A stretch of 64,000 bases of DNA from Raillietiella orientalis (lineage: Eukaryota). The stretch spans positions 310,001-374,000 of the forward strand of contig JAYWIR010000054.1 of NCBI GenBank assembly GCA_036172245.1, written 5' to 3'. The notes under the pieces were generated by a model. That model was not told where the DNA came from, made no database searches, and worked only from the letters and a program-made list of their open reading frames with translations. This document shows, in pieces, positions 1-64,000 of the stretch (within the stretch, counting starts at the first letter, position 1; each line of letters opens with the position of its first letter). A program made the position numbers and the translations under genes.

Positions 1-715
1 ACCCAAGCATAGGAACAGCATCACCTCATGCTCCCACCCCAGGGGGACCACCGAAGTGTCCGTGCACAAGGGAGGGACGGCGAGTTCTTCAGGGATCACA
101 CTAAAAAGGTCGCTCTAGGGAGACAGCTCGATGACGCGGAACCCCTAAGAGAACACTCGCCTTGGTTGTCTCCGAAGGGAACCTCCTCCCTGACCCTCTC
201 CGGAAGGACTCCCCAGGGATGACCTTCCATTATTTCTTCTCTGGAGGGCACCCGGAAGAAAACTGCTCCTCCTTTCCTCCTCATCTCAAGGGAACACCAA
301 AGGGACGCTTCCCAATTTCTCTGAAGAGCGCTAACCGAAGGGAGCAGCGCGTTTCTCCCCGACGCCGTGCCTGCTTTCCCAAACCGGCCCACTGGCAGCG
401 TTCATGGATCTGGCAGTCGTCACCGCAACCGGAGATCAAGGAGCTCCTTGATTCCCGGAGGGACCCTGCACCCCAATTCCGGCCGGTCAACGGGGGCATA
501 CGGTGGCTTCCGACTTCCACCGGTGCCGCACCTGAACAGGCCTACCAGCATCATCCTCTGGGGGAGGGAGTAGAAACCCACGATGCACCCCCATTTTCGG
601 CGTCGAACTTCCCCCCGAGAGGGATTCGAACCCGCGACTCTCTCGATGCAGCGAGCGGAGATCGTGTGTCTGTGTCGCGGTCTGACAGCTCACTCGCCTT
701 CAGGCCGCCCAGGAG
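1..715 (-). mobile_element. Family D SINE-like retroposon, most complete copy (tRNA-like head plus ~600-bp body)
   Basis: The body aligns by eye with 37685-38250, 45170-45725, 25100-25500 and 17966-18450 (shared blocks such as cccgaaggga, ttcccaatttctct and gtcgtgggtttc...gcaccggtggaag). Sense is assigned from the A-tailed copy at 45725. Confidence 0.6.
611..715 (-). ncRNA. tRNA-derived (Pol III) head with B-box; not an intact tRNA
   Basis: The minus strand reads gtcgcgGGTTCGAATCCctctc (B-box/T-loop at 622-632). The A-box is degenerate and I could not build a cloverleaf. Confidence 0.45.
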
Positions 716-944
716 TTCGGTCACTCCTACAGTGGCGCAGAAGAGCTCCCACTCCGCAAAGGTCGGCAACTTGATTGCTTGCCCTGAGGGCAGCTAGTGC
801 TGCGGCAATGGGATTCTAGTGACTTCCATCCCAGCGGCTGCCACAGGACATTCGGGTCATCGTGGTAGCAGTTGGCTGGGTGAACGAAAGCACCCACTGG
901 GGCGAGCACTGGTTCGTCCCAGTGGGTGCGAGTTTTTCACTCGG

Positions 945-1800
945 CCACGCAAGGGCGCTGCCTTTATAAAAAAATGAAGCAGTCGGGAACACTCTGGTTC
1001 CCAATCGAGGACAAAGGAAGTTCAAGGGGAGGGCCCACTGACTCACAGATCGAGATAAGGGAAAGTCCAGAACGGGGGAGGAGGGCAGGGACAACACACA
1101 CAAAAGAAATCCAGTGGGATGGGGTAGGGTCTTTGGGTTCCCTCCGTGTTCACTGGGATCAGGGCCAAACAAGAACACCGGGGAAGTTACGGGGCGAACG
1201 GGAATGGAGAATGAGGAAAAAGATAAGAAAATAAATAAAGGGAGGCAGGGGACAAGGGTCATCGATGTGTCGGTTCGTTTCTTGGACTCCTCAAGCCGGC
1301 GCTGGATGACGGCGATCTCCTCCTTCATTTATTCCTCCAGGTCCGCACCTGGAGGAATAAATGATCGTCTCGAACACGTCGCAGACCGCAGCTCGCGGAC
1401 GCAGCTCCATGGTTGCGATCGCCGCGCCCGTCGAGAGTCCTTCCGGCGCGAAGAACCGCCGCAGCTCACCTCGGGAGGTGTCCTCCTGCAGGTGTTTGAG
1501 CCTCCGCCATGGTTGCTGGAGGGCGCCGCAGTCCAAGAGAGCAGGTGCGCCGGCACCAACTCCGTGGATCTGACACGGTCCAGCGGTGCATCTCCCGCGG
1601 GAACGAGGGTGCCGGCGCTCGCTGCACCGGAACCCTCACTGGAGGAAGAGCAGCACGGCCTGTTCCCAGGAGAGAGAGAACGCAGAAGCGTCCAGACATT
1701 GGGGAGGGACCACAAGCTCCCCGGGGGGTAACACACAAAAGTTGACTACCCACTGAAGGAGTCCCGTCGCCAGAGTAGCGGAGGCAGTATCCTCCAGCTC
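945..1800 (-). mobile_element. Diverged L1/Tx1-like ORF2 3' end plus 3' UTR
   Basis: Frameshifted PAHLL/LDCGALQQPWRRL zinc-motif tail, pyrimidine-rich UTR, terminal hairpin gggaac-cagagt-gttccc, then tttttataaagg...gagtgaaaaa. Confidence 0.55.
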
Positions 1801-2859
1801 GCGCATCTTCCAGCTGCCGAGGAGTTTCGTCCTTGGAGGGGTGCAAGGGGTCGCTGGAACAAGGCGCGGTGCCTCAGAGTCTCCCCGAAAGGTTGACTTT
1901 CGGCGAAGCCGTGGACCTACCCTTGTTGGGGGGGGGCGTCCTTCCCTTTGTTCCTGGATCACTGTCCCCGGTCGTGGGGGCTGGGCCGCGAAGGGCGGGA
2001 AAAATTAATCCGCGTCCATCGGGGCCGCGAAATTCCGGTCGTGGGTTGCCTGGTGGCACGTGCAGAGTAAAAGTTCTGCCTCCCCTCCCCCTCTTCTTTC
2101 CTTCCCCCCCCCCCCCCCCAAATGAATCAGCCAAATGGAAAGCGGCGCTGCAGCCGAAAGATGCAAAGTAGGTTGGTCACAGTGAAAGCAGTGGAGTGTT
2201 TGAAGTTTCCGTTGACCCGTGCTGCCTTGGAGTGCTAGCAGTTTCCTCCCGAAGAGCAGACCGATGGGGAGGACGTGAGCAGCAGCAGAGGAGCAGACCG
2301 CGATTCTCAGCTATTTTCAAGGGACGGGGGCAAGTGGGCAGAATCGGTGTATTCGTTGGGAAGTTCAGGGAGCGGGAATCTTCCTCTGCCTCCGTCATTT
2401 TGAATTTCGAGTCGTTGAGGTGCGACATGAGGGACAGAGAGGCAGATGCTGCAGATGACCGCCCGCTCGATTCGGGCCGACACAGGGCGGTAATGCTGGA
2501 TGTTTTCAGAGCACCCAAGTGCAGGCACGAAGTGCATGGGTGACTCTGGCCGTTGCGCCCGCTGCTCTTGTAGCACCAGAGGAGCCAGCCGGCCCGAAAG
2601 TTGGACAACTTCCAGAGGAATCCCTGCACGCAACGGATTCAGTGGCTCCCCCCTCGACCACGAAATCCTCTGAACCCGGCAGGGGCATGAAATCTACCTC
2701 TTCCGTCCAGCAATCAGCTACCTTGGAGGGAATTCAGATCCCCAGGAAGGAAGCTGAGGTCACGTCCAATGGAGGGGCACTGAGGAACACCAGCGTTTCT
2801 TGCAGTCGAGCTTCTCGGCGCCAGTCAAAGAAACGGACGCGGAGGAAGCAGCGGAACTC

Positions 2860-3110
2860 TGGCATTCGGTGGCTCCTTCCGGCTCAGCTGCCCCGCGTTG
2901 CAAACTGAAAGACACCGTCCGCCCCCCCAAAGCGTGCGTTAGGTGTGGAAAGGCTCCAAGATTCGGAGTGCACCGTGGGCAACTGCCTCCGTTCAGGACC
3001 GAATCTCAGCAACGGTAAAAGAATAAGACTTCGTGAATGCACGGAGCACGTTTTTGTGTGTGTGTTTACGTGCCGGAAATGTGACGGGCTTGGTTCTTCC
3101 AGCATCCAGC
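2860..3110 (+). pseudogene. Decayed ORF1 triple zinc-knuckle region of a non-LTR element
   Basis: Across frames: CVRCGK / DSECTVGNCLRSG / LRECTE...TCRKCDGLG, with spacing similar to the intact ORF1 knuckles at 48430-48600. Confidence 0.45.
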
Positions 3111-3169
3111 TGCTCCGCCGTGCTCGGGAAACTGCTCCATCGCGGTGGAAATAATTTCAAGGATTTCTT

Positions 3170-3515
3170 CAGCGTCGATTCCATGCATACATACATGAAA
3201 TCTTCAGAAATGATGCATATCCGTACACATATATGTCCATCAAATGCACGCAAGATACATGAAATACATATATGAATATACATATATACCCATCATATAT
3301 AAGCATGTGATAGAAATACCTATACATATCATTTATGACGATTTTATATACGTATATATAATGTGCATCCATCGCGTATATATATATATATATATATTTC
3401 ATGAAGCGCGCGTGCATTTGATGGACATACATGTGGATGTATATCATCTGTGACGATTTCGTATATACGTACATGTGATGCCTATGTGCATATACATCAT
3501 ACATATACGTACACT
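3170..3515. repeat. AT/ATAC-rich low-complexity block
   Basis: (TA)n at about 3377-3396 and many catatatac variants. Confidence 0.8.
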
Positions 3516-4494
3516 TTTGGGGGCATTGGATCGAGGAAAAGTCGGAGAAGCAACGATGAAGTTCCGTGGTGATTATCTAAAAAATTACTTGCCCAATGTC
3601 ATCAAAGGGTTCATTGGAATGGGGAAACCAAAAAAAAAGATGAGAGCGCAGTTGATTTCCACGGATCGCCCCAGGACTGTCATGACGTCGGACGCGACGA
3701 CAAGTCGGGAATCAGCAAAACAGAAAGCACCGATGGGAGCGGAGTCACTCCCGAAAACACGCTGCTGCCCGTTGCTGCGCCTGCCTCGTGCCCCGCAGGT
3801 CTTCCAGAAAAAAGCCTGAATCCTCTTCGAGTCGCAAAGTGAGTCACCCGGTCTTCCGGAGGCGGCTGCCATGCAACCGGGGTGACGCACGTGGAAGGAA
3901 GCCGACGCACGGGACGACAACGGAGTTCCACGGAGGCGAAAATGGAAGCAAGTTTTTCCCACGGAGGAAAACCTTCATTCTATTTCAGTTTATTTTACCT
4001 TACCTCATTCCGTTTATATATTTTTTTTTTACGCGCACGTGCGAATCGCGGGGCGGAGGTCAGGCGCTCCGCAGAACAGCACGAGACACTCAGAGAGGCG
4101 CGGCAGCTCCAAACCTCTATCGGCGCTCCATGTATCAGACTCGGCAGCCCGAGAGGCCGGATGGAATGCAGCGTGGGGCCGCTCAGCCGTGAAGGATGCC
4201 CGAGACCTGGCTGGAATCACGCCCGAATGAGGACGGGATCTCGAATACAAGTCGGGAAACTTCAGGGAATCGAACAGGAGGCGAGGGAGAGTGAGCGCCC
4301 CACCCGTCTGCTGGTCGCCACACCTCATCCGGCACCTCCCACGCCTCGAGACAATCCTTCCGCTACAGCGGGAGTGCGGAAAAAGTGTTCGGGTGGCGCG
4401 AGAGCGCGTGCTCGCGCCCAAGGGAAACCGCAGTGGGCGGTGTCCCCAAGCGTCTCTGAGGCCAAACTAGCTTCTCCGCTCGGATGTGGCACTG

Positions 4495-5160
4495 CTCCAA
4501 AGAAGAAGACTGGTCACCCCCCCCTGGACGTCGACTGCCTCTTCGAGAGCACTCCTGGAGCCTTCAGAGCTGTTCGAGAAAGACAAGAGGTCAAATGCAA
4601 ACACCTCCGTCCCACCATGTCGACGAAGGATGACCAGCAGACCGTCAGAACCCCGAAATTGCACTCTCTGTGGTTCTGGAATCCACGGAATGGAGAGCAT
4701 GCGACAACTGGGGGTCCCTAGGATGCACTTCAGCACGAGTCAGCTCGTGATTGCCCCGAACATCCAGTTTGGCCGCGCAACCTGTGGGACCCATAGGTTG
4801 CGACCTTGCCCAGGAGATTAACTCCCAGGAACTGGCACCGACCAATCGGCTACTGACTGAAGATTCTTAGAATTGATTCCATAACTTCGTGAGGGCAAAA
4901 CAAGGGCGTGGAAAGGGCAAAAAAGATGGACGGAGCAAGGACATGGACAAGGAAAGGATATGAATAGGACAAAGAGATGGACATGGCAAGGAAACGGACA
5001 AGGAAGTGACATGGACAGAAGATGGATAGAACAAGAACATTGACAAGGAGGACGATGGAGAGAACAAGGACAGGGATAAGACACGAAGATGGAAACGGCA
5101 TGATGATGAAGAGTATGTGTGGATGGAGACGACTGTAAAGTTCTTGGTCCCTTTTTTCCT
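4495..5160 (+). mobile_element. Family E repeat, copy 1, containing an expanded GGACA(T/A)GGACAA-type tandem at ~4900-5100
   Basis: Colinear with 41770-42230 (gaagaag..tggtca, ttcgagagca.tcct, cga.gaaggatg.ccag, aacatccagtttggccgcg, aactgg.accgacc). Confidence 0.65.
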
Positions 5161-5367
5161 ACGTGACCTTTTCTCAATCAACAAACAGAGCCGGCTCGCA
5201 CCCGAGTTCTTGAAACTTCCTAAAAAAAAAAAAAACAGGATGAAGTCCGGCAGAGAGGCGACTCTTCCCGAAGTGCAGCGTGGATAAAGGCGGAGTATCT
5301 GGGAGATGGACGGAGTTCCTGTTTTTGTCTTCTTGGGAACTGCCTCACAGCAGTAACCAGAAGCCTT

Positions 5368-5407
5368 TTGGCTTCTCGGTCTTTTGGCTAAGATCAAAGT
5401 GTAGATC
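5368..5407 (+). pseudogene. U2: U2 snRNA 5' fragment (about nt 4-37)
   Basis: gcttctcggtcttttggctaagatcaaagtgtag matches the U2 5' end (ATCGCTTCTCGGCCTTTTGGCTAAGATCAAAGTGTAG) with one mismatch. It is flanked by the direct repeat aagcct at 5361-5366 and 5409-5414. Confidence 0.9.
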
Positions 5408-6789
5408 AAAGCCTGGCGTATTGAAGAGAGGGTCCATGCATTTCAGCAAACCGATCATCCGGTCCGAGGTCAGCAGCCTAGAGGTACGGAGGAAAGCCTG
5501 TCCCATTGTCAGGCATCAGACCTAAGGAGACCTTCTTCGTAGTGAGCTCCCGCGGACTGAAGAGGACCTCCTGCACAGCTTGGTGCTTTGCTTGAGCTAA
5601 GGTCACCAATGCAGTCATTGCCGGCGTCGCAGGACGAGAAAGCAGGGCTGTCGAATAGGTCTTAGCCCCCCGGCGAGATGGGGATCCCCCCATAGGTGAC
5701 GGCGGCGCACGGCTCGGAGAAGCCTTCGAGGCAACACGTGTGGAGGCTACCCGGTACGTCACGAGCTCCTTTGACCGCTGGCTCGCTCGCGATCATGCGC
5801 TGCTGCACCTGTGGAGCAGCAATGGGGACGGATAATGACCACCTCCCAGCATCCGATTTGCGACGAGAGCAGCACCATGAAGAGTCCGCCGCCCCCATCG
5901 CAGATAGGTCGCGAAGGCGAGGGACAACAACCAGTCCTTGACCCTTTCCTCTCCTCTCCACTCCGTTCCCGATTCCGGCTCCGGGAGCCCTTCCGAAAGC
6001 CGTTTTCCTGTTGGTCTTCGAGGTCAGGGGTGAAGAATATCGGAGTCTAGGGAAAGGTCGCGCTTTCCGTTCCACCCCACGTGATCCCTGGTAACATGAG
6101 AGCGACAAGGCAGTCTTGCGCCAGCAGTGAGAGATTTAAGAGAAGGGGAAGGAGGGACTTACCCGGTTGCCGCTGGAGGAGGAGGAACAAGAGATGAGTC
6201 GGAAACCTCCAGGGCCGGGCGCACGGGAGACTGACTTGGGAGACGTCCCGTGGAGATCTGGACCAGGGGATACGCGCACTGCAGGCAGGAGGCAAGGAGA
6301 ACTGAGCGAGGAGATCACGAACTCGCTTGCCACTACCCCGCGCGGCGGTTTCCCCGTCCACGCGTGGCCTCACCTGCGGAGGCCAGCGAGGATCACGCCC
6401 TTCCACCCATCGGGAGACGAACGGAACAGAAGCCTCCACGTGCCGTCCCCATGGAGACGGTTCGGATCCCTTTCCAGAAACGACCGGGAAAGGCGGAAGA
6501 GCTCCAAAAGCGGGTCGCCCTGCAGCGTAGCCACGGGACAGTCCCTGCAAGCGGGAGCCGAGAACTTGGCAGCGGAAGGAGGGAGCGGACATCCCACCAT
6601 CCGATCGGAAAGGGGGGGAGGAGGGAGCGGTTCTTGACGGCAGCTGGGTGGCGGGTATCTCAAGACTGCCAGGGCTTCCAACAGCCCCTAGAACTCCCAT
6701 TCTGGGAAACCGAAGAGGGTCTTCCTGTGGGCACTCGAAGGCAGACGAGGGAGAGAAAAAACCGAAGTGAAGGCGTGGACGCTCGTCGA

Positions 6790-7100
6790 GCGTGCAGGAT
6801 GACCTGCCGGCTCTCTTAGGGAGGGGTCACCGATCCCATGGCTCAATGGAGGACGTATCGGCCGCTTGTCTGTTGGCTGCGCTCTGCTACCACGTGCGCG
6901 CAACGGCGGTAGCGCCATCTCCTGCACGCGGGGGGCGTCGGAGCGGTCCGAACCGGGACGCGAGGTACGAGGGAGCAGATCGTGGGCAGGCTGTCTCGGG
7001 CGCAGTTGGCCTATTCTCCTTCCTCCACGCTGCCCTCCCGCTGCTTCGTACCCGAATGGCGAGGGTGCCCCATCCTCTGGGCACGGGCATTTCGTTGATT
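6790..7100 (+). mobile_element. L1/Tx1-like ORF2 C-terminal fragment, subfamily B
   Basis: LAALCYHVRATAVA..PARGGRRSG; homologous to 8850-9160 on the opposite strand and to the ALCxLRG.V.AW block of the other copies. Confidence 0.55.
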
Positions 7101-8849
7101 CGTTTTTCAAAGGAAGAACCCGGCCGGAATCGAAGTCGGACAGCCAGCGAGGCAAGCTGTGGACGAGCGCGCAAGGTGTCGGAAAGTACTCGGGCGCACG
7201 CGATTGCGGGAGATGTCCGCCGCCAGCGATCGCAAACTACTCCGGGGAGAAGAGACCTGACAACTTTGCTCCCTCGCAGTGGCGGCCTGCGTCACGCTCA
7301 GGAGCTAGGGAGGGCAGAGTCGGGAAGCGACGCCGAGGATGATGATGATGAGGAGGAGGTATGGCCCGCGGTCGGCGGTCAACCTGGGGGCCGCTGCGGC
7401 TGCTGCTGGCGCTGGCTGGAAAAGCTAGGAGTGCCCTTTCGGGAGAGGAGAGATCGCGGCGCCTGCACTCTTGCCGTCCTGTCCGCACGGCCTCCTCCGT
7501 GACTGCCGGCGAAGATCGAACGGAGCCTCCAAGACCTCAGGGGAATCCTGCGCTATGAGCGCCGCGTTTTTATGTTAATGCGTTTTTAATGGAGCGTCGC
7601 GGGGGCAACCGAATATTATTAAGGAGGATGAGTAACGAGTCCCGTGGATCACAGTCCGTGCCGGCGCCCGTCTCCGCTTTCGGAATGGCGCCGCTCGGAG
7701 AGGAGCATGCGCAGCGGAAGATTCCGCGAAAACCCGCGCGGAGCGCCGTCCTCGGTCCTCGGTTTCCCTCGTGTTTTTGAAGGGAGGGGGAAGTGGGGGA
7801 GAGATGGGGGCCCTGATTTTCTTTGTTTTTTTTTTTTCGCCTCGCGCGCGTGCGCGCGGGAGAAAAGAGCTGGTGATCTTCCTCAACGCTTCTGCAGAAG
7901 AAGGAAACGGTCGCTACGCGCGTGGCGGCTCGCCGATGCCATGACAACCGTGACGTGAGATTCCATTGTTTCGAACAGAACACGGGGCACAGGACGGGGG
8001 AGGGAGGGCACAGCTTTCGTCCGCGCTGCCCGCGAGAACGCACGCGTGCAAAACACGTGGTGGTCACACGCGTGTCTAATCGCTCGCGGAGCGGGCGCAC
8101 GCTCCCTCCCGCCGAAACATCCCCTCCATCCCTGCCCTCCACGCATGCCCGGGCATTTTTCTTTTCTCGCGGGAGCACGGGGTCGGGAAATTCGAGGGTT
8201 CGGCGAGAGAGGAAGTGGGAGAGGCCGTAGGGAGTGAGTTCCGGGGATCTCTGGGGGGAGGTAGGGAGGGAGGAAGGGCAAGCCCGCTCTCGGATCGGAT
8301 CGGCCTGGAGTTTCCTATGCTCGTGGAGGGAACGCATTTGCTTTCCAAGGGGATGCCGTAATCAAACGGCGAACCGATCGCGCCCATTAGTCTTTTTATT
8401 ACTGGCTTTAGAGGTTTATTTCCCATGCAAGCGCCCTGTGATTATGATGTCTGCTGGGAAAGAACATCGTGAGTTCCACGGCTATTTTTGGATGTTGCAG
8501 CATAGACCGCTGCTCGCAGATGGCAATCCAGATACCGAAGCATCCCCATTTATCTTCTCACACCAACGCGCCCATTAAAGAAGTGGGAAACTCGAATCTC
8601 AGATTGAAAAAAACGATATGAATGATTTCTGTTTTTCTTCGGTTCGGTCAGCATCGGTAGAGATGCCGAAAAAGGGAAGCCGCGGTTCAGGGATGCGGTC
8701 TGCAGCAAATCGAACCGGCCGCCGTCCAGAAACTAGCCGGACGAACGGAGCAGTGCGGAATGAGAAGGAACCCACGGAAGGACGCACGCCTTGGATCAAG
8801 AGAGGGACTCGGCAGGAGAGGAGGAAGAGGGGGAGGGACGCAGACGCAT

Positions 8850-9160
8850 GTGGGAACCTGACCCACCCCTTGAAGGGTGTGCCTCACGGCGTACTGAACG
8901 CGATTCCAGGAAGCAGCGGGGGGAAGCAGGGGGTGGGGGAGGGGAATAGGCCCACTTGGATCGGGCCAACCATCTGCTCCCTCGTGCCTCGCGTCCCCGT
9001 CTTGACCGCTTCGACGCCCTCCGCGAGCAGGCGAGCGGCTGCCACCGCCGTTTCGCACGCACGTGGCAGCAGAGGGCAGTCACCAGCCACCCGGCGATCC
9101 CGTTCCCAGGCGTCCAGGAAAGCCTTCGAGTCTTCGAAGCAGGGAGCTCGCTGCTAGGAC
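8850..9160 (-). mobile_element. L1/Tx1-like ORF2 C-terminal fragment, subfamily B (inverted relative to 6790-7100)
   Basis: VTALCCHVRA / SPARGGRRSGQDGDARHEGAD. Confidence 0.55.
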
Positions 9161-9849
9161 CCCACTCGGAAGGAGGGAGGCAAAAGAAGGCTTCCACGCC
9201 TCCGCCGACGCGGTCCGCTTCGAACCAAGGACGAGCTGCTGGAAGCTCCGTCTCTCGTAGAACACACCGTCGAGGAGACGGGCAGCAGCACGTAACCATG
9301 GCCACCGTACTCGCAGAAGCGCCTTTGTCGTTATAAATAACCGTGCTTATAAATAACCCTGTCGGTGTAAGTAGCCCCGAAGCTATAAATAACCCATCAC
9401 TTGTAAACAACAACAATGGAAGTCTGTTGCTATTTTCGGCCACCGAAATAGGAAATAAATAAAGAACGGCGCAGCAAATAGGGGAGCGTTTCTCCGTTTG
9501 AAAAAAAAAAAAAAATCCTCTGACTTCTTTGTCTGGGTTCCGTGGAGACCCATTCCGTCCGACAAAGACAAGGCCGGGCGCAGACACCCCGGGCGAGTGG
9601 TCCGTGTGTTTTCCGAGGGAGGGAGTTTGCTTTTTCAGCACGCTGCCATTGTTCGGGCACAACAGGAGAACAAAAACATGGCTCTAAACTCGAATCCTGG
9701 TTGTTTCCCAGCTCCTCATTGCTCTTAATTAAAAGGTTCCATTTGCATACGGATGGTCCGAGTAATTCATCGCGGACGGAGCAAAAAATGGGACGTCATG
9801 ATTGGAAGGAGGGGACCCGGCAAGAGCGCCTGGCGACGCCTCGCGATTG

Positions 9850-11220
9850 CCGCTCGCGAACGGCAAACGCTAAGATCATCGTGAGCTTGCAATCATGGAG
9901 ACGCTCGCTGATTGCGAGCTCCGATCGTGGATGGCTCCTCTTGCGTGGGCATCACGGAAAGCGAAATGGAAGTCTGACAGGTGCCGAGGCGGACGCACGC
10001 GCTCGGAACGGAGGGCTCGGGTGCACAGGAGGAATGACTCCCAGGGAGGCAGGGGAGCACGTTCGGGCAAGCACCGTGGGTCGACTCCTTCCAAGGTCAC
10101 CGCGAGCTCCACCGAAAGAGAAGCCGTCGGGAAAAGAAATCGTCCGTGGATTTCGCGCGCTACCTCTCTGCCGCCGCCGCCTTGTTTGCATCGGTCTCTT
10201 GGATGAGCCCTACGCAACGGTAATTTCGTGGGGCACCAGCGTCCACGGTCTCGAAACCCTTCAGGTGTGCGTGCGGTCCACCTCCGGGGTGCTCACCCGG
10301 GCACGTCGCGAGCAGCAGCACACGGAAGGAAGAGGATGGTGTTTTTGCAGGCGTTCCGATCAGACCCGTTCACAGACGCAGCCACCCGACCCGAAGGACT
10401 GCGTCGCCGAAAAGAGCTATCGGAAATTTCTGGAAAACATTCTCCGCAGGAGATACGGTGGCCTCCAGCATGTTGGAACAGTGCCGCCCTCCCCCTAAAG
10501 TGGCAGGAGTCGGAGATCCTTCTGTTGCACTGGGGCATCCCGTGCAACAGAAGGATCTCCGCTGACACTACGAGACCCGGGGGAGGAGGTGAGCCCCAAC
10601 TGCAGCAGATGAGGCGAAAGAGAGTCCCTTGCGCACCTGCTCACGAACTGTGTGGCCCTGCACCCCCTGTGGGGGAGGCCACACAGTCCATGAGCAGCCC
10701 ACTCCACTTTGCCGCGTCCCTGCGGATCCCCGAGGGCAACCCCAGAGACGTTCTGAAGTGCGCGACGCCCTCACGCCGGCCGCATCCCCAGCAGCATTGT
10801 GCAGTCCATGCGCGATCGTGGCTGCATGGAGCAACGCCAGAGGAGGCCACGGCGACAGGGACGCATCCATTTTGGCGTCCCCTTCATGAGAACAGCCAGA
10901 AGATGGCCCCGTCTGGGCATCCTGAGGAAGGAACTTTCCGGCATCCTTTCAGGGATGCAGAGGACGCCCTTCAGCACCCGCTGGGCCCTTTCAGAATCCT
11001 CCCAATTTTTGTCGTATATATATATGTATATATTTTTGTTTGATTTTTCTCTTTTGTTTGTCCCCTTCCCTCTGCTGCCGCAGTGAACCTCGCCAGCCTG
11101 CGGGTGCCGGTTCTCTGCAGGTTCCCATGGTTATATCTGTAACGTGGCAGGACCAAGAGTCCTACCACTGACTTGTATTTTATTTTTTAAAAAATAAACG
11201 CCCCGACACAATTGGGTCTC
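9850..11220 (+). mobile_element. 5'-truncated L1/Tx1-like element (post-RT region to 3' end)
   Basis: KIIVSLQSWRRSL and RNGGLG motifs, LPLKWQESEILLLHWGIPCNRR, RWPRLGILRKELSGILSGMQRTP, UTR hairpin and aataaacgcccc. Confidence 0.8.
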
Positions 11221-12075
11221 AGACCGGGCTCGTTTCCAGTCACTAAACAGCTCGGCTGATGGCCAGCGTCAAAGGTGTCTCTGTTGACTCGTCTGGTTGC
11301 TTGAATGGCGCGCGCACCACTTACCTCGACCAAACAAGAAAAAAAAAACGAAGAGGTTCCAGAAGCAGCATGGCCACCGGTCAGGAAGGAGACCATCTCA
11401 AAGTCTCGGCTACCTCGCAAACAGCCGGAACTTTGCGAGGCGCTGCCCCCGGTCGCAGCGGAGGTCGGCGGCAGGCGACGACGCGGCCAAACGATCTCAC
11501 TCCCGCTCCTTCCACCTGTGACCTCGGAAGAGACGACGCATTCTGAGTTGCGGAGACCGCAACTTTCCCTGCCTGCGCGTTCCCTGGCGGGGAGGAACGA
11601 CCCAGATTACCCCCGAGAGGGGGGAGCAAACGGCGCGATCCCCAGGCAGCAGCTGCTTCCACGCCCATGCCCCGAGCAGGAGACCGGCTCCCTTCCCGGC
11701 CCAGTCGCTCGGGCTCCCGGATTCTCGCCCGCTCACCTCCGCCGCAGCTTCGCGAGTGACCTCTCCCAGCAAAGGAGCGACGTGAAGGAATGCAGTGAAG
11801 AGGGAACGCCAAAGCGCTCTCTCCTCCTTTGTTCCGCTTCTCCGCATCGTCTCCGACCATGATGGGTCGACAGCCATCAGAGCATCCGGATGATGCAGCA
11901 TCATCCGGGAGCTTTTCGAAATGCCGCATTCCGTGCTTTCTCTCCCTTCTGGGATAACGTGAATAGTTCTCTCAAAAATGCCCACTCTCCCCTCCATTCG
12001 ACAACCCCATTCCCCCTGCACAGCCGTCTGGTCTCGTGGCTGCCTCACGCTCCGGCAGCATCGCAGGAGGCGATC

Positions 12076-13090
12076 CGCGTTGCCTGGAGACCGCGGCAGA
12101 CCAGCTTCCGCGCGTCTTCCAGGTAGCGCCCACGGCCGCCCGAAAGAGGGACGCTCGCCTTGAGACGCGAGCATCTGAAGGGGCAAGTCTCGAGGAACAA
12201 CCCCGTATGAGCGACGCCCGACAGGAAAGGGGGGGGAGTTCACATCGCGCGCAGGAAGCGAACCGCGTCTCCAGCCGCCGAGCAACGTCCTCGAGCGAAA
12301 TGCAGCAAAACGCGTCGGACGAGCGCAGCCCACGACCGCTGCCCCGGGTCTCCCCTACCCGCGTTCCCTGTACTTCCCGCAACGCGAGCGCACGCTCAAC
12401 GGACCTTCTCCCGGGCACCCCGGGGCATCTATTTATAGAAAGGCCAACGCCCTTCGCGGAATGGAGAGCGCCAACCCCACCGCCGCCGGAGAGCACAGGT
12501 TTAGCCGGGATGCCGGCGCGCGGACCGAGGAAGGTCTCCCCGGCAACGGAGGAGAGCGGGTCGGGCGGAGGAGAACCTCTGGGGCGCCACGCCGCATCGC
12601 CCACACCCTTTCGAGGACACCAGCGGGTCGCGCAGTACGCGGTCCAGGCGGGGTCGCCCTCCCGCCGCGCGCCGCGAGCAGAGCGGGAAGTGGACGGCGT
12701 CCCTCCCGTCCAGGGGCCTCTTCCGTCAGAGTCCTCTGCAGGCAACAAGGAGAGGCGGCGGGGCGTTCCGCGGGAAGAGGCGCTGCCAAGCGCACCTGGA
12801 GTTGCGCCAGACGAGGCGCAGAGGGGCGCCGCCAGACAATTCCCTGGGACCCTCCGGGGTTCTCCTGGGAATCGAGGAGCCCTTCGGGGCTGCCCCTGCG
12901 GCTGTGAAAGTGAAGCCGTCCCCTTTCCCCCTCGGAAGGTGACCCTCCATCTCGTATCCCGGAGCTAGCGGGTCGGTGCCTCCTCCAGAGCGTGAAGAAG
13001 CGCTCTGCTCCCTTCGGGAGGGACCCTTCCGAGAAAATCGGGAAGCGTCCCTTCAGGGTCCTCTTCAGGGGAGGGAGCCAGGAGGCACCC
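12076..13090 (+). mobile_element. Element C: GC-rich 5' half joined to a family D body; left arm of a large inverted repeat
   Basis: Near-identical reverse-complement match to 18200-18686 plus 19523-20060. Confidence 0.85.
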
Positions 13091-13359
13091 CCTTGAAGAC
13101 TCCCTCAGGGCAAGAAATTTCGAGAGTTCTGGGCGTGAGTTGCGCTGATTTGAAGTCGGGGAGTTTCGTTCAGACTTCCTGCTTTCATTTTCCATCTCTT
13201 TGTTTTCTCTCTTCCTTTTCCTCTTCCGAAGCGTCTGCTGGTTTCTCATCGGTCCGCTCTGCCGCCCTCGGAACGGAGCGAATTTATGGATGCTCCTCCT
13301 AGGCGGACTGCAGATGCAGGGCGTTCGAAGAGGAGCGCCTAGGAAATACAAAGAAGGGA

Positions 13360-13560
13360 CGCCAAGGCGGAAGAAAGAAAGGAAAAGGAGAGGAGGAAGA
13401 GAGGAGGAGGGGGAAGGGAGGAAGAGGGGAGGAAGGGAGGAATGGGAGAAGAAGGGAGGAGGAGGAGGAAGAGAGGAAGAAGAGGGGAGGAAGGGAGGTG
13501 GAAAGGGAGAAGAAGGGAAGAGGAGAGGAGGAAAAGAGGAAAAGAGGAAAAAGGGAGGGG
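13360..13560 (+). repeat. Purine (GA)-rich low-complexity tract
   Basis: Almost pure G/A (ggaagaggaggagg...). Confidence 0.9.
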
Positions 13561-15372
13561 CGTATTTCAAGCCAGAGTAGGGATTGCCGACGACCGCTTC
13601 GACAGCTTTCGGCGTGCTTCGTGGAGATCGTCACCGCGTATTTCAGGACGAAGAAGGAGGCGGCTCTGCCGCATTCTTCTCGACGTCCCGACTGTAAATA
13701 AAAACGTCCGTCGCTTCCTAATTGAAATTTAGGCTTCCGGCTAAAAGGAGGAGGAGAAGGGGGGGGAGATGAGTTCTCGAAGATCCACTGCATGATACAT
13801 AGTGCGATTACGAGGGACCCATCGAAGATTCACCCCAGATCGTATCTGAGGTTTTCGGAAACTGCGGTGCGCGCGTCCGAAGGCAAAATGGCGACGGACC
13901 GAACTTGGAAGATCCATCAAGCGGCTTCGCGGTTCTCGCGGGGGAGTTCCGATGGGCATTTAGCTGTCAGAGCAAGCCGCGAACCATCATAAATCTTCGG
14001 GAGCTCCGCGGAGGACAAGGCGATCGTCCGAGGTGGTCGAGGTCCATCTCCCGCGATGGGGCGGGAGGAGTTCGTCCTGGCGGACCGCTACCAGGCGAGT
14101 GCGGGGAGGCGGGCGGGTGGGATGCCGGTGCGACTTTTCCTTTGAGGATGCGCGCGCGCGCATAGGGCTCAGAGACCTCGCCTCCCGAAGACGAAGGCGG
14201 GAGGAGGCGGAAGGTTCCCCTGGACGCAACAGTCTGGCGTCCGCAGGCTTGCAAGTCCGCCGACGGCCGATCGAGCGCCGCTTCCCTGAGCCCCCCGACA
14301 CATGCATCGTCATAAGCGCGCTTCATCCTCGCACGAGTTTTTTTTTCCCAGCGTGAAAGGGCAGTTCTTTGATGTTCCCGTCAAGAGTTGCCATTTTGTT
14401 TTATTTAATTTAATTTAATTTTTTTTTTTTTGGCATGAAGCACTATCTGATGACAGTCCGCTTAATGCGCGGGAGGTTCCAGCTGTTCCTTTTTATGGGC
14501 TGACTCACTTTCCAAGCTGGCGGCGGCACCTGGCTCACGAGTCACCTTCACTTCGCAGTCATCTCTCAGGTGTTGGCAATTTTTTCCCTTTTGGCTTTCC
14601 TGCCCCTTCGATAAAGCGAAAATTTTTCGGGGATGGGAAAACCGTTGCGTCAGACAGGGGCGTTGCTTCTTACGCGCGCGCATGCCCACCGGACAGCGAT
14701 GGAGGCGCCATGCAGAGGAACTTCTGGGTCGTGCCACCGGAAGGTGGGGCAGGGAAGGCTGCGCCGTCGGTATCGGGGGTCCCTCTGCTTGGAGTCCAGG
14801 AGCACGGGCGTCCCCTGGAGACGAAAGGGGGGAGGGAGCTGCATTCCAATTCCCTCTCGGTGCCGAGTCCTGGAGGCGCGCGGAACCTCCAAGTTCCAGG
14901 CAATGGACGCTTCACAGGCGGGTGATTGCCAGGAACGGCTGACCGAGAACGGTAAGACCATGGTCTGAAAGCTCCTGAGATGACCACCACAATCCGTGTG
15001 ATTTCTCAGGACCTGGTCTTTGTCCGCGTCGGGGAGAGCGAGCCCGGCAACGAAGGCGATGCAGGCTCTCTTCGCGAGGAGGAACGGTCGCCCTGAGCTC
15101 TTTGCACGAAGAACGCATCTTCCGCCATCAATTGTAAGAGGTCCTCAGCGGTCCAGCCCCTCATGCGGTCGAGCTTGACCATTAATTCGACGGAGACAGG
15201 TGCTCTGCACCCGACCGCCGATCATAGCGGACCTGAAGACCTGCATGTGATACTGGAGACTGGGAATTTCCGGGCGATAGGAAGGACAGGATAACACACG
15301 GAACCGAACGCCGGTGCAGACTTAGCTGAAATCCTGCAGGTTTCTACCCGGTGGCGGTGAATGGTCATGGTA

Positions 15373-15386
15373 GTTGCCCTGGCAAC
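15373..15386. promoter_or_regulatory. RFX X-box consensus match
   Basis: gttgccctggcaac is a near-palindromic X-box match; there is no evidence of function. Confidence 0.2.
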
Positions 15387-15439
15387 GATACCAAGAGCGC
15401 CTCCGCTGCTTCCCACCCTCTCCCCCACCATGCCCATTC

Positions 15440-15600
15440 CCGAAGGACCCCACTCTCGGAAACACGTGCTCTTTTTCCCTCCCGTGCCACGCCGCCCCAC
15501 CCCTCCACGACGACGGCGACGACAAGAACAACGACAACAAAAAGAAGAACAAACGATGACGTCATCGACGAAGACAACGAGGGTGGCGCAGGCCGGCGAT
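15440..15600 (+). repeat. Direct repeat with (GAC/AAC)n core, copy 1
   Basis: ctctcggaa.cacgtgctc...gacgacaa...acgatgacgtca is shared with 16567-16725. Confidence 0.75.
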
Positions 15601-16566
15601 CACTCGCAGAAAAGCAGCGCCACCAGAGGTGGCGGCGTGAGAGGAGGGGAGGGGCGGAGCTCCACTCTTCTATCGCTTCCGCTAGCTGTTCCTCGATTTC
15701 GTGGTCGCGCAATCCGAGTACTTGACCTTCCCGGCAGCGATAGATGTTCGGAAACACCTTGGCCTCGGGCAGCAAAGACGAAGAACTGCCTCAGACGACG
15801 GAATCGGCATTACCAGCTATGCATTCCATTTATTACTTGGATCCCCAGCGTTGCAGCATCGTTTGAGCTCTCGTATCTGACGGGTGCACGTTCCTCGCTC
15901 CAGAGAACGGCAAGGCCACATCCCAGGTCGACCATGAATCCGGTTCCGTCGCCCTTTTTCCAACCAAGAGGATGCTGCTGAAGAAGTGACAGCAGTTAGA
16001 TGGTTGCAGGAGCAGAGAGGCAAAACCCCAAAAGCTGTTGCCGGCGCCCCAATTCTGGGACTTTTGGTAACGTCCCAAAATTCGAAGAGGAAGAGCATAT
16101 TCTCGAAAGGATCGGGAAGACGGATGGGCAGACTCTCGGATGCTGTTATCTGTGGAAGGGCCAAAGCAGAATCGCAGATTCGGCATCTTATCACTCGGTA
16201 CTGGACGTGTGAGGAGATGAGGATGCGATACCGTAGCGGATTGGGAAGGTGCTGAAGAGGAGGCTGATCAAGAAATCCGCTTCGAGGTGGAGGTTCCCTG
16301 CATCGGAAACCAGGGATCACCGGAAGAACGCACCGAAGAATGGTCTTTGGAAGCGCCGAGAGCGCAGAGGGACGGGTTCTAGCGAGATTCTTCGCTCCGC
16401 AAGCCACGAGTGAACCTGCTGACGTCAAAGCCACCCTCCCTGCCTCCCGCACAAGGAAAGATATTGAGGAAGGAGGAAACGAAGGAAGTGCAGATACTGA
16501 CACAGTGAGACGCTTCTTACATCCCCTTTGCTTGAATCCGCCTCCACCACCCCGCCCAGAGGGATG

Positions 16567-16725
16567 CCCGACGGATCCACTCTCTCGGAAGCACGTGCTC
16601 CCTTTCTCTCCAGTACAAAGTCGTTCCCGCCTCTCTGCGACGACGATGACGACAACAACAACAACAAAATGAAGAACAAGAACAGCAGCAACGATGACGT
16701 CAACGACGACTGTGGTGCGGCCGGC
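16567..16725 (+). repeat. Direct repeat with (GAC/AAC)n core, copy 2
   Basis: Colinear with 15440-15600. Confidence 0.75.
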
Positions 16726-17965
16726 AGCATGCCTCCTCGCCCCGCCCTCCAAAGCCGCGCGCGCGGTACGTATGAACCACTTGATGGCTCTCGAGGGCGA
16801 CATCATTTGACCGCTCGCGGCCCGGAACAAAAATGGGTCGACCTGCCTAATGGGTGAGGAAGGGGACGCCGGAAAGGGGAACGCTTGCGGTCCCTTTGTA
16901 CTGATCCGCGGGCGCAGGCGCAGGCATGTTCGAACCGGGTGTGGGGGGAAGCGGTGCGGAGGAAGGGACGACGAAAATCCGCCTGGACTCCTCCGGTGTT
17001 CGAAAGCACAAATCACAGATCATCATCAGCAGCATCCTCATCGGGAAACGAACGGGATTTCCTCTCTCTCATCGCAGTCGATGACCCTCTCATCTCACCG
17101 GTTAACCCGTGGGCGAAGAATTTGCAGCCGCTCGCGGGAGGCGAACCTCGGCGCCGCATTTCGCGTTGGTGGAATGAAACGCAGGTCGGGACGTTGGCGG
17201 AAAAAGACGAGAGAAAGAGGGTGCAAGAGGAAGATGAGGAGATGATGGTGAAGAAGAAGAAAGCCAGCAAGATGCTCTGCTCCAGCTGCTCTCTGGTAGA
17301 CCTTCATGCTGCTCGCGCGTTCCCTCGACTTCCGAAGACCAGAGTTCGTTCGCGGCGGCAGTGCTTCATGGAGAGAGAGAGAGACGCGTCCTCCGACACC
17401 TTCCCGGTCGGGTCGGAGAGGAGGAAGATCGCCTGAGGCGACACGGGTCCGACGAAGCAGCTCGTAAAAACTACAGGGCGCGTTCCGATCGCGAACCGCC
17501 GCCGCCGAGCTTGCTCGGAACTCGTCATCCCGTTCGGTGCCACCCCCCGGAGATGTTTGGATCAGCGACAGCAATCGAAGGAAGTAGTTGCTTGGAAACG
17601 GCACCCTCGGAGCTGAATGAACTCATCCGGAAGATTGATTCAGAGACTCGAAGCGCGCGCGCGCGCCTCGGGCGCGCCCCGGGCGCACATTTCCACCGAC
17701 CGCGCGTCCCGTTCACACGCTGCGGGAGAACGGCTCTGCGTCCTCCTGAACGCAGAGCCGCCCACGCGTGTGAACGGGACGCACGGACAGCTCCGACCTC
17801 CTCCTCTTGGACGGCGACCCGGCCGTCCCCTGCCGCGCATCGGAACACTCCACAGTGAGGTCCCTCGCGCGTGGGAGGAAATTCCTGCTGGCCGCGGGAC
17901 TACCCTCGCGTTCTTCCGATCCCCCAGCCGCTGCGGAAGAGACCACGGGAGCTGCGCCGCGACAC

Positions 17966-20060
17966 TTTGCTTCCCCTTGGCTCGCCAGGCGCTCTACAAC
18001 CGTTGCCTGACAGCTCGCGAGGCTCCTCAACGCTGTCCGTGCCACTCGAGAGGACGCGCAACTCCTCAAGATATAGGGGAGCCCCCCTCATGAATCCGAG
18101 AAGGGATCCACAGGAAGCAGCGTCCGTTCCTCTGCCGCTTGGGAGGGAGTCCCGAGGGAATTCCTCATTCACCAATGAGGTACCTCCCGGAAAGGATCCG
18201 CCCCCTTGGTCTCCTCCCTTGAAGAGGACCCCGAAGGGACACTTCCCGATTTTCTCGGAAGGGTCCCTCCCGAAGGGAGCAGAGCGCTTCTTCACGCTCT
18301 GGAGGAGGCACCGACCCGCTAGCTCCGGGATACGAGATGGAGGGTCACCTTCCGAGGGGGAAAGGGGACGGCTTCACTTTCACAGCCGCAGGGGCAGCCC
18401 CGAAGGGCTCCTCGATTCCCAGGAGAACCCCGGAGGGTCCCAGGGAATTGTCTGGCGGCGCCCCTCTGCGCCTCGTCTGGCGCAACTCCAGGTGCGCTTG
18501 GCAGCGCCTCTTCCCGCGGAACGCCCCGCCGCCTCTCCTTGTTGCCTGCAGAGGACTCTGACGGAAGAGGCCCCTGGACGGGAGGGACGCCGTCCACTTC
18601 CCGCTCTGCTCGCGGCGCGCGGCGGGAGGGCGACCCCGCCTGAACCGCGTACCGCGCGACCCGCTGGCGTCCTCGAAAGGGTGTGGAACAAGGTGGTTGG
18701 ACAACGGGCCAGCTGACTGATGCTGTGATCCCAAGTGCCCCACCGAGAGGACTATTGCGCTGGGTCAAGCTGCTGAGCATGCCGATGGATGTACTCGAGT
18801 GGACCCCAGTGCTGAAGAATACCCGGGCCCTCCCCCTGAAGTGGCAGGAGTCGGCGTTTCTGGTGTTGCACTGGGGACTCTCCAGCAACGCCCGCCGATC
18901 TCACTGGAGAGGGGGGCTGTGGACCCGAACTGTGTCAGGTGCGGGGAACGGGAATCCCTCCCGCACCTGCTTCTTGACTGTGTTGACCTCCGGCCCCTGT
19001 GGTTGCATTTCACATCAGCCCTTGGTGCAACCATGAACAGCCCCAGCGACGTATTTAAGCGCCTCTTTGTGCGCGACGCCCTTTCGCCTGTGGCAGCCCT
19101 AGCAGCCCTCTGCTGCCTACGAGGGATTGTGGGGGCCTGGAGCACCTCCACTGGTGGACCGAACGATAGGGACGCCATTGGCTCCGCCCTGCGCTTCCCG
19201 AGGACGGCAGTCGGATGGTCCGTTCTGGGACGTATGCGGACTGAACTTGCCGGCATCCTGGGAAGGATGTAGGGGACGACCCCAGCGGAAAGTGATCCCC
19301 TTCCCCTTCCCCGCCCTGCTTTATTAAATGGTGTTTTCTTTTTTTTTGTTTTTATTTGTCCCTTCCCCCTCCGCTGCAGGGTGGAACTCGCCGGCCTGCG
19401 GGCTGCCTACTCGACAAGTTCAGAGTTTTTATCGGACGCTGTAGGGACAATGGCCCTACAAATGCTTGTTTGTTTTTTACAGAAAAATAAACGCCCCGGC
19501 GCACCCGGGTATGAAAGAAAGGAAGGGTGTGGGCAATGTGGCGTGGTGCTTCCGAGGTTCTCCTCCGCCCGACCCGCTCTCCTCCGTTGCCGGGGAGACC
19601 TTCCTCGGTCCGCGCGCCGGCATCCCGGCTAGTCCTGTGCTCTCCGGCGGCGGTGGGGCTGGCGCTCTCCCTTCCGCGAAGGGCGCTGGCCTTTCTATAA
19701 ATAGACGCCCCGGGGCGCCCGGGAGGAGATCCGTTGGGCGTGCGCTCGCGTTGCGGAAAGCGCAGGGAACGCGGGGTAGGGGAGACCCGGGGCAGCAGTT
19801 GTGGGCTGCGCTCGTCCGACGCGTTTTGCTGCATTTCTCTCGAGGGCGTTGCTCGGCGGCTGGAGACACGCGGTTCGCTTCCTGCGCGCGATGTGAACTC
19901 CCCCCCCTTTCCCGTCGGGCGTCGCTCACACGGGGTTGTTCCTCGAGACTTGCCCCCTCGGATACTCGCGTCTCAAGGCGAGCGTTCCTCTTTCGGGCGG
20001 CCGTGGGCGCTACCTGGAAGACGCGTGGAAGCTGGTCTGCCGCGGTCTCCATGGAACGCG
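17966..20060 (-). mobile_element. Element C/D second copy, split by a LINE insertion at 18687-19522
   Basis: Reverse complement of 12076-13090; continues into the family D 3' part down to ~17966. Confidence 0.85.
18687..19522 (+). mobile_element. 5'-truncated L1/Tx1-like insertion with 10-bp TSD
   Basis: LPLKWQESAFLVLHWGL, DPNCVRCGERESLPHLLLDCVDLRPLW; TSD aagggtgtgg at 18677-18686 and 19523-19532; the empty site is visible in the paralogue at ~12601-12610. Confidence 0.92.
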
Positions 20061-20469
20061 GGGTCTCAGGATGGTTCGTCCCCTTCTCACGCAATCTTTC
20101 GGCAATTTCAATGTTGTCCTTTGCTCGGTGCACTTCCGGAGGATGTTCTTTCCCCTACTGAATGGACCGGAACTGCCTGGATGCAGCGCTCGCGCTGGTT
20201 CGCCTTTCCCAGCGCGCTTCCCTACCGGGACGCTCTGTAGATCCTGCTTCCGCATGACGTCCCGACTCGGGGCAATCCGCTCGGGCGGTCTTTCAGAGGA
20301 TGGAGCATCGGAGCGACGCCTCGTGCCTCGGGGGGATGGGGACCCTGGCAGTCCGCCCTTTGGTTCCCGCAGGCGCCTCCGTGAACCGTCCGATGTCGAT
20401 CCACGCAGTCTGAGGTCGTGCTGCACTGTTCCCGTTTCCTTGTTTTCTCCCCGGAGAGGATCGGCTCTC

Positions 20470-20660
20470 TGAATTTCTCCCCCGAAAAGAACCACGAAGG
20501 GACGCTTCCAGACTCCTCTGAAGGGAACTGCGCACTTCTTGGCACTCTCTGGAGAGGTCCAGCAGGTGCATGGAAGGAGATGGACGTGCCATCTGCACAG
20601 CCGGAGGGGGAATCCCGAGGGAACCGGTTGCCAGATTCCTGGAGCGGTCCCAGCCAGAAG
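20470..20660 (-). mobile_element. Family D fragment
   Basis: gaaccacgaagggacgcttcc...ctctggagagg aligns to 290-450 and 18225-18430. Confidence 0.55.
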
Positions 20661-21249
20661 GTGGGCGTCCAATAGTGCCGCGCCCGAAGCTCAGAGGCCA
20701 ATCAGCGCCATCCCGCGGGGGAAGCTCGAAGCCCACGACGATCCTTCGTTTCTCGGCGCTGGTCCTCCCTCCGGGCGGAATTCAAACCTGGGACGCCTAG
20801 TGAGGCCGCCAACTCGGGTTCTTTGAGCGTCGGCGGTGATTCCTCGTGGGTGAGGGAGTCCACGCCCGCGCACGGGGAGAGGCGAGACAGTCAAGGGATC
20901 AGAAAGAGGTCGCTCGACGGCAAGGACCCCGCTCGGCAGCCTTTCGGTCTCCATTCCGTTCGGGCGGGCCAAGGCTGCAGCTCTCCAGAGGTTCTGCCTC
21001 GCGGTCGGAGACCTGGCGGCCGATTGACCGCCGTCGTAGGAGGACCGGATGCTGATGTGCGACTACGCGTTTCCTTGGGTTCCCTCAGAACCCTGCCGTT
21101 GTCTGGGTCCGCGAGTTTTTTTCATTTTTTTTTTTTTTTGGGGGGGGGGAGGGGCCTAGTGTCACCTGCTGCTGCTATCGAAGCGCCAAGCCGCCTCTGC
21201 AGCACGAAATGCGGCCGAAAGACCTAGCGCGTGACCTCCTCCGGGGCGA

Positions 21250-21450
21250 CAACGAAAAATGGTCCTGCCTGGGAAGATGTAGAGGGGATGCTGACCCGCA
21301 TCCTTCAGCGGATGCAGTGGATCCCCTCCCAAGCCTCCAAATCAGCGCCCTCCCGTCCACTTATCGATTTTTTTTTTTTTTTGCTCCGCTGTCCGGTCGC
21401 GGCATCTGCCCTCTAGCGGTGGAAACTCGGCAGGACCTCGGATTCCGCCA
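21250..21450 (+). mobile_element. Short L1/Tx1-like 3' tip
   Basis: KWSCLG / LTRILQRMQWIP, poly-T, then a ccgctgtc...ctcggcagg UTR motif. Confidence 0.55.
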
Positions 21451-22099
21451 GTGCCGCTCTCAAGAGACGTCTCCCGGCGTCGCTGGGCGCAAGCGCACCC
21501 ACGCTGGGACTCCCTCGGACAGCCAGTCCTCCGCGCCTGCTTTCTTCGGCGTGGTCCCGCGTCCTCCTTCGAAAGCGGGGAGTCCCCACTTCCGGACAGC
21601 CTTCGGGAGGGCGGGGGGAGTCCGAAATGGAAGCTCGACGACCACCGTCGTGCGGTGGCGAGCCCGGCTCTGGGCGACCCGCGGTCTCCGGGCAGCCGTC
21701 TCGATGCGTGCTGCCATCTCGCCGCTCCTGCCAGAGATGAGCGTTTCGACGCAGGCCGACGGGCACGCGCGCGGGTCTTCCCGTGCCTCCGAGACGCGTC
21801 TGGGTTTCCTCCCTAGTTCCCGGAGGGCGTGGTCCTCACGGGCAGCACATTTCAAGTGCTCTCCTCCTCCTTCGATCGAGAGGAAGTGCCCCGACGAGCT
21901 TTGCCGCTGCTAGAAGCCAAGCCGAGGAAGCGGCTCCGAGAGACGAGGGAGCCTAGCGAGGAAGCTGCGAGGAGCATCCAAGCGTCGCGGAGGAGGTCTC
22001 GACCTCCTGACGCTGGACCTCCCGGAGCGTTATCTCCAGTAGAGAACATTCGTCCTAGTAGCGAAGCTTTGGAGCACCAACTGGTGAGAGCCCGTACGA

Positions 22100-23240
22100 T
22101 ACCTGGTTACCGGCTACGCGGGACTGTCTTCGTTCCTGGCGCGGTGGCTCAGACGCAGCGTGTCCAGCTGCGGACTCCGGCGAGTGACCAAGCTGACCAG
22201 GACCAACAACTGGATCCCCTGCCGACACGCGAACGGCAGCATCTGGTTGCAGGAAACCGTTCGCACATGGGCCCAGAACAGGAAGCGGGCCGGAGATGCG
22301 GCAGTGATTGCTGCACCTTCTGCAGCAACCGCTCGCTGCAGACGTCATCGTGCAGCGCACCACGTATGCGTGGGCGCACAAAGATCACTAGCCGTGATAC
22401 TGCCGTGCCTCAGGGAGCACCTGGGAAGTAACCAGCTGGCCAAATGGGAGGTCAATCGCGAAACCAGTCAGTAGACGAGGGAACTAGGTGGTTGGACCAC
22501 AGGCCAGCTCACGGACGCTGCGACCCCAAATGCCGCACCGAAGGGACTACTGAGCTAGGACGAGCTGCTGAGAATCTCATAAGAAGACCTCGAGTGGCTT
22601 CCGGCACTGAAGAAGAACCAGGCACTCCCCCTAAATTGGTAGAAGTCGGCACTTCTGCTGTTGCACTGGGGTCTCCCGTGCAACGCCCATCAGTCTCACT
22701 GGACTCGGGAAGCTGTGGACCCAACCTGTTGCGGGGAACGGAGATCCTTCCCACACCTGCTCGCAGACTGTGCCATGCTGTGGTTGCGTTATGCAACGGC
22801 CCTTGGTGCACCAACGGACCATCCCAGGGACGTGATGAGCTCCTCTTTGCGCGACACCCCTTGGCCTGCCGCATCTCGAGCAGCTCTTTGCTACCTACGT
22901 GGGACTGTGGCGGCCTGGAGCTATGCGAGAGGAGGGCGGTGCGATAGGGACGCTGTCTGCTTCGTCCTGCACTTCCTGCGGGCGGCTGCTAGATGGCCCC
23001 TGGGGCATACTCTAATGAAACTTGCCGGCATCCAGGAAAGAATGCAGAGGACGCCACCCAGAGGGCAGGGATCCCTTCCTGTGCCCCGCAGTTTTTGTTT
23101 TTTTCTTATCAATTTTCATTTTATTTTTTATTTTTGTTCGCTCCTCCGCTGCCGAGACGAACTTCGCTGGCCTGTGTGCCGGTTACGCTGCAGATTCCCA
23201 ACATTTTCGGGCGATGTAGGACCGATGGCCCTACACCGGG
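22100..23240 (+). mobile_element. 5'-truncated L1/Tx1-like element
   Basis: LHWGLPCNAHQSHWTREAVDPTCCGERRSFPHLLADC...RWPLGHTLMKLAGIQERMQRTP; UTR hairpins. Confidence 0.85.
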
Positions 23241-25099
23241 TGATAGAGCGAGCGTGCGCATCCCATTATCGGGAGAGAACTTTGCGGATCCTCGCAGGCA
23301 AAGACGACACACATCTTCCCTTCACTTCCGAGGGACTTCTAGCGGCACCCTCATCAACGGGCGAGCGCCAAAGAAGCGGAGTCGGCCGGTTGCATCAGTT
23401 TTACCCGATCAGCTACGCCCCCGCACCTTCGGAATTCAGCGTGGGGCGTTCTCGCAGCAGCTAGTGGTCTGCGAGAGTCGAGTGACTCCCAGAAGACATG
23501 GAACGGAGAAAGCTCTCAAAGAAAGACCGAAGATGGAAAGGAAAAAAAGGGACCTATTGCTTAGGATGAGCTTCCGTCCGCTCGAGAGTGTCGCCGTCGC
23601 AAGGCAGGCTGCTGCTGCTTTCGCCTCCTGCGCTCTTCGAGGGGAGCGCCTTTCCCTCCCTGCGAAGATCTGAAACGCTGGAGCGCAGCTTCCGCACGCC
23701 GCCCCTTCCGCTGGAGCGACCCGCTCCGGGAGCGCGACCCGTCGGCGCGGAGGAGCAGAGTCGGGTTCCGCTTCGGCTCCGGCAGGCGTCGCCACCGCCC
23801 GGAGCCCGAAACGGGCATCATCCTTCATCCTCGGTCGCCTGGAGAAAGCACAGCGAAGGTGGTGCACCATCTGAAGCTGCGAAAGAAGATCCGGAATTCT
23901 ACTTCCGGCCATTCCCAAGAGACAATTCTCATGGACGCGCGTGCGAGCCCCGGACGGCCCACAGGCTTGCCAGGGAGAAGGCGGCGGCAAGTGAATACAT
24001 AAGAAATAAATAGACAGAGGAAAGGGGGTCGGAACGCTCGGTTTCTGCAGCAACCCGGTGGCTATTACGGTTCCGCAAAAGCGCTCATTCATTCCTCTGT
24101 GAGGAAGAGGGATCAACTCAACCGACCCCGCCCGCATGAAGGAGAGATGCAGAAGGCTTAGCGGACTCGCTGGAGCGGCCCTAGGCCACCTAGCACGTCA
24201 GCATCGTGCCGCCGAGGACCCTCGCCCACTGGTAGGAAGAGTCCTCTGCAAAGAGCGAAGAAGTTTCCCCTCTGCGTGCAGCGGGGAGGCTGCTGGGAGT
24301 AGTCGCTGCTTTCTGAAAGAGAGCCTCGGTCCAGCGACGGGTAAAGGGACCTCTTCGGTTTCCTCGATCTCCGCTCGTTCCAGAGGCGACTTGCGACAGC
24401 CAATGGTGCCTTGGGCCGCCGCTGATCTTCCGAGGGGCGTCTCCGGGAGGTGGCCCGCCGCCGCTCACATCCGGGACGCACCGGGAACGCCAAGGGTTGC
24501 GTGGCAGTTCGCCTTTCTCGTGATGAGGAGGTGCGGTGAGTTGGCCCCATCTGCGGCAAGGAGTGGAAGGGGGACCCCTTTCCCATTCCTTCTTCCTCCC
24601 GCTCTCTCTCGCAGACGAGCTGAGGGTCGAAGGTCAGCTGGAATGCCAAAAATTTGCCGGCGTCCACCACCTCGCTCGGCTGACGAAGAACGACAGGGGT
24701 CAACTGAGGGTGCGCATCTGCTTCGGGAAGGGGTCGTCCGGACTACACCCGAGCGGATCCTCCTCAATGACTGCCCTCTTCCTCCGCCTCCGCAGGGATG
24801 GGAGGCTGCGCGTCGGTGGGGAGATCGTCAACGTCATCGGGAGGAAGGGATGCAGGGCATGTTCCCGGAGCAGACCACACTGTCCTGTCCACTGCGTGGA
24901 TCTGGTCTTGGCCCATCCCTCTCCGTGCGTTGCCCTGGTCTTCGATAAAGGCCCCGAACGCAAGACCTTGAGCCGCACCAATCCTCGTTAGGCGTTACTC
25001 GTTACTTCGCCAAGGGGCATCTGTGAGGACCATCCTCCCCTCTGAACATTTCGTGGACAGCGTCCAGCTCAAGGAAGGAGGCAAGATCCTGCTGCCCCT

Positions 25100-25500
25100 T
25101 TTAGTGGCTCGTTAAGTACTAAAGAAGCTTCCTTGGGAGGAGGGTCACATAGCTCTTTAGAGCTGTCCACGCTACCAGAGGGTGCGTGTGACTATTCAAG
25201 AGAGTTATAGGGGGTGACCCCGAAGGGACCACCGTATGGATCCAGGAAGACTCCTGAGGAAAGCGTCCGTCCTTCTTACGCTTGGGAGGGAAACCCCGAA
25301 GGGATCCTCTTCCTTATTCCCTCCAAGGTGACCCCACGAAAGGGAGCTAATTCCTCTTTTCTTCTCCGGAGGGAACCCCTGCAAGGGAACCGCACCTTTT
25401 TTGCTCCTCTGAAGGAAACCCCGAAGGACGTATCCAAACCGTTCTCGATGGAGGGAGTTAGAAGGAGATCACCTATATTCCCTCGAGGAATCCTGCATCC
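25100..25500 (-). mobile_element. Family D fragment including its 3' end
   Basis: ctcgttaagtact...gagggtgcgtg...tatggatccaggaag...cgcttgggaggg; colinear with 37690-38130. Confidence 0.7.
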
Positions 25501-25899
25501 TGCGCAGTGTGCTGACCGGTTCCTTCCCCAGATCCAACCTCCTGTCCTCAAGGAAGAAGTTCGCAGCGGTTGCAGCTGCTTTCCCGTGGTGCCATGGTGT
25601 GTCCTGGAAGCGCTTTCTGACGCGATCGTATCAAGGGGGCAGCATCAGAGAGTTGTGCAAGGGAGGGCACCATAACTGCCAGCGGTGACGCAGGGCACCT
25701 ACATGTCTGTTCCACTTCCTGCTTCAGGCTTCCGTGGAACAATGCTGCAGGCGGGTGGTGATTTTTGTCCGGTCACGACAGGCAAAAACCGTCACAATCC
25801 GGGGTCAGAGCAGACCAGCGTCCCCTGACTATAACAGATGTTGAAAAAAACACAAAAAAAGTCCATTGGAAATGACCACCGGCATGCAGACCGTCTTCC

Positions 25900-26900
25900 A
25901 AAAAGTAGGGAATGGAGGGAGGGAACAACAAATAAATAAATACAAAAAGGAGATGGGAGTTTAAGAGACAGGGGTCTTAGGATTCATTCGTTCCTTCCTT
26001 CCTAGAAGAGGCTGCGTATGGAGGCGATCTCACTGATAACCTCTCCTAGCAGGTGAGGGCACCTTGCAGCCAGCCTCATGAAGGCGGCTGCCATGTGGTA
26101 ACTTCCCTTCGCTGCGAACGTGACTCCAGCACACATCAAGGACTGTCACTATGGCGCGGATGCAGCGCCCGTCTTCAGCCCGCCTGGAGTGCAGAGGTGC
26201 CTCAGCAAGCGCAAGCAGGTGTTCTGTGGTTGAGGTAGCGCCGATGCCAAGGTCTCCTCCACGTGTCCTCCAGGACACTGCAGTGCACTGGAGGTGCGGA
26301 AACGGTTCCGTCGCCCCGCGCCCGTAACAGTTCGGAGAAGCATCTTCCCCGGAAACCAGGCGCCTGGGTTGATTGCACAGGAATCCTCCCAGAACAGGAA
26401 AGGCAGAACCTCCTTGCACATTCCCAGCGCAGTGGGAGCACAAAGGTCCTTCGCCCGAGAGCGAGGCTTGGCCACGTTCATCAGCCTTCGTGGCATCTCT
26501 CGATCTCTGAAGTGTTTCAGTAGAACCCCCAATGCAGAGGCTGGCTGCTGTTGTCGCTTCCTCTGAGGACAGACAGTGCTGCATCAAGGGGCAAGACGGC
26601 TATCCGGAAACCCCTGCGTCCAGTCCTGGAGGAGACCACCCAGCAGCTTGCAGAGGAGTTTCCACAGTGGGAAAAGTTCCTCTGGGCGCAGTTCCAGAGT
26701 GGCTATCCGTGCTTCCAAGCACTCCAGCTGATGACTGGGAGAGTCTCTCTTGGAAGCCACCATGCGCTCCCTTCACCCTATTTGGAACATTTCCCTCACA
26801 GACTGCAAGATCACCTGACAAGGGGCAGGAAGACACCCGTCCCAAGAGTTCCCGAAGCTCATTCCTTATTGGGAAGCTCCAACTTCTGCGACAAGGGGTC
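25900..26900 (-). mobile_element. L1/Tx1-like ORF2 3' end, diverged subfamily G
   Basis: FLCNQPRRLVSGEDASPNCYGRGATEPFPHL; strong DNA similarity to 60590-61080 and 35470-35700. Confidence 0.7.
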
Positions 26901-27589
26901 CATGCCAATTGAGGCCTGAAGCAGTCCAAAGGCACGTGCGGAAGGGCTTCCCGCTATTTCTCAGAGGAAACATCCTTTGGGGATTTCGTCCATCGAAGAA
27001 TGCCAAGGTCACGCGCTCTGGGGAAGGGGTCCCCGTAAACTATGAAGACGTTGTATGCTGGTAGAGCGAAGGAGAGCGGGACGCATCAGTCGAGAAGCTC
27101 AAGAACTCACACGCAGAACCCCGAAAGCCCATCCAGCTTCGTGGGCTCTCCGCAAGGCCCTTCGGGTGTGTCCACGTGCGCCATGGAGCGGCGAGTCTCG
27201 CAAGGTCCCAGTGATCCGACGGTTTACTCCCGGAGCTGCAAGAAAATTCTTCCTTTCCTTCTCTTCCCGACGATCGAATGTCCCCACGCGCGACCCACTG
27301 GGACCAGAACCCACGTTCGCCGCGCAGGGAGCCCCAGCGCAAGGAAACAGCCGCCGCGTGCCTCGAGGGACTGCTTTTTCTGTGGTCCCTCCCTTCTCCC
27401 GTTGCTTCGTTTCGAACCCGCACGCGTCCATGTGGCGCGCCACGCTCGGCCTAAGCCAATCGACCGCTGTCCAAGAATGCGCGCATCGCGACCTTCACTG
27501 CTCCTTCCCTCCCTACGTGAGCGACGATGGGCAGCAACAGAAGACGAGCTGCCATCCTGCGGCGGTCGCCCCTCGTGGGCTCTTCCAAT

Positions 27590-27790
27590 GTCCCCAGGGA
27601 TAGTGGATGTCCCCCTGAGGGTGTCGTCTCTCCAAAATGTAAGGATCGCGCCGCTCCCTTTCGCGGCCACCCATTCCCGGTGGGAGAGGTGCCTTTCAGA
27701 GAAATTCGGATGCATCCCTTCAGGGTTCTCTTCAGAGGAGGAAAGCAAGAGCAGGTCCTTTCCTGTGGGTTCTTCTGGAGGAGAAATCAG
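27590..27790 (+). mobile_element. Family D fragment
   Basis: gagaaattcggatgcatcccttcagggttctcttcag resembles 13031-13068. Confidence 0.55.
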
Positions 27791-28249
27791 GAGTTGATCG
27801 GATAAGAATGCACTCTGGATGAGCTGCTGCTGTGCAGCTTCACTCGGAGCGACTCTTTGCCTGCTTTCCTCCCCCAACCTGGCGTTGCGCCAGCAGGATC
27901 GCAGCGTCCCGGAACACTGGTGAGGCGCGCCAGTAAGGAAGAGGGAACTCACTTCCACAACGACGAGGGATGTAGCAAGGTGGCTTCCGAAGGATGCCAG
28001 AGTGAAGGAGGACGCCACCTGTATCGTGTTCACGTTTTGGAAGACGCAACGGGCGTGACCGGTGACCTTTGTCCTTTCCCCTCCCTGTTTACCTAATTAG
28101 TATCCCTTCTCTTTCACCCTCCCTGCTCTTCTGTTCATCCATGGATTTGTTTTTTGTTTCTTCCCTCCCTTCGATTTTGCATGGGCTCGTGGACCTCTTA
28201 CTAATCCATATGGCTTGCGGATATTTCTTTGTTTGAGGAACAAACGGCT

Positions 28250-28500
28250 AGAGGCAACTGGGCGGAAATGGTGGTTGTGCGCGTCGTATGGCGCCCAATG
28301 CAGCATCAGCCGCTCCAGCTGGTTCCACTTGAGAGGAAGGAACGAGCTGTCCGTCGTGTCCACTGAGGGCAGCTTCAGGAGGTCCAGAGAAATCCTGAAG
28401 ATGTCGGCCTACCGAAGAAGTTCCTTCGGGAGGTACGTAAATGCCGCCGCGTCAGCGAGAGCTGCCCAACGACCAAGGGATTCCTGGGACCTCAGAGAAT
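28250..28500 (-). mobile_element. L1/Tx1-like ORF2 fragment
   Basis: FLPLKWNQLERLMLHWAP. Confidence 0.6.
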
Positions 28501-29659
28501 TTCGCAGGAGGAATTCCTCCCACTCACCTTGCCGGCAGGATGGTTCGTCCAGTCAAGGGGGCTCAAAAGCGAAGGACGCCGCTTGGCGAAAGGGGGAGGG
28601 CATGGGTTCCATCGCGGTCAGTCCCGCATCTTGCCCAAGAAGAGTTCTCGTCGACACCTACTCATCTGCTCCGATAGCCAGGCATCAATGACGCTTGCTC
28701 TCTCGCAACCCAGATGCGAACCTTCGATGGGCGCCGGTCTCACGGTCCACCTAAAAGACTCTTCCGAGAACTCGGACGAAAGAGAAAAGGAGCAGAAATC
28801 CAGACAACGCGAGTCGGAAGATGAAAGTCAAGACAACCACGAAAAAAAAAGGAGGGGAAGGAATAGGAAGAACAGGACTGCGGGATTCCTCCTCTTTTTA
28901 TCGGAGAAGAGATTTATTCTGGATTGCGGGAGTCTTCATGCTGGCTGGAGAGTCTGCTTCACTCCTTCCGCCTAAGAGCTCCCTGGAAGCGAGTTCCTGG
29001 AAAAATGGGAAGAGTGCTGCCTGCCGAAATCTCGCAGGTTGACTCCTTGCTGACGGGGCAAGCGGAAATCAGCAAAAGTGCCGGTCGTCCTGGCATCGGC
29101 GTTTCCTTTCATGGAAGGAAATGATCCATAGAGGACACTCCCATAGTGCTGGCGGCGCCAGCGACCGAGGTCTGCCGGTGGCTGCAAGCATGCGGCACTC
29201 CCGCCACAGCTTGGCGAGCGAGGCATGAGGGATGGAGGCCCTGCTGCACCCGATCAATCGCCCGCGTGGGAAGACGCGAAGACCTCATTTCCTTCTTTCC
29301 AAACTTCCTCCAGAAGACCTCCTGCTGAAGATGCTGCAAAAGGAACGGGGATTTCTTGCGCGGAATGCTCAAGCAGTCCTCCTGACGACGGAAAAACTCA
29401 TTGGTCCAGATACAACACGGCGATAGATCGAAAGAACGGAGTTCGGAAGTAAGGTCTTTCTCCCAGTTCGACCCACGCTCAGCGGGGAAGATCAACCAAG
29501 CAATCTTGCTGGAACCTTCCCAGAGCTCAGAGGGAGCCTGAGTCTGGGTCCGTCTTCAGCTCAGCAAACAAACATCCCCCACTGCTGAACACGAGTGACA
29601 GAACCAACGAAGTCCTTGACCAACGAAGACCACTGTGCACTGGTTCGGGACACCGTAGC

Positions 29660-30045
29660 AACCTAACCTAACCCACCTTAACTAATCTAACCTTCCCAGC
29701 CTGTTTCCCCACCTACCTTACCGAATTCAACCTACCCGCCTAACCTCACCTCACCTCGCCTACATGTCTACCCATCCAACCTACCTACCTAAACTACCTA
29801 GCTATCCCACCTAACCTAACCTACCTACCCCGGACCTAACCTAACTTCATCTACCTACTTACCTAAACTACCCTACCTAACCTAACCTAACCTTTCAACC
29901 TATTTACACTACCTAACTAGTTTCATCTGCCAAACAGAATTTAACCTACCACCCTAACTTAACCTAAGCTGTCCAAACCACCTGCCTACCTAACCTACGT
30001 ACGTACCCCACCTAAGCTGACCTAATCTATCTTTCAGCTAATTTC
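29660..30045. repeat. Degenerate (CCTAA/CCTA)n array, i.e. TTAGG-like on the minus strand
   Basis: Many acctaacctaa and acctacct units. Confidence 0.85.
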
Positions 30046-32059
30046 TTACCGATGCGGGAAACCCTCTGACCAGGAAGCAGAGAGCGAGTCCTCGCTACTG
30101 ATCGCTCTCTTTCTCTTTTTTACCGGAGCCATTGGCGGATGCTCGTGTGAGCAACGATCGGAGTCCAGCACGATCGCCTTCAATGCACATCCAAAGCATT
30201 GAGAGCAACTCTTCATTGGATGTCGGAACACATTCTTCTTCAGCGTGATCCTCTGACCACATCCTCCACTCCCCTTGAACTCTTCATCATTGCTTGGATT
30301 GTAAGCTCCGACTGAGAACGCTCCTTCCGTGGAGATCGCTCCTCCGCAGAAGGAGTGGTGAACCAAATCTCTCAGTTATGTTTCTTTCTTTTGTCTCTTT
30401 TTCTAGTACTGCTTCTGAAGCCTTCGTAGTGATCTAAGACGTCCAGAGTGAGCTTTTTGCCCATTCCAGAAATAGTCCAGGTCGAGGTCAGCAGCTCATG
30501 GTGTCTCAGAGCGAGTCTCTACCTCTGGGTCGCCAGTGAATCGTGTCTTGAGTGGATCATGAGTTGGTGCATCCATTTGGGACCCGTCCTAGTCATCCTT
30601 CCCACCTATTCACGTCATCTCTGGTGGGATACGTCCTCACATGTTTGTTTTTTTCAAGGAAGGCTTTGAACATACGATGGAGGGCGTTTCTACGACCGCT
30701 GTCAGTGACTCTTTTTCTCCCAGCTGACTCTGTGACCCACCTTCCATTATGGGGAGATGACCCATTTAATGCCTGTGGCACACATCCTTCGATAACTTCA
30801 TTTCTTTTCTCATGAAACTTGCTTCTCCCTCAGGTGTTTCTAGTTCTCCGATTCCATCGCTTCTCGAAGATTCTTTCAAGATCCCAGGGATGCTAGCGGG
30901 ATTGTTGTTACGTTGAAGACAAGATGGCTGCAGCCAGCCATTGAAAGCAGCTCTTGTGTCCTGTCTCTTCCAGTCCCGATGACAAATATTCATAGGATTG
31001 ACCATCTTCTTTCACACTGGATCACTAGATATGCCTTCAGTTCGGAATCTGTTTCTGGAATGGGCTAGCTGTGGGTTCCCGGCTCCCAAAGCCTCAGGGA
31101 AGTCTCTCTGGATCCGTGTGATCACCTCTTTCTTTCGGATGATCGTCAGCTTCTGACACATCTATCGAGGATGTAACACGGTGGTTTCTTCTTATCTTTC
31201 CCGCCTGCTGAGGAGGGCGAGCAGAGCCGTTCCCGGTGGGCGATGGCCACACAAGCGGAAGGTTAATTTGTGCCGCATGAATGAATCTGTGATCGACGAA
31301 CCGAACGTGTTCGGCGTGGAATGGAAGATGCCCTGGAGGCCGGTGCTGCCGAAAGCGGAGCGCGGCCTTCTTCTCGATGCCGACTACTTCGTGTCAGGTG
31401 CTGCCACGTGTCGGAAACCGTGAGCAGGTCCAGGAGGTGAGCTTTCCTGCTCTTGCATCCTCGTGACGAACGTCCGATTATCGAACGCAACTTCGGGTAC
31501 TTCTCCCTGAAGCGTTCGTCCACTCTTGCTCCGAACCGTGCGGGAGATTCTGGAAGAGGAATCGTTGGCGTGGAGGAAGATTTTCCCTGCTGATCCGGAT
31601 GCCTTCCGTGACGCGCTTCACTTGAAAGATTGCCACCGGAAAAATCCACGCATGGCATTCGCGAGCCAGGCGAAATGGGGGGGGAGAGTTCTTGAGGATT
31701 CACCTCTTTGAGTGGCACATCTCTGTGAGCGCCACTTTAGGCAACAGGTGATGCCATTGGAGAGCCTCTCTCCCGGTTGCTCAAAGGCACTTGGTGCTTT
31801 CAGTGACCACGCAAAGGCAGTCTGGGCCCTACCACGTTCCGCAGATACTGACGAGTGCATTTGCTGCTCCGTATGCAGATATATTGTCTACAAAACAGCA
31901 GATACATTTGTCAGTCGTTGAGGGAGATCCTAGGAAACACCAGGAATCTGTTCGTCCTCCCGCCTTCTCCCCAGTGCTTCCCTTTCTAAGGGGAACAATG
32001 AACAGCCAGCTGCCAGCAAGGTTAAAAGTGACCTGCATAATATGAAATACGAAAAAACA

Positions 32060-32940
32060 TCTGGGGTACATCTGAGTGGACAACTCGGGAGCTGGCGGCT
32101 GCTGCCATCCCGGGCGTCCCTCCAAAAGAACTGATACGCTGGGGAGGACTACTACAAATTCCTCCTGATGAGGTACAGTGGAACAGTGCTTCCCTCCCTC
32201 TAAAGTGACAGGAGTTGGCGATCCTTCCGTTGCATTGGAACCTCCCGTGTAACGCCCGTCGACAACATTGGACCTGGGGGAGTGCGAGTCCAAACTACAA
32301 CAGGTCAGCGAAAGAGTCTCTGGGGCTGCGTGGAGCAACGCCAGAGGAAGCCTCTCCTCCGCACTTGCTCCTGGATTGTGTTGCCCTCCGCCCCCTGTGG
32401 GAACGCTTTGCCGCGTCCCTGCGGCATCCCCAAGGGCAACCCAAGACACGTTCTGAAGCTCCTTTTCTTGCGCGACGCCTTCACACCGGACGCATCCCCA
32501 GCAGCCTTCTGCCGCCTTCGCGGCAGGATCATGGATGCGTGGAGCAACGCCAGAGGACGCCACGATGACAAGGACGCCATCTACTTGGTCGTCCCCTTCA
32601 TGAGGACAGCGTCAAGATGGCCCCATCTGGGTATCCTTAGACAGAAACTTGCCAGCATCCTGCAAAGAATGCAGAGGACGCCCTCCAGCACCCGGTGATC
32701 CCTCCCCGAACCCTCCCAATTTTTTGTATATATATCTTTTTCCCATCCCCTCTCCTCTGCTGCCGAGGCGAACCTTGCCAGCCCGCGCGCCGGTACTCGA
32801 CAGGTTCCTTTTTGTATATACACCTTGATCTTAGTCAAAAGGCCGAGAAGCAATACGTGTAACGTGGCAGGACCAAGTGTCCTGCTACTGACTTCTATGT
32901 TAATTTTATAAATAAACACTCCTGTGCAACTGGGTGTCGA
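32060..32940 (+). mobile_element. 5'-truncated L1/Tx1-like element with a U2 fragment in its 3' UTR
   Basis: LHWNLPCNARRQHWTWG...PHLLLDCVALRPLWERFA; RWPHLGILRQKLASILQRMQRTP; UTR matches 11070-11215. Confidence 0.88.
32819..32854 (-). pseudogene. U2: U2 snRNA 5' fragment (nt 1-36)
   Basis: The minus strand reads attgcttctcggccttttgactaagatcaaggtgta, three mismatches to the U2 5' end; it is absent from the homologous UTR at ~11125-11140. Confidence 0.9.
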
Positions 32941-32979
32941 CCACGTCCCGCAGCGGTCGCAGAGCAACGCATCCCACGA

Positions 32980-33560
32980 GCCATTCCCGGTGGGAGAGGG
33001 GCAAGCAAAAGGAAAAATAAAAGGAAGAAAATCAAATGGAAAATAAATAAGCGACATTTCGGGATGGATGGATTCAGGAAGGGATCATTGTCTGCTTAGG
33101 GGCGTTCTCTGCATCCTTCCAAGGAAGTCGGCAAGTTCGGGTTGCATGCTTTTCAGATGGAGCCATCTCGATGCCATCCTCAAGTGGACCGCAAAGTGGA
33201 TGGTGCGTCCCTGTGCTTCTCTCCTCTCTCTCGGCGGCGCCCCATGCAGCCGAAGTCCCGCGTAGGCAGCAGAGCTGCCGGGGATGCGGCTGGCGGTGCG
33301 AGGGGCACCGCATGCAAAAGGGCGTTTCAAACGCCTCCGGGGGTTGCCGTTCAGGGTCCGCAGGGTCGCGGCGAAACATTCGCACGTGAGCCCGAGGGTC
33401 ATACGTGCAGTTCCGCAGTGCCATGTTAGAATGGTAGAAGCGTCGATTCCTGCCACTAGAGAGTGAGGCCGCCGACCGTTCTAGAAAGCTGAAGGCCACT
33501 CGAGATCTTCTTAGGGAATTCTCAGGAGCGCTCTCTGGCGCGAAAGTCCTTCCATGGGGC
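32980..33560 (-). mobile_element. L1/Tx1-like 3' end, tail-to-tail with the previous copy
   Basis: ECFAATLRTLNGNP...RMASRWLHLKSMQPELADFLGRMQRTP. Confidence 0.8.
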
Positions 33561-33874
33561 ACTTGAAGTCACACGCAGCGTCTGAACTGCGGTCGAATCA
33601 CTCAACTCTTTCCTTCCGGAACGCAGTTCGCGGACTGACCTCCCATCTGGACGGTAGGCTACTCCCTCAGGGATGGGGACAGCGCTGCTAAAAGGGAGAT
33701 TCTCCAAGACCACGCCATCTCCTTGTAGTATGAATTTCTTGGATAGAGCGACCGTTGTAGGTCGAGCATCGCAGGCGCTTCGATGACCCCGGACTCGGCT
33801 CTTGGGGTACTGAGGAGCTGCCCCTGCACCGTCAGCTCTCCGGCTAGATGCAACTCTGTCCTCAGTAAACCAGG

Positions 33875-33960
33875 AGTAGGGTAAGAGAATGAGTTAGGAT
33901 AGGGACGGTGAGTTGGACGAGTGAGGTTAGGTAGATGAGGTCGGATGAGGTTGGTCGGAC
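33875..33960. repeat. Short degenerate TTAGG/GAGGT-type tract
   Basis: gagttaggataggg...gaggttaggtagatgagg. Confidence 0.5.
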
Positions 33961-34439
33961 CAGTAGCTTGAACCGAGAAGCTGGCCGGCATCGTCGCGGA
34001 TTCGATACAGCTCTTTATCCCGCTGATGTTCAGACGCTGCGACTAACGGATGTTCCGTCCACTCTGCGTGCTGGGGGGCGCCGCTTTCGTCCGATCTGCG
34101 CTTGTACGACGGATCTCGTTGCTCTGGAAGCCACTTTGGTCTACAATGGCCGCGGAGCACCTGCCACCAGTACTCCTTCGTCCCCGATCTCTTTCTGCGG
34201 CTGCGAACAAAAAAGGGGAACGATTTACGCATGGGCGAAGACCAGGGAGCCGGAATCGGAGTTGCGGCAGCCGTTGCTGCAGTCCTCCTACAGAAGCTGT
34301 TCGCTCCAGGAGGTCCTCGTGAATCCCACCCCAAGTGTGCGTAGTCGGAAAGAACCTCCCTTGCTGAGACGCTGCCCTCCTTGAGGGAGCACACCGGCAG
34401 CCACCTACCGGCAAAATGGGAGGTCTCCTGTGAGATCAC

Positions 34440-34680
34440 CTCTGGGTGGAGGACATTAGGTAGGGCGCGGACCAGCTGACTGCCGCTGAGACTCCAAGTG
34501 CCCCACTTGGGTTACTTTCGCGCTGGAGTGAGCTCCGTGGACATCTCGAGTGGCGCCCAGAGCTCAGGCATGTTTGCGCCCTCTATCTCGGATGGGGGTG
34601 AGTCGACTCTTCTGCTGCTGTACTGCGATCCTCCATTCAACGCCCGCAGACAGCATTGGACCCAAAAGGAGGGGCGTATC
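34440..34680 (+). mobile_element. L1/Tx1-like ORF2 fragment
   Basis: ccagctgactg...ccaagtgcccca matches 18709-18742; LLLLYCDPPFNARRQHWT. Confidence 0.7.
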
Positions 34681-34699
34681 CACCTGGTCACGCTGCGGC

Positions 34700-35460
34700 G
34701 TTCACTGAACACACAACAACAAAATAGAAACTGTTGTGGCTGAGCACACGTGGCTCATAACACGCCTGCACTTTACAAGGGACCTGCAGAGTTGCCGGTG
34801 GGCGGGCCGGAGAGGCTCGCCTCGGCAGCGGAGGCTAGGAGGGGATACGAAAAGGGAAACAAAATAAAAAACACCATAGAAGACCGACGAGGGGTCACGG
34901 TTCACTGCATTCCTTCCAGGATGCCGGCTAGGGTCCGTGTCTAGTGTGGTCGCCAAGGTCTGGTCATCTAGCCGCCATCCGCAAAAAGCGGAGCGCGTAG
35001 TCAATGGCGTCCCTCTCGTGCGATCCTCTTCCAGCGACTCTCCAGGCGGTCACAATCCTACGGATGCAGCAAAGAGCTGCCAAGGCTGCAGCTAGAGGTG
35101 CAGCATCCCTCACGAAGAGGATGAACGCCAAAGATGGACTCGAAAGGACGGACACCAGAGATGCTCAGGCACACGGTGGGAGACCTCTTCCGCAGGGACA
35201 ATTCCTGCGAGGACAGCATGGAGGAAGACCTCAGATGAAGAAAATCTGTTGGAATTTCTGACGCTTCGCAATCATCTGAGGAAGACCTCGGATGAAGAGG
35301 GCAGTTGCTTCGTACTGATCTATGGAAGAACTCACGAAGAGGGGTCGTAGAACGCTCCTGCGGTTGCCAACCCGGGTCCGCAGCGCCGTCCCAAAACGTT
35401 CCCACAGGAGCCGCAAAGCGACACTGTCCACAAGCAGGTGCGGGAGACATTATTGTTCCC
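34700..35460 (-). mobile_element. L1/Tx1-like 3' end interrupted by a 210-bp insert
   Basis: DSVALRLLWERFG...RPLFV | LFVRDAAPLAAALAALCCIRRIVTAW; UTR ctgccgag...ctctgcag. Confidence 0.85.
35121..35330. mobile_element. 210-bp insertion of unknown origin with 12-bp TSD
   Basis: ctcacgaagagg at 35109-35120 and 35331-35342; removing the insert restores the LINE reading frame motif. Confidence 0.8.
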
Positions 35461-35469
35461 CGCACTTGA

Positions 35470-35700
35470 GCTTTTCATCCGGTGACGACGGCTGCCGTGC
35501 TGGTGACCTCCCTTCGCTGCGAACCTGACTCCAGCACACATCAAGGACTGTCACTACGAAGCAGATGCAGCGCCCGTCTTCAGCCCGCCTGGAGTGAAGA
35601 AGAGCCGCAGCAAGTCCGCAGCAGAGTCCTTCGATCGGCGGAGCGCCGCCCGAAGGATGGTGCTGGTCCCCGCAACGTGTCCTCCAGAACACCACCAGTC
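35470..35700 (-). mobile_element. Subfamily G 3' fragment
   Basis: LHSRRAEDGRCI..VTVLDVCWS.VRSEG, shared with 26075-26200. Confidence 0.8.
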
Positions 35701-35969
35701 CGGACCGACTGAGGCAGAAGCCCGGACTCGTGCTTCCCAGCGTCCAGTGATGTCGACAGGAGCCGCAGGGAAGACCCCGATGCGGCAGCAGGAGTGCTTA
35801 CTCCTGCGACTTCAGAGGGAAAGCGCTGCTGTTGAGGAAAGTCCGGTATCCACTGCAGGTCTTCGCAAGGAAAACCGAGCAGCTCGCCCCAGTGTGAAAG
35901 TGTCCACGTGGAAGGATATTCGGGTCGCTGCGTTGGTCAACTTCTCCATGGTGCAACCACTTATTTCCT

Positions 35970-36585
35970 TTTCAGGGAGAACGGGGATGGATCCAGACTG
36001 CAGCAGGTGCGTAGAACGCGAATCCCTCCCCTCGCCTGCCCGTGGTCGTGTTGCCCTGCGGCTGCTGTAGGGACGCTTTGCAGCGACGACTCTCCTCACG
36101 CCCATTTGACGACGCCGGGGACGCACTCAGACCCCTCTTCGTGCGCGAAGCATTGCCTCCGGCTGCACCCCAAGTAGCGCTTTGCTGTCTGCACGGGATT
36201 GCGGCCGCCTGGAGCGACGTCAGGAGAGGAGGCTGCGCCAGGAATGCCATTCACTTGGCCCTACGTTGCGTTGGGCAGCGAGATCCTCAACTGAAAAAAA
36301 CCGGAGAAGAATTTGCCGGCGCCCTCGAGAAATGTAGAGGACAGTCTCCAGCAAGCCTCGACCCCTTCCCGTGCTCCCCCAAAATTTATTTTCCTCATCT
36401 TTGTTCCCATCTTTTGCTTTCTGTTTTCCCCTCTACTGGTGAGACCGCCTTCGCACCGTTGTGCCTATCGGCTTCTCGGTGTAGGTTCTCCATTGTCTGG
36501 ACGCGTTAGGGCCAGCAGCCCGACTACCTCTGCATGTTTTTCTTTCCTTTTTCAACAAACAGATGCTCCGGCGAACCCGAGTGAA
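35970..36585 (+). mobile_element. L1/Tx1-like 3' end
   Basis: DPDCSRCVERESLP, LRPLFVREAL, ALCCLHGIAAAWS; UTR ends ...cccgagtgaaaa. Confidence 0.8.
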
Positions 36586-37684
36586 AACGTGGAGTCCTCC
36601 GCTGAGGGCCCACTATGTTGCAACTCTGCGCACTGTCCTTGACAACATGGGAGCGAGCCGACTCGGGAGGGGAGAACGTGTTCCGAGGGACTCTGGAACC
36701 TTTTCTCCCCTAGAGGCAGGCAAGCGCGGGTGACTTCCTTGATGGAAGCTGCAAGCTCGACCACCCTCGAGCCTGGAACCTACGACTCGTTCCGCCGCGG
36801 CTTTCCGGGTCGGCGGCCACAGCAACGGGAACCGACCGGCGGCGCGGCGGCGGAGTCGCTTTCCTCCTCCCCTCCTCTTCCCGTCCACGCGCGTTCCGCT
36901 CCTCTTTCTCCTCCTCTTGAAAGGAAGCGAGAGCTCCTTCGTGGCCGCAGGACCGACCTCCGGCAGTCAGGACGAATCGCCTTCGTTCACCGGTCGAGTA
37001 GGTTCGATGCTCATCATGCCACGGGAACGCAGGCAGGGAGCCCAAAGGAGCTCTCCTTCAGGCCGCAGAGCGGGAAAGGGACGCAGAGAGTTTTCGATGC
37101 AGGGGTCAGGTCACAGCATCCGCCTCAGAAAGCTCGCCTCCCAGCTCAGGTTCCAATTACGAGTCCCTCTCGGCAGACGAGAAGCTTCTGTGAGCGCTTC
37201 TCCGAGTCCGTTTCCCTATCACCTATTTATTTATTTATCCTCCCCACCCTGACGTTGCTATGGACAAGTCCTGCAGCTGACCTACGAGTCGGCGTGCCTT
37301 CCGGGCCGAACTTTCGTTTTCTTTTGTGATTTTTTCCCTCCATTTTCTTCGATTCACCAGGAGCCACGCTGCTTGTTCTTTTTTTTATGAATAAACGCCC
37401 CGAGGAGTGATGCCCTTCTCATCCCTGACAGATGGGCCATCTGTTTGAAATGAATCAACCGCCTTAGCGATGCGCTCCCGTTACCTGACGCAGCCCCCGG
37501 CATTCCGGAAGTACGCGTAGGATGTTTCCCGTATCCCGCTGTGGGTTTTTTTTTTCCTCGGGCATCTCCCGGGTGAGGCGCGCGGTGGCGTTCCTCCATG
37601 GGGGCGTTCCGTGAGCCAGAGAGATGGCGGTCTGTCGTCACCGAGGACGGAAGACGGAGGGCGTCGGCCGGGAAGCATGGAATT

Positions 37685-38250
37685 TTTTCTTTGGGGTTCG
37701 TCAAGTACTCGAAGAACCACCGTTCACCTCCTTAGGAAGGAGGTCATGAAGTTCTTTAATGCTGCCCACGCCACCTGAGGGTGCGTGCTGACTCTTCAAG
37801 TTAGGGAGTAACTCCAGAGGGACCATCCTATGAATCCAGGAAGGCTCCGGAGAAAGGAATCCCTTCCTCTCACTCTCGGGAGGGAATCTTGAAGGGAAGT
37901 TCTTCCTTATTCTCTCCGGAGGGACCCCGTGGAAAGGATGCGCTCCCCTCCTCTGAAGAGAATTCGAAGGGATGCTTCCCAGTTTATCTGAAGGGCTCTC
38001 TCTCCCCGAAGGAAAGAACCCATTTCCCACACTCTGGAGTGGCAGCCCCTCGAGGGAAAAGACGGCCCTATCTTCACGGCCGCACGGCAATCTCGAAAGG
38101 AACCGGGCTCCTTGATATCCTGAGAGGATCCCGGAGGGTCAACTTCCAATCCCGGCCAGTTAAGGGAGGGCATCTGGCTTCCACCAGTGCTGCGGGCAAA
38201 GACCAGCCAGCGTTGCCCTACGAGGAGAGGACTGGAAACCCACGACTCCC
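37685..38250 (-). mobile_element. Family D copy
   Basis: Colinear with 45190-45725 (reverse complement) and with 50-600. Confidence 0.75.
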
Positions 38251-38299
38251 CTGCAACGCCTGGTACCACGCGTAGAGACCACACGGCCACTTAGCAAAC

Positions 38300-38576
38300 G
38301 CAACATTGGTATCATCAACAATATCAATAATGCTTTACCATTGATAATAAAGAAAATTTATATGTTCGTTATGTATAAAAAGTACATACTTGTGTGTACA
38401 CAGGTTAATGCATATTCTAAAAATTATATGTGCTTATTATATATTTTAATATAATTACTTATATGTTAACTATGATACGTATACAATAATATATAAAGTG
38501 ATCATGATAAACGTAAATACATATATAATAATAAATAGTTAGTTATTTTTTTTTGATCTTTCGGGATTTCGATTGG
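38300..38576. mobile_element. AT-rich MITE-like remnant with one terminus
   Basis: Ends in gatctttcgggatttcgattgg, which matches the termini of 56999-57372. Confidence 0.5.
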
Positions 38577-39989
38577 CATCGCCTTCCACCAGCATGGCGC
38601 TTCTTTCCCCTTAGGTGGATGTCGAAGTCTCCTGCCACCGTCCCGGCTTGGGGAGCAGCGCACCTTCCCAGCCGGCTCAGGGAATGAGACCCATCTTCGT
38701 TGAGCAGCTCTCTGCGCTCCCGAAGGGTGCCTTCCCCTGGGAATGGAGTCGGCGCCGGTGAAGGAATCACCTCGTCCTCCTGGTACCACTGCGTTTCGGC
38801 CGAGCGTGGGGTCTCTGCCGAGGGTTACAGAGGAACCCCTCCCCCTCCTTCCCAGAGGAGTGGGTGTCCCACCTCTCCCGCTGAGATCCTGCGGCAGATG
38901 CCTGCAGCGCCCACGATTGCTCGTAAGGCTCTTCCCCTGTTTGCTTCATCGAAGGGTTGCGTCTCCGATTTGTCGGTGGGCCTGAGACTTCCCGAATTTT
39001 TCCCCAGAGGCTGAGCGGAACTGTTCTTAGGGACGCGCTCCAGGATCGCTTGCGGCTTCCCCCTTCCCTCCCATTCCCATCGCCAAACCTTCCCGCATCG
39101 GTTCGGCGCGATTTTGACTACGTGCACAGAAGTCGAAAGGTCATGTCAAAAGGACTCGTCGCAGACCATACGTCTCCTTCACATGCGGTCGGTGTCGCTC
39201 GGTGGCCCTTGACCGGAGCGCCTTCCAGCTTGCACAGGACGTCTTCAGCGTACACTTCCTGGACGATGAGCCGGACTGCGTGCACGACCGGTGACCCGTA
39301 GATGCCACCCGCCCTGGGTGCTTCTGAGCAAGCCGCTTCCATGCTTTCCTCAGGGGTCAGGAGACTTTCGGGTGCCGGTGCCGCGTCACATTGGACATGG
39401 TGGACAGCCTGCTCTTCAGCGCCTACTTCAGGTTGGTGCTCCGACGGCACACCGGGCCACCTCGCCGAGCTAGTATTCCGCCACTCCTGGCTAGCGTTTG
39501 CTTCTGTCCACGACCTTCCTCTCGACCCCGCTCCGCGTTGTCAGCCCCGGAGGCAGCAACCCAAGGATTCTTTGAGCTCATCCGATCGCGGTGCTGGCAT
39601 GGAGGTCAACGGGAACGAAATCGTCCGTGTGTGCAGTCGGTTCGGCGTAGGGTAGGACAGCCGAACTGGGTCCAGCTTGGGGATCCCCACGGCTCGGAAC
39701 TTCCAAGTACTTCAGTGCGCCGGGGAGGAATTTTTAATTTTTCTCCATAGGAGACACAGTTTAGCTGTCTACAGTGGGGAGATGGGCGAGAATCATCCTG
39801 GAAGCGAGGCAGCGAAGAAGGGCAGCGTCCGCGATCTTCCAGCTCCGCTCGCTATTCGCTGAAGAAGATGGCGGATTGCCCGAGGAAGACCCTGTGGACC
39901 CGGGAAACCTTTCTGGCGCTCCATGAGGGACAGCCAGGACAGCCGCCAACCCGCGATGCGGGAAGTGAACTTCGAGGCCACAGGAAAAG

Positions 39990-40640
39990 AGAAGCGGTTG
40001 GGATGCTGGACGGCGCGTACAGCCTCCCGCTACCCTCCTCGAAGGACTTCTCCGCTGGGCGAATCTCTTTGGAATCCCGTTGGAGGAAGTGGAGACTCCC
40101 ATAGTATTCCTGAACAGCTCCCACCCTCCCCTGAAGTGGCAGGACTCGGCGTCACGACTGCTGCTTCGGGTCATCCCATGCAACTCGCGCCTCCACCACT
40201 GGACCAGGGGAAGTGCGACCTCAAAGTGTGGCAGGTGCGGAGAAAGGGAAACGTCAGTGGACCTGCCTTTGGTCGTGTGTTGCCCTCCGGTGCGTGTGGG
40301 GACGTTTGACCACGTCCCTAAACCTCCCAGAAGACCATCCGAGGGCCTTTTTCGGACGCGTGGCGGGGGGTCGCTTGCCGCGACGACCGCGGCTTCGTGC
40401 TGCGTACGCGAGACCGTGGCGGCTGGAAGACACGACGACAGAGGCCGGAGCAACAGAGAAGCCACCACCTCCTTCGTCTTCTCTTTGCTGAGGATTGAAG
40501 AGAGATGGCCGTACCTGGTGGAACTTGCCGGCACCCTTAGGAGGATGCAGAGGCCGCCAGGGAGCAACCTGTAGTCCCTTCCCATGCTTCCCCAAACATT
40601 TAAAGACCCTTTTTTGTTTAACGTTTCCTTCTTTTTTTTG
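39990..40640 (+). mobile_element. L1/Tx1-like 3' end
   Basis: PLKWQDSASRLLLRVIPCNSRLHHWTRGSATSKCGRCGERET...RWPYLVELAGTLRRMQRPP. Confidence 0.85.
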
Positions 40641-41769
40641 GGGGGGGGAGGGGGATGTCATCTCCCTTGCCCTCAATTTTTCCCCGGCGCGGACCCCTCC
40701 TGGCACTGAGCTGCCACTACGGAAATCCCAAACGATTCATTGACAAAATTATAATTTTTTTTTTTTCCAATGGACACCGAGTGAAGATGCTTCCTCACTC
40801 TGGACCGTCGTAAAGCTGGAGGGGAGTTTCCTCCTCGCAGTGGCACACGACCTTCCCAACGGCTTGCTTGGATTCTTTCTTGTCGGGACCTCCAGCGTGC
40901 CTGCATGCGGCGTCGGGCGAAGGCAAAAGTTTCACCATCTCCTCGTGTGGTGTTTTTTTCTTTTTCTTTGCTTTGCCAACATTCTGTCAGTCTTCACTGG
41001 TCGAATTCTGCGATCAGAACACACCGAGTGCCTATGATAACCGGATGCACGAATCGGGAAAGTGCCGGGGACCCTAAAGTGCGTCCGCCCCTTTGCTAAC
41101 TCAAACCCGAAGTTCATTTATGATTGACAGCGCGAGTTGGTGTGGAAGGAAGGATTCTCTGCTCACGAATGTGCTCCTTCAGAGCTCCAGATCCTCAAGG
41201 CCCTTCCTGTCCGAAAGACACCCTGTAGCTGAAGAAGCAGCCTCGAAATGGAAAGAAATCCTCGTAGCCACCACGCGATAACAGAGAGAAAACGAACCAA
41301 AGGAAAGCGATAGTAGTGGACCGTGGCTCGCCTGCAAGGTTTCATGTTTTCCAGGGTAGAAACAGCCATGAAGAGAGAAGAAATATGAAAACCTTTGTGT
41401 GTGCGTGTGTAAAGGCTCTAGAAAAGCTGAACCGCAAAGATTTTGTGCCTTTCCGTTTCCCATAGCCTTGCTCTGTCTACCTTCCCAGCTTCTTTCATCG
41501 CTGATTGAAAGCCAGAGGCGTCTCATGGTGCGGTGACCGCCCTTTGTGTTTCGATTATGGCTTCGCTCTTGCTTTTGGCAGCAGCAGATGCTCGTTCCTG
41601 GATGAGACGCTGACTCTTGTCTCAGATGCCTGTTTGTGGCACTCCTCTGCGTGCAGCGACACGACGCATCACTTCGGGGACTAAAAACCGGAAATGGAAG
41701 ACGGAAAGAGGAGGCTCCCTGCAAGCAACCCATCCTCGGAATGGATTCTCGTCTCTATTCGGATCGAGC

Positions 41770-42230
41770 TAGGGAAGAAGAATGGTCATGCTGGAACGTC
41801 AGCTGCCCCTTCGAGAGCATTCCTCACGCCTCTCCCCGAGAGGCGATCGAGAAAGACAGAAGAACTAAACGCAAAGAACTCGTTCTCACCATATCGATGA
41901 AGGATGTCCAGCTAACCGAACCCTAACAGTGGGCTCCCTAGGGCTCTGGGACCCACAAAGTGAAGAGATGACTCGAAAACTGGAGATCTCTAGGGTGTAC
42001 TTTGACACAAGAAGACGCCTTATGGCTGCCTCCAACATCCAGTTTGGCCGCGAAATCTGTGGAACCCAAAGGTTGTGACCCCGCCCGGAACATCAAGGCC
42101 CAAGAACTGGTACCGACCGATGCGGATGTCGCCTGGAGGATCCTTAGAAAAGATGCCACAACCCATGGAAACAGAGCAAGAAGATGAAAACAGGACATGA
42201 AGATGAAAACTGCGAAGATTTTGTCCCTTT
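41770..42230 (+). mobile_element. Family E repeat, copy 2
   Basis: Colinear with 4495-5160 but lacks the expanded tandem. Confidence 0.65.
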
Positions 42231-44329
42231 CATTCTATGCGATCCTTCCATCCACTGAGTACACAAAGGCAGCTTTCGGGACAAGAGTTGCCAGCACTTG
42301 AAGAACGTAGGCGTTCTAGGCATCCCATGACCCCATGTCGCGCCAGCTGACTCTTGAACTTGCGGGTGCGAAAGTCACTGGCAGAAACCGAATTGAAACG
42401 CTTGGTCATGAACACCATCCGTGCGTGAACGGACGCGTCCATTCATGTCATTGAGCGATGGCTCGAAACGTGCGCCGCTTTCAATCGAAGAACACGGAAG
42501 AGACTTGCCCGAGTTGCCGTGAAGTGGAGGACCTTCATGCCTTACGCCCGTCTTCACTCACGAGGCGGCCCACTCCCATTGTCTTTCCGTTTTCGTTTTT
42601 CCGGGAAGGTGAGCCCACTGTACTCGATGGAAGAATAGCTCGAGATGGCAGTTTTTCTCTGTCACGTTGGTATTGAGCAGACAATGAATTTCACCTTTGA
42701 GGAATGGCTTGCCGTAAAACCTAAAATTGGATCGCGACACATCTTACCAAGTACACACCACCTCATGGTGTTCCATCCCGACCTCCAAGCGAAGTCACTC
42801 CATCACCTACGTCACCACTGTGTACCGCCGCACAGCGTACATTCTATGCTCCATTTTCGGGGCACGCAATCTGTATAGTGAAGTCGGTCCTGCAGGATCG
42901 AACCACTGTGGATGCGGACTGTTAGTGAGGGATTTATACGTTATTGTTTTGCGTGTGGTGGCGAGGTCAAAGAGTACCATACTAACCACGCGTCAATCCG
43001 TCAGGGTAGTTTCGTAGCCATCGTGGTTTGTTGTGATCTTTGGCTTGTTTCATGCGCTGGTGTTCATTGCAATGATTGTGGTTAATTCAAGAATTGTGAT
43101 TGGCATACAGGGGAAAAGCTGGTCAGTGCATGATAACGAGAATGCAAGCAATGGTGACGTTCATTCCAACGCCCCCATTACGTCAACAAGAAGGACTCCC
43201 GCAGTCAGCAAATTTCTCACAACCCACATTCAAAATCATTTGCTTCATCTTCTGCACCCTCTAACCACCTTTTCAACCTTATAACCACAATATCGGCTTG
43301 ATTCTAGCCACAGCATCAGTCCACCGATCCTTCTTGCTTCACCCGTACACGTACCACAACCATTCTTGCACCTTTCTCTCCAGCATCACCAAAGCTGCAA
43401 GGAGTTTTCATCTGTTTCGTGAGTTCCAGAAGTCAAAGGGCACGCTACCGAAATCTTGCGCGAAGGCTTGAAAAAAAAAAAAAAAAAGTACACACACAAA
43501 AAAATGTAAGTATAAAGATGACTACAATCCATTCAATGGCAAGTCGAGAAAGTTCGAAAAAAAGAAGAACGTGACGTCATGACTCTGAAGTTTGCTACTT
43601 CTATTCACTAATTTGGAGCATCGGTGAAGATGGAAAATACTCTATGAAAGAAAGGAAAAAAATGCAGCTGTTATCCCGTACTCCTTTATTGGACTCATAA
43701 GACTGGAACTCCTTATGTAGAAATGCGAGTGGAGCCAAAAAAAAGGGAATAAAGAGTACATAAGACCAAAAAAAAAAAAAAATTGGATGGAGTCAAATTG
43801 GAAAATTTATTTGACATCTCTGCTTTATGGCTTCAGTAATTCAATGCTCTCAGGCAGGTCCCATGCAAACAAGCGTGCCACGTAATGACACTAATAAATC
43901 ACCATGATCGAATCCACATTTACTACCTCTAATTTATTACCTCCAGATATTGTGCTTATCAACACTGTGACGTCGAACAAACAGCTGAGGGCTACCGGAC
44001 GAGTGCCCGATGGGTGGGGAATGCGTCCTCGAAACCGTTCGCTTCTAGTCTTGAAAAATCCCGCGATTCCAGTAGAGCAGCTCGTGTCCGGGTTCGTCTC
44101 CAGTTGCCGAGACAACACCAGGAGCCCACCAGCGCTTCCCGTCCCGGCTGGAAGCAACGTCTCCAAAGATGGGTCAGCACGCTGACAGGCGACCAGAAGC
44201 CCGGAGCCACGCCAGCCGCACCTCTCGTCATCCGCAATACGGAAGGCAGCCCGCGTAGGCTGCTGTGTGGCTGAGGTCCCTGCGCGTGTACCAAGCGTCG
44301 CGGGTTCGAATACCCGTAAAGGATCGACG

Positions 44330-44910
44330 TGGGGAAAAAAGACGCAGCTGGGATGCTGGGCGACGCGTCAACTGGCTGTACCCCCACCGCCCTCCCCAAA
44401 GGAATTCGTCCCTGGGTGGAATTCCTGGACGTTCCTCCTGATGAGGTACCCGATGCTTGTGGACAGCTCCACGCTTCTCCTGAAGTGGCAGGACTCCGCA
44501 TTGCAGTTGTTGCACTGGGCGATCCCATGCAAGGCGCGAGTCCACCACTGGACAAGAGGGAGTGCGGCCCCAGACTACGCCAGGTGCGGGGAACGGGAAA
44601 CCTTCCCGTGCCTGTCGTTGGATCGTGTTGCCTTCAGTGTCTGGGAATGCTTCGCTGCGGACCTCACCATTCCCGATGGACAACGGCAGAGAGGTCTTGC
44701 GGCGTTTGTCTCCTGCAGCTTCCTCCTTTGCAGCCCCGTGCTGCCTTGGTGGGGGGGTCGTCGCGGTAGCGAGAAGCCGCGTCGAGAAAGGCCAGTCGAA
44801 CGGGGAGGCCATCCCAATCGTCAGCTCGTTCATGAGGAAGGAGGCAAGATGGCCACATCCCTGCCAATAAAAGGAGTAAGTTGTCAACATCCTCCAGAGG
44901 ATGCTCAGGA
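44330..44910 (+). mobile_element. L1/Tx1-like 3' end (probably extends left to ~44000)
   Basis: LLKWQDSALQLLHWAIPCKARVHHWTRGSAAPDYARCGERETFP; followed by (CCTAA)2-3 at ~44933-44953. Confidence 0.85.
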
Positions 44911-45169
44911 AATAAGCAAGAAATCTGTGATACCTTACCTAACCTAACCTACCCTTCCTTTCCCTCCCCCCCCCCCCTTCTAATATTTTTTAAAACTGAA
45001 ATTTGGATTTTTTTTGTTTCGGCCGGAAGGAAGCAGAGCCTCCGAGGCATCTCCCTTCCTTCGTAGTGGCAATGGTTTCACATCCAAGAAAGACATTTTA
45101 TATTTTACATATTTTTTTTTTGCAAATATTTTTTTCACAATAAAATCCCCGGAGCGACCGGTTGAAAAT

Positions 45170-45725
45170 AAAAGATCGACGCCAGAGAAATCGGGGATGC
45201 GTCGTGAGTTCGAGTTCTTCCCGCAAGATGACGCCGATTGGCCGATAGGCATCGGCCGCGGCACCATGGGTGGAAGCTGGAAACCGAATGCTCCCGTTGA
45301 GAGGTCGGGATTGGAAGTCCGGGATACTTCCAGGAACCAAGCAGTTCCCATCCGGTTGTGGAAATGGACCCGTCCATCATGTACCATAGAGTTGGTTGAT
45401 ACCTCCTGAAGGGGTTGCCCCTCCAGAGTGTAAGAAGAGCGCTGCCTCCTTCGGATAGCATCCCTGAGAGAAATTAAGGGGTTCTCTTCGGGGTTCTCTA
45501 CAAACAAACGAGGAGCGGATCCCTTCCGGGGGGTTCCTCCGGAGAGAATAAGGAGAGGTTCCCTCCCAAGCGTGAGAGGAAGGGACTCCTATCTCCGGAG
45601 CCCTCCCTGGATTCATAGGGTGGTTCACGAACTACGCACACCCTCGAGTGGCTTGGACAGTACTAACGAGCTGCACCAGCCCCTAGGCGAACGGCTCTTG
45701 AGTACTTAGTAAACCAAAAAAAAAA
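45170..45725 (+). mobile_element. Family D copy with 3' A-tail
   Basis: Ends ctcttgagtacttagtaaacc(A)10; the other copies end at the equivalent position on the minus strand. Confidence 0.75.
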
Positions 45726-47539
45726 TAGGGAACCTGGGGGGGGGAGAGAGAGCTGGGAGGAAAGCAGGGAGAAGCCGCACGTAGGAGCATATTCCCCCCC
45801 CCCCCCCACACACACACAGTGGAATAGATACAGGTAGCAGTCGCGAGACCAAGCGAACCCCCTATGCCGGACACAGCGCGCATTCCGCACTCTGGGGACG
45901 CACACGAAGATTCTACTGCTCCGCGGGGAGGACCACATGAGTCGGATATTCCAGGAAACTGTTGACTCAACGCTTGCCAGAGCTGGCGCTCCCGGCCCGC
46001 GAGCTGACGATCACGGGAACGCGACAAAGAGTCCAAAGGGCGTGGAGATGCTGCGCGCGCGAGCAGAATGCCCAGCTCAGGTTTCCGGAGTCGGAACCTC
46101 TGAAGATCCACACGAGGAAAAAGACAATCTACTGATGAAGTGCACAAAGGGACACAGGACAGCCGTGCTTGCAACGTCAGGCCACTGCGTCGGACCTGCT
46201 GCCGTCCCGGAGGCTGTGACCGCCAGTTTGACGAAGACCGCGAGAAAAAAATACGAAAAGGCAGCACTTTCATGTGAGGATGCTGAACAGTCCACACAGA
46301 TGAATGGAATCAGCGCTGAATACAACCTTCGAAGAAATCGATTTCGTCACCGGTGAAGATCACGTGCAATCGATACACGTATCTATGCTGAAGTCGTAAT
46401 CACGGAAAGAAATCACCTAGCGCCAGGAACTCTTCAAAGCTGTGCTTGGCCTTTGTTCGGCAGATGGGCTTTCAAGGATGCAGAAACGGGGGAAAAAAAT
46501 CTCCTCGGGATATCTACAGAATGTGATCGTTTGCTGCTTGTGGCACAATGGAGTCGGTGGCGACCTGATGGCATCCGCACAACCAGCGTGAGCTTCTTGC
46601 ATGCCGCCCAGAGACCTACAAGCTGCGAGGTCACCTGCCGAGGTACGACAACTGTGGTGGCGGAGTCCGTGTGCGTCGCGTGGAGCTTTGCTCGGCAATC
46701 CTGGAAGAGCGAGAAACTGCTGCCGCATGCACCTGCCCGTGACCTGCCAAGACGTAGTCGTTCTCTCCTGCACACGCATGCGATGCCTGAAATCAGAGGA
46801 CGCACGAAGGATTTCGATTCAGAACACGGATCGCTTGCACAGGAGAGAGAGGGAAGAGGCCCAGTCGGCTAGAGTGGCTTTCCTGGAAGGGGCCGAAGAG
46901 CCAGCGGCACTGTAAGAAGCAGGCGAACCGTAAGTCACGGCGCCTCCGTCCTTTAAACCAGAAGAGTAGCGAATCGGAGCTGCGGGGCAAAAGTCCTCGG
47001 ACGACGCTGCTCTCCGACAAATAAATGGGCCCATCTTGAACCTCCCACTGCGAGGTTGCTCTTCCCCCAAACCCTGACCAAACCACAAGCTCAAGACCCA
47101 GGGGAAACGGTCCTGTGGTTTCCCCGAAGGCATCAAGCTGGTTTCCTTTCCTTGAAGCCACCGGGACAGAGACCATGACATGGAGTGTCAACGCACGACG
47201 CCAGCTGGTAAATGACAACCCCTAGAAAACAGAAACGGTCCAAAGATTTCCGCTCGCAAGCAGCGGTGAAAGCCATCAAATCAACCATTCTTTCCCCCCA
47301 GAGGAACCTCGCGAATCCCGAATGCCCTATCGGGGGGAAGTGACACAGGGCTGCTTTCTTTGCTGCTCTGGAAGGAACCAACGTTCCGCTCCTCGCGCTG
47401 CACAGCAGAGACGCCCGTCCTCTAGTCCACTAGGAAGACATGGGCCAACACCTCACGAACTCGCTTGACGCGCGCTATCCCCTCCCCTCCCCCACACACT
47501 GACAGAACGACAGGGGAAAACCCGTCAAGAAATGGTCCC

Positions 47540-47760
47540 CCATTTTCCCAATCCGTCAAGCGGTGGGGTAATTTATTTGCACCTCAACCAGATTACAATT
47601 TCAAAGGAAGACGGCGGCATCAGCATCGAGAGTCCTTCTGCTCGCGCTCGCGTCTTCAACAATTTTACCTGGAATATTCACGTCCTCCCTGGTGCAAACT
47701 ATTCGTCGACGATGCAGGGGATAGGCCTTGCACACCCGTTCATCAGCAGGAGCAAGGTAG
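47540..47760 (+). pseudogene. L1/Tx1-like ORF2 post-RT fragment
   Basis: LNQITISKEDGGISIESPSARARVF / FYLEYSRPPWCKLF resembles the PK..GGLG..D and PW motifs. Confidence 0.45.
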
Positions 47761-47765
47761 TACCT

Positions 47766-49271
47766 CTATTTGGCACGTCCTTTTTTCCCCTTCACACCCT
47801 TCTTCTGTCCAGGCATTGGTCCTTTCTTTAGTCGGATTTGACCTGATTGCACGTCGGTGTGCGGCTCCCTGGAGGCCGCATTTTCGGCGCCTTGATTCGC
47901 GGTCCCCTTCTTAGCTTGTGGTTTCAGCTGTTCTACCTGCTGCTCTCTGCCACCGCCGGCTGACCCGGTCGTGGATGTTTGCTTCTGCTCGAGCTCTGCC
48001 TTGCTCTTCTGGGATGGAGGGCACTGTTGAGTCTTGTTGATCTGGTCTGGCAGCCCACGGCACTGTGCTTCACTGCCTTGTGGCTTCCTTGTGGCTTCCG
48101 CGGGCCGGTTGTCAGATCGGCGCGGGTTTTCTTCCGGACGCACCGCGGCACCACTGTTTTGTGTACAGTTCCCAAGCTGCTGCGTTCGCTTCTCATGAGA
48201 AGGTATCTGCACTTTCTGAACAGCATTTTCCGGTTGCTTTTGTGCGACAGGCGTGCTGCTTTGCTTCTCGCTTTTCTTCACCTTTTCGTTCTTTCCTTCC
48301 GCCTTGGTGGAGTCACCACTCGTGGTCAGCTTCCCTGCCGGCGGTAGTTCGTTCCCTATGTGGCTGATATCTTCCGGTGACCTCTTTTTCAGATCCTGCA
48401 GTATTGCCTGTACTTTACGCCACTGCGTGTACTTATGACAGTCCTTCCTCATGTGTCCAGGCCGCTTGCAAAAGTGACACTCCACCGGCTGGGTGCATTC
48501 ATAGTGCAGGTGGCCTTCCTGACCACACTTGTAGCACTTCGCCTTTGGGCAACCTGCTACTCGGTGACCAAACTGCTTGCAGACCATGCAAAACGTGGGC
48601 TGCTGCTTGTATTTTATCCTCACTTCCTGGGAATACGAGTCAATCATGTCGACTCCTGGAATGGCCGCTTCCTCATCAAGTTTTATTTTCAAGGTTCCTT
48701 CTCCGGAGAAGATCACACCTTTCAGGCTTTTGAACTGAACATCTTTTACTTCTCCGTATTGGGAGAAGTACTTCCAGATCGCCATCTTGTTAGTTTGGAA
48801 ACTGACGCCCGAGAAGAACACTGTCGTGTTGGTTGTCTCCCCGATACCGCGGATAAGACGGCCGTTGAGATTTATGCCTTCTTCAATGAGGGTGTCTGCT
48901 AGCTCTTCACAATCTGTGTGAATCGTGAACCCTCTGCTATACGGCACGATCGCCTGTATGTGGCTGAAGTCCACATTCTTCTTGAACAATGCGACATAAA
49001 TATTTCGTGGTTGCGCTAGTCTCACTGCCCCTATCTCGAAGGTAACTGTCTTGACTTCCGGGCCCACTTTGAAGATGGGCTCATCAGCTCTTTCGATCTT
49101 TAGTACGGCGGGCTCCACGTAACGCGTCGTCTGCGGCGGTGTACTTCCGGCCGCTCCCGATGTCGTCGCCACGGCCGCTTCCGCCTGCACAGCGGAGGCG
49201 GCTGCTGCCGAAGTCGTCTCCGTGGCTGGCGCAGCCGGCTTCCTTCCCGGCTTCGACTTGCGTATCACCAT
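47766..49271 (-). CDS. Intact L1/Tx1 ORF1-type (gag-like, ZCCHC3-like) nucleic-acid-binding protein, ~501 aa
   Basis: Uninterrupted ORF with first ATG at 49271 (open from 49331). It has an RRM-like segment (TVFFSGVSF...YFSQYGEVKDVQ...SGEGTLKI), three CX2CX4HX4C knuckles (CMVCKQFGHRVAGC, CYKCGQEGHLHYEC, CHFCKRPGHMRKDC) and a basic low-complexity tail. Confidence 0.9.
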   Translation of the reverse strand: MVIRKSKPGRKPAAPATETTSAAAASAVQAEAAVATTSGAAGSTPPQTTRYVEPAVLKIERADEPIFKVGPEVKTVTFEIGAVRLAQPRNIYVALFKKNVDFSHIQAIVPYSRGFTIHTDCEELADTLIEEGINLNGRLIRGIGETTNTTVFFSGVSFQTNKMAIWKYFSQYGEVKDVQFKSLKGVIFSGEGTLKIKLDEEAAIPGVDMIDSYSQEVRIKYKQQPTFCMVCKQFGHRVAGCPKAKCYKCGQEGHLHYECTQPVECHFCKRPGHMRKDCHKYTQWRKVQAILQDLKKRSPEDISHIGNELPPAGKLTTSGDSTKAEGKNEKVKKSEKQSSTPVAQKQPENAVQKVQIPSHEKRTQQLGNCTQNSGAAVRPEENPRRSDNRPAEATRKPQGSEAQCRGLPDQINKTQQCPPSQKSKAELEQKQTSTTGSAGGGREQQVEQLKPQAKKGTANQGAENAASREPHTDVQSGQIRLKKGPMPGQKKGVKGKKGRAK

Positions 49272-50639
49272 AACAAGACTGCGCTGTGCTGTCACGCGGT
49301 TCGTCTCCAAGTCCTTCCTCCGCACTAGCAAGTCCTGTCACTGTTGGGTGTGTGCTGGGGGTGGAAGGGAGGGATCATAAAGACAATATACCACTGCCAT
49401 CGACACAAACTGTGTGGTATCGTCCTTGAAACAACTATGTACCATTCCCTTTAGCCCTATTTCCCCACTCTGCCCCGTTGGCATTCCACAGCCGACTCAG
49501 GTGGGCTCGAAATCATGGAATCCCTACCTGCATAATGAGGTATTCATAAACATAGTGCCCCAAAGACAGACCAAAGTCTCGATCCGCCACCTTGCTTGTA
49601 CCAACCTGCAATTCAGGGCTGGACGGGAAACGAGCGAAGCAGGTTTTCCTGAAAGCATTCTGGAGAGGGAAGACCGCTCTTCGAAAGACCAGGAAGACCA
49701 TGCCTCTCGCTTCGTCTGGAAAGATCTGCTGCTGCTAATCCAACTCCCGTACAAGATCATCTTCAGTCGAGCGCCCTTGTCTCTTGGCTTTCTGAAGTCC
49801 TTGAGTCGCTTCTTCGCCCCCTCTCGACGTGATGACGGCAAGAGAAAGCCGACAGCTGCGTAGCAACCTTTTCGACAAGGCCGACAGGCTCATTGTGTTG
49901 CAATGGTAACCCCCCCGTGCGCGGGAAATCCGGCTGTGCGGTGCCGCGAACGCGAAACCCCACACTTCGCCCTCGTCGCCACATCGACGGAAACGCAAAG
50001 AACAAAGTCGGCTTCATCAAAAGAAAAGGCAGAGCGGACGCTTTGATGGCTTCCGACCTACGAGAATATCTCCCATCATCCAAGCACGCCCTCCGGTTCA
50101 CAGAGTCCGGATACATAGCTATTGCAATGCAGAAAAGTGCACATGATCCTTGGGCATGATCCCAGTGATTCTTGGGATCCCGAGAATTCCTAGGCATCCC
50201 TAGGCTGAGCACACCATCGCACCTGCCCAACCATCCATCCATCTACCAAGTGGCAGCAGCGGCACGAGATACCGTCCAAGCTGCTTGGCCATGCTCGACG
50301 GCGACAGCACATGCCAAGATACGGTGCAGTCGAGCTAGCAGACGCGAGCAGGAGGTGGGAGAAGGGGAAGGCAAAGAAGAAGTTCCCAAGAGGACTCCCC
50401 AATTTCCATGGATGGAGGCGGTGACAACGATAACTGCAGCCCTCTTCCACATCATGAAAATACCCTCACAATGTGGGATACCATTCTCTTCCGTAGGTTT
50501 CATCACGCAACACACTTATTCACTAGTCCAAATATTAGAAACATCCGGGGAAGGATGGAGCTACTATACAGAGAGTTAAGGTCTTCCAGTAGCTGTTCAA
50601 TCAATAACTCTGCAGTTGGTCAAAATGAGACACTGTGAC

Positions 50640-53600
50640 CGGAAACAAAGAAACAACAAACATTAACACAGAGTAACCGAAAATACGAAGAGCAATCCCA
50701 ATGCAAGTCAATCAAAATCTTCCAGACACCTGCAGGGAAGCAATAGACCAACATGCATCATTCAAACAAAACTTAAATTTTACACTTCATAATGGAAACA
50801 GAAATGAAAAAAGACTGCGAACTTCAAAACAATTCCATAAACTAGGAACATAAACAGAATCCATTATCCCTGAAACTACCCTTTCACACGATAATTATGC
50901 TCCTATAGGAAAATCTTACTAATGCATGTTTGCCAGGGGACCTTTTTTGCCCTCAGATATTCTAATATGATCAAGGCATATTCAATGGTACCTCTGAATT
51001 CAATAAACTTTCAACAAAACTAGCTCAAATGATAAAGGAAACTTTTGATTTTGCACTTCAGATAGAATGCCACTACTGTACCTAAGTGATTCTTGCTACT
51101 TCAAAAAAATTTCCTTACGGAATTCAACAATTTATGTGGTGAGATGAAATAATAATTAAAGGCTGACAAATAAAACAACCAAAAAAAAAATAAAAAGATG
51201 TGCCTGACTTTCAATGAAGTCAGAAATTCACTTAGCAAACAGTGAATACACTAGCACAGATTTCAGCCAGAAATGAAAATGAGAATTAGAAGCAAATTTG
51301 TCATTTTCCTTCTTCCTTTCGACTCTATTCCATGGGACAACAACCTTTAGCAAATGCATTGCAATACTGTATCTTCAGGTAGCATGGATTAAAGATGAAT
51401 ATACAGACATCATTAAAGAACACATGCCTAATAACGAAGTTTTATGATGGACACAACTTTTGCAGTGATGTACCAAGACAATCAGATATTAGGTTAGGAA
51501 TCAGATTCACATATGCAATCTTGGCACACCTTACTATATTTAGACAGGACCACAATATACAAATTTTGAACTGTTCCCCCCTCTTTTGTTGATGCTTCAT
51601 TTTACCTTCAGAAATTCATTTTTCATTAAGTAAGTGTAATGTCTTTTTCAGAGATCTAAGTTTAAGATTCATTTCAATCAATGATGATATCTTCAACATT
51701 TCAATTTGCATGCAACAAACTAATTTTATATTATAGTTTCCAGAAACACTTATACATGTACTAAAAGAAATTCCTTTAAATGCCTTCTTTTCAAGTTACC
51801 TTCATATACTGAATGCTATCTTCATGATAATACTCCATACAGTCCATAGCAGTTCACAAAATGACTGCCATGAGGTATTTTTGCAATTTAAGTACTAATA
51901 AACCATTCATGCAATACTGTTTGCCTTCATACAATACATCAAGCTTATTTAGAAAGCACACACTGACTGCCAACTGTAAGAGTACTGTTAAAACCTTTTA
52001 ACTACTTCTGAATTCCACATCATTGTTTCTATAACACAGTGAATATAAGATTCCTCTTCGGGTTTTGTTTGCATGGCTGGCAAATACTCTCAACTTGAAT
52101 GCACCACAGTCCAGTAAATCTCTGAAGAATTATTATAATAGTTATGTTGTATGTACTCTGAGAGTCTTTTGGGTTTCTGCAATTTTAAGTATCCATTAGA
52201 TACTTTAAACAATTCAAACAATTAAAACAACAGTAAAATTACAGAAAAGTCTGAACATTTTCCCATAAATGGTAACTACCAATATGCAATGCACCCTCAT
52301 TTTCTCCTAATTGGTCCATTTGTCCATCAAAGACCAAAGGGAACATCAATCAGATAGTTGAAATTAGATGACTCTTTCATTGTTTCATCATTTTCAAAGC
52401 TTTCTGAGAACTTTCATTTTTGAAGAAGAGTTGTATTCATGAGCTTCCTTGTTTCAGGTCATTTCATTTTACTTGCTTTCTCAAGTGAACAAGTTCTCAG
52501 TGCTTGTCAACAATGACCCTCTAAATTTGGCACATCAACTTTTGTAACCTTATTATTATGTTCACTCCTTTGTAAAAGTCAAAAGTTCTTTACACTGCTG
52601 AAGTTTCCTCCAAATCTTCACGTCTTTTTCATGTTTCCTTCATTCCTTTTTAAACATCCAAAACAAACTCCCATCATCCAGGCTTAGTACCATGGCAATT
52701 ACTTTTTAACTGTCTCAAAAGAAATTCCAAGGAAAGAAACTTTAGCATCTTCAGTGTTCTGGATTCGATATGAATTGAATAAATGCTTTCTTTTTTGAGT
52801 CTCTTCTGAGGAAACTTTCTCAATGTTTAAGACTTGCACCCTTCAAATATTTGTAATATAGGTAGTCTTCTTTTCGGATTACAAACCAAAAAGGAACTCC
52901 TATCCTCTTCCTTGAGCTGATGAACATTGCAATCTCAAGTTTCAAAGTTGTTTTGTAATGTATAGAACTACCGAAGGTACATAATCTTTGCATAATCATT
53001 CATTATTCATTATATACTTTCATTGCATCTTCATTAAACAGTACAGCAGTTTTTCTTCTATTGTAGAAATTAAAAATGAAAGTGCTTCCTTAGTTTTCAT
53101 GAAAGGACTTATCATAGAAATAAACACGCAAGATTATGGATTTCAGCCCACTTAAATTACTTCGCTGTGATTTTCACATGCTTATCAAGTTGCTCTTCAA
53201 CAAATGCAAGAACTAAAGTGTAGGTTACATTATCCTTATCCAAGAAATGCTGAAGAATTGTGCATGCGGAAATGCCATCCACATCAACATGAGGTACAAT
53301 CAAAATTCTCCAGAAATGAACGATTCATTGAATTGACATTCTGATACTTTCAATGTTTGAAGGAAAAAGACCAAGGTTGTTAAAATCTTCAAAAAGCCGT
53401 TTCAAAATGCGAGGTCACATTTCCTGCAAACTTGCTCACAGCGTATGCTTGTATACATTCTTAACTTTGTACTGACCACGGTGACGAATTCTATGACTTT
53501 TGTTTTGACCGTGTCAAGGAATTCTTCAAGGTAAAGGAAAACTTCCACATACCTTTGTGACTAAAGTGAAACAAGTCTCTTTTGGAATTCGTCGTAAAAG

Positions 53601-54900
53601 GACCTTGCAGGAGAGTGCACTTCGGCAAACATCATACACAAAACTTTATATTCACTTCGGCATACACGCAGCTGTTCTGAAAAATGCTTTCGTAATTGGA
53701 ATCTACCAATTCATAACCAGCGCATTCAATACAAAAGTAGGATCACGCTACTCACATGGAACTTGATGGTTTAACTTGTGCGTCCTTATTCGAGCACACC
53801 TGTATGACCGGCCCAAGTTTGAAAAGCCCTTCGGCCTTTTGATCTGTGGTTTCTGCCACCCTTTGGATCCCCAAAATGGAATCCCGTCTCAAGGAAGCAA
53901 TGACTTGCTGCCAGGTGGTGCGCACTGCTGCTTCCCGCCAAGGGCCGTGCTGAGACCCAAAATTCCCAATCTTTCGTAACTGCCCCAACTGTGGTCATAT
54001 CACGAGAAGGAACTGGTCGTAAAAAAATATGTTGGAGGAAACTCGATGAATCAGGGGATACTTCTTCAATTAAAAAAAAAAAAAAAATAGCCTCTGATAA
54101 AATGTAATAAAATGTTGAGCCTGCCGGTATGTTTGCATACCATTCATGTCTTAGGGAACACCGCATGTGTTCTAGAGGAATCACCATGAAAGTGTGAAAA
54201 ACCAAGAATTGAGACAAATTCAGGTGATCTGAATGTATTGCGATAAAGTGCAAGATCATTTTTGAAATCTACGGAAGTGAAAACTTGAATTGAACACTAC
54301 CACAAGTCTTTCTCTGGAAGAGAAAAAGCTAGCAAAGGAACTAAGAATTTGACAATAAAGCACATTTAGGATTGCCTTCCTTTCATGAAGTTGAATAGAA
54401 GAATGAGACTTTATAAAAGATGTAACTTCATGAATTGCGAATGAATGTCGGAACAGCACGTATTCACAGTATGGTGAGTGGAATTGATGAAGCTTACATG
54501 AGGAGTTTTACGATTGCCGGTTTTCACAAGGTTCATGGTCTACGTTGTTATCTCAGTGCCAAGTCGCCATCTATGCAAGATATGTAGTGAGCTCAACATT
54601 CGAGGACAAACTAATAATGAAAGTTGAGAAATGATATGCATCTGCAATGTTGGAAATGCTAAGCGAATTTCGAAATTGTGAGAACAAGACTTGCAAACCA
54701 ACGTTGTCCCTCTTTCATTGCAAATATAACAGTATACTAATGATTTCAGTTTTATAAACGATTTAAAATCCAACACACGAAGAAATAACACGATGAACTA
54801 TACTGAAGATCCAAAACAGTCAAATTAATCCGACACATAACACATTTCACTGACCTTGAGTTTGAACTTTCAAAGTAGCACGAAAAATAAGGAAACGCAC
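50640..54900 (-). other. Unique AT-rich, strand-asymmetric region; possible intron or long UTR of an unidentified minus-strand transcript
   Basis: No window repeats, no long ORF, G-poor plus strand; GT donor-like sites on the minus strand near 53754 and 54963. Confidence 0.3.
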
Positions 54901-56998
54901 ATACCCCCCTCCCTCTCCAGATCGCTGATGGGCCCATAAAACACCAGAAAGCAGAAATCCTACCTGTTCCTTCCCTTCCTCTTCTTCACGACACCATCCT
55001 TCTTCCAGACAGAACTCGACGCTCCCAGTCCTGGCGAAGACCCTTTAGCAACATGCTGGAAGCGTTCCCGAGGAACCAAAAATTACTTGCCAAGCCCCTG
55101 AGCTCTATGCCTCAGGGAAAGACTCTCCCTGTGAAGTGCTGCGACAGCGAAGGTTTAGTGGAGTCCTCCGTGGGCGGGGGAGGAAGCCGGAAGGCGGATG
55201 TGTCGGAACGGCAGAAGCAGCAGTGGGTGGAGGTGCACCTTGGGACCACATCGAAGAGCGCAACGGCAATCGCCATTTTGCTCTGCGACCAGATGAGCAG
55301 CGGGACCGGGACCGGAAAGCTCCCTTGCCTTGATCTTCCGCTAAACTGAGGTCAAAGGAAAACCGGAACCCGAAGACAAAGGCGGGAGCAGAACAAGAGG
55401 CACCAGCACGCTACAGGGCTTAGCAGCAGCAGCAGACTGCCCGAAAGAGGCTGCCGAGGTTTAGCATTGGGAGAAGCTGCGAAGTACTGTCGGTGGGAAT
55501 CCCGTCGCGGGAAGTCGCGCTGCGAGCATCCGGCTAGCCGCGACGCGATCTCCGCTTCGCGTTGCGGCGGAGTCTCAGAAACGCGAAATCTCCCCTTACA
55601 AGGCGGAAGGGCGCCCCGTCGCAGGAAGGAGGCAATGGAACGTCTTCTACCCGAAAGGTGGCCAAAGTAGGGCCGCAACGTGTGCGGGATGCCGAACCAT
55701 TTGTTCAGTGAATGGAAGGCACTCTGGAAGGGTCCAGAACAAGAAACGGGAGCTTTTCCTCCTCTTACCTTACTGGGACGTGATAGGATGGAACGACGGA
55801 CACGAGATCGAATTACACGGAGGGTTTTCCATCCTCTTTCCAGAATGTAGCTCTCTTTGTCTCTGGAACACTTCCTTGTTTGCTTTCACCTTTCAACAGG
55901 ACCTCCACTCAACCCTCAGGGGAGTTCAGTTGTTCTTGCCCTCGCTTCTTGAGCGTTTCCCTCCTGCAGGATGGCATGGCCCATCCTGTGCTCCCACCAT
56001 CCGAGGATGAAAAGGAAGCTGCTGCTAAGAAACTATATCTTCGAAGCAAAGCAGTTGACTGACTTGCTTTGAGTCCCACCTCCAAGAAGAGCACGGAAGT
56101 CACCCTTCGAGATGGGGGAAGCAATTCGGAAGGCTACAGGAAACCCGACCTCCTGTTTCGCCTCGACCGGCTTGGAAGATGTAGCCGGAGGCAAGTGCGT
56201 TCCCTGGCCATGAGGGCGCTACAAGAGAGCACGTAACGTAGGAGGCTGCGGATGCTCGCGAGCTGGTCTCCTAGAGCAAGTGCTCCAGTGGCGAGAAAGA
56301 TGGTCCCTCGCACACGCTGCAGCAGACCAACCGTGACACGGAGCCGTGGTCGCGTGCGCCACCGTAGTCGATCCGGGACGCATGAACAGAATTCCGCAGA
56401 TACCTTCCAGCACCACTATGCAAATCATCTTGTTATCGGACCCTTTGCTCCCTCGCTCGGGGGAAGCGTGGTGCGATCCAGACTGGAGACTAGGCAGATG
56501 GATCTCCGGTGTTACCGAGGCGATTCGGCGCCAGGTAAGGGGAGAGTCTGTGGAGCAGGTGCACGCTCCAATGCCCGACTGCGCTACCAGACGACTGCTA
56601 AGAAGCCCTATCTTCGAAGAGGAGGGGGAAGATTTCCAGAAACAGGGACCATCGAGTTCCTGGAGGTTCCTGCCTCCATTCGTCTAGACCGAGCCTGAGA
56701 CTGCACGTGGACCTCCCACGGGTACAGAGTGGCATCAAGGATCGGCACATCGCTCCGAAGGTTTTATCATCTTGCGAATTCTAGTCTAGAAGAATTCACC
56801 AACAGCCCAAGCGACGAACTGCTGCACCGCACGTTCGCGTGGAATCCACAGAGGAATGGGGGGAATTGCACAAGCACACCCCACGCGTGTCCGAAAGCAA
56901 CTGCTCACCACTGCCACGCAGCGAAACGAATAGACCGATTCGTACAGCGGACCGATCCCGGAGGACCCCCTTGAGGAATCTGGGTTCAAAATCCCAAA

Positions 56999-57372
56999 CC
57001 ATGAAAACCCCGAAAGATCTCAGAAATGCATTAACTTTTATATGTATTTATTTTCAACATATGCATTCATTTCTCATTATCTTCATAAGATATATCTATA
57101 TCTATATAGAAATTCATATACTAACATATAATGAGCATATTGTAAATTGTATCAATAATATGCATGTGAATAAGCTTTAATTTGTGTGTATGTTGAAATA
57201 CATTCGTATATTAATTTATATATGAATGTATATACGTTAATATACATAATAGGCATGTATATTTATTTTTTATAATCACTGTAATATATATTTATCTATA
57301 TCTAAATATTCGTATTAATTTGTACGATAAACATGTGTATGTATTTGCAAGATCCTTCAGGATTTCAATCGG
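56999..57372. mobile_element. AT-rich MITE-like element with ~30-bp imperfect terminal inverted repeats
   Basis: Left ccatgaaaaccccgaaagatctcagaaat versus right atttgcaagatccttcaggatttcaatcgg. Confidence 0.55.
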
Positions 57373-58269
57373 CACGGTCCTTTGGCAACCCTTGCTCAGG
57401 CGACGATCCTCCGGAAACGCCGAATGCTTCGGTCAGCCTTGTCCGTTCATCGCGTTCTTATTTTAGAAGGACGAACCTATTCTGAGGGAGAAGGGAGTGC
57501 AGCCATGGGGCACAGACGGATGTGTCTTCGACAGGAGCTCACCTAGCCCTCACCCCACCGACGAGAGATGGTCGACGTAAAGGAGCCTCGGACCGCTTTC
57601 GCGGTGCGCAAACAGCGAACTTCAACAATGCGAAAGGCGGAAGCGCGCTCCCATTCCGCTTCCCAATCACCCTCCCAGGGTTGCCCCCATCCGAACAGTC
57701 GTTTCGAGCCTTTTTCAGGCGGCGAGCACTGTGGTTGCCACGAAGGGATTTGAGCGCGATTTCCGCTAGTCACCGCAGGCTCTGGCGTCACAACAGAATT
57801 ACCAAGATCAAGATGCCTCCTCCTCGTGCCAGGGATCTCTTGCTCGTATGCTTCCCGCAGCCAGTGGCAGCGAGGTCGGATGCGGAACGGAGGAAACCGT
57901 GGGGCTTTCCTCCTCCGTGTCATGAAACTGGGAATCATCACGGTGCGTGCAGTCCGTTCACTTTCCATCAGGACGAGCCTGTGGCCTGGGAACATCCATG
58001 GTAGTTCTCAGAGACCGTGCGGGACATCGCAAGCAGGCCGGCACACGGGTACGCAAACCAGGAAGTCGGAAGCAGTTTCAACTGCCTGAGGGCTGGCTAG
58101 TCATCGGAAGTCTTCTGCAATCTTGCACTTTTACTTCGCAGTCAGGGACCGACGGCATTCACGAATTCACTGCCTGTGTGAAATGGCAACCGATTGGTAG
58201 GTAGGCCTAGAAACGAAAGTCGACCTCAAACCAAATCGTTCGTCCCAGTGCTCCGATGGCAACCCTGAA

Positions 58270-58375
58270 AGTCATCCCTCCCCAAGCGTGAGAGGAACGG
58301 ACTCCGAGCCCTTCCTGGATTCATAGGGCGGACCCCATACCGGGGTGCCCCCTATCCTGAAGGTCTTGCACGTCG
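58270..58375 (+). mobile_element. Family D fragment
   Basis: ccctcccaagcgtgagaggaa...ggattcataggg matches 45561-45620. Confidence 0.75.
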
Positions 58376-58409
58376 GTCAGCGAGGGTTCCCTTCCATCAC
58401 CGATGACAA

Positions 58410-58600
58410 AACGGTGATGAATCCAAAAAACCGGATCATGCAATTGCGCCTCATCTGATGATCCGGAAAGATCCTTCCCATCTCCCGATCCCATGCATCT
58501 TCGCATACATGCCAAGTGAATTGCAGGATCCTAAAGCCAGATTGTGACCTCAAGCCAAATGGTCTTTCATCGACCATTGAGAACCGCTCAATGAAGTCAG
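58410..58600 (-). mobile_element. Degraded L1/Tx1-like 3' tip
   Basis: attcacttggc...gaaggatctttccggatc resembles 36249-36260 and 10927-10945. Confidence 0.4.
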
Positions 58601-58621
58601 CCAATTTCGGGTCTGGTGCAA

Positions 58622-59502
58622 AATCTCTAAAGATCTTAAAAATAAATAAATACGTATGCTTGCTATATTAATATAAGGTCTATTAATATGTTGATATGCA
58701 TAATTGATATGCATCCTAAAATATATCATTAAGATAATGATGTATACGTGTGTTTGTTATATATATTAATATATTGTATATGAGTATATGCATTGATATA
58801 TAAATTAACACAGAAATTAATACATAAATCAATATACTAATTTACTTTAGCATACATATTTATTAGTGCAATTAAAAATATGTATTAATGTACATTATTA
58901 ATATATCTAGTGAAGATTTTACGAATAGACATATATACTAATATGTAATCACGTTTTTATCCCGCTGACGCCCTATAATTACACATGATAAACATGAACT
59001 TTTGAATATATGAATAGCGAATTATAAACAATAAAAAATGATGGTGACAATTTAAATTAAATGGAAAAAAATGGAAAAGAAAACAAATTGAAAAAACAAA
59101 AAAGAAGTTTGGTATTTCGTTTTCCTGTCACTTCGAATATCCAACGGAAACCTTCGCAGGAAATCACGCATTTTATTTTCGGGGTTGCCATTGTTCGATA
59201 AATACACGTTTATAATTCGATATTTGTAAATTCATTTCATGCATATTTATTTTATTATCTTTAATGTATATATTAATATATATTACCACATGTTCTTAAT
59301 TATTTTAATAAATGTGTGTGTTAAAGCAAATATGCATTTTAATCCATATATCTATGTATATGTATATTCAAACAAACAAGATACGAATACATTTTTATAG
59401 TATTTAAGATGTATAGTAATCTATATGGTAATTCATGTATCAATATAGATATTAATATGTACAATAAACGTATGTATTTGTTTTTTGTGCTCTAGAGAGA
59501 TT
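58622..59502. mobile_element. AT-rich MITE-like element
   Basis: Left aatctctaaagatcttaaaaataaataaatacgt versus the reverse complement of the right end, aatctctctagagcacaaaaaacaaatacatacgt. Confidence 0.45.
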
Positions 59503-60399
59503 CCGACAGTCGAGATGTGGAGAAGTGCAAATCGGGAAGGAGAAGGTGTTACTTCGCTGAAATCTGAAAATGTAGGGTGATGCGACAGCAGTCGTTGTGG
59601 AGAGGTTGAAAGGACGCAGGTGGTGCTTCACAGCGACAACAGGTGATTGATGGTAAGCACGTTTGCAGTCCCGATTTCGGATGGGGAATCCTTCTTAAAA
59701 AGCACTTCTGAATGAGAAGGAAAGTCGTGACATTTCCGAAGTTGCTTCTCGAAATGACGGCGTTGGCGTGCGAAGAGAAACCAACTGTTATTCACGCCCA
59801 CAGGACAGGATGCTGTCGCATGCTTTGACATCGGGCGTGAAATCCCGGATGCATGTGCAGACCGTACGCTTGACTCAGACGAAAAGTATGGTTCTTGTGG
59901 GGATGCGTTCACTGAGAAATAACGGAGACCCAGGGTCGCTTTCTACCACGTCGGGACCAGCGCTCTTCAGACATTGCCGTTCATACTTCTCCCCCTGCGT
60001 TCTCTCCACAACCTCCCTCTGGGAGATGTACGTCTCGAAGAAGTCTGCCCGTTTCGCCGTCACATCCTTAGCAGCAGCGCTCTTTGCTCTAAGGGAAAGA
60101 AACGACAGTTGCCAACCTACGGGCTGGTTCTTCTTCTTTACCACCCGTGACCAAACTACTGGGCAGCTGAAAGGTGAGTGAGCTGATGGACAGCGATACT
60201 CGTTATCGAGCAAAGGGACGGCTTCGATGGAGCGACTTTCTTAGTGTGTGACCACGGAAGCACGATCGGTAAGCAAGAATAGGCAGCAGTCGTCGAGGAA
60301 GCGGAAGAGCGGCTCTGCGGAGGAAGAAACACGGTGTCCTTTACGATGTCCACGCTACAAAAGGGGGACGCGAGAACAGTGGCCCGGTGAAGAGCGGGA

Positions 60400-61330
60400 T
60401 TACAATGTGGCACTCTGTGCCACTTTTTGCTCCCCTCACTTGGGCGCGTTCCAGCAGGCCACTTCTTCCGGGGATGCTTCGGACGCAGTGGACTTGCTGC
60501 CGTTCGCAATTCGTCCACCCCAAACACCCCAATCCCATCGTTAGATGTTCGGCTGTACGAGAAAAAGGGACACGTGGCGGAGGACTCGGTGAATGTCCCG
60601 GGTAGACACTCTGGAACTGCGCCCAGAGAAACTTTACCCGCTGAGGAAACTCTTCTGCAAGTCTGTGGGTGGTGTCCTGCAGAACTGAATGCAAGGATTC
60701 CCGGACAGCCCTCTGGTCCCTTGCCGCAGCACCTTCTGGGCAAACGACGACAGCGGCCAACCTTCGAGGTGGGAGTTTTCCTGAGCCACTGCAGGGGCCG
60801 AGTGATGCCTCGAATGCTGGTGAACGTGGCCATGCCTCGTTTCGGTGCGGAGGGTCCTCCGCTCTCACCCTGCGCTGGAAATGTCCGAGGCTGTTCTGCC
60901 TTTCCTGCGCGGCGGTCATTTGCGTGCAACCAGCTGAGGCGTCTGGTTCTCGGGGGAATTGCCATCCCGAACCGTCGCCGGCGTGGGACGGCGCAACCCC
61001 TCCCGCATCCCTCGTTGGACCGCGGTGCTCTGGAGGCGACGACCCGTTTCGGATTTGCTGCGGCACGCTGAAGCCTTCTCCGCCTGCTCCTTCACTCACG
61101 GTGAAGGAGGAGGCGGGCGACATGAGCACGAGGAGATGCCGGATCCGCTCCATACTCGCAGTTCTGACCTTGCCTGATGGAGACTCCAAGGAGAGGTTCT
61201 TAGTGTTGCAGCTGCCTTGAAGAGGACGACTGCAAAGTGGCCTGCCAGAAAGAGGTCATGAAGTGGTAGGAAGAAGGGATCGATTGCAATACTCTTTCCT
61301 CACGTCTTTTTTTATCCATTTATTGATTCC
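60400..61330 (+). mobile_element. Subfamily G L1/Tx1-like ORF2 3' part
   Basis: GVFLSHCRGRVMPRMLVNVAMPR, FACNQLRRLVLGGIAIPN...PLPH; homologous to 26250-26710. Confidence 0.7.
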
Positions 61331-61479
61331 CTCTTTCCTTCCGCTGATGATTCCTGACAAGCCGGTCAACGTCTGGTGGTCATCCCCTGGGGACTTCTTC
61401 CCCTTTTGTTGCTGTTTCATTGATTTCCAGTAAACGTTCCGGCATGACCAGCAAGGAGTCCTCGTGAGCTGGCGCCTTC

Positions 61480-61745
61480 CTTGTCCCATGGAAATGCCGC
61501 CTCGAACTACTGCTCGGTCCTGGTAACGTGTTCGGCTATCCAGGGGACATCTGGACTCTGGAGTGTGCTCCAGTTCGCCCGGTTGCACCGTTGCTGCCGC
61601 CTCTGTTTTTACCGAGACCGAGTCCTTCGGTTAGGGATCATTTCGTTCACCCCAATCAAGGTCACGCATTGCGTGTAAGCGGACGAACACCTCCATGTGT
61701 CGAATGCGGTGAAGATCAGGACCGCAAGCAACTTGTGGTGGGAAA
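61480..61745 (+). pseudogene. Possible decayed ORF1 RRM/knuckle junction
   Basis: GHALRVSGRTPPCVECG. Confidence 0.25.
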
Positions 61746-62519
61746 GTCTCCCTTCCCATAGATCGACCTGGAATACGAGGAAGGCTGAGGATGCATCCAG
61801 AACGCCTGTCTCCTCCTCGGGAGGAAGCTCTGGAGGGCCCGGGGGGAGGGGAGGGTATCGGTCGCCGAGGATTCTCTCGGAAGCCGCAGTTAGGCGCTCA
61901 TGCAAGAAGGCGCTCGTCTCCGCGTCTGTGGACTACGGTCTACAGCGCACTCCCTCCGTGGAGACCCCAGAGTGCGGCGGTAAGGTGGGTCGGAGAGTGA
62001 CCAGCGATCCGGGATTCCCTCTTCGAGTGACCGGTGCAAGAGCAGCAGCAGGGGCCGAGGGCCGATTACGCGCGAATGGTTCGACTCTCCCTCAAGTGGT
62101 GAAACGCAGCCGCGCCCGTCGGTTAGCGGAGTGGCGGCGAGAAGAAAACCAACGCAACTCGTGGGCGTGGCGCCGCTTCGCAGGAGAGTCACTTCAGGTC
62201 GCGCGTGCTGTGATCCGTGGTCCGGAAGCTGATGAATATTGCCGTTCCCGATCACCGGATTTCGGAAGCCGATGGAGTCCGTGAAGCGATGGATCTTCCT
62301 GCGGCCCCTTCCCAAACCCCACAAGGGTGAGAGGCCGTTCTCATCGTCCGATACGGAGGGGCATGTCTCTGAGGTTTGGGGAAACGAAAGCGAAGGAAAA
62401 AGGGGAGGTTGCGAGAATCTGCAGGGCGGGCTCCTGCTGAGACCATAACGACGTAGTCCATGCAGAACATCCATCCAACCGCAGGGACAAAAAGGGAGAA
62501 AGAGGGATCCGTGCACTTG

Positions 62520-63920
62520 GAAGGTCTTGAAACAGGCCAGGACCACAGCCTGCGCGAAGCGGAGTCTGGCCAGCATTGGCAAGACGGCCATACTCATCTT
62601 CATGGCCTCAGGCAACGACTTTGTTTGTCGAAGGAAGGGGAAACACTGGGAGGGATCGCCATTGTGTGGACTGGCGCTTCCCGATTCTCCAGGAAGAAGG
62701 GGAACCGGGAGAAGATTGAGTCGTAGGATCGGAATGGGGGCTGGACGCGCGAGATTGCGTCTGAAGCATCCGGTCCTTGGTGTGTAGCAAAGGGATACGG
62801 GAGAAGCGCAGCGTCCTAGCAGCGAGCAGAACTCTCTGGAGCAGATGGCTCGTCCGAGGTGGCTGGGGAAGGGATGCAGCTGCGCATCGTCTAGACACGC
62901 GGTTCGCTTACTCGAAAGGTTGCCTTGCCGCAAGGCAAAAAAAGAAAAGGTCGGCGGACCAACGATTGGCTCGATTGGATGGGCTGCTCACATCCGAAAA
63001 GAGGGTGAGCATGTACGCACGAAGATGTCGCGGTGCCCGACAGCTCGGCAGGGGCATATGCCGAACAAAAATTGGATGAACGCAGCAAGCAAACGGGTAC
63101 GTCGGCAGGAAGTTAAGAGCTGGACCGCCGCCACGGTTCCTTGGTCACCAAGGGAGCAGAAAGCATGACTCCAAAAAGCTTCATTATTGCGCTGGGTCGA
63201 GCTGCTGGGAATCCTCGAGTGGCTTCCAGCGCTGAAGAACAACCGAGCCCTCTCCTGAGGTGGATAGAGACGGCACTTCAGCCGTTGCACTGGAGTCTGC
63301 CATGCAACTCCCGCCGGTCTCACTGGACCCGGGGGGCTGTTGGCCCGAACTGCTGCAGGTGCGGGGAACGAGAATCCAAGCTCGCGCACCTGCTCGTAGA
63401 CTCGTATTCTTCTGTGGTTGCGTTGCGCAACGACCCTTGGTGCACCAACGGACCATCCCACGGACGTGATAAGAGCCTGTGAGCGACGCCCTTTGCCTGC
63501 CGTATGCTCAGCACCTCTTTGCAACCTATGTGGGATTATAGCAGCCTGGAGCTACTCGAGAGGAGGGCAGTGAGATAGGGACGCTGCCTGCTTCGTCCTG
63601 CACTTCCTGCGGACGGCAGCTAGATGACCCGCCTGGTGCATACTCGGATGGAACTTGCCGCCATCCTGGAAAGGATGCAGATGACGCCCTTCACCACCCA
63701 ATGAACGCTTCCCAATCGCTCCAAAAGTTTTGCATATATACATTTTTTTATCTTTATTTTTGTTCTTCCCTCCCCCTCCGCTGCCGAGACGAACCTCGCC
63801 GGCCTGCGTGTCGGTTACTCGGCAGGCTGCGAACTCTTTCGGACGTTGTAGGGCCGATAACCCTACACGTGTTTGTTTGTTATTTTTTACAATGAACGCC
63901 TCGGCTCTAACGAGTGTTGA
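62520..63920 (+). mobile_element. 5'-truncated L1/Tx1-like element (post-RT region to 3' end)
   Basis: RSLASIGKTAIL, LHWSLPCNSRRSHWTRGAVGPNCCRCGERESKLAHLLVD; best-preserved UTR structure; close to 22480-23240. Confidence 0.88.
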
Positions 63921-64000
63921 TCCAGAAGCTACCAGCGAGCTGAGAAGCTGCAAACTGATTTGGACCCTGGCCTGCAAGATTAAGGAACCTCCCGGGCAGC

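Follow-up and report, generated by a model that had tools for sequence, protein, structure and literature searches.

A U2 snRNA 5′ fragment antisense in a retroposon tail is best explained as an ordinary truncated retrocopy

How did the 5′ end of U2 snRNA come to lie, in antisense orientation, within the tail of a retroposon copy, and does it belong to a mobile element of its own? We addressed this question within a single window (the whole stretch of DNA analyzed, 64,000 nt). An initial annotation had described U2 nucleotides 1 to 36 in antisense orientation in the repeat tail, and an Rfam search bears this out: positions 1 to 36 of the U2 model (RF00004) align to 32819-32854 on the minus strand, with model position 1 at 32854, model position 36 at 32819, and high posterior probability throughout. 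The block thus comprises the U2 5′ end, stem-loop I, and the beginning of the next single-stranded stretch, and it is antisense to the host repeat. It agrees with the U2 consensus at 33 to 34 of the 35 aligned positions. Both arms of stem-loop I and its UUUU loop are all there, and the departures from the model amount to one substitution at a stem position, one at a variable position, and one extra base inserted after model position 30. Base 32819 is common to the host linker and the block; the unambiguous insert is 32820-32854, possibly with two to three more bases to 32857, so that a clean 35 to 38 nt has been added to the tail. The 5′ edge falls exactly on U2 model position 1, with no upstream U2 gene flank. 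On the other side, the U2 part stops in a stretch that is unpaired in the Rfam consensus structure, directly past stem-loop I.

The block scored 30.8 bits (E = 1.5 × 10−4 in a 401-nt search; E = 0.024 for the whole window against 4,227 Rfam families). This is below the Rfam U2 gathering score of 46 bits because only a fragment of U2 is there. No real alignment extends past position 36, and the remainder of the reported 229-nt alignment is filler, so the block does not qualify as a functional U2 gene. No match to any Rfam family reached its gathering score anywhere in the window. The low score is also what could be held in favor of a chance resemblance to U2, or of an origin from another RNA. 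That reading is effectively refuted by the near-complete agreement with the consensus, the intact stem-loop I, and both E values. Furthermore, 100 shuffles of the window gave no match to a 31-nt part of the block when as many as three mismatches were allowed, and no other RNA family rose above noise on this stretch in the Rfam search.

The repeat that hosts the block belongs to a family with at least 12 fragments in the 64 kb, as found by self-comparison and profile searches. The host itself, copy B (32077-32942, plus strand), consists of a frameshifted coding remnant ending in a TGA stop codon at 32696-32698, followed by a tail (32699-32942, plus strand). The tail runs from a T/TA-rich tract through a GC-rich module (about 32757-32808), a linker, and a terminal hairpin (“hairpin 2”; 32864-32888, plus strand; 10-bp stem, 5-nt loop) to an AATAAA at 32911-32916 and about 25 end bases, with no poly(A). 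The same plan holds across the family, with about 250 nt after the stop codon divided among the T/TA-rich tract, the GC-rich module, a linker of 10 to 14 nt, the hairpin, AATAAAC, and about 25 bases. The copies share their 3′ end, about 25 nt past AATAAAC, and have no A run there. Among six copies, the hairpin has eight consensus pairs, three of which show compensatory changes on both sides.

The closest relative of copy B is copy A (10369-11225, plus strand), which is 74% identical to it over 434 columns by blastn and has a nearly identical hairpin. Besides A, the site corresponding to the U2 block is empty in copies C (18687-19520, plus strand), D (22480-23245, plus strand), and E (63185-63910, plus strand), as well as in the diverged copy G (35978-36575, plus strand) and the diverged tail of copy H (34687-34897, minus strand). 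Copy F (32896-33375, minus strand), which lies tail-to-tail with copy B, has a tail too diverged for confident scoring of the site. The B (plus strand) and F (minus strand) tails meet near 32940-32950, and H (34687-35947, minus strand) and G (35978-36575, plus strand) are arranged head-to-head. These pairs, together with the total of at least 12 fragments, show a dense nested accumulation. A weak Rfam CcsR1 match at 10505-10606 on the minus strand (27.8 bits, E = 0.011, gathering score 65.3) covers a C/T-rich stretch in the remnant of copy A and is most likely an artifact of composition.

The initial annotation had labeled the host tail a LINE 3′ UTR. Upstream of the stop codon, the copies have in common a coding signature of about 600 nt, with a Cys-x2-Cys ... 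His-x4-Cys motif and about 110 conserved residues before the stop. In Pfam searches, zf-RVT was the only match, found in two of four copies tested (E = 0.05 and 0.1, under the 27.5-bit cutoff). The best score of the coding end in the ESM Atlas (0.84) was for a cluster in which 21% of the members carry zf-RVT, which we treat as a lead only. A profile search of 1.84 billion representatives returned one protein relative, P0005 (87 aa, E = 3 × 10−29), which forms a single-member metagenome cluster. With P0005 as the sole relative in that set, the retroposon family is almost unsampled in public protein sets. Longer relatives were absent from 8,000 scored candidates, and a metagenome scan with protein alignment gave 573 pattern matches, none of which was confirmed. 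A degenerate 35-nt DNA pattern matched five copies in the window and had no match in metagenome, genome, and viral collections.

Copy C gives the clearest view of how the family moves. It has an open 183-aa coding end (18721-19269) with a CCHC motif and is flanked by a target-site duplication of 11 to 12 bp (18675-18686 and 19521/19522-19532). The surrounding sequence is one arm of an inverted segmental duplication (12075-13086 versus 18200-18686 plus 19523-20061; 93 to 98% identity), and copy C interrupts this arm, whereas the other arm keeps the empty site around 12601-12612. Copy C was therefore inserted after this young duplication, and the target-site duplication together with the preserved empty site indicates a retroposon that was mobile fairly recently. 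It also follows that reverse transcriptase activity was available in this genome.

The target-site duplication, the common 3′ end, and the conserved 3′ stem-loop without poly(A) are LINE-type traits, the last of them of the stringent type. To judge from these features, the repeat appears to behave as a LINE 3′ end, and the label LINE 3′ UTR seems reasonable. No reverse transcriptase domain was found by Pfam in the 100 longest open reading frames (ORFs) of both strands plus 300 plus-strand ORFs of 45 to 157 aa within 1-45140. The same 400 ORFs held no endonuclease domain. All of the family copies that we saw are about 0.9 kb or shorter, and the host may instead be a LINE-derived nonautonomous element of about 0.85 kb. 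In seven family copies (A to E and two more), the 5′ ends cluster within about 80 nt, roughly 0.8 to 0.9 kb from the 3′ end (at 10250-10560, 18620-18900, 22415-22700, 31990-32270, 39880-40200, 44260-44570, and 63100-63340). This clustering exceeds what random 5′ truncation would give and may reflect a discrete nonautonomous element or a truncation hot spot.

Against this background, the block is readily seen as a secondary insertion, as had been proposed. The alignment of copies A and B opens a 37-column gap in A opposite the block, with the empty site falling between 11136 and 11137. This confirms the earlier remark that the homologous UTR at 11120-11150 lacks the block. Only one of the seven to eight copies that cover the linker (copy B) carries it; the other six to seven do not. 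The block is seated in the 10- to 14-nt linker, with the GC-rich module on one side and the covarying hairpin on the other, so that its description as lying between two structural modules of the UTR also stands. Without the block, the linker of copy B has the normal family length. The flanking tail has been left intact, and in a fold of copy B, the hairpin forms despite the insertion 10 nt upstream.

The junctions themselves carry few marks. At the U2 position 36 side lies TATAT, which is also present in copy A, and one to three bases there are common to host and U2. At the U2 position 1 side, two to three bases that differ from copy A come next. The best direct repeat flanking the block is 4 nt long and not significant, and set against the empty site of copy A, the block shows no duplication of 5 nt or more.

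One way to account for a U2 block in a retroposon tail is that it entered a master copy and became a character of a subfamily, so that a retroposon lineage would carry an anti-U2 tract in its RNA and copy B would be one of its descendants. Stringent-type LINE enzymes recognize a terminal 3′ hairpin, and since the covarying hairpin was spared by the insertion, an RNA of this kind could still be mobilized. The family is also diverse and includes at least one young copy (copy C). However, the block is missing from every one of the other six to seven window copies, including the closest relative A; the outside collections searched yielded no further copies; and copy B itself is frameshifted. We regard this origin as quite improbable.

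A second U2 stub lies in the same window, at 5368-5404 on the plus strand, and it bears directly on the origin of the first. It covers about positions 1 to 36 of the Rfam U2 model and scored 27.9 bits (E = 0.12 for the whole window). The alignment begins at model position 1, with the first two to four bases diverged, and an extra base follows model position 30, the same place as in the copy B block. No recognized copy of the host repeat surrounds this stub. Its U2 part ends at position 36, and that of the block ends at 35 to 36, or at 38 to 39 if the bases shared with the flank are counted. Both stubs thus stop at about position 36 of the 192 positions of U2, and their end points are about 1 to 3 nt apart, in keeping with the observation in the initial annotation that the two have nearly the same 3′ end. 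Aligned with each other, the stubs are 88% identical over 41 columns, but this similarity is confined to the U2 part, with nothing in common beyond it. The bases that follow either stub are host or flank sequence and include no A run.

Several candidate features around the second stub were considered and set aside. An apparent non-U2 extension shared by the stubs past position 36 is, in copy B, the T-rich stretch of the linker, which other copies also have. The stub does not serve as the 5′ leader of a full-length LINE that would span 5368-11225 and have copy A as its end, as no homology or domain was found from 5405 to about 10300. A short inverted repeat lies just upstream and includes the first bases of the stub itself (5357-5376), and a U2-internal heptamer is repeated just after the stub (7 nt; 5396-5411). 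Both repeats are within chance by a flank test, but snap-back or slippage of the reverse transcriptase could have left them as traces. As a signal, the inverted repeat taken together with the flanking direct repeats is likewise within chance. The best of the latter, an exact 6-nt repeat, was equaled or exceeded in 9.6% of 3,000 random placements and is not significant.

The form of both stubs resembles that of tailless retropseudogenes (Schmitz et al. 2004, as cited in PMC5322556; Noll et al. 2015, PMC5322556), which are described there as 5′ complete, devoid of an A tail, and 3′ truncated, the truncation points being fixed and lying in single-stranded regions. The two stubs share these traits: the 5′ end is complete (5 nt or fewer missing), the 3′ truncation removes 10 nt or more and falls in a single-stranded region, and an A tail is absent. 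U2 is among the commonest templates reported for this class, accounting for 666 of 2,402 strict human cases (PMC5322556). The length also fits. By our count of the U2 copies after the Anolis heading in Table S6 of PMC5322556 (the last 43 U2 rows), 31 of 43 are 31 to 39 nt long, and the mode, with 10 of the 43, is 36 nt. The first eight cow U2 rows of the same table are 33 to 44 nt long. Besides this modal length of about 36 nt, the likeness to the tailless U2 retropseudogenes of PMC5322556 extends to their occurrence as dispersed independent copies, one of them here nested in another repeat.

The resemblance is incomplete. The published class is defined by a flanking duplication of 8 to 35 nt at 70% identity or more (PMC5322556), which neither stub has at a significant level. 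Also unlike the cases described in PMC5322556, the stubs lie in a window with no L1 in sight and in an apparently nonvertebrate genome, at a local density far above the strict counts published there.

As tailless U2 copies cluster at about 36 nt, nearly identical stub ends are to be expected from independent events. The stub at 5368-5404 is, in our reading, an independent event of the same kind, and the two stubs end alike because internal priming on U2 has preferred sites, not because they descend from a common source. We therefore do not retain the proposal of a minimal U2-derived mobile stub family, since only the U2 part is common to the stubs and a shared end is typical of independent tailless copies. 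A comparison with the SINEU elements of crocodilians leads to the same point. Those elements also include short U2 5′ pieces in retroposed DNA (32 bp in SINEU-3), but as described by Kojima (2015, PMC4494074), they form families whose copies have a common non-U2 body and a poly(A) tail. The two stubs here have neither, U2 being all that they have in common.

Taken together, the feature is best explained as an ordinary 3′-truncated U2 retrocopy nested in a retroposon tail, of a known kind and not a new mobile element. More specifically, we consider it probable, at roughly two chances in three, that the block arose by a one-off, RNA-mediated retroinsertion of the 5′ part of U2 snRNA, of the tailless-retropseudogene kind, in the tail of copy B. 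The exact start at U2 position 1, the lack of promoter-side flank, and the stop in an unpaired stretch together point to reverse-transcribed U2 RNA as the template. In the sequence of events that we envisage, a nick or break, located at the TATAT common to copy A or beside it, would have exposed a plus-strand 3′-OH in the TA-rich linker. Over one to three bases, this 3′-OH end would have annealed to U2 in the single-stranded region that comes right after stem-loop I. A cellular reverse transcriptase of the LINE type would then have copied U2 to its very first nucleotide, and attachment of the cDNA to the opposite DNA end would have produced little target duplication or none. We infer how synthesis was primed, which enzyme was involved, and when the insertion took place relative to the integration of copy B. 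The insertion may have followed that integration or may already have been present in the source RNA of copy B, either of which is compatible with what one window contains.

Three observations pull against a tailless retrocopy. The definition of the class leads one to expect flanking duplications of 8 to 35 nt, and none is significant here. The class has been linked to relaxed L1, and the window shows no L1, nor any reverse transcriptase domain in the 400 ORFs. Finally, the density of the stubs may hint at a process more productive than sporadic events.

Template switching onto U2 by the LINE enzyme, which had also been suggested, would place the origin of the block within the retrotransposition of copy B. 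The polymerase making the second (plus) strand on the LINE cDNA would have jumped to U2 snRNA in the linker, run to its 5′ end, and jumped back to the neighboring cDNA position. For L1, chimeras of snRNA and LINE sequences that arose by template switching are on record (cited in PMC4494074). In the block, the U2 part runs exactly to position 1, a point at which the polymerase would run off and be forced into its second jump; a short shared stretch of the TATA type is present at the entry junction; and no clear target duplication flanks the block as such. The known chimeras, of the U6/L1 type (cited in PMC4494074 and PMC4476161), are also similar in that snRNA cDNA is joined to LINE 3′ sequence, presumably with a LINE reverse transcriptase involved. 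In those chimeras, however, the snRNA reads in sense and forms the 5′ end of a 5′-truncated LINE, within one target duplication (PMC4494074 and PMC4476161), whereas the block is antisense and internal, and LINE sequence homologous to copy A continues on both of its sides. This orientation argues against template switching during first-strand synthesis, which would give a sense block at a truncated 5′ end and would here require an antisense U2 RNA as the template. The second-strand version would probably need two switches, the second of which would have to land no more than about 2 nt from the point of departure. Moreover, the stub at 5368-5404 has the form of the block even though no LINE surrounds it. 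We consider template switching an unlikely source of the block, and the suggestion is not upheld in its first-strand form.

The end points of the stubs also invite comparison with the LINEs Keno (Tx1 clade) and Utopia, which insert into U2 genes. In the insertions described in PMC4640811, the 3′ U2 flank begins at nucleotide 39, placing the break between nucleotides 38 and 39. The 5′ fragment expected from such an insertion is nucleotides 1 to 38 (PMC4640811), which is 0 to 3 nt from the ends of both stubs. The block could on this basis have come from DNA rather than RNA, as the 5′ half of a U2 gene that was split by a LINE of the Keno/Utopia type and then moved by recombination, conversion, or use as break filler. 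Yet a Keno or Utopia insertion sits within a U2 gene, with the U2 fragment directly next to the end of the LINE (PMC4640811), while the block is an isolated insert with the same continuous retroposon tail on both sides, no LINE terminus adjoins it, and no such element is found in the window. The exact start at U2 position 1 and the missing promoter-side flank also speak against a DNA-level origin, as do the lack of Pfam matches in plus-strand ORFs downstream of the 5368-5404 stub and of any endonuclease or reverse transcriptase domain in the 400 ORFs. We regard this possibility as quite improbable too, slightly below a subfamily character.

Two stubs in 64 kb correspond to about 31 per Mb. The strict densities published for tailless retropseudogenes are 61 to 338 per Gb (PMC5322556). 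The window value is about 100 times higher (Poisson P for two or more stubs of about 8 × 10−6 to 2 × 10−4), in a comparison that is uneven, as the published counts were filtered for duplications and the window was picked after the fact. Two stubs in one 64-kb window hint at a high density across this genome, which is plausible. In the data of PMC5322556, the tailless class is tied to the relaxed L1 of therians and lizards, with none in chicken and platypus and eight in maize. A density of two per 64 kb, if it applied to the genome as a whole, would call into question the dependence of such copies on relaxed L1.

As it stands, the block is a genomic fossil of a known kind, and little changes with its discovery. 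Its interest lies in being a clean 36-nt U2 retrocopy outside the therians and lizards, to which PMC5322556 largely confines such copies, and in its place beside a LINE family without poly(A) tails. Nothing in the window gives evidence of a function for either stub, and none is implied; for annotation, a short U2 match, about 36 nt long, in this genome is to be taken as a retrocopy and not as a gene or a regulatory element. A bolder claim would be that 3′-truncated U2 retrocopies arise in this genome at rates that exceed those of mammals by orders of magnitude, by way of a stem-loop LINE without poly(A), and that the block in addition marks a transmissible subfamily. We think this combination very unlikely. 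If it were true, a built-in U2-pairing tract would be part of the subfamily RNA, namely 36 nt that are antisense to the 5′ end of U2 and span both stem-loop I and the beginning of the branch-point-binding stretch.

The window as a whole has a G+C content of 54.8% and a CpG observed/expected ratio of 0.90, which is not vertebrate-like; the genome is apparently that of a nonvertebrate. AT-rich islands (36 to 40% G+C) are located at about 50 to 54 kb and 58 to 60 kb. No other small-RNA fragments were detected in the window at E values up to 10, and no tRNAs were present. The window is gene poor and repeat rich, and a single zinc knuckle is the sole Pfam domain over threshold in the 400 ORFs. This CCHC knuckle (Pfam E = 2 × 10−7) is in the longest ORF of the window (47769-49337, minus strand; 523 aa), which has no reverse transcriptase ORF adjoining it. 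By language-model features, its product resembles ZCCHC3-like animal proteins (score of 0.93), and the ORF could be a host gene or an ORF1-like remnant of a LINE.
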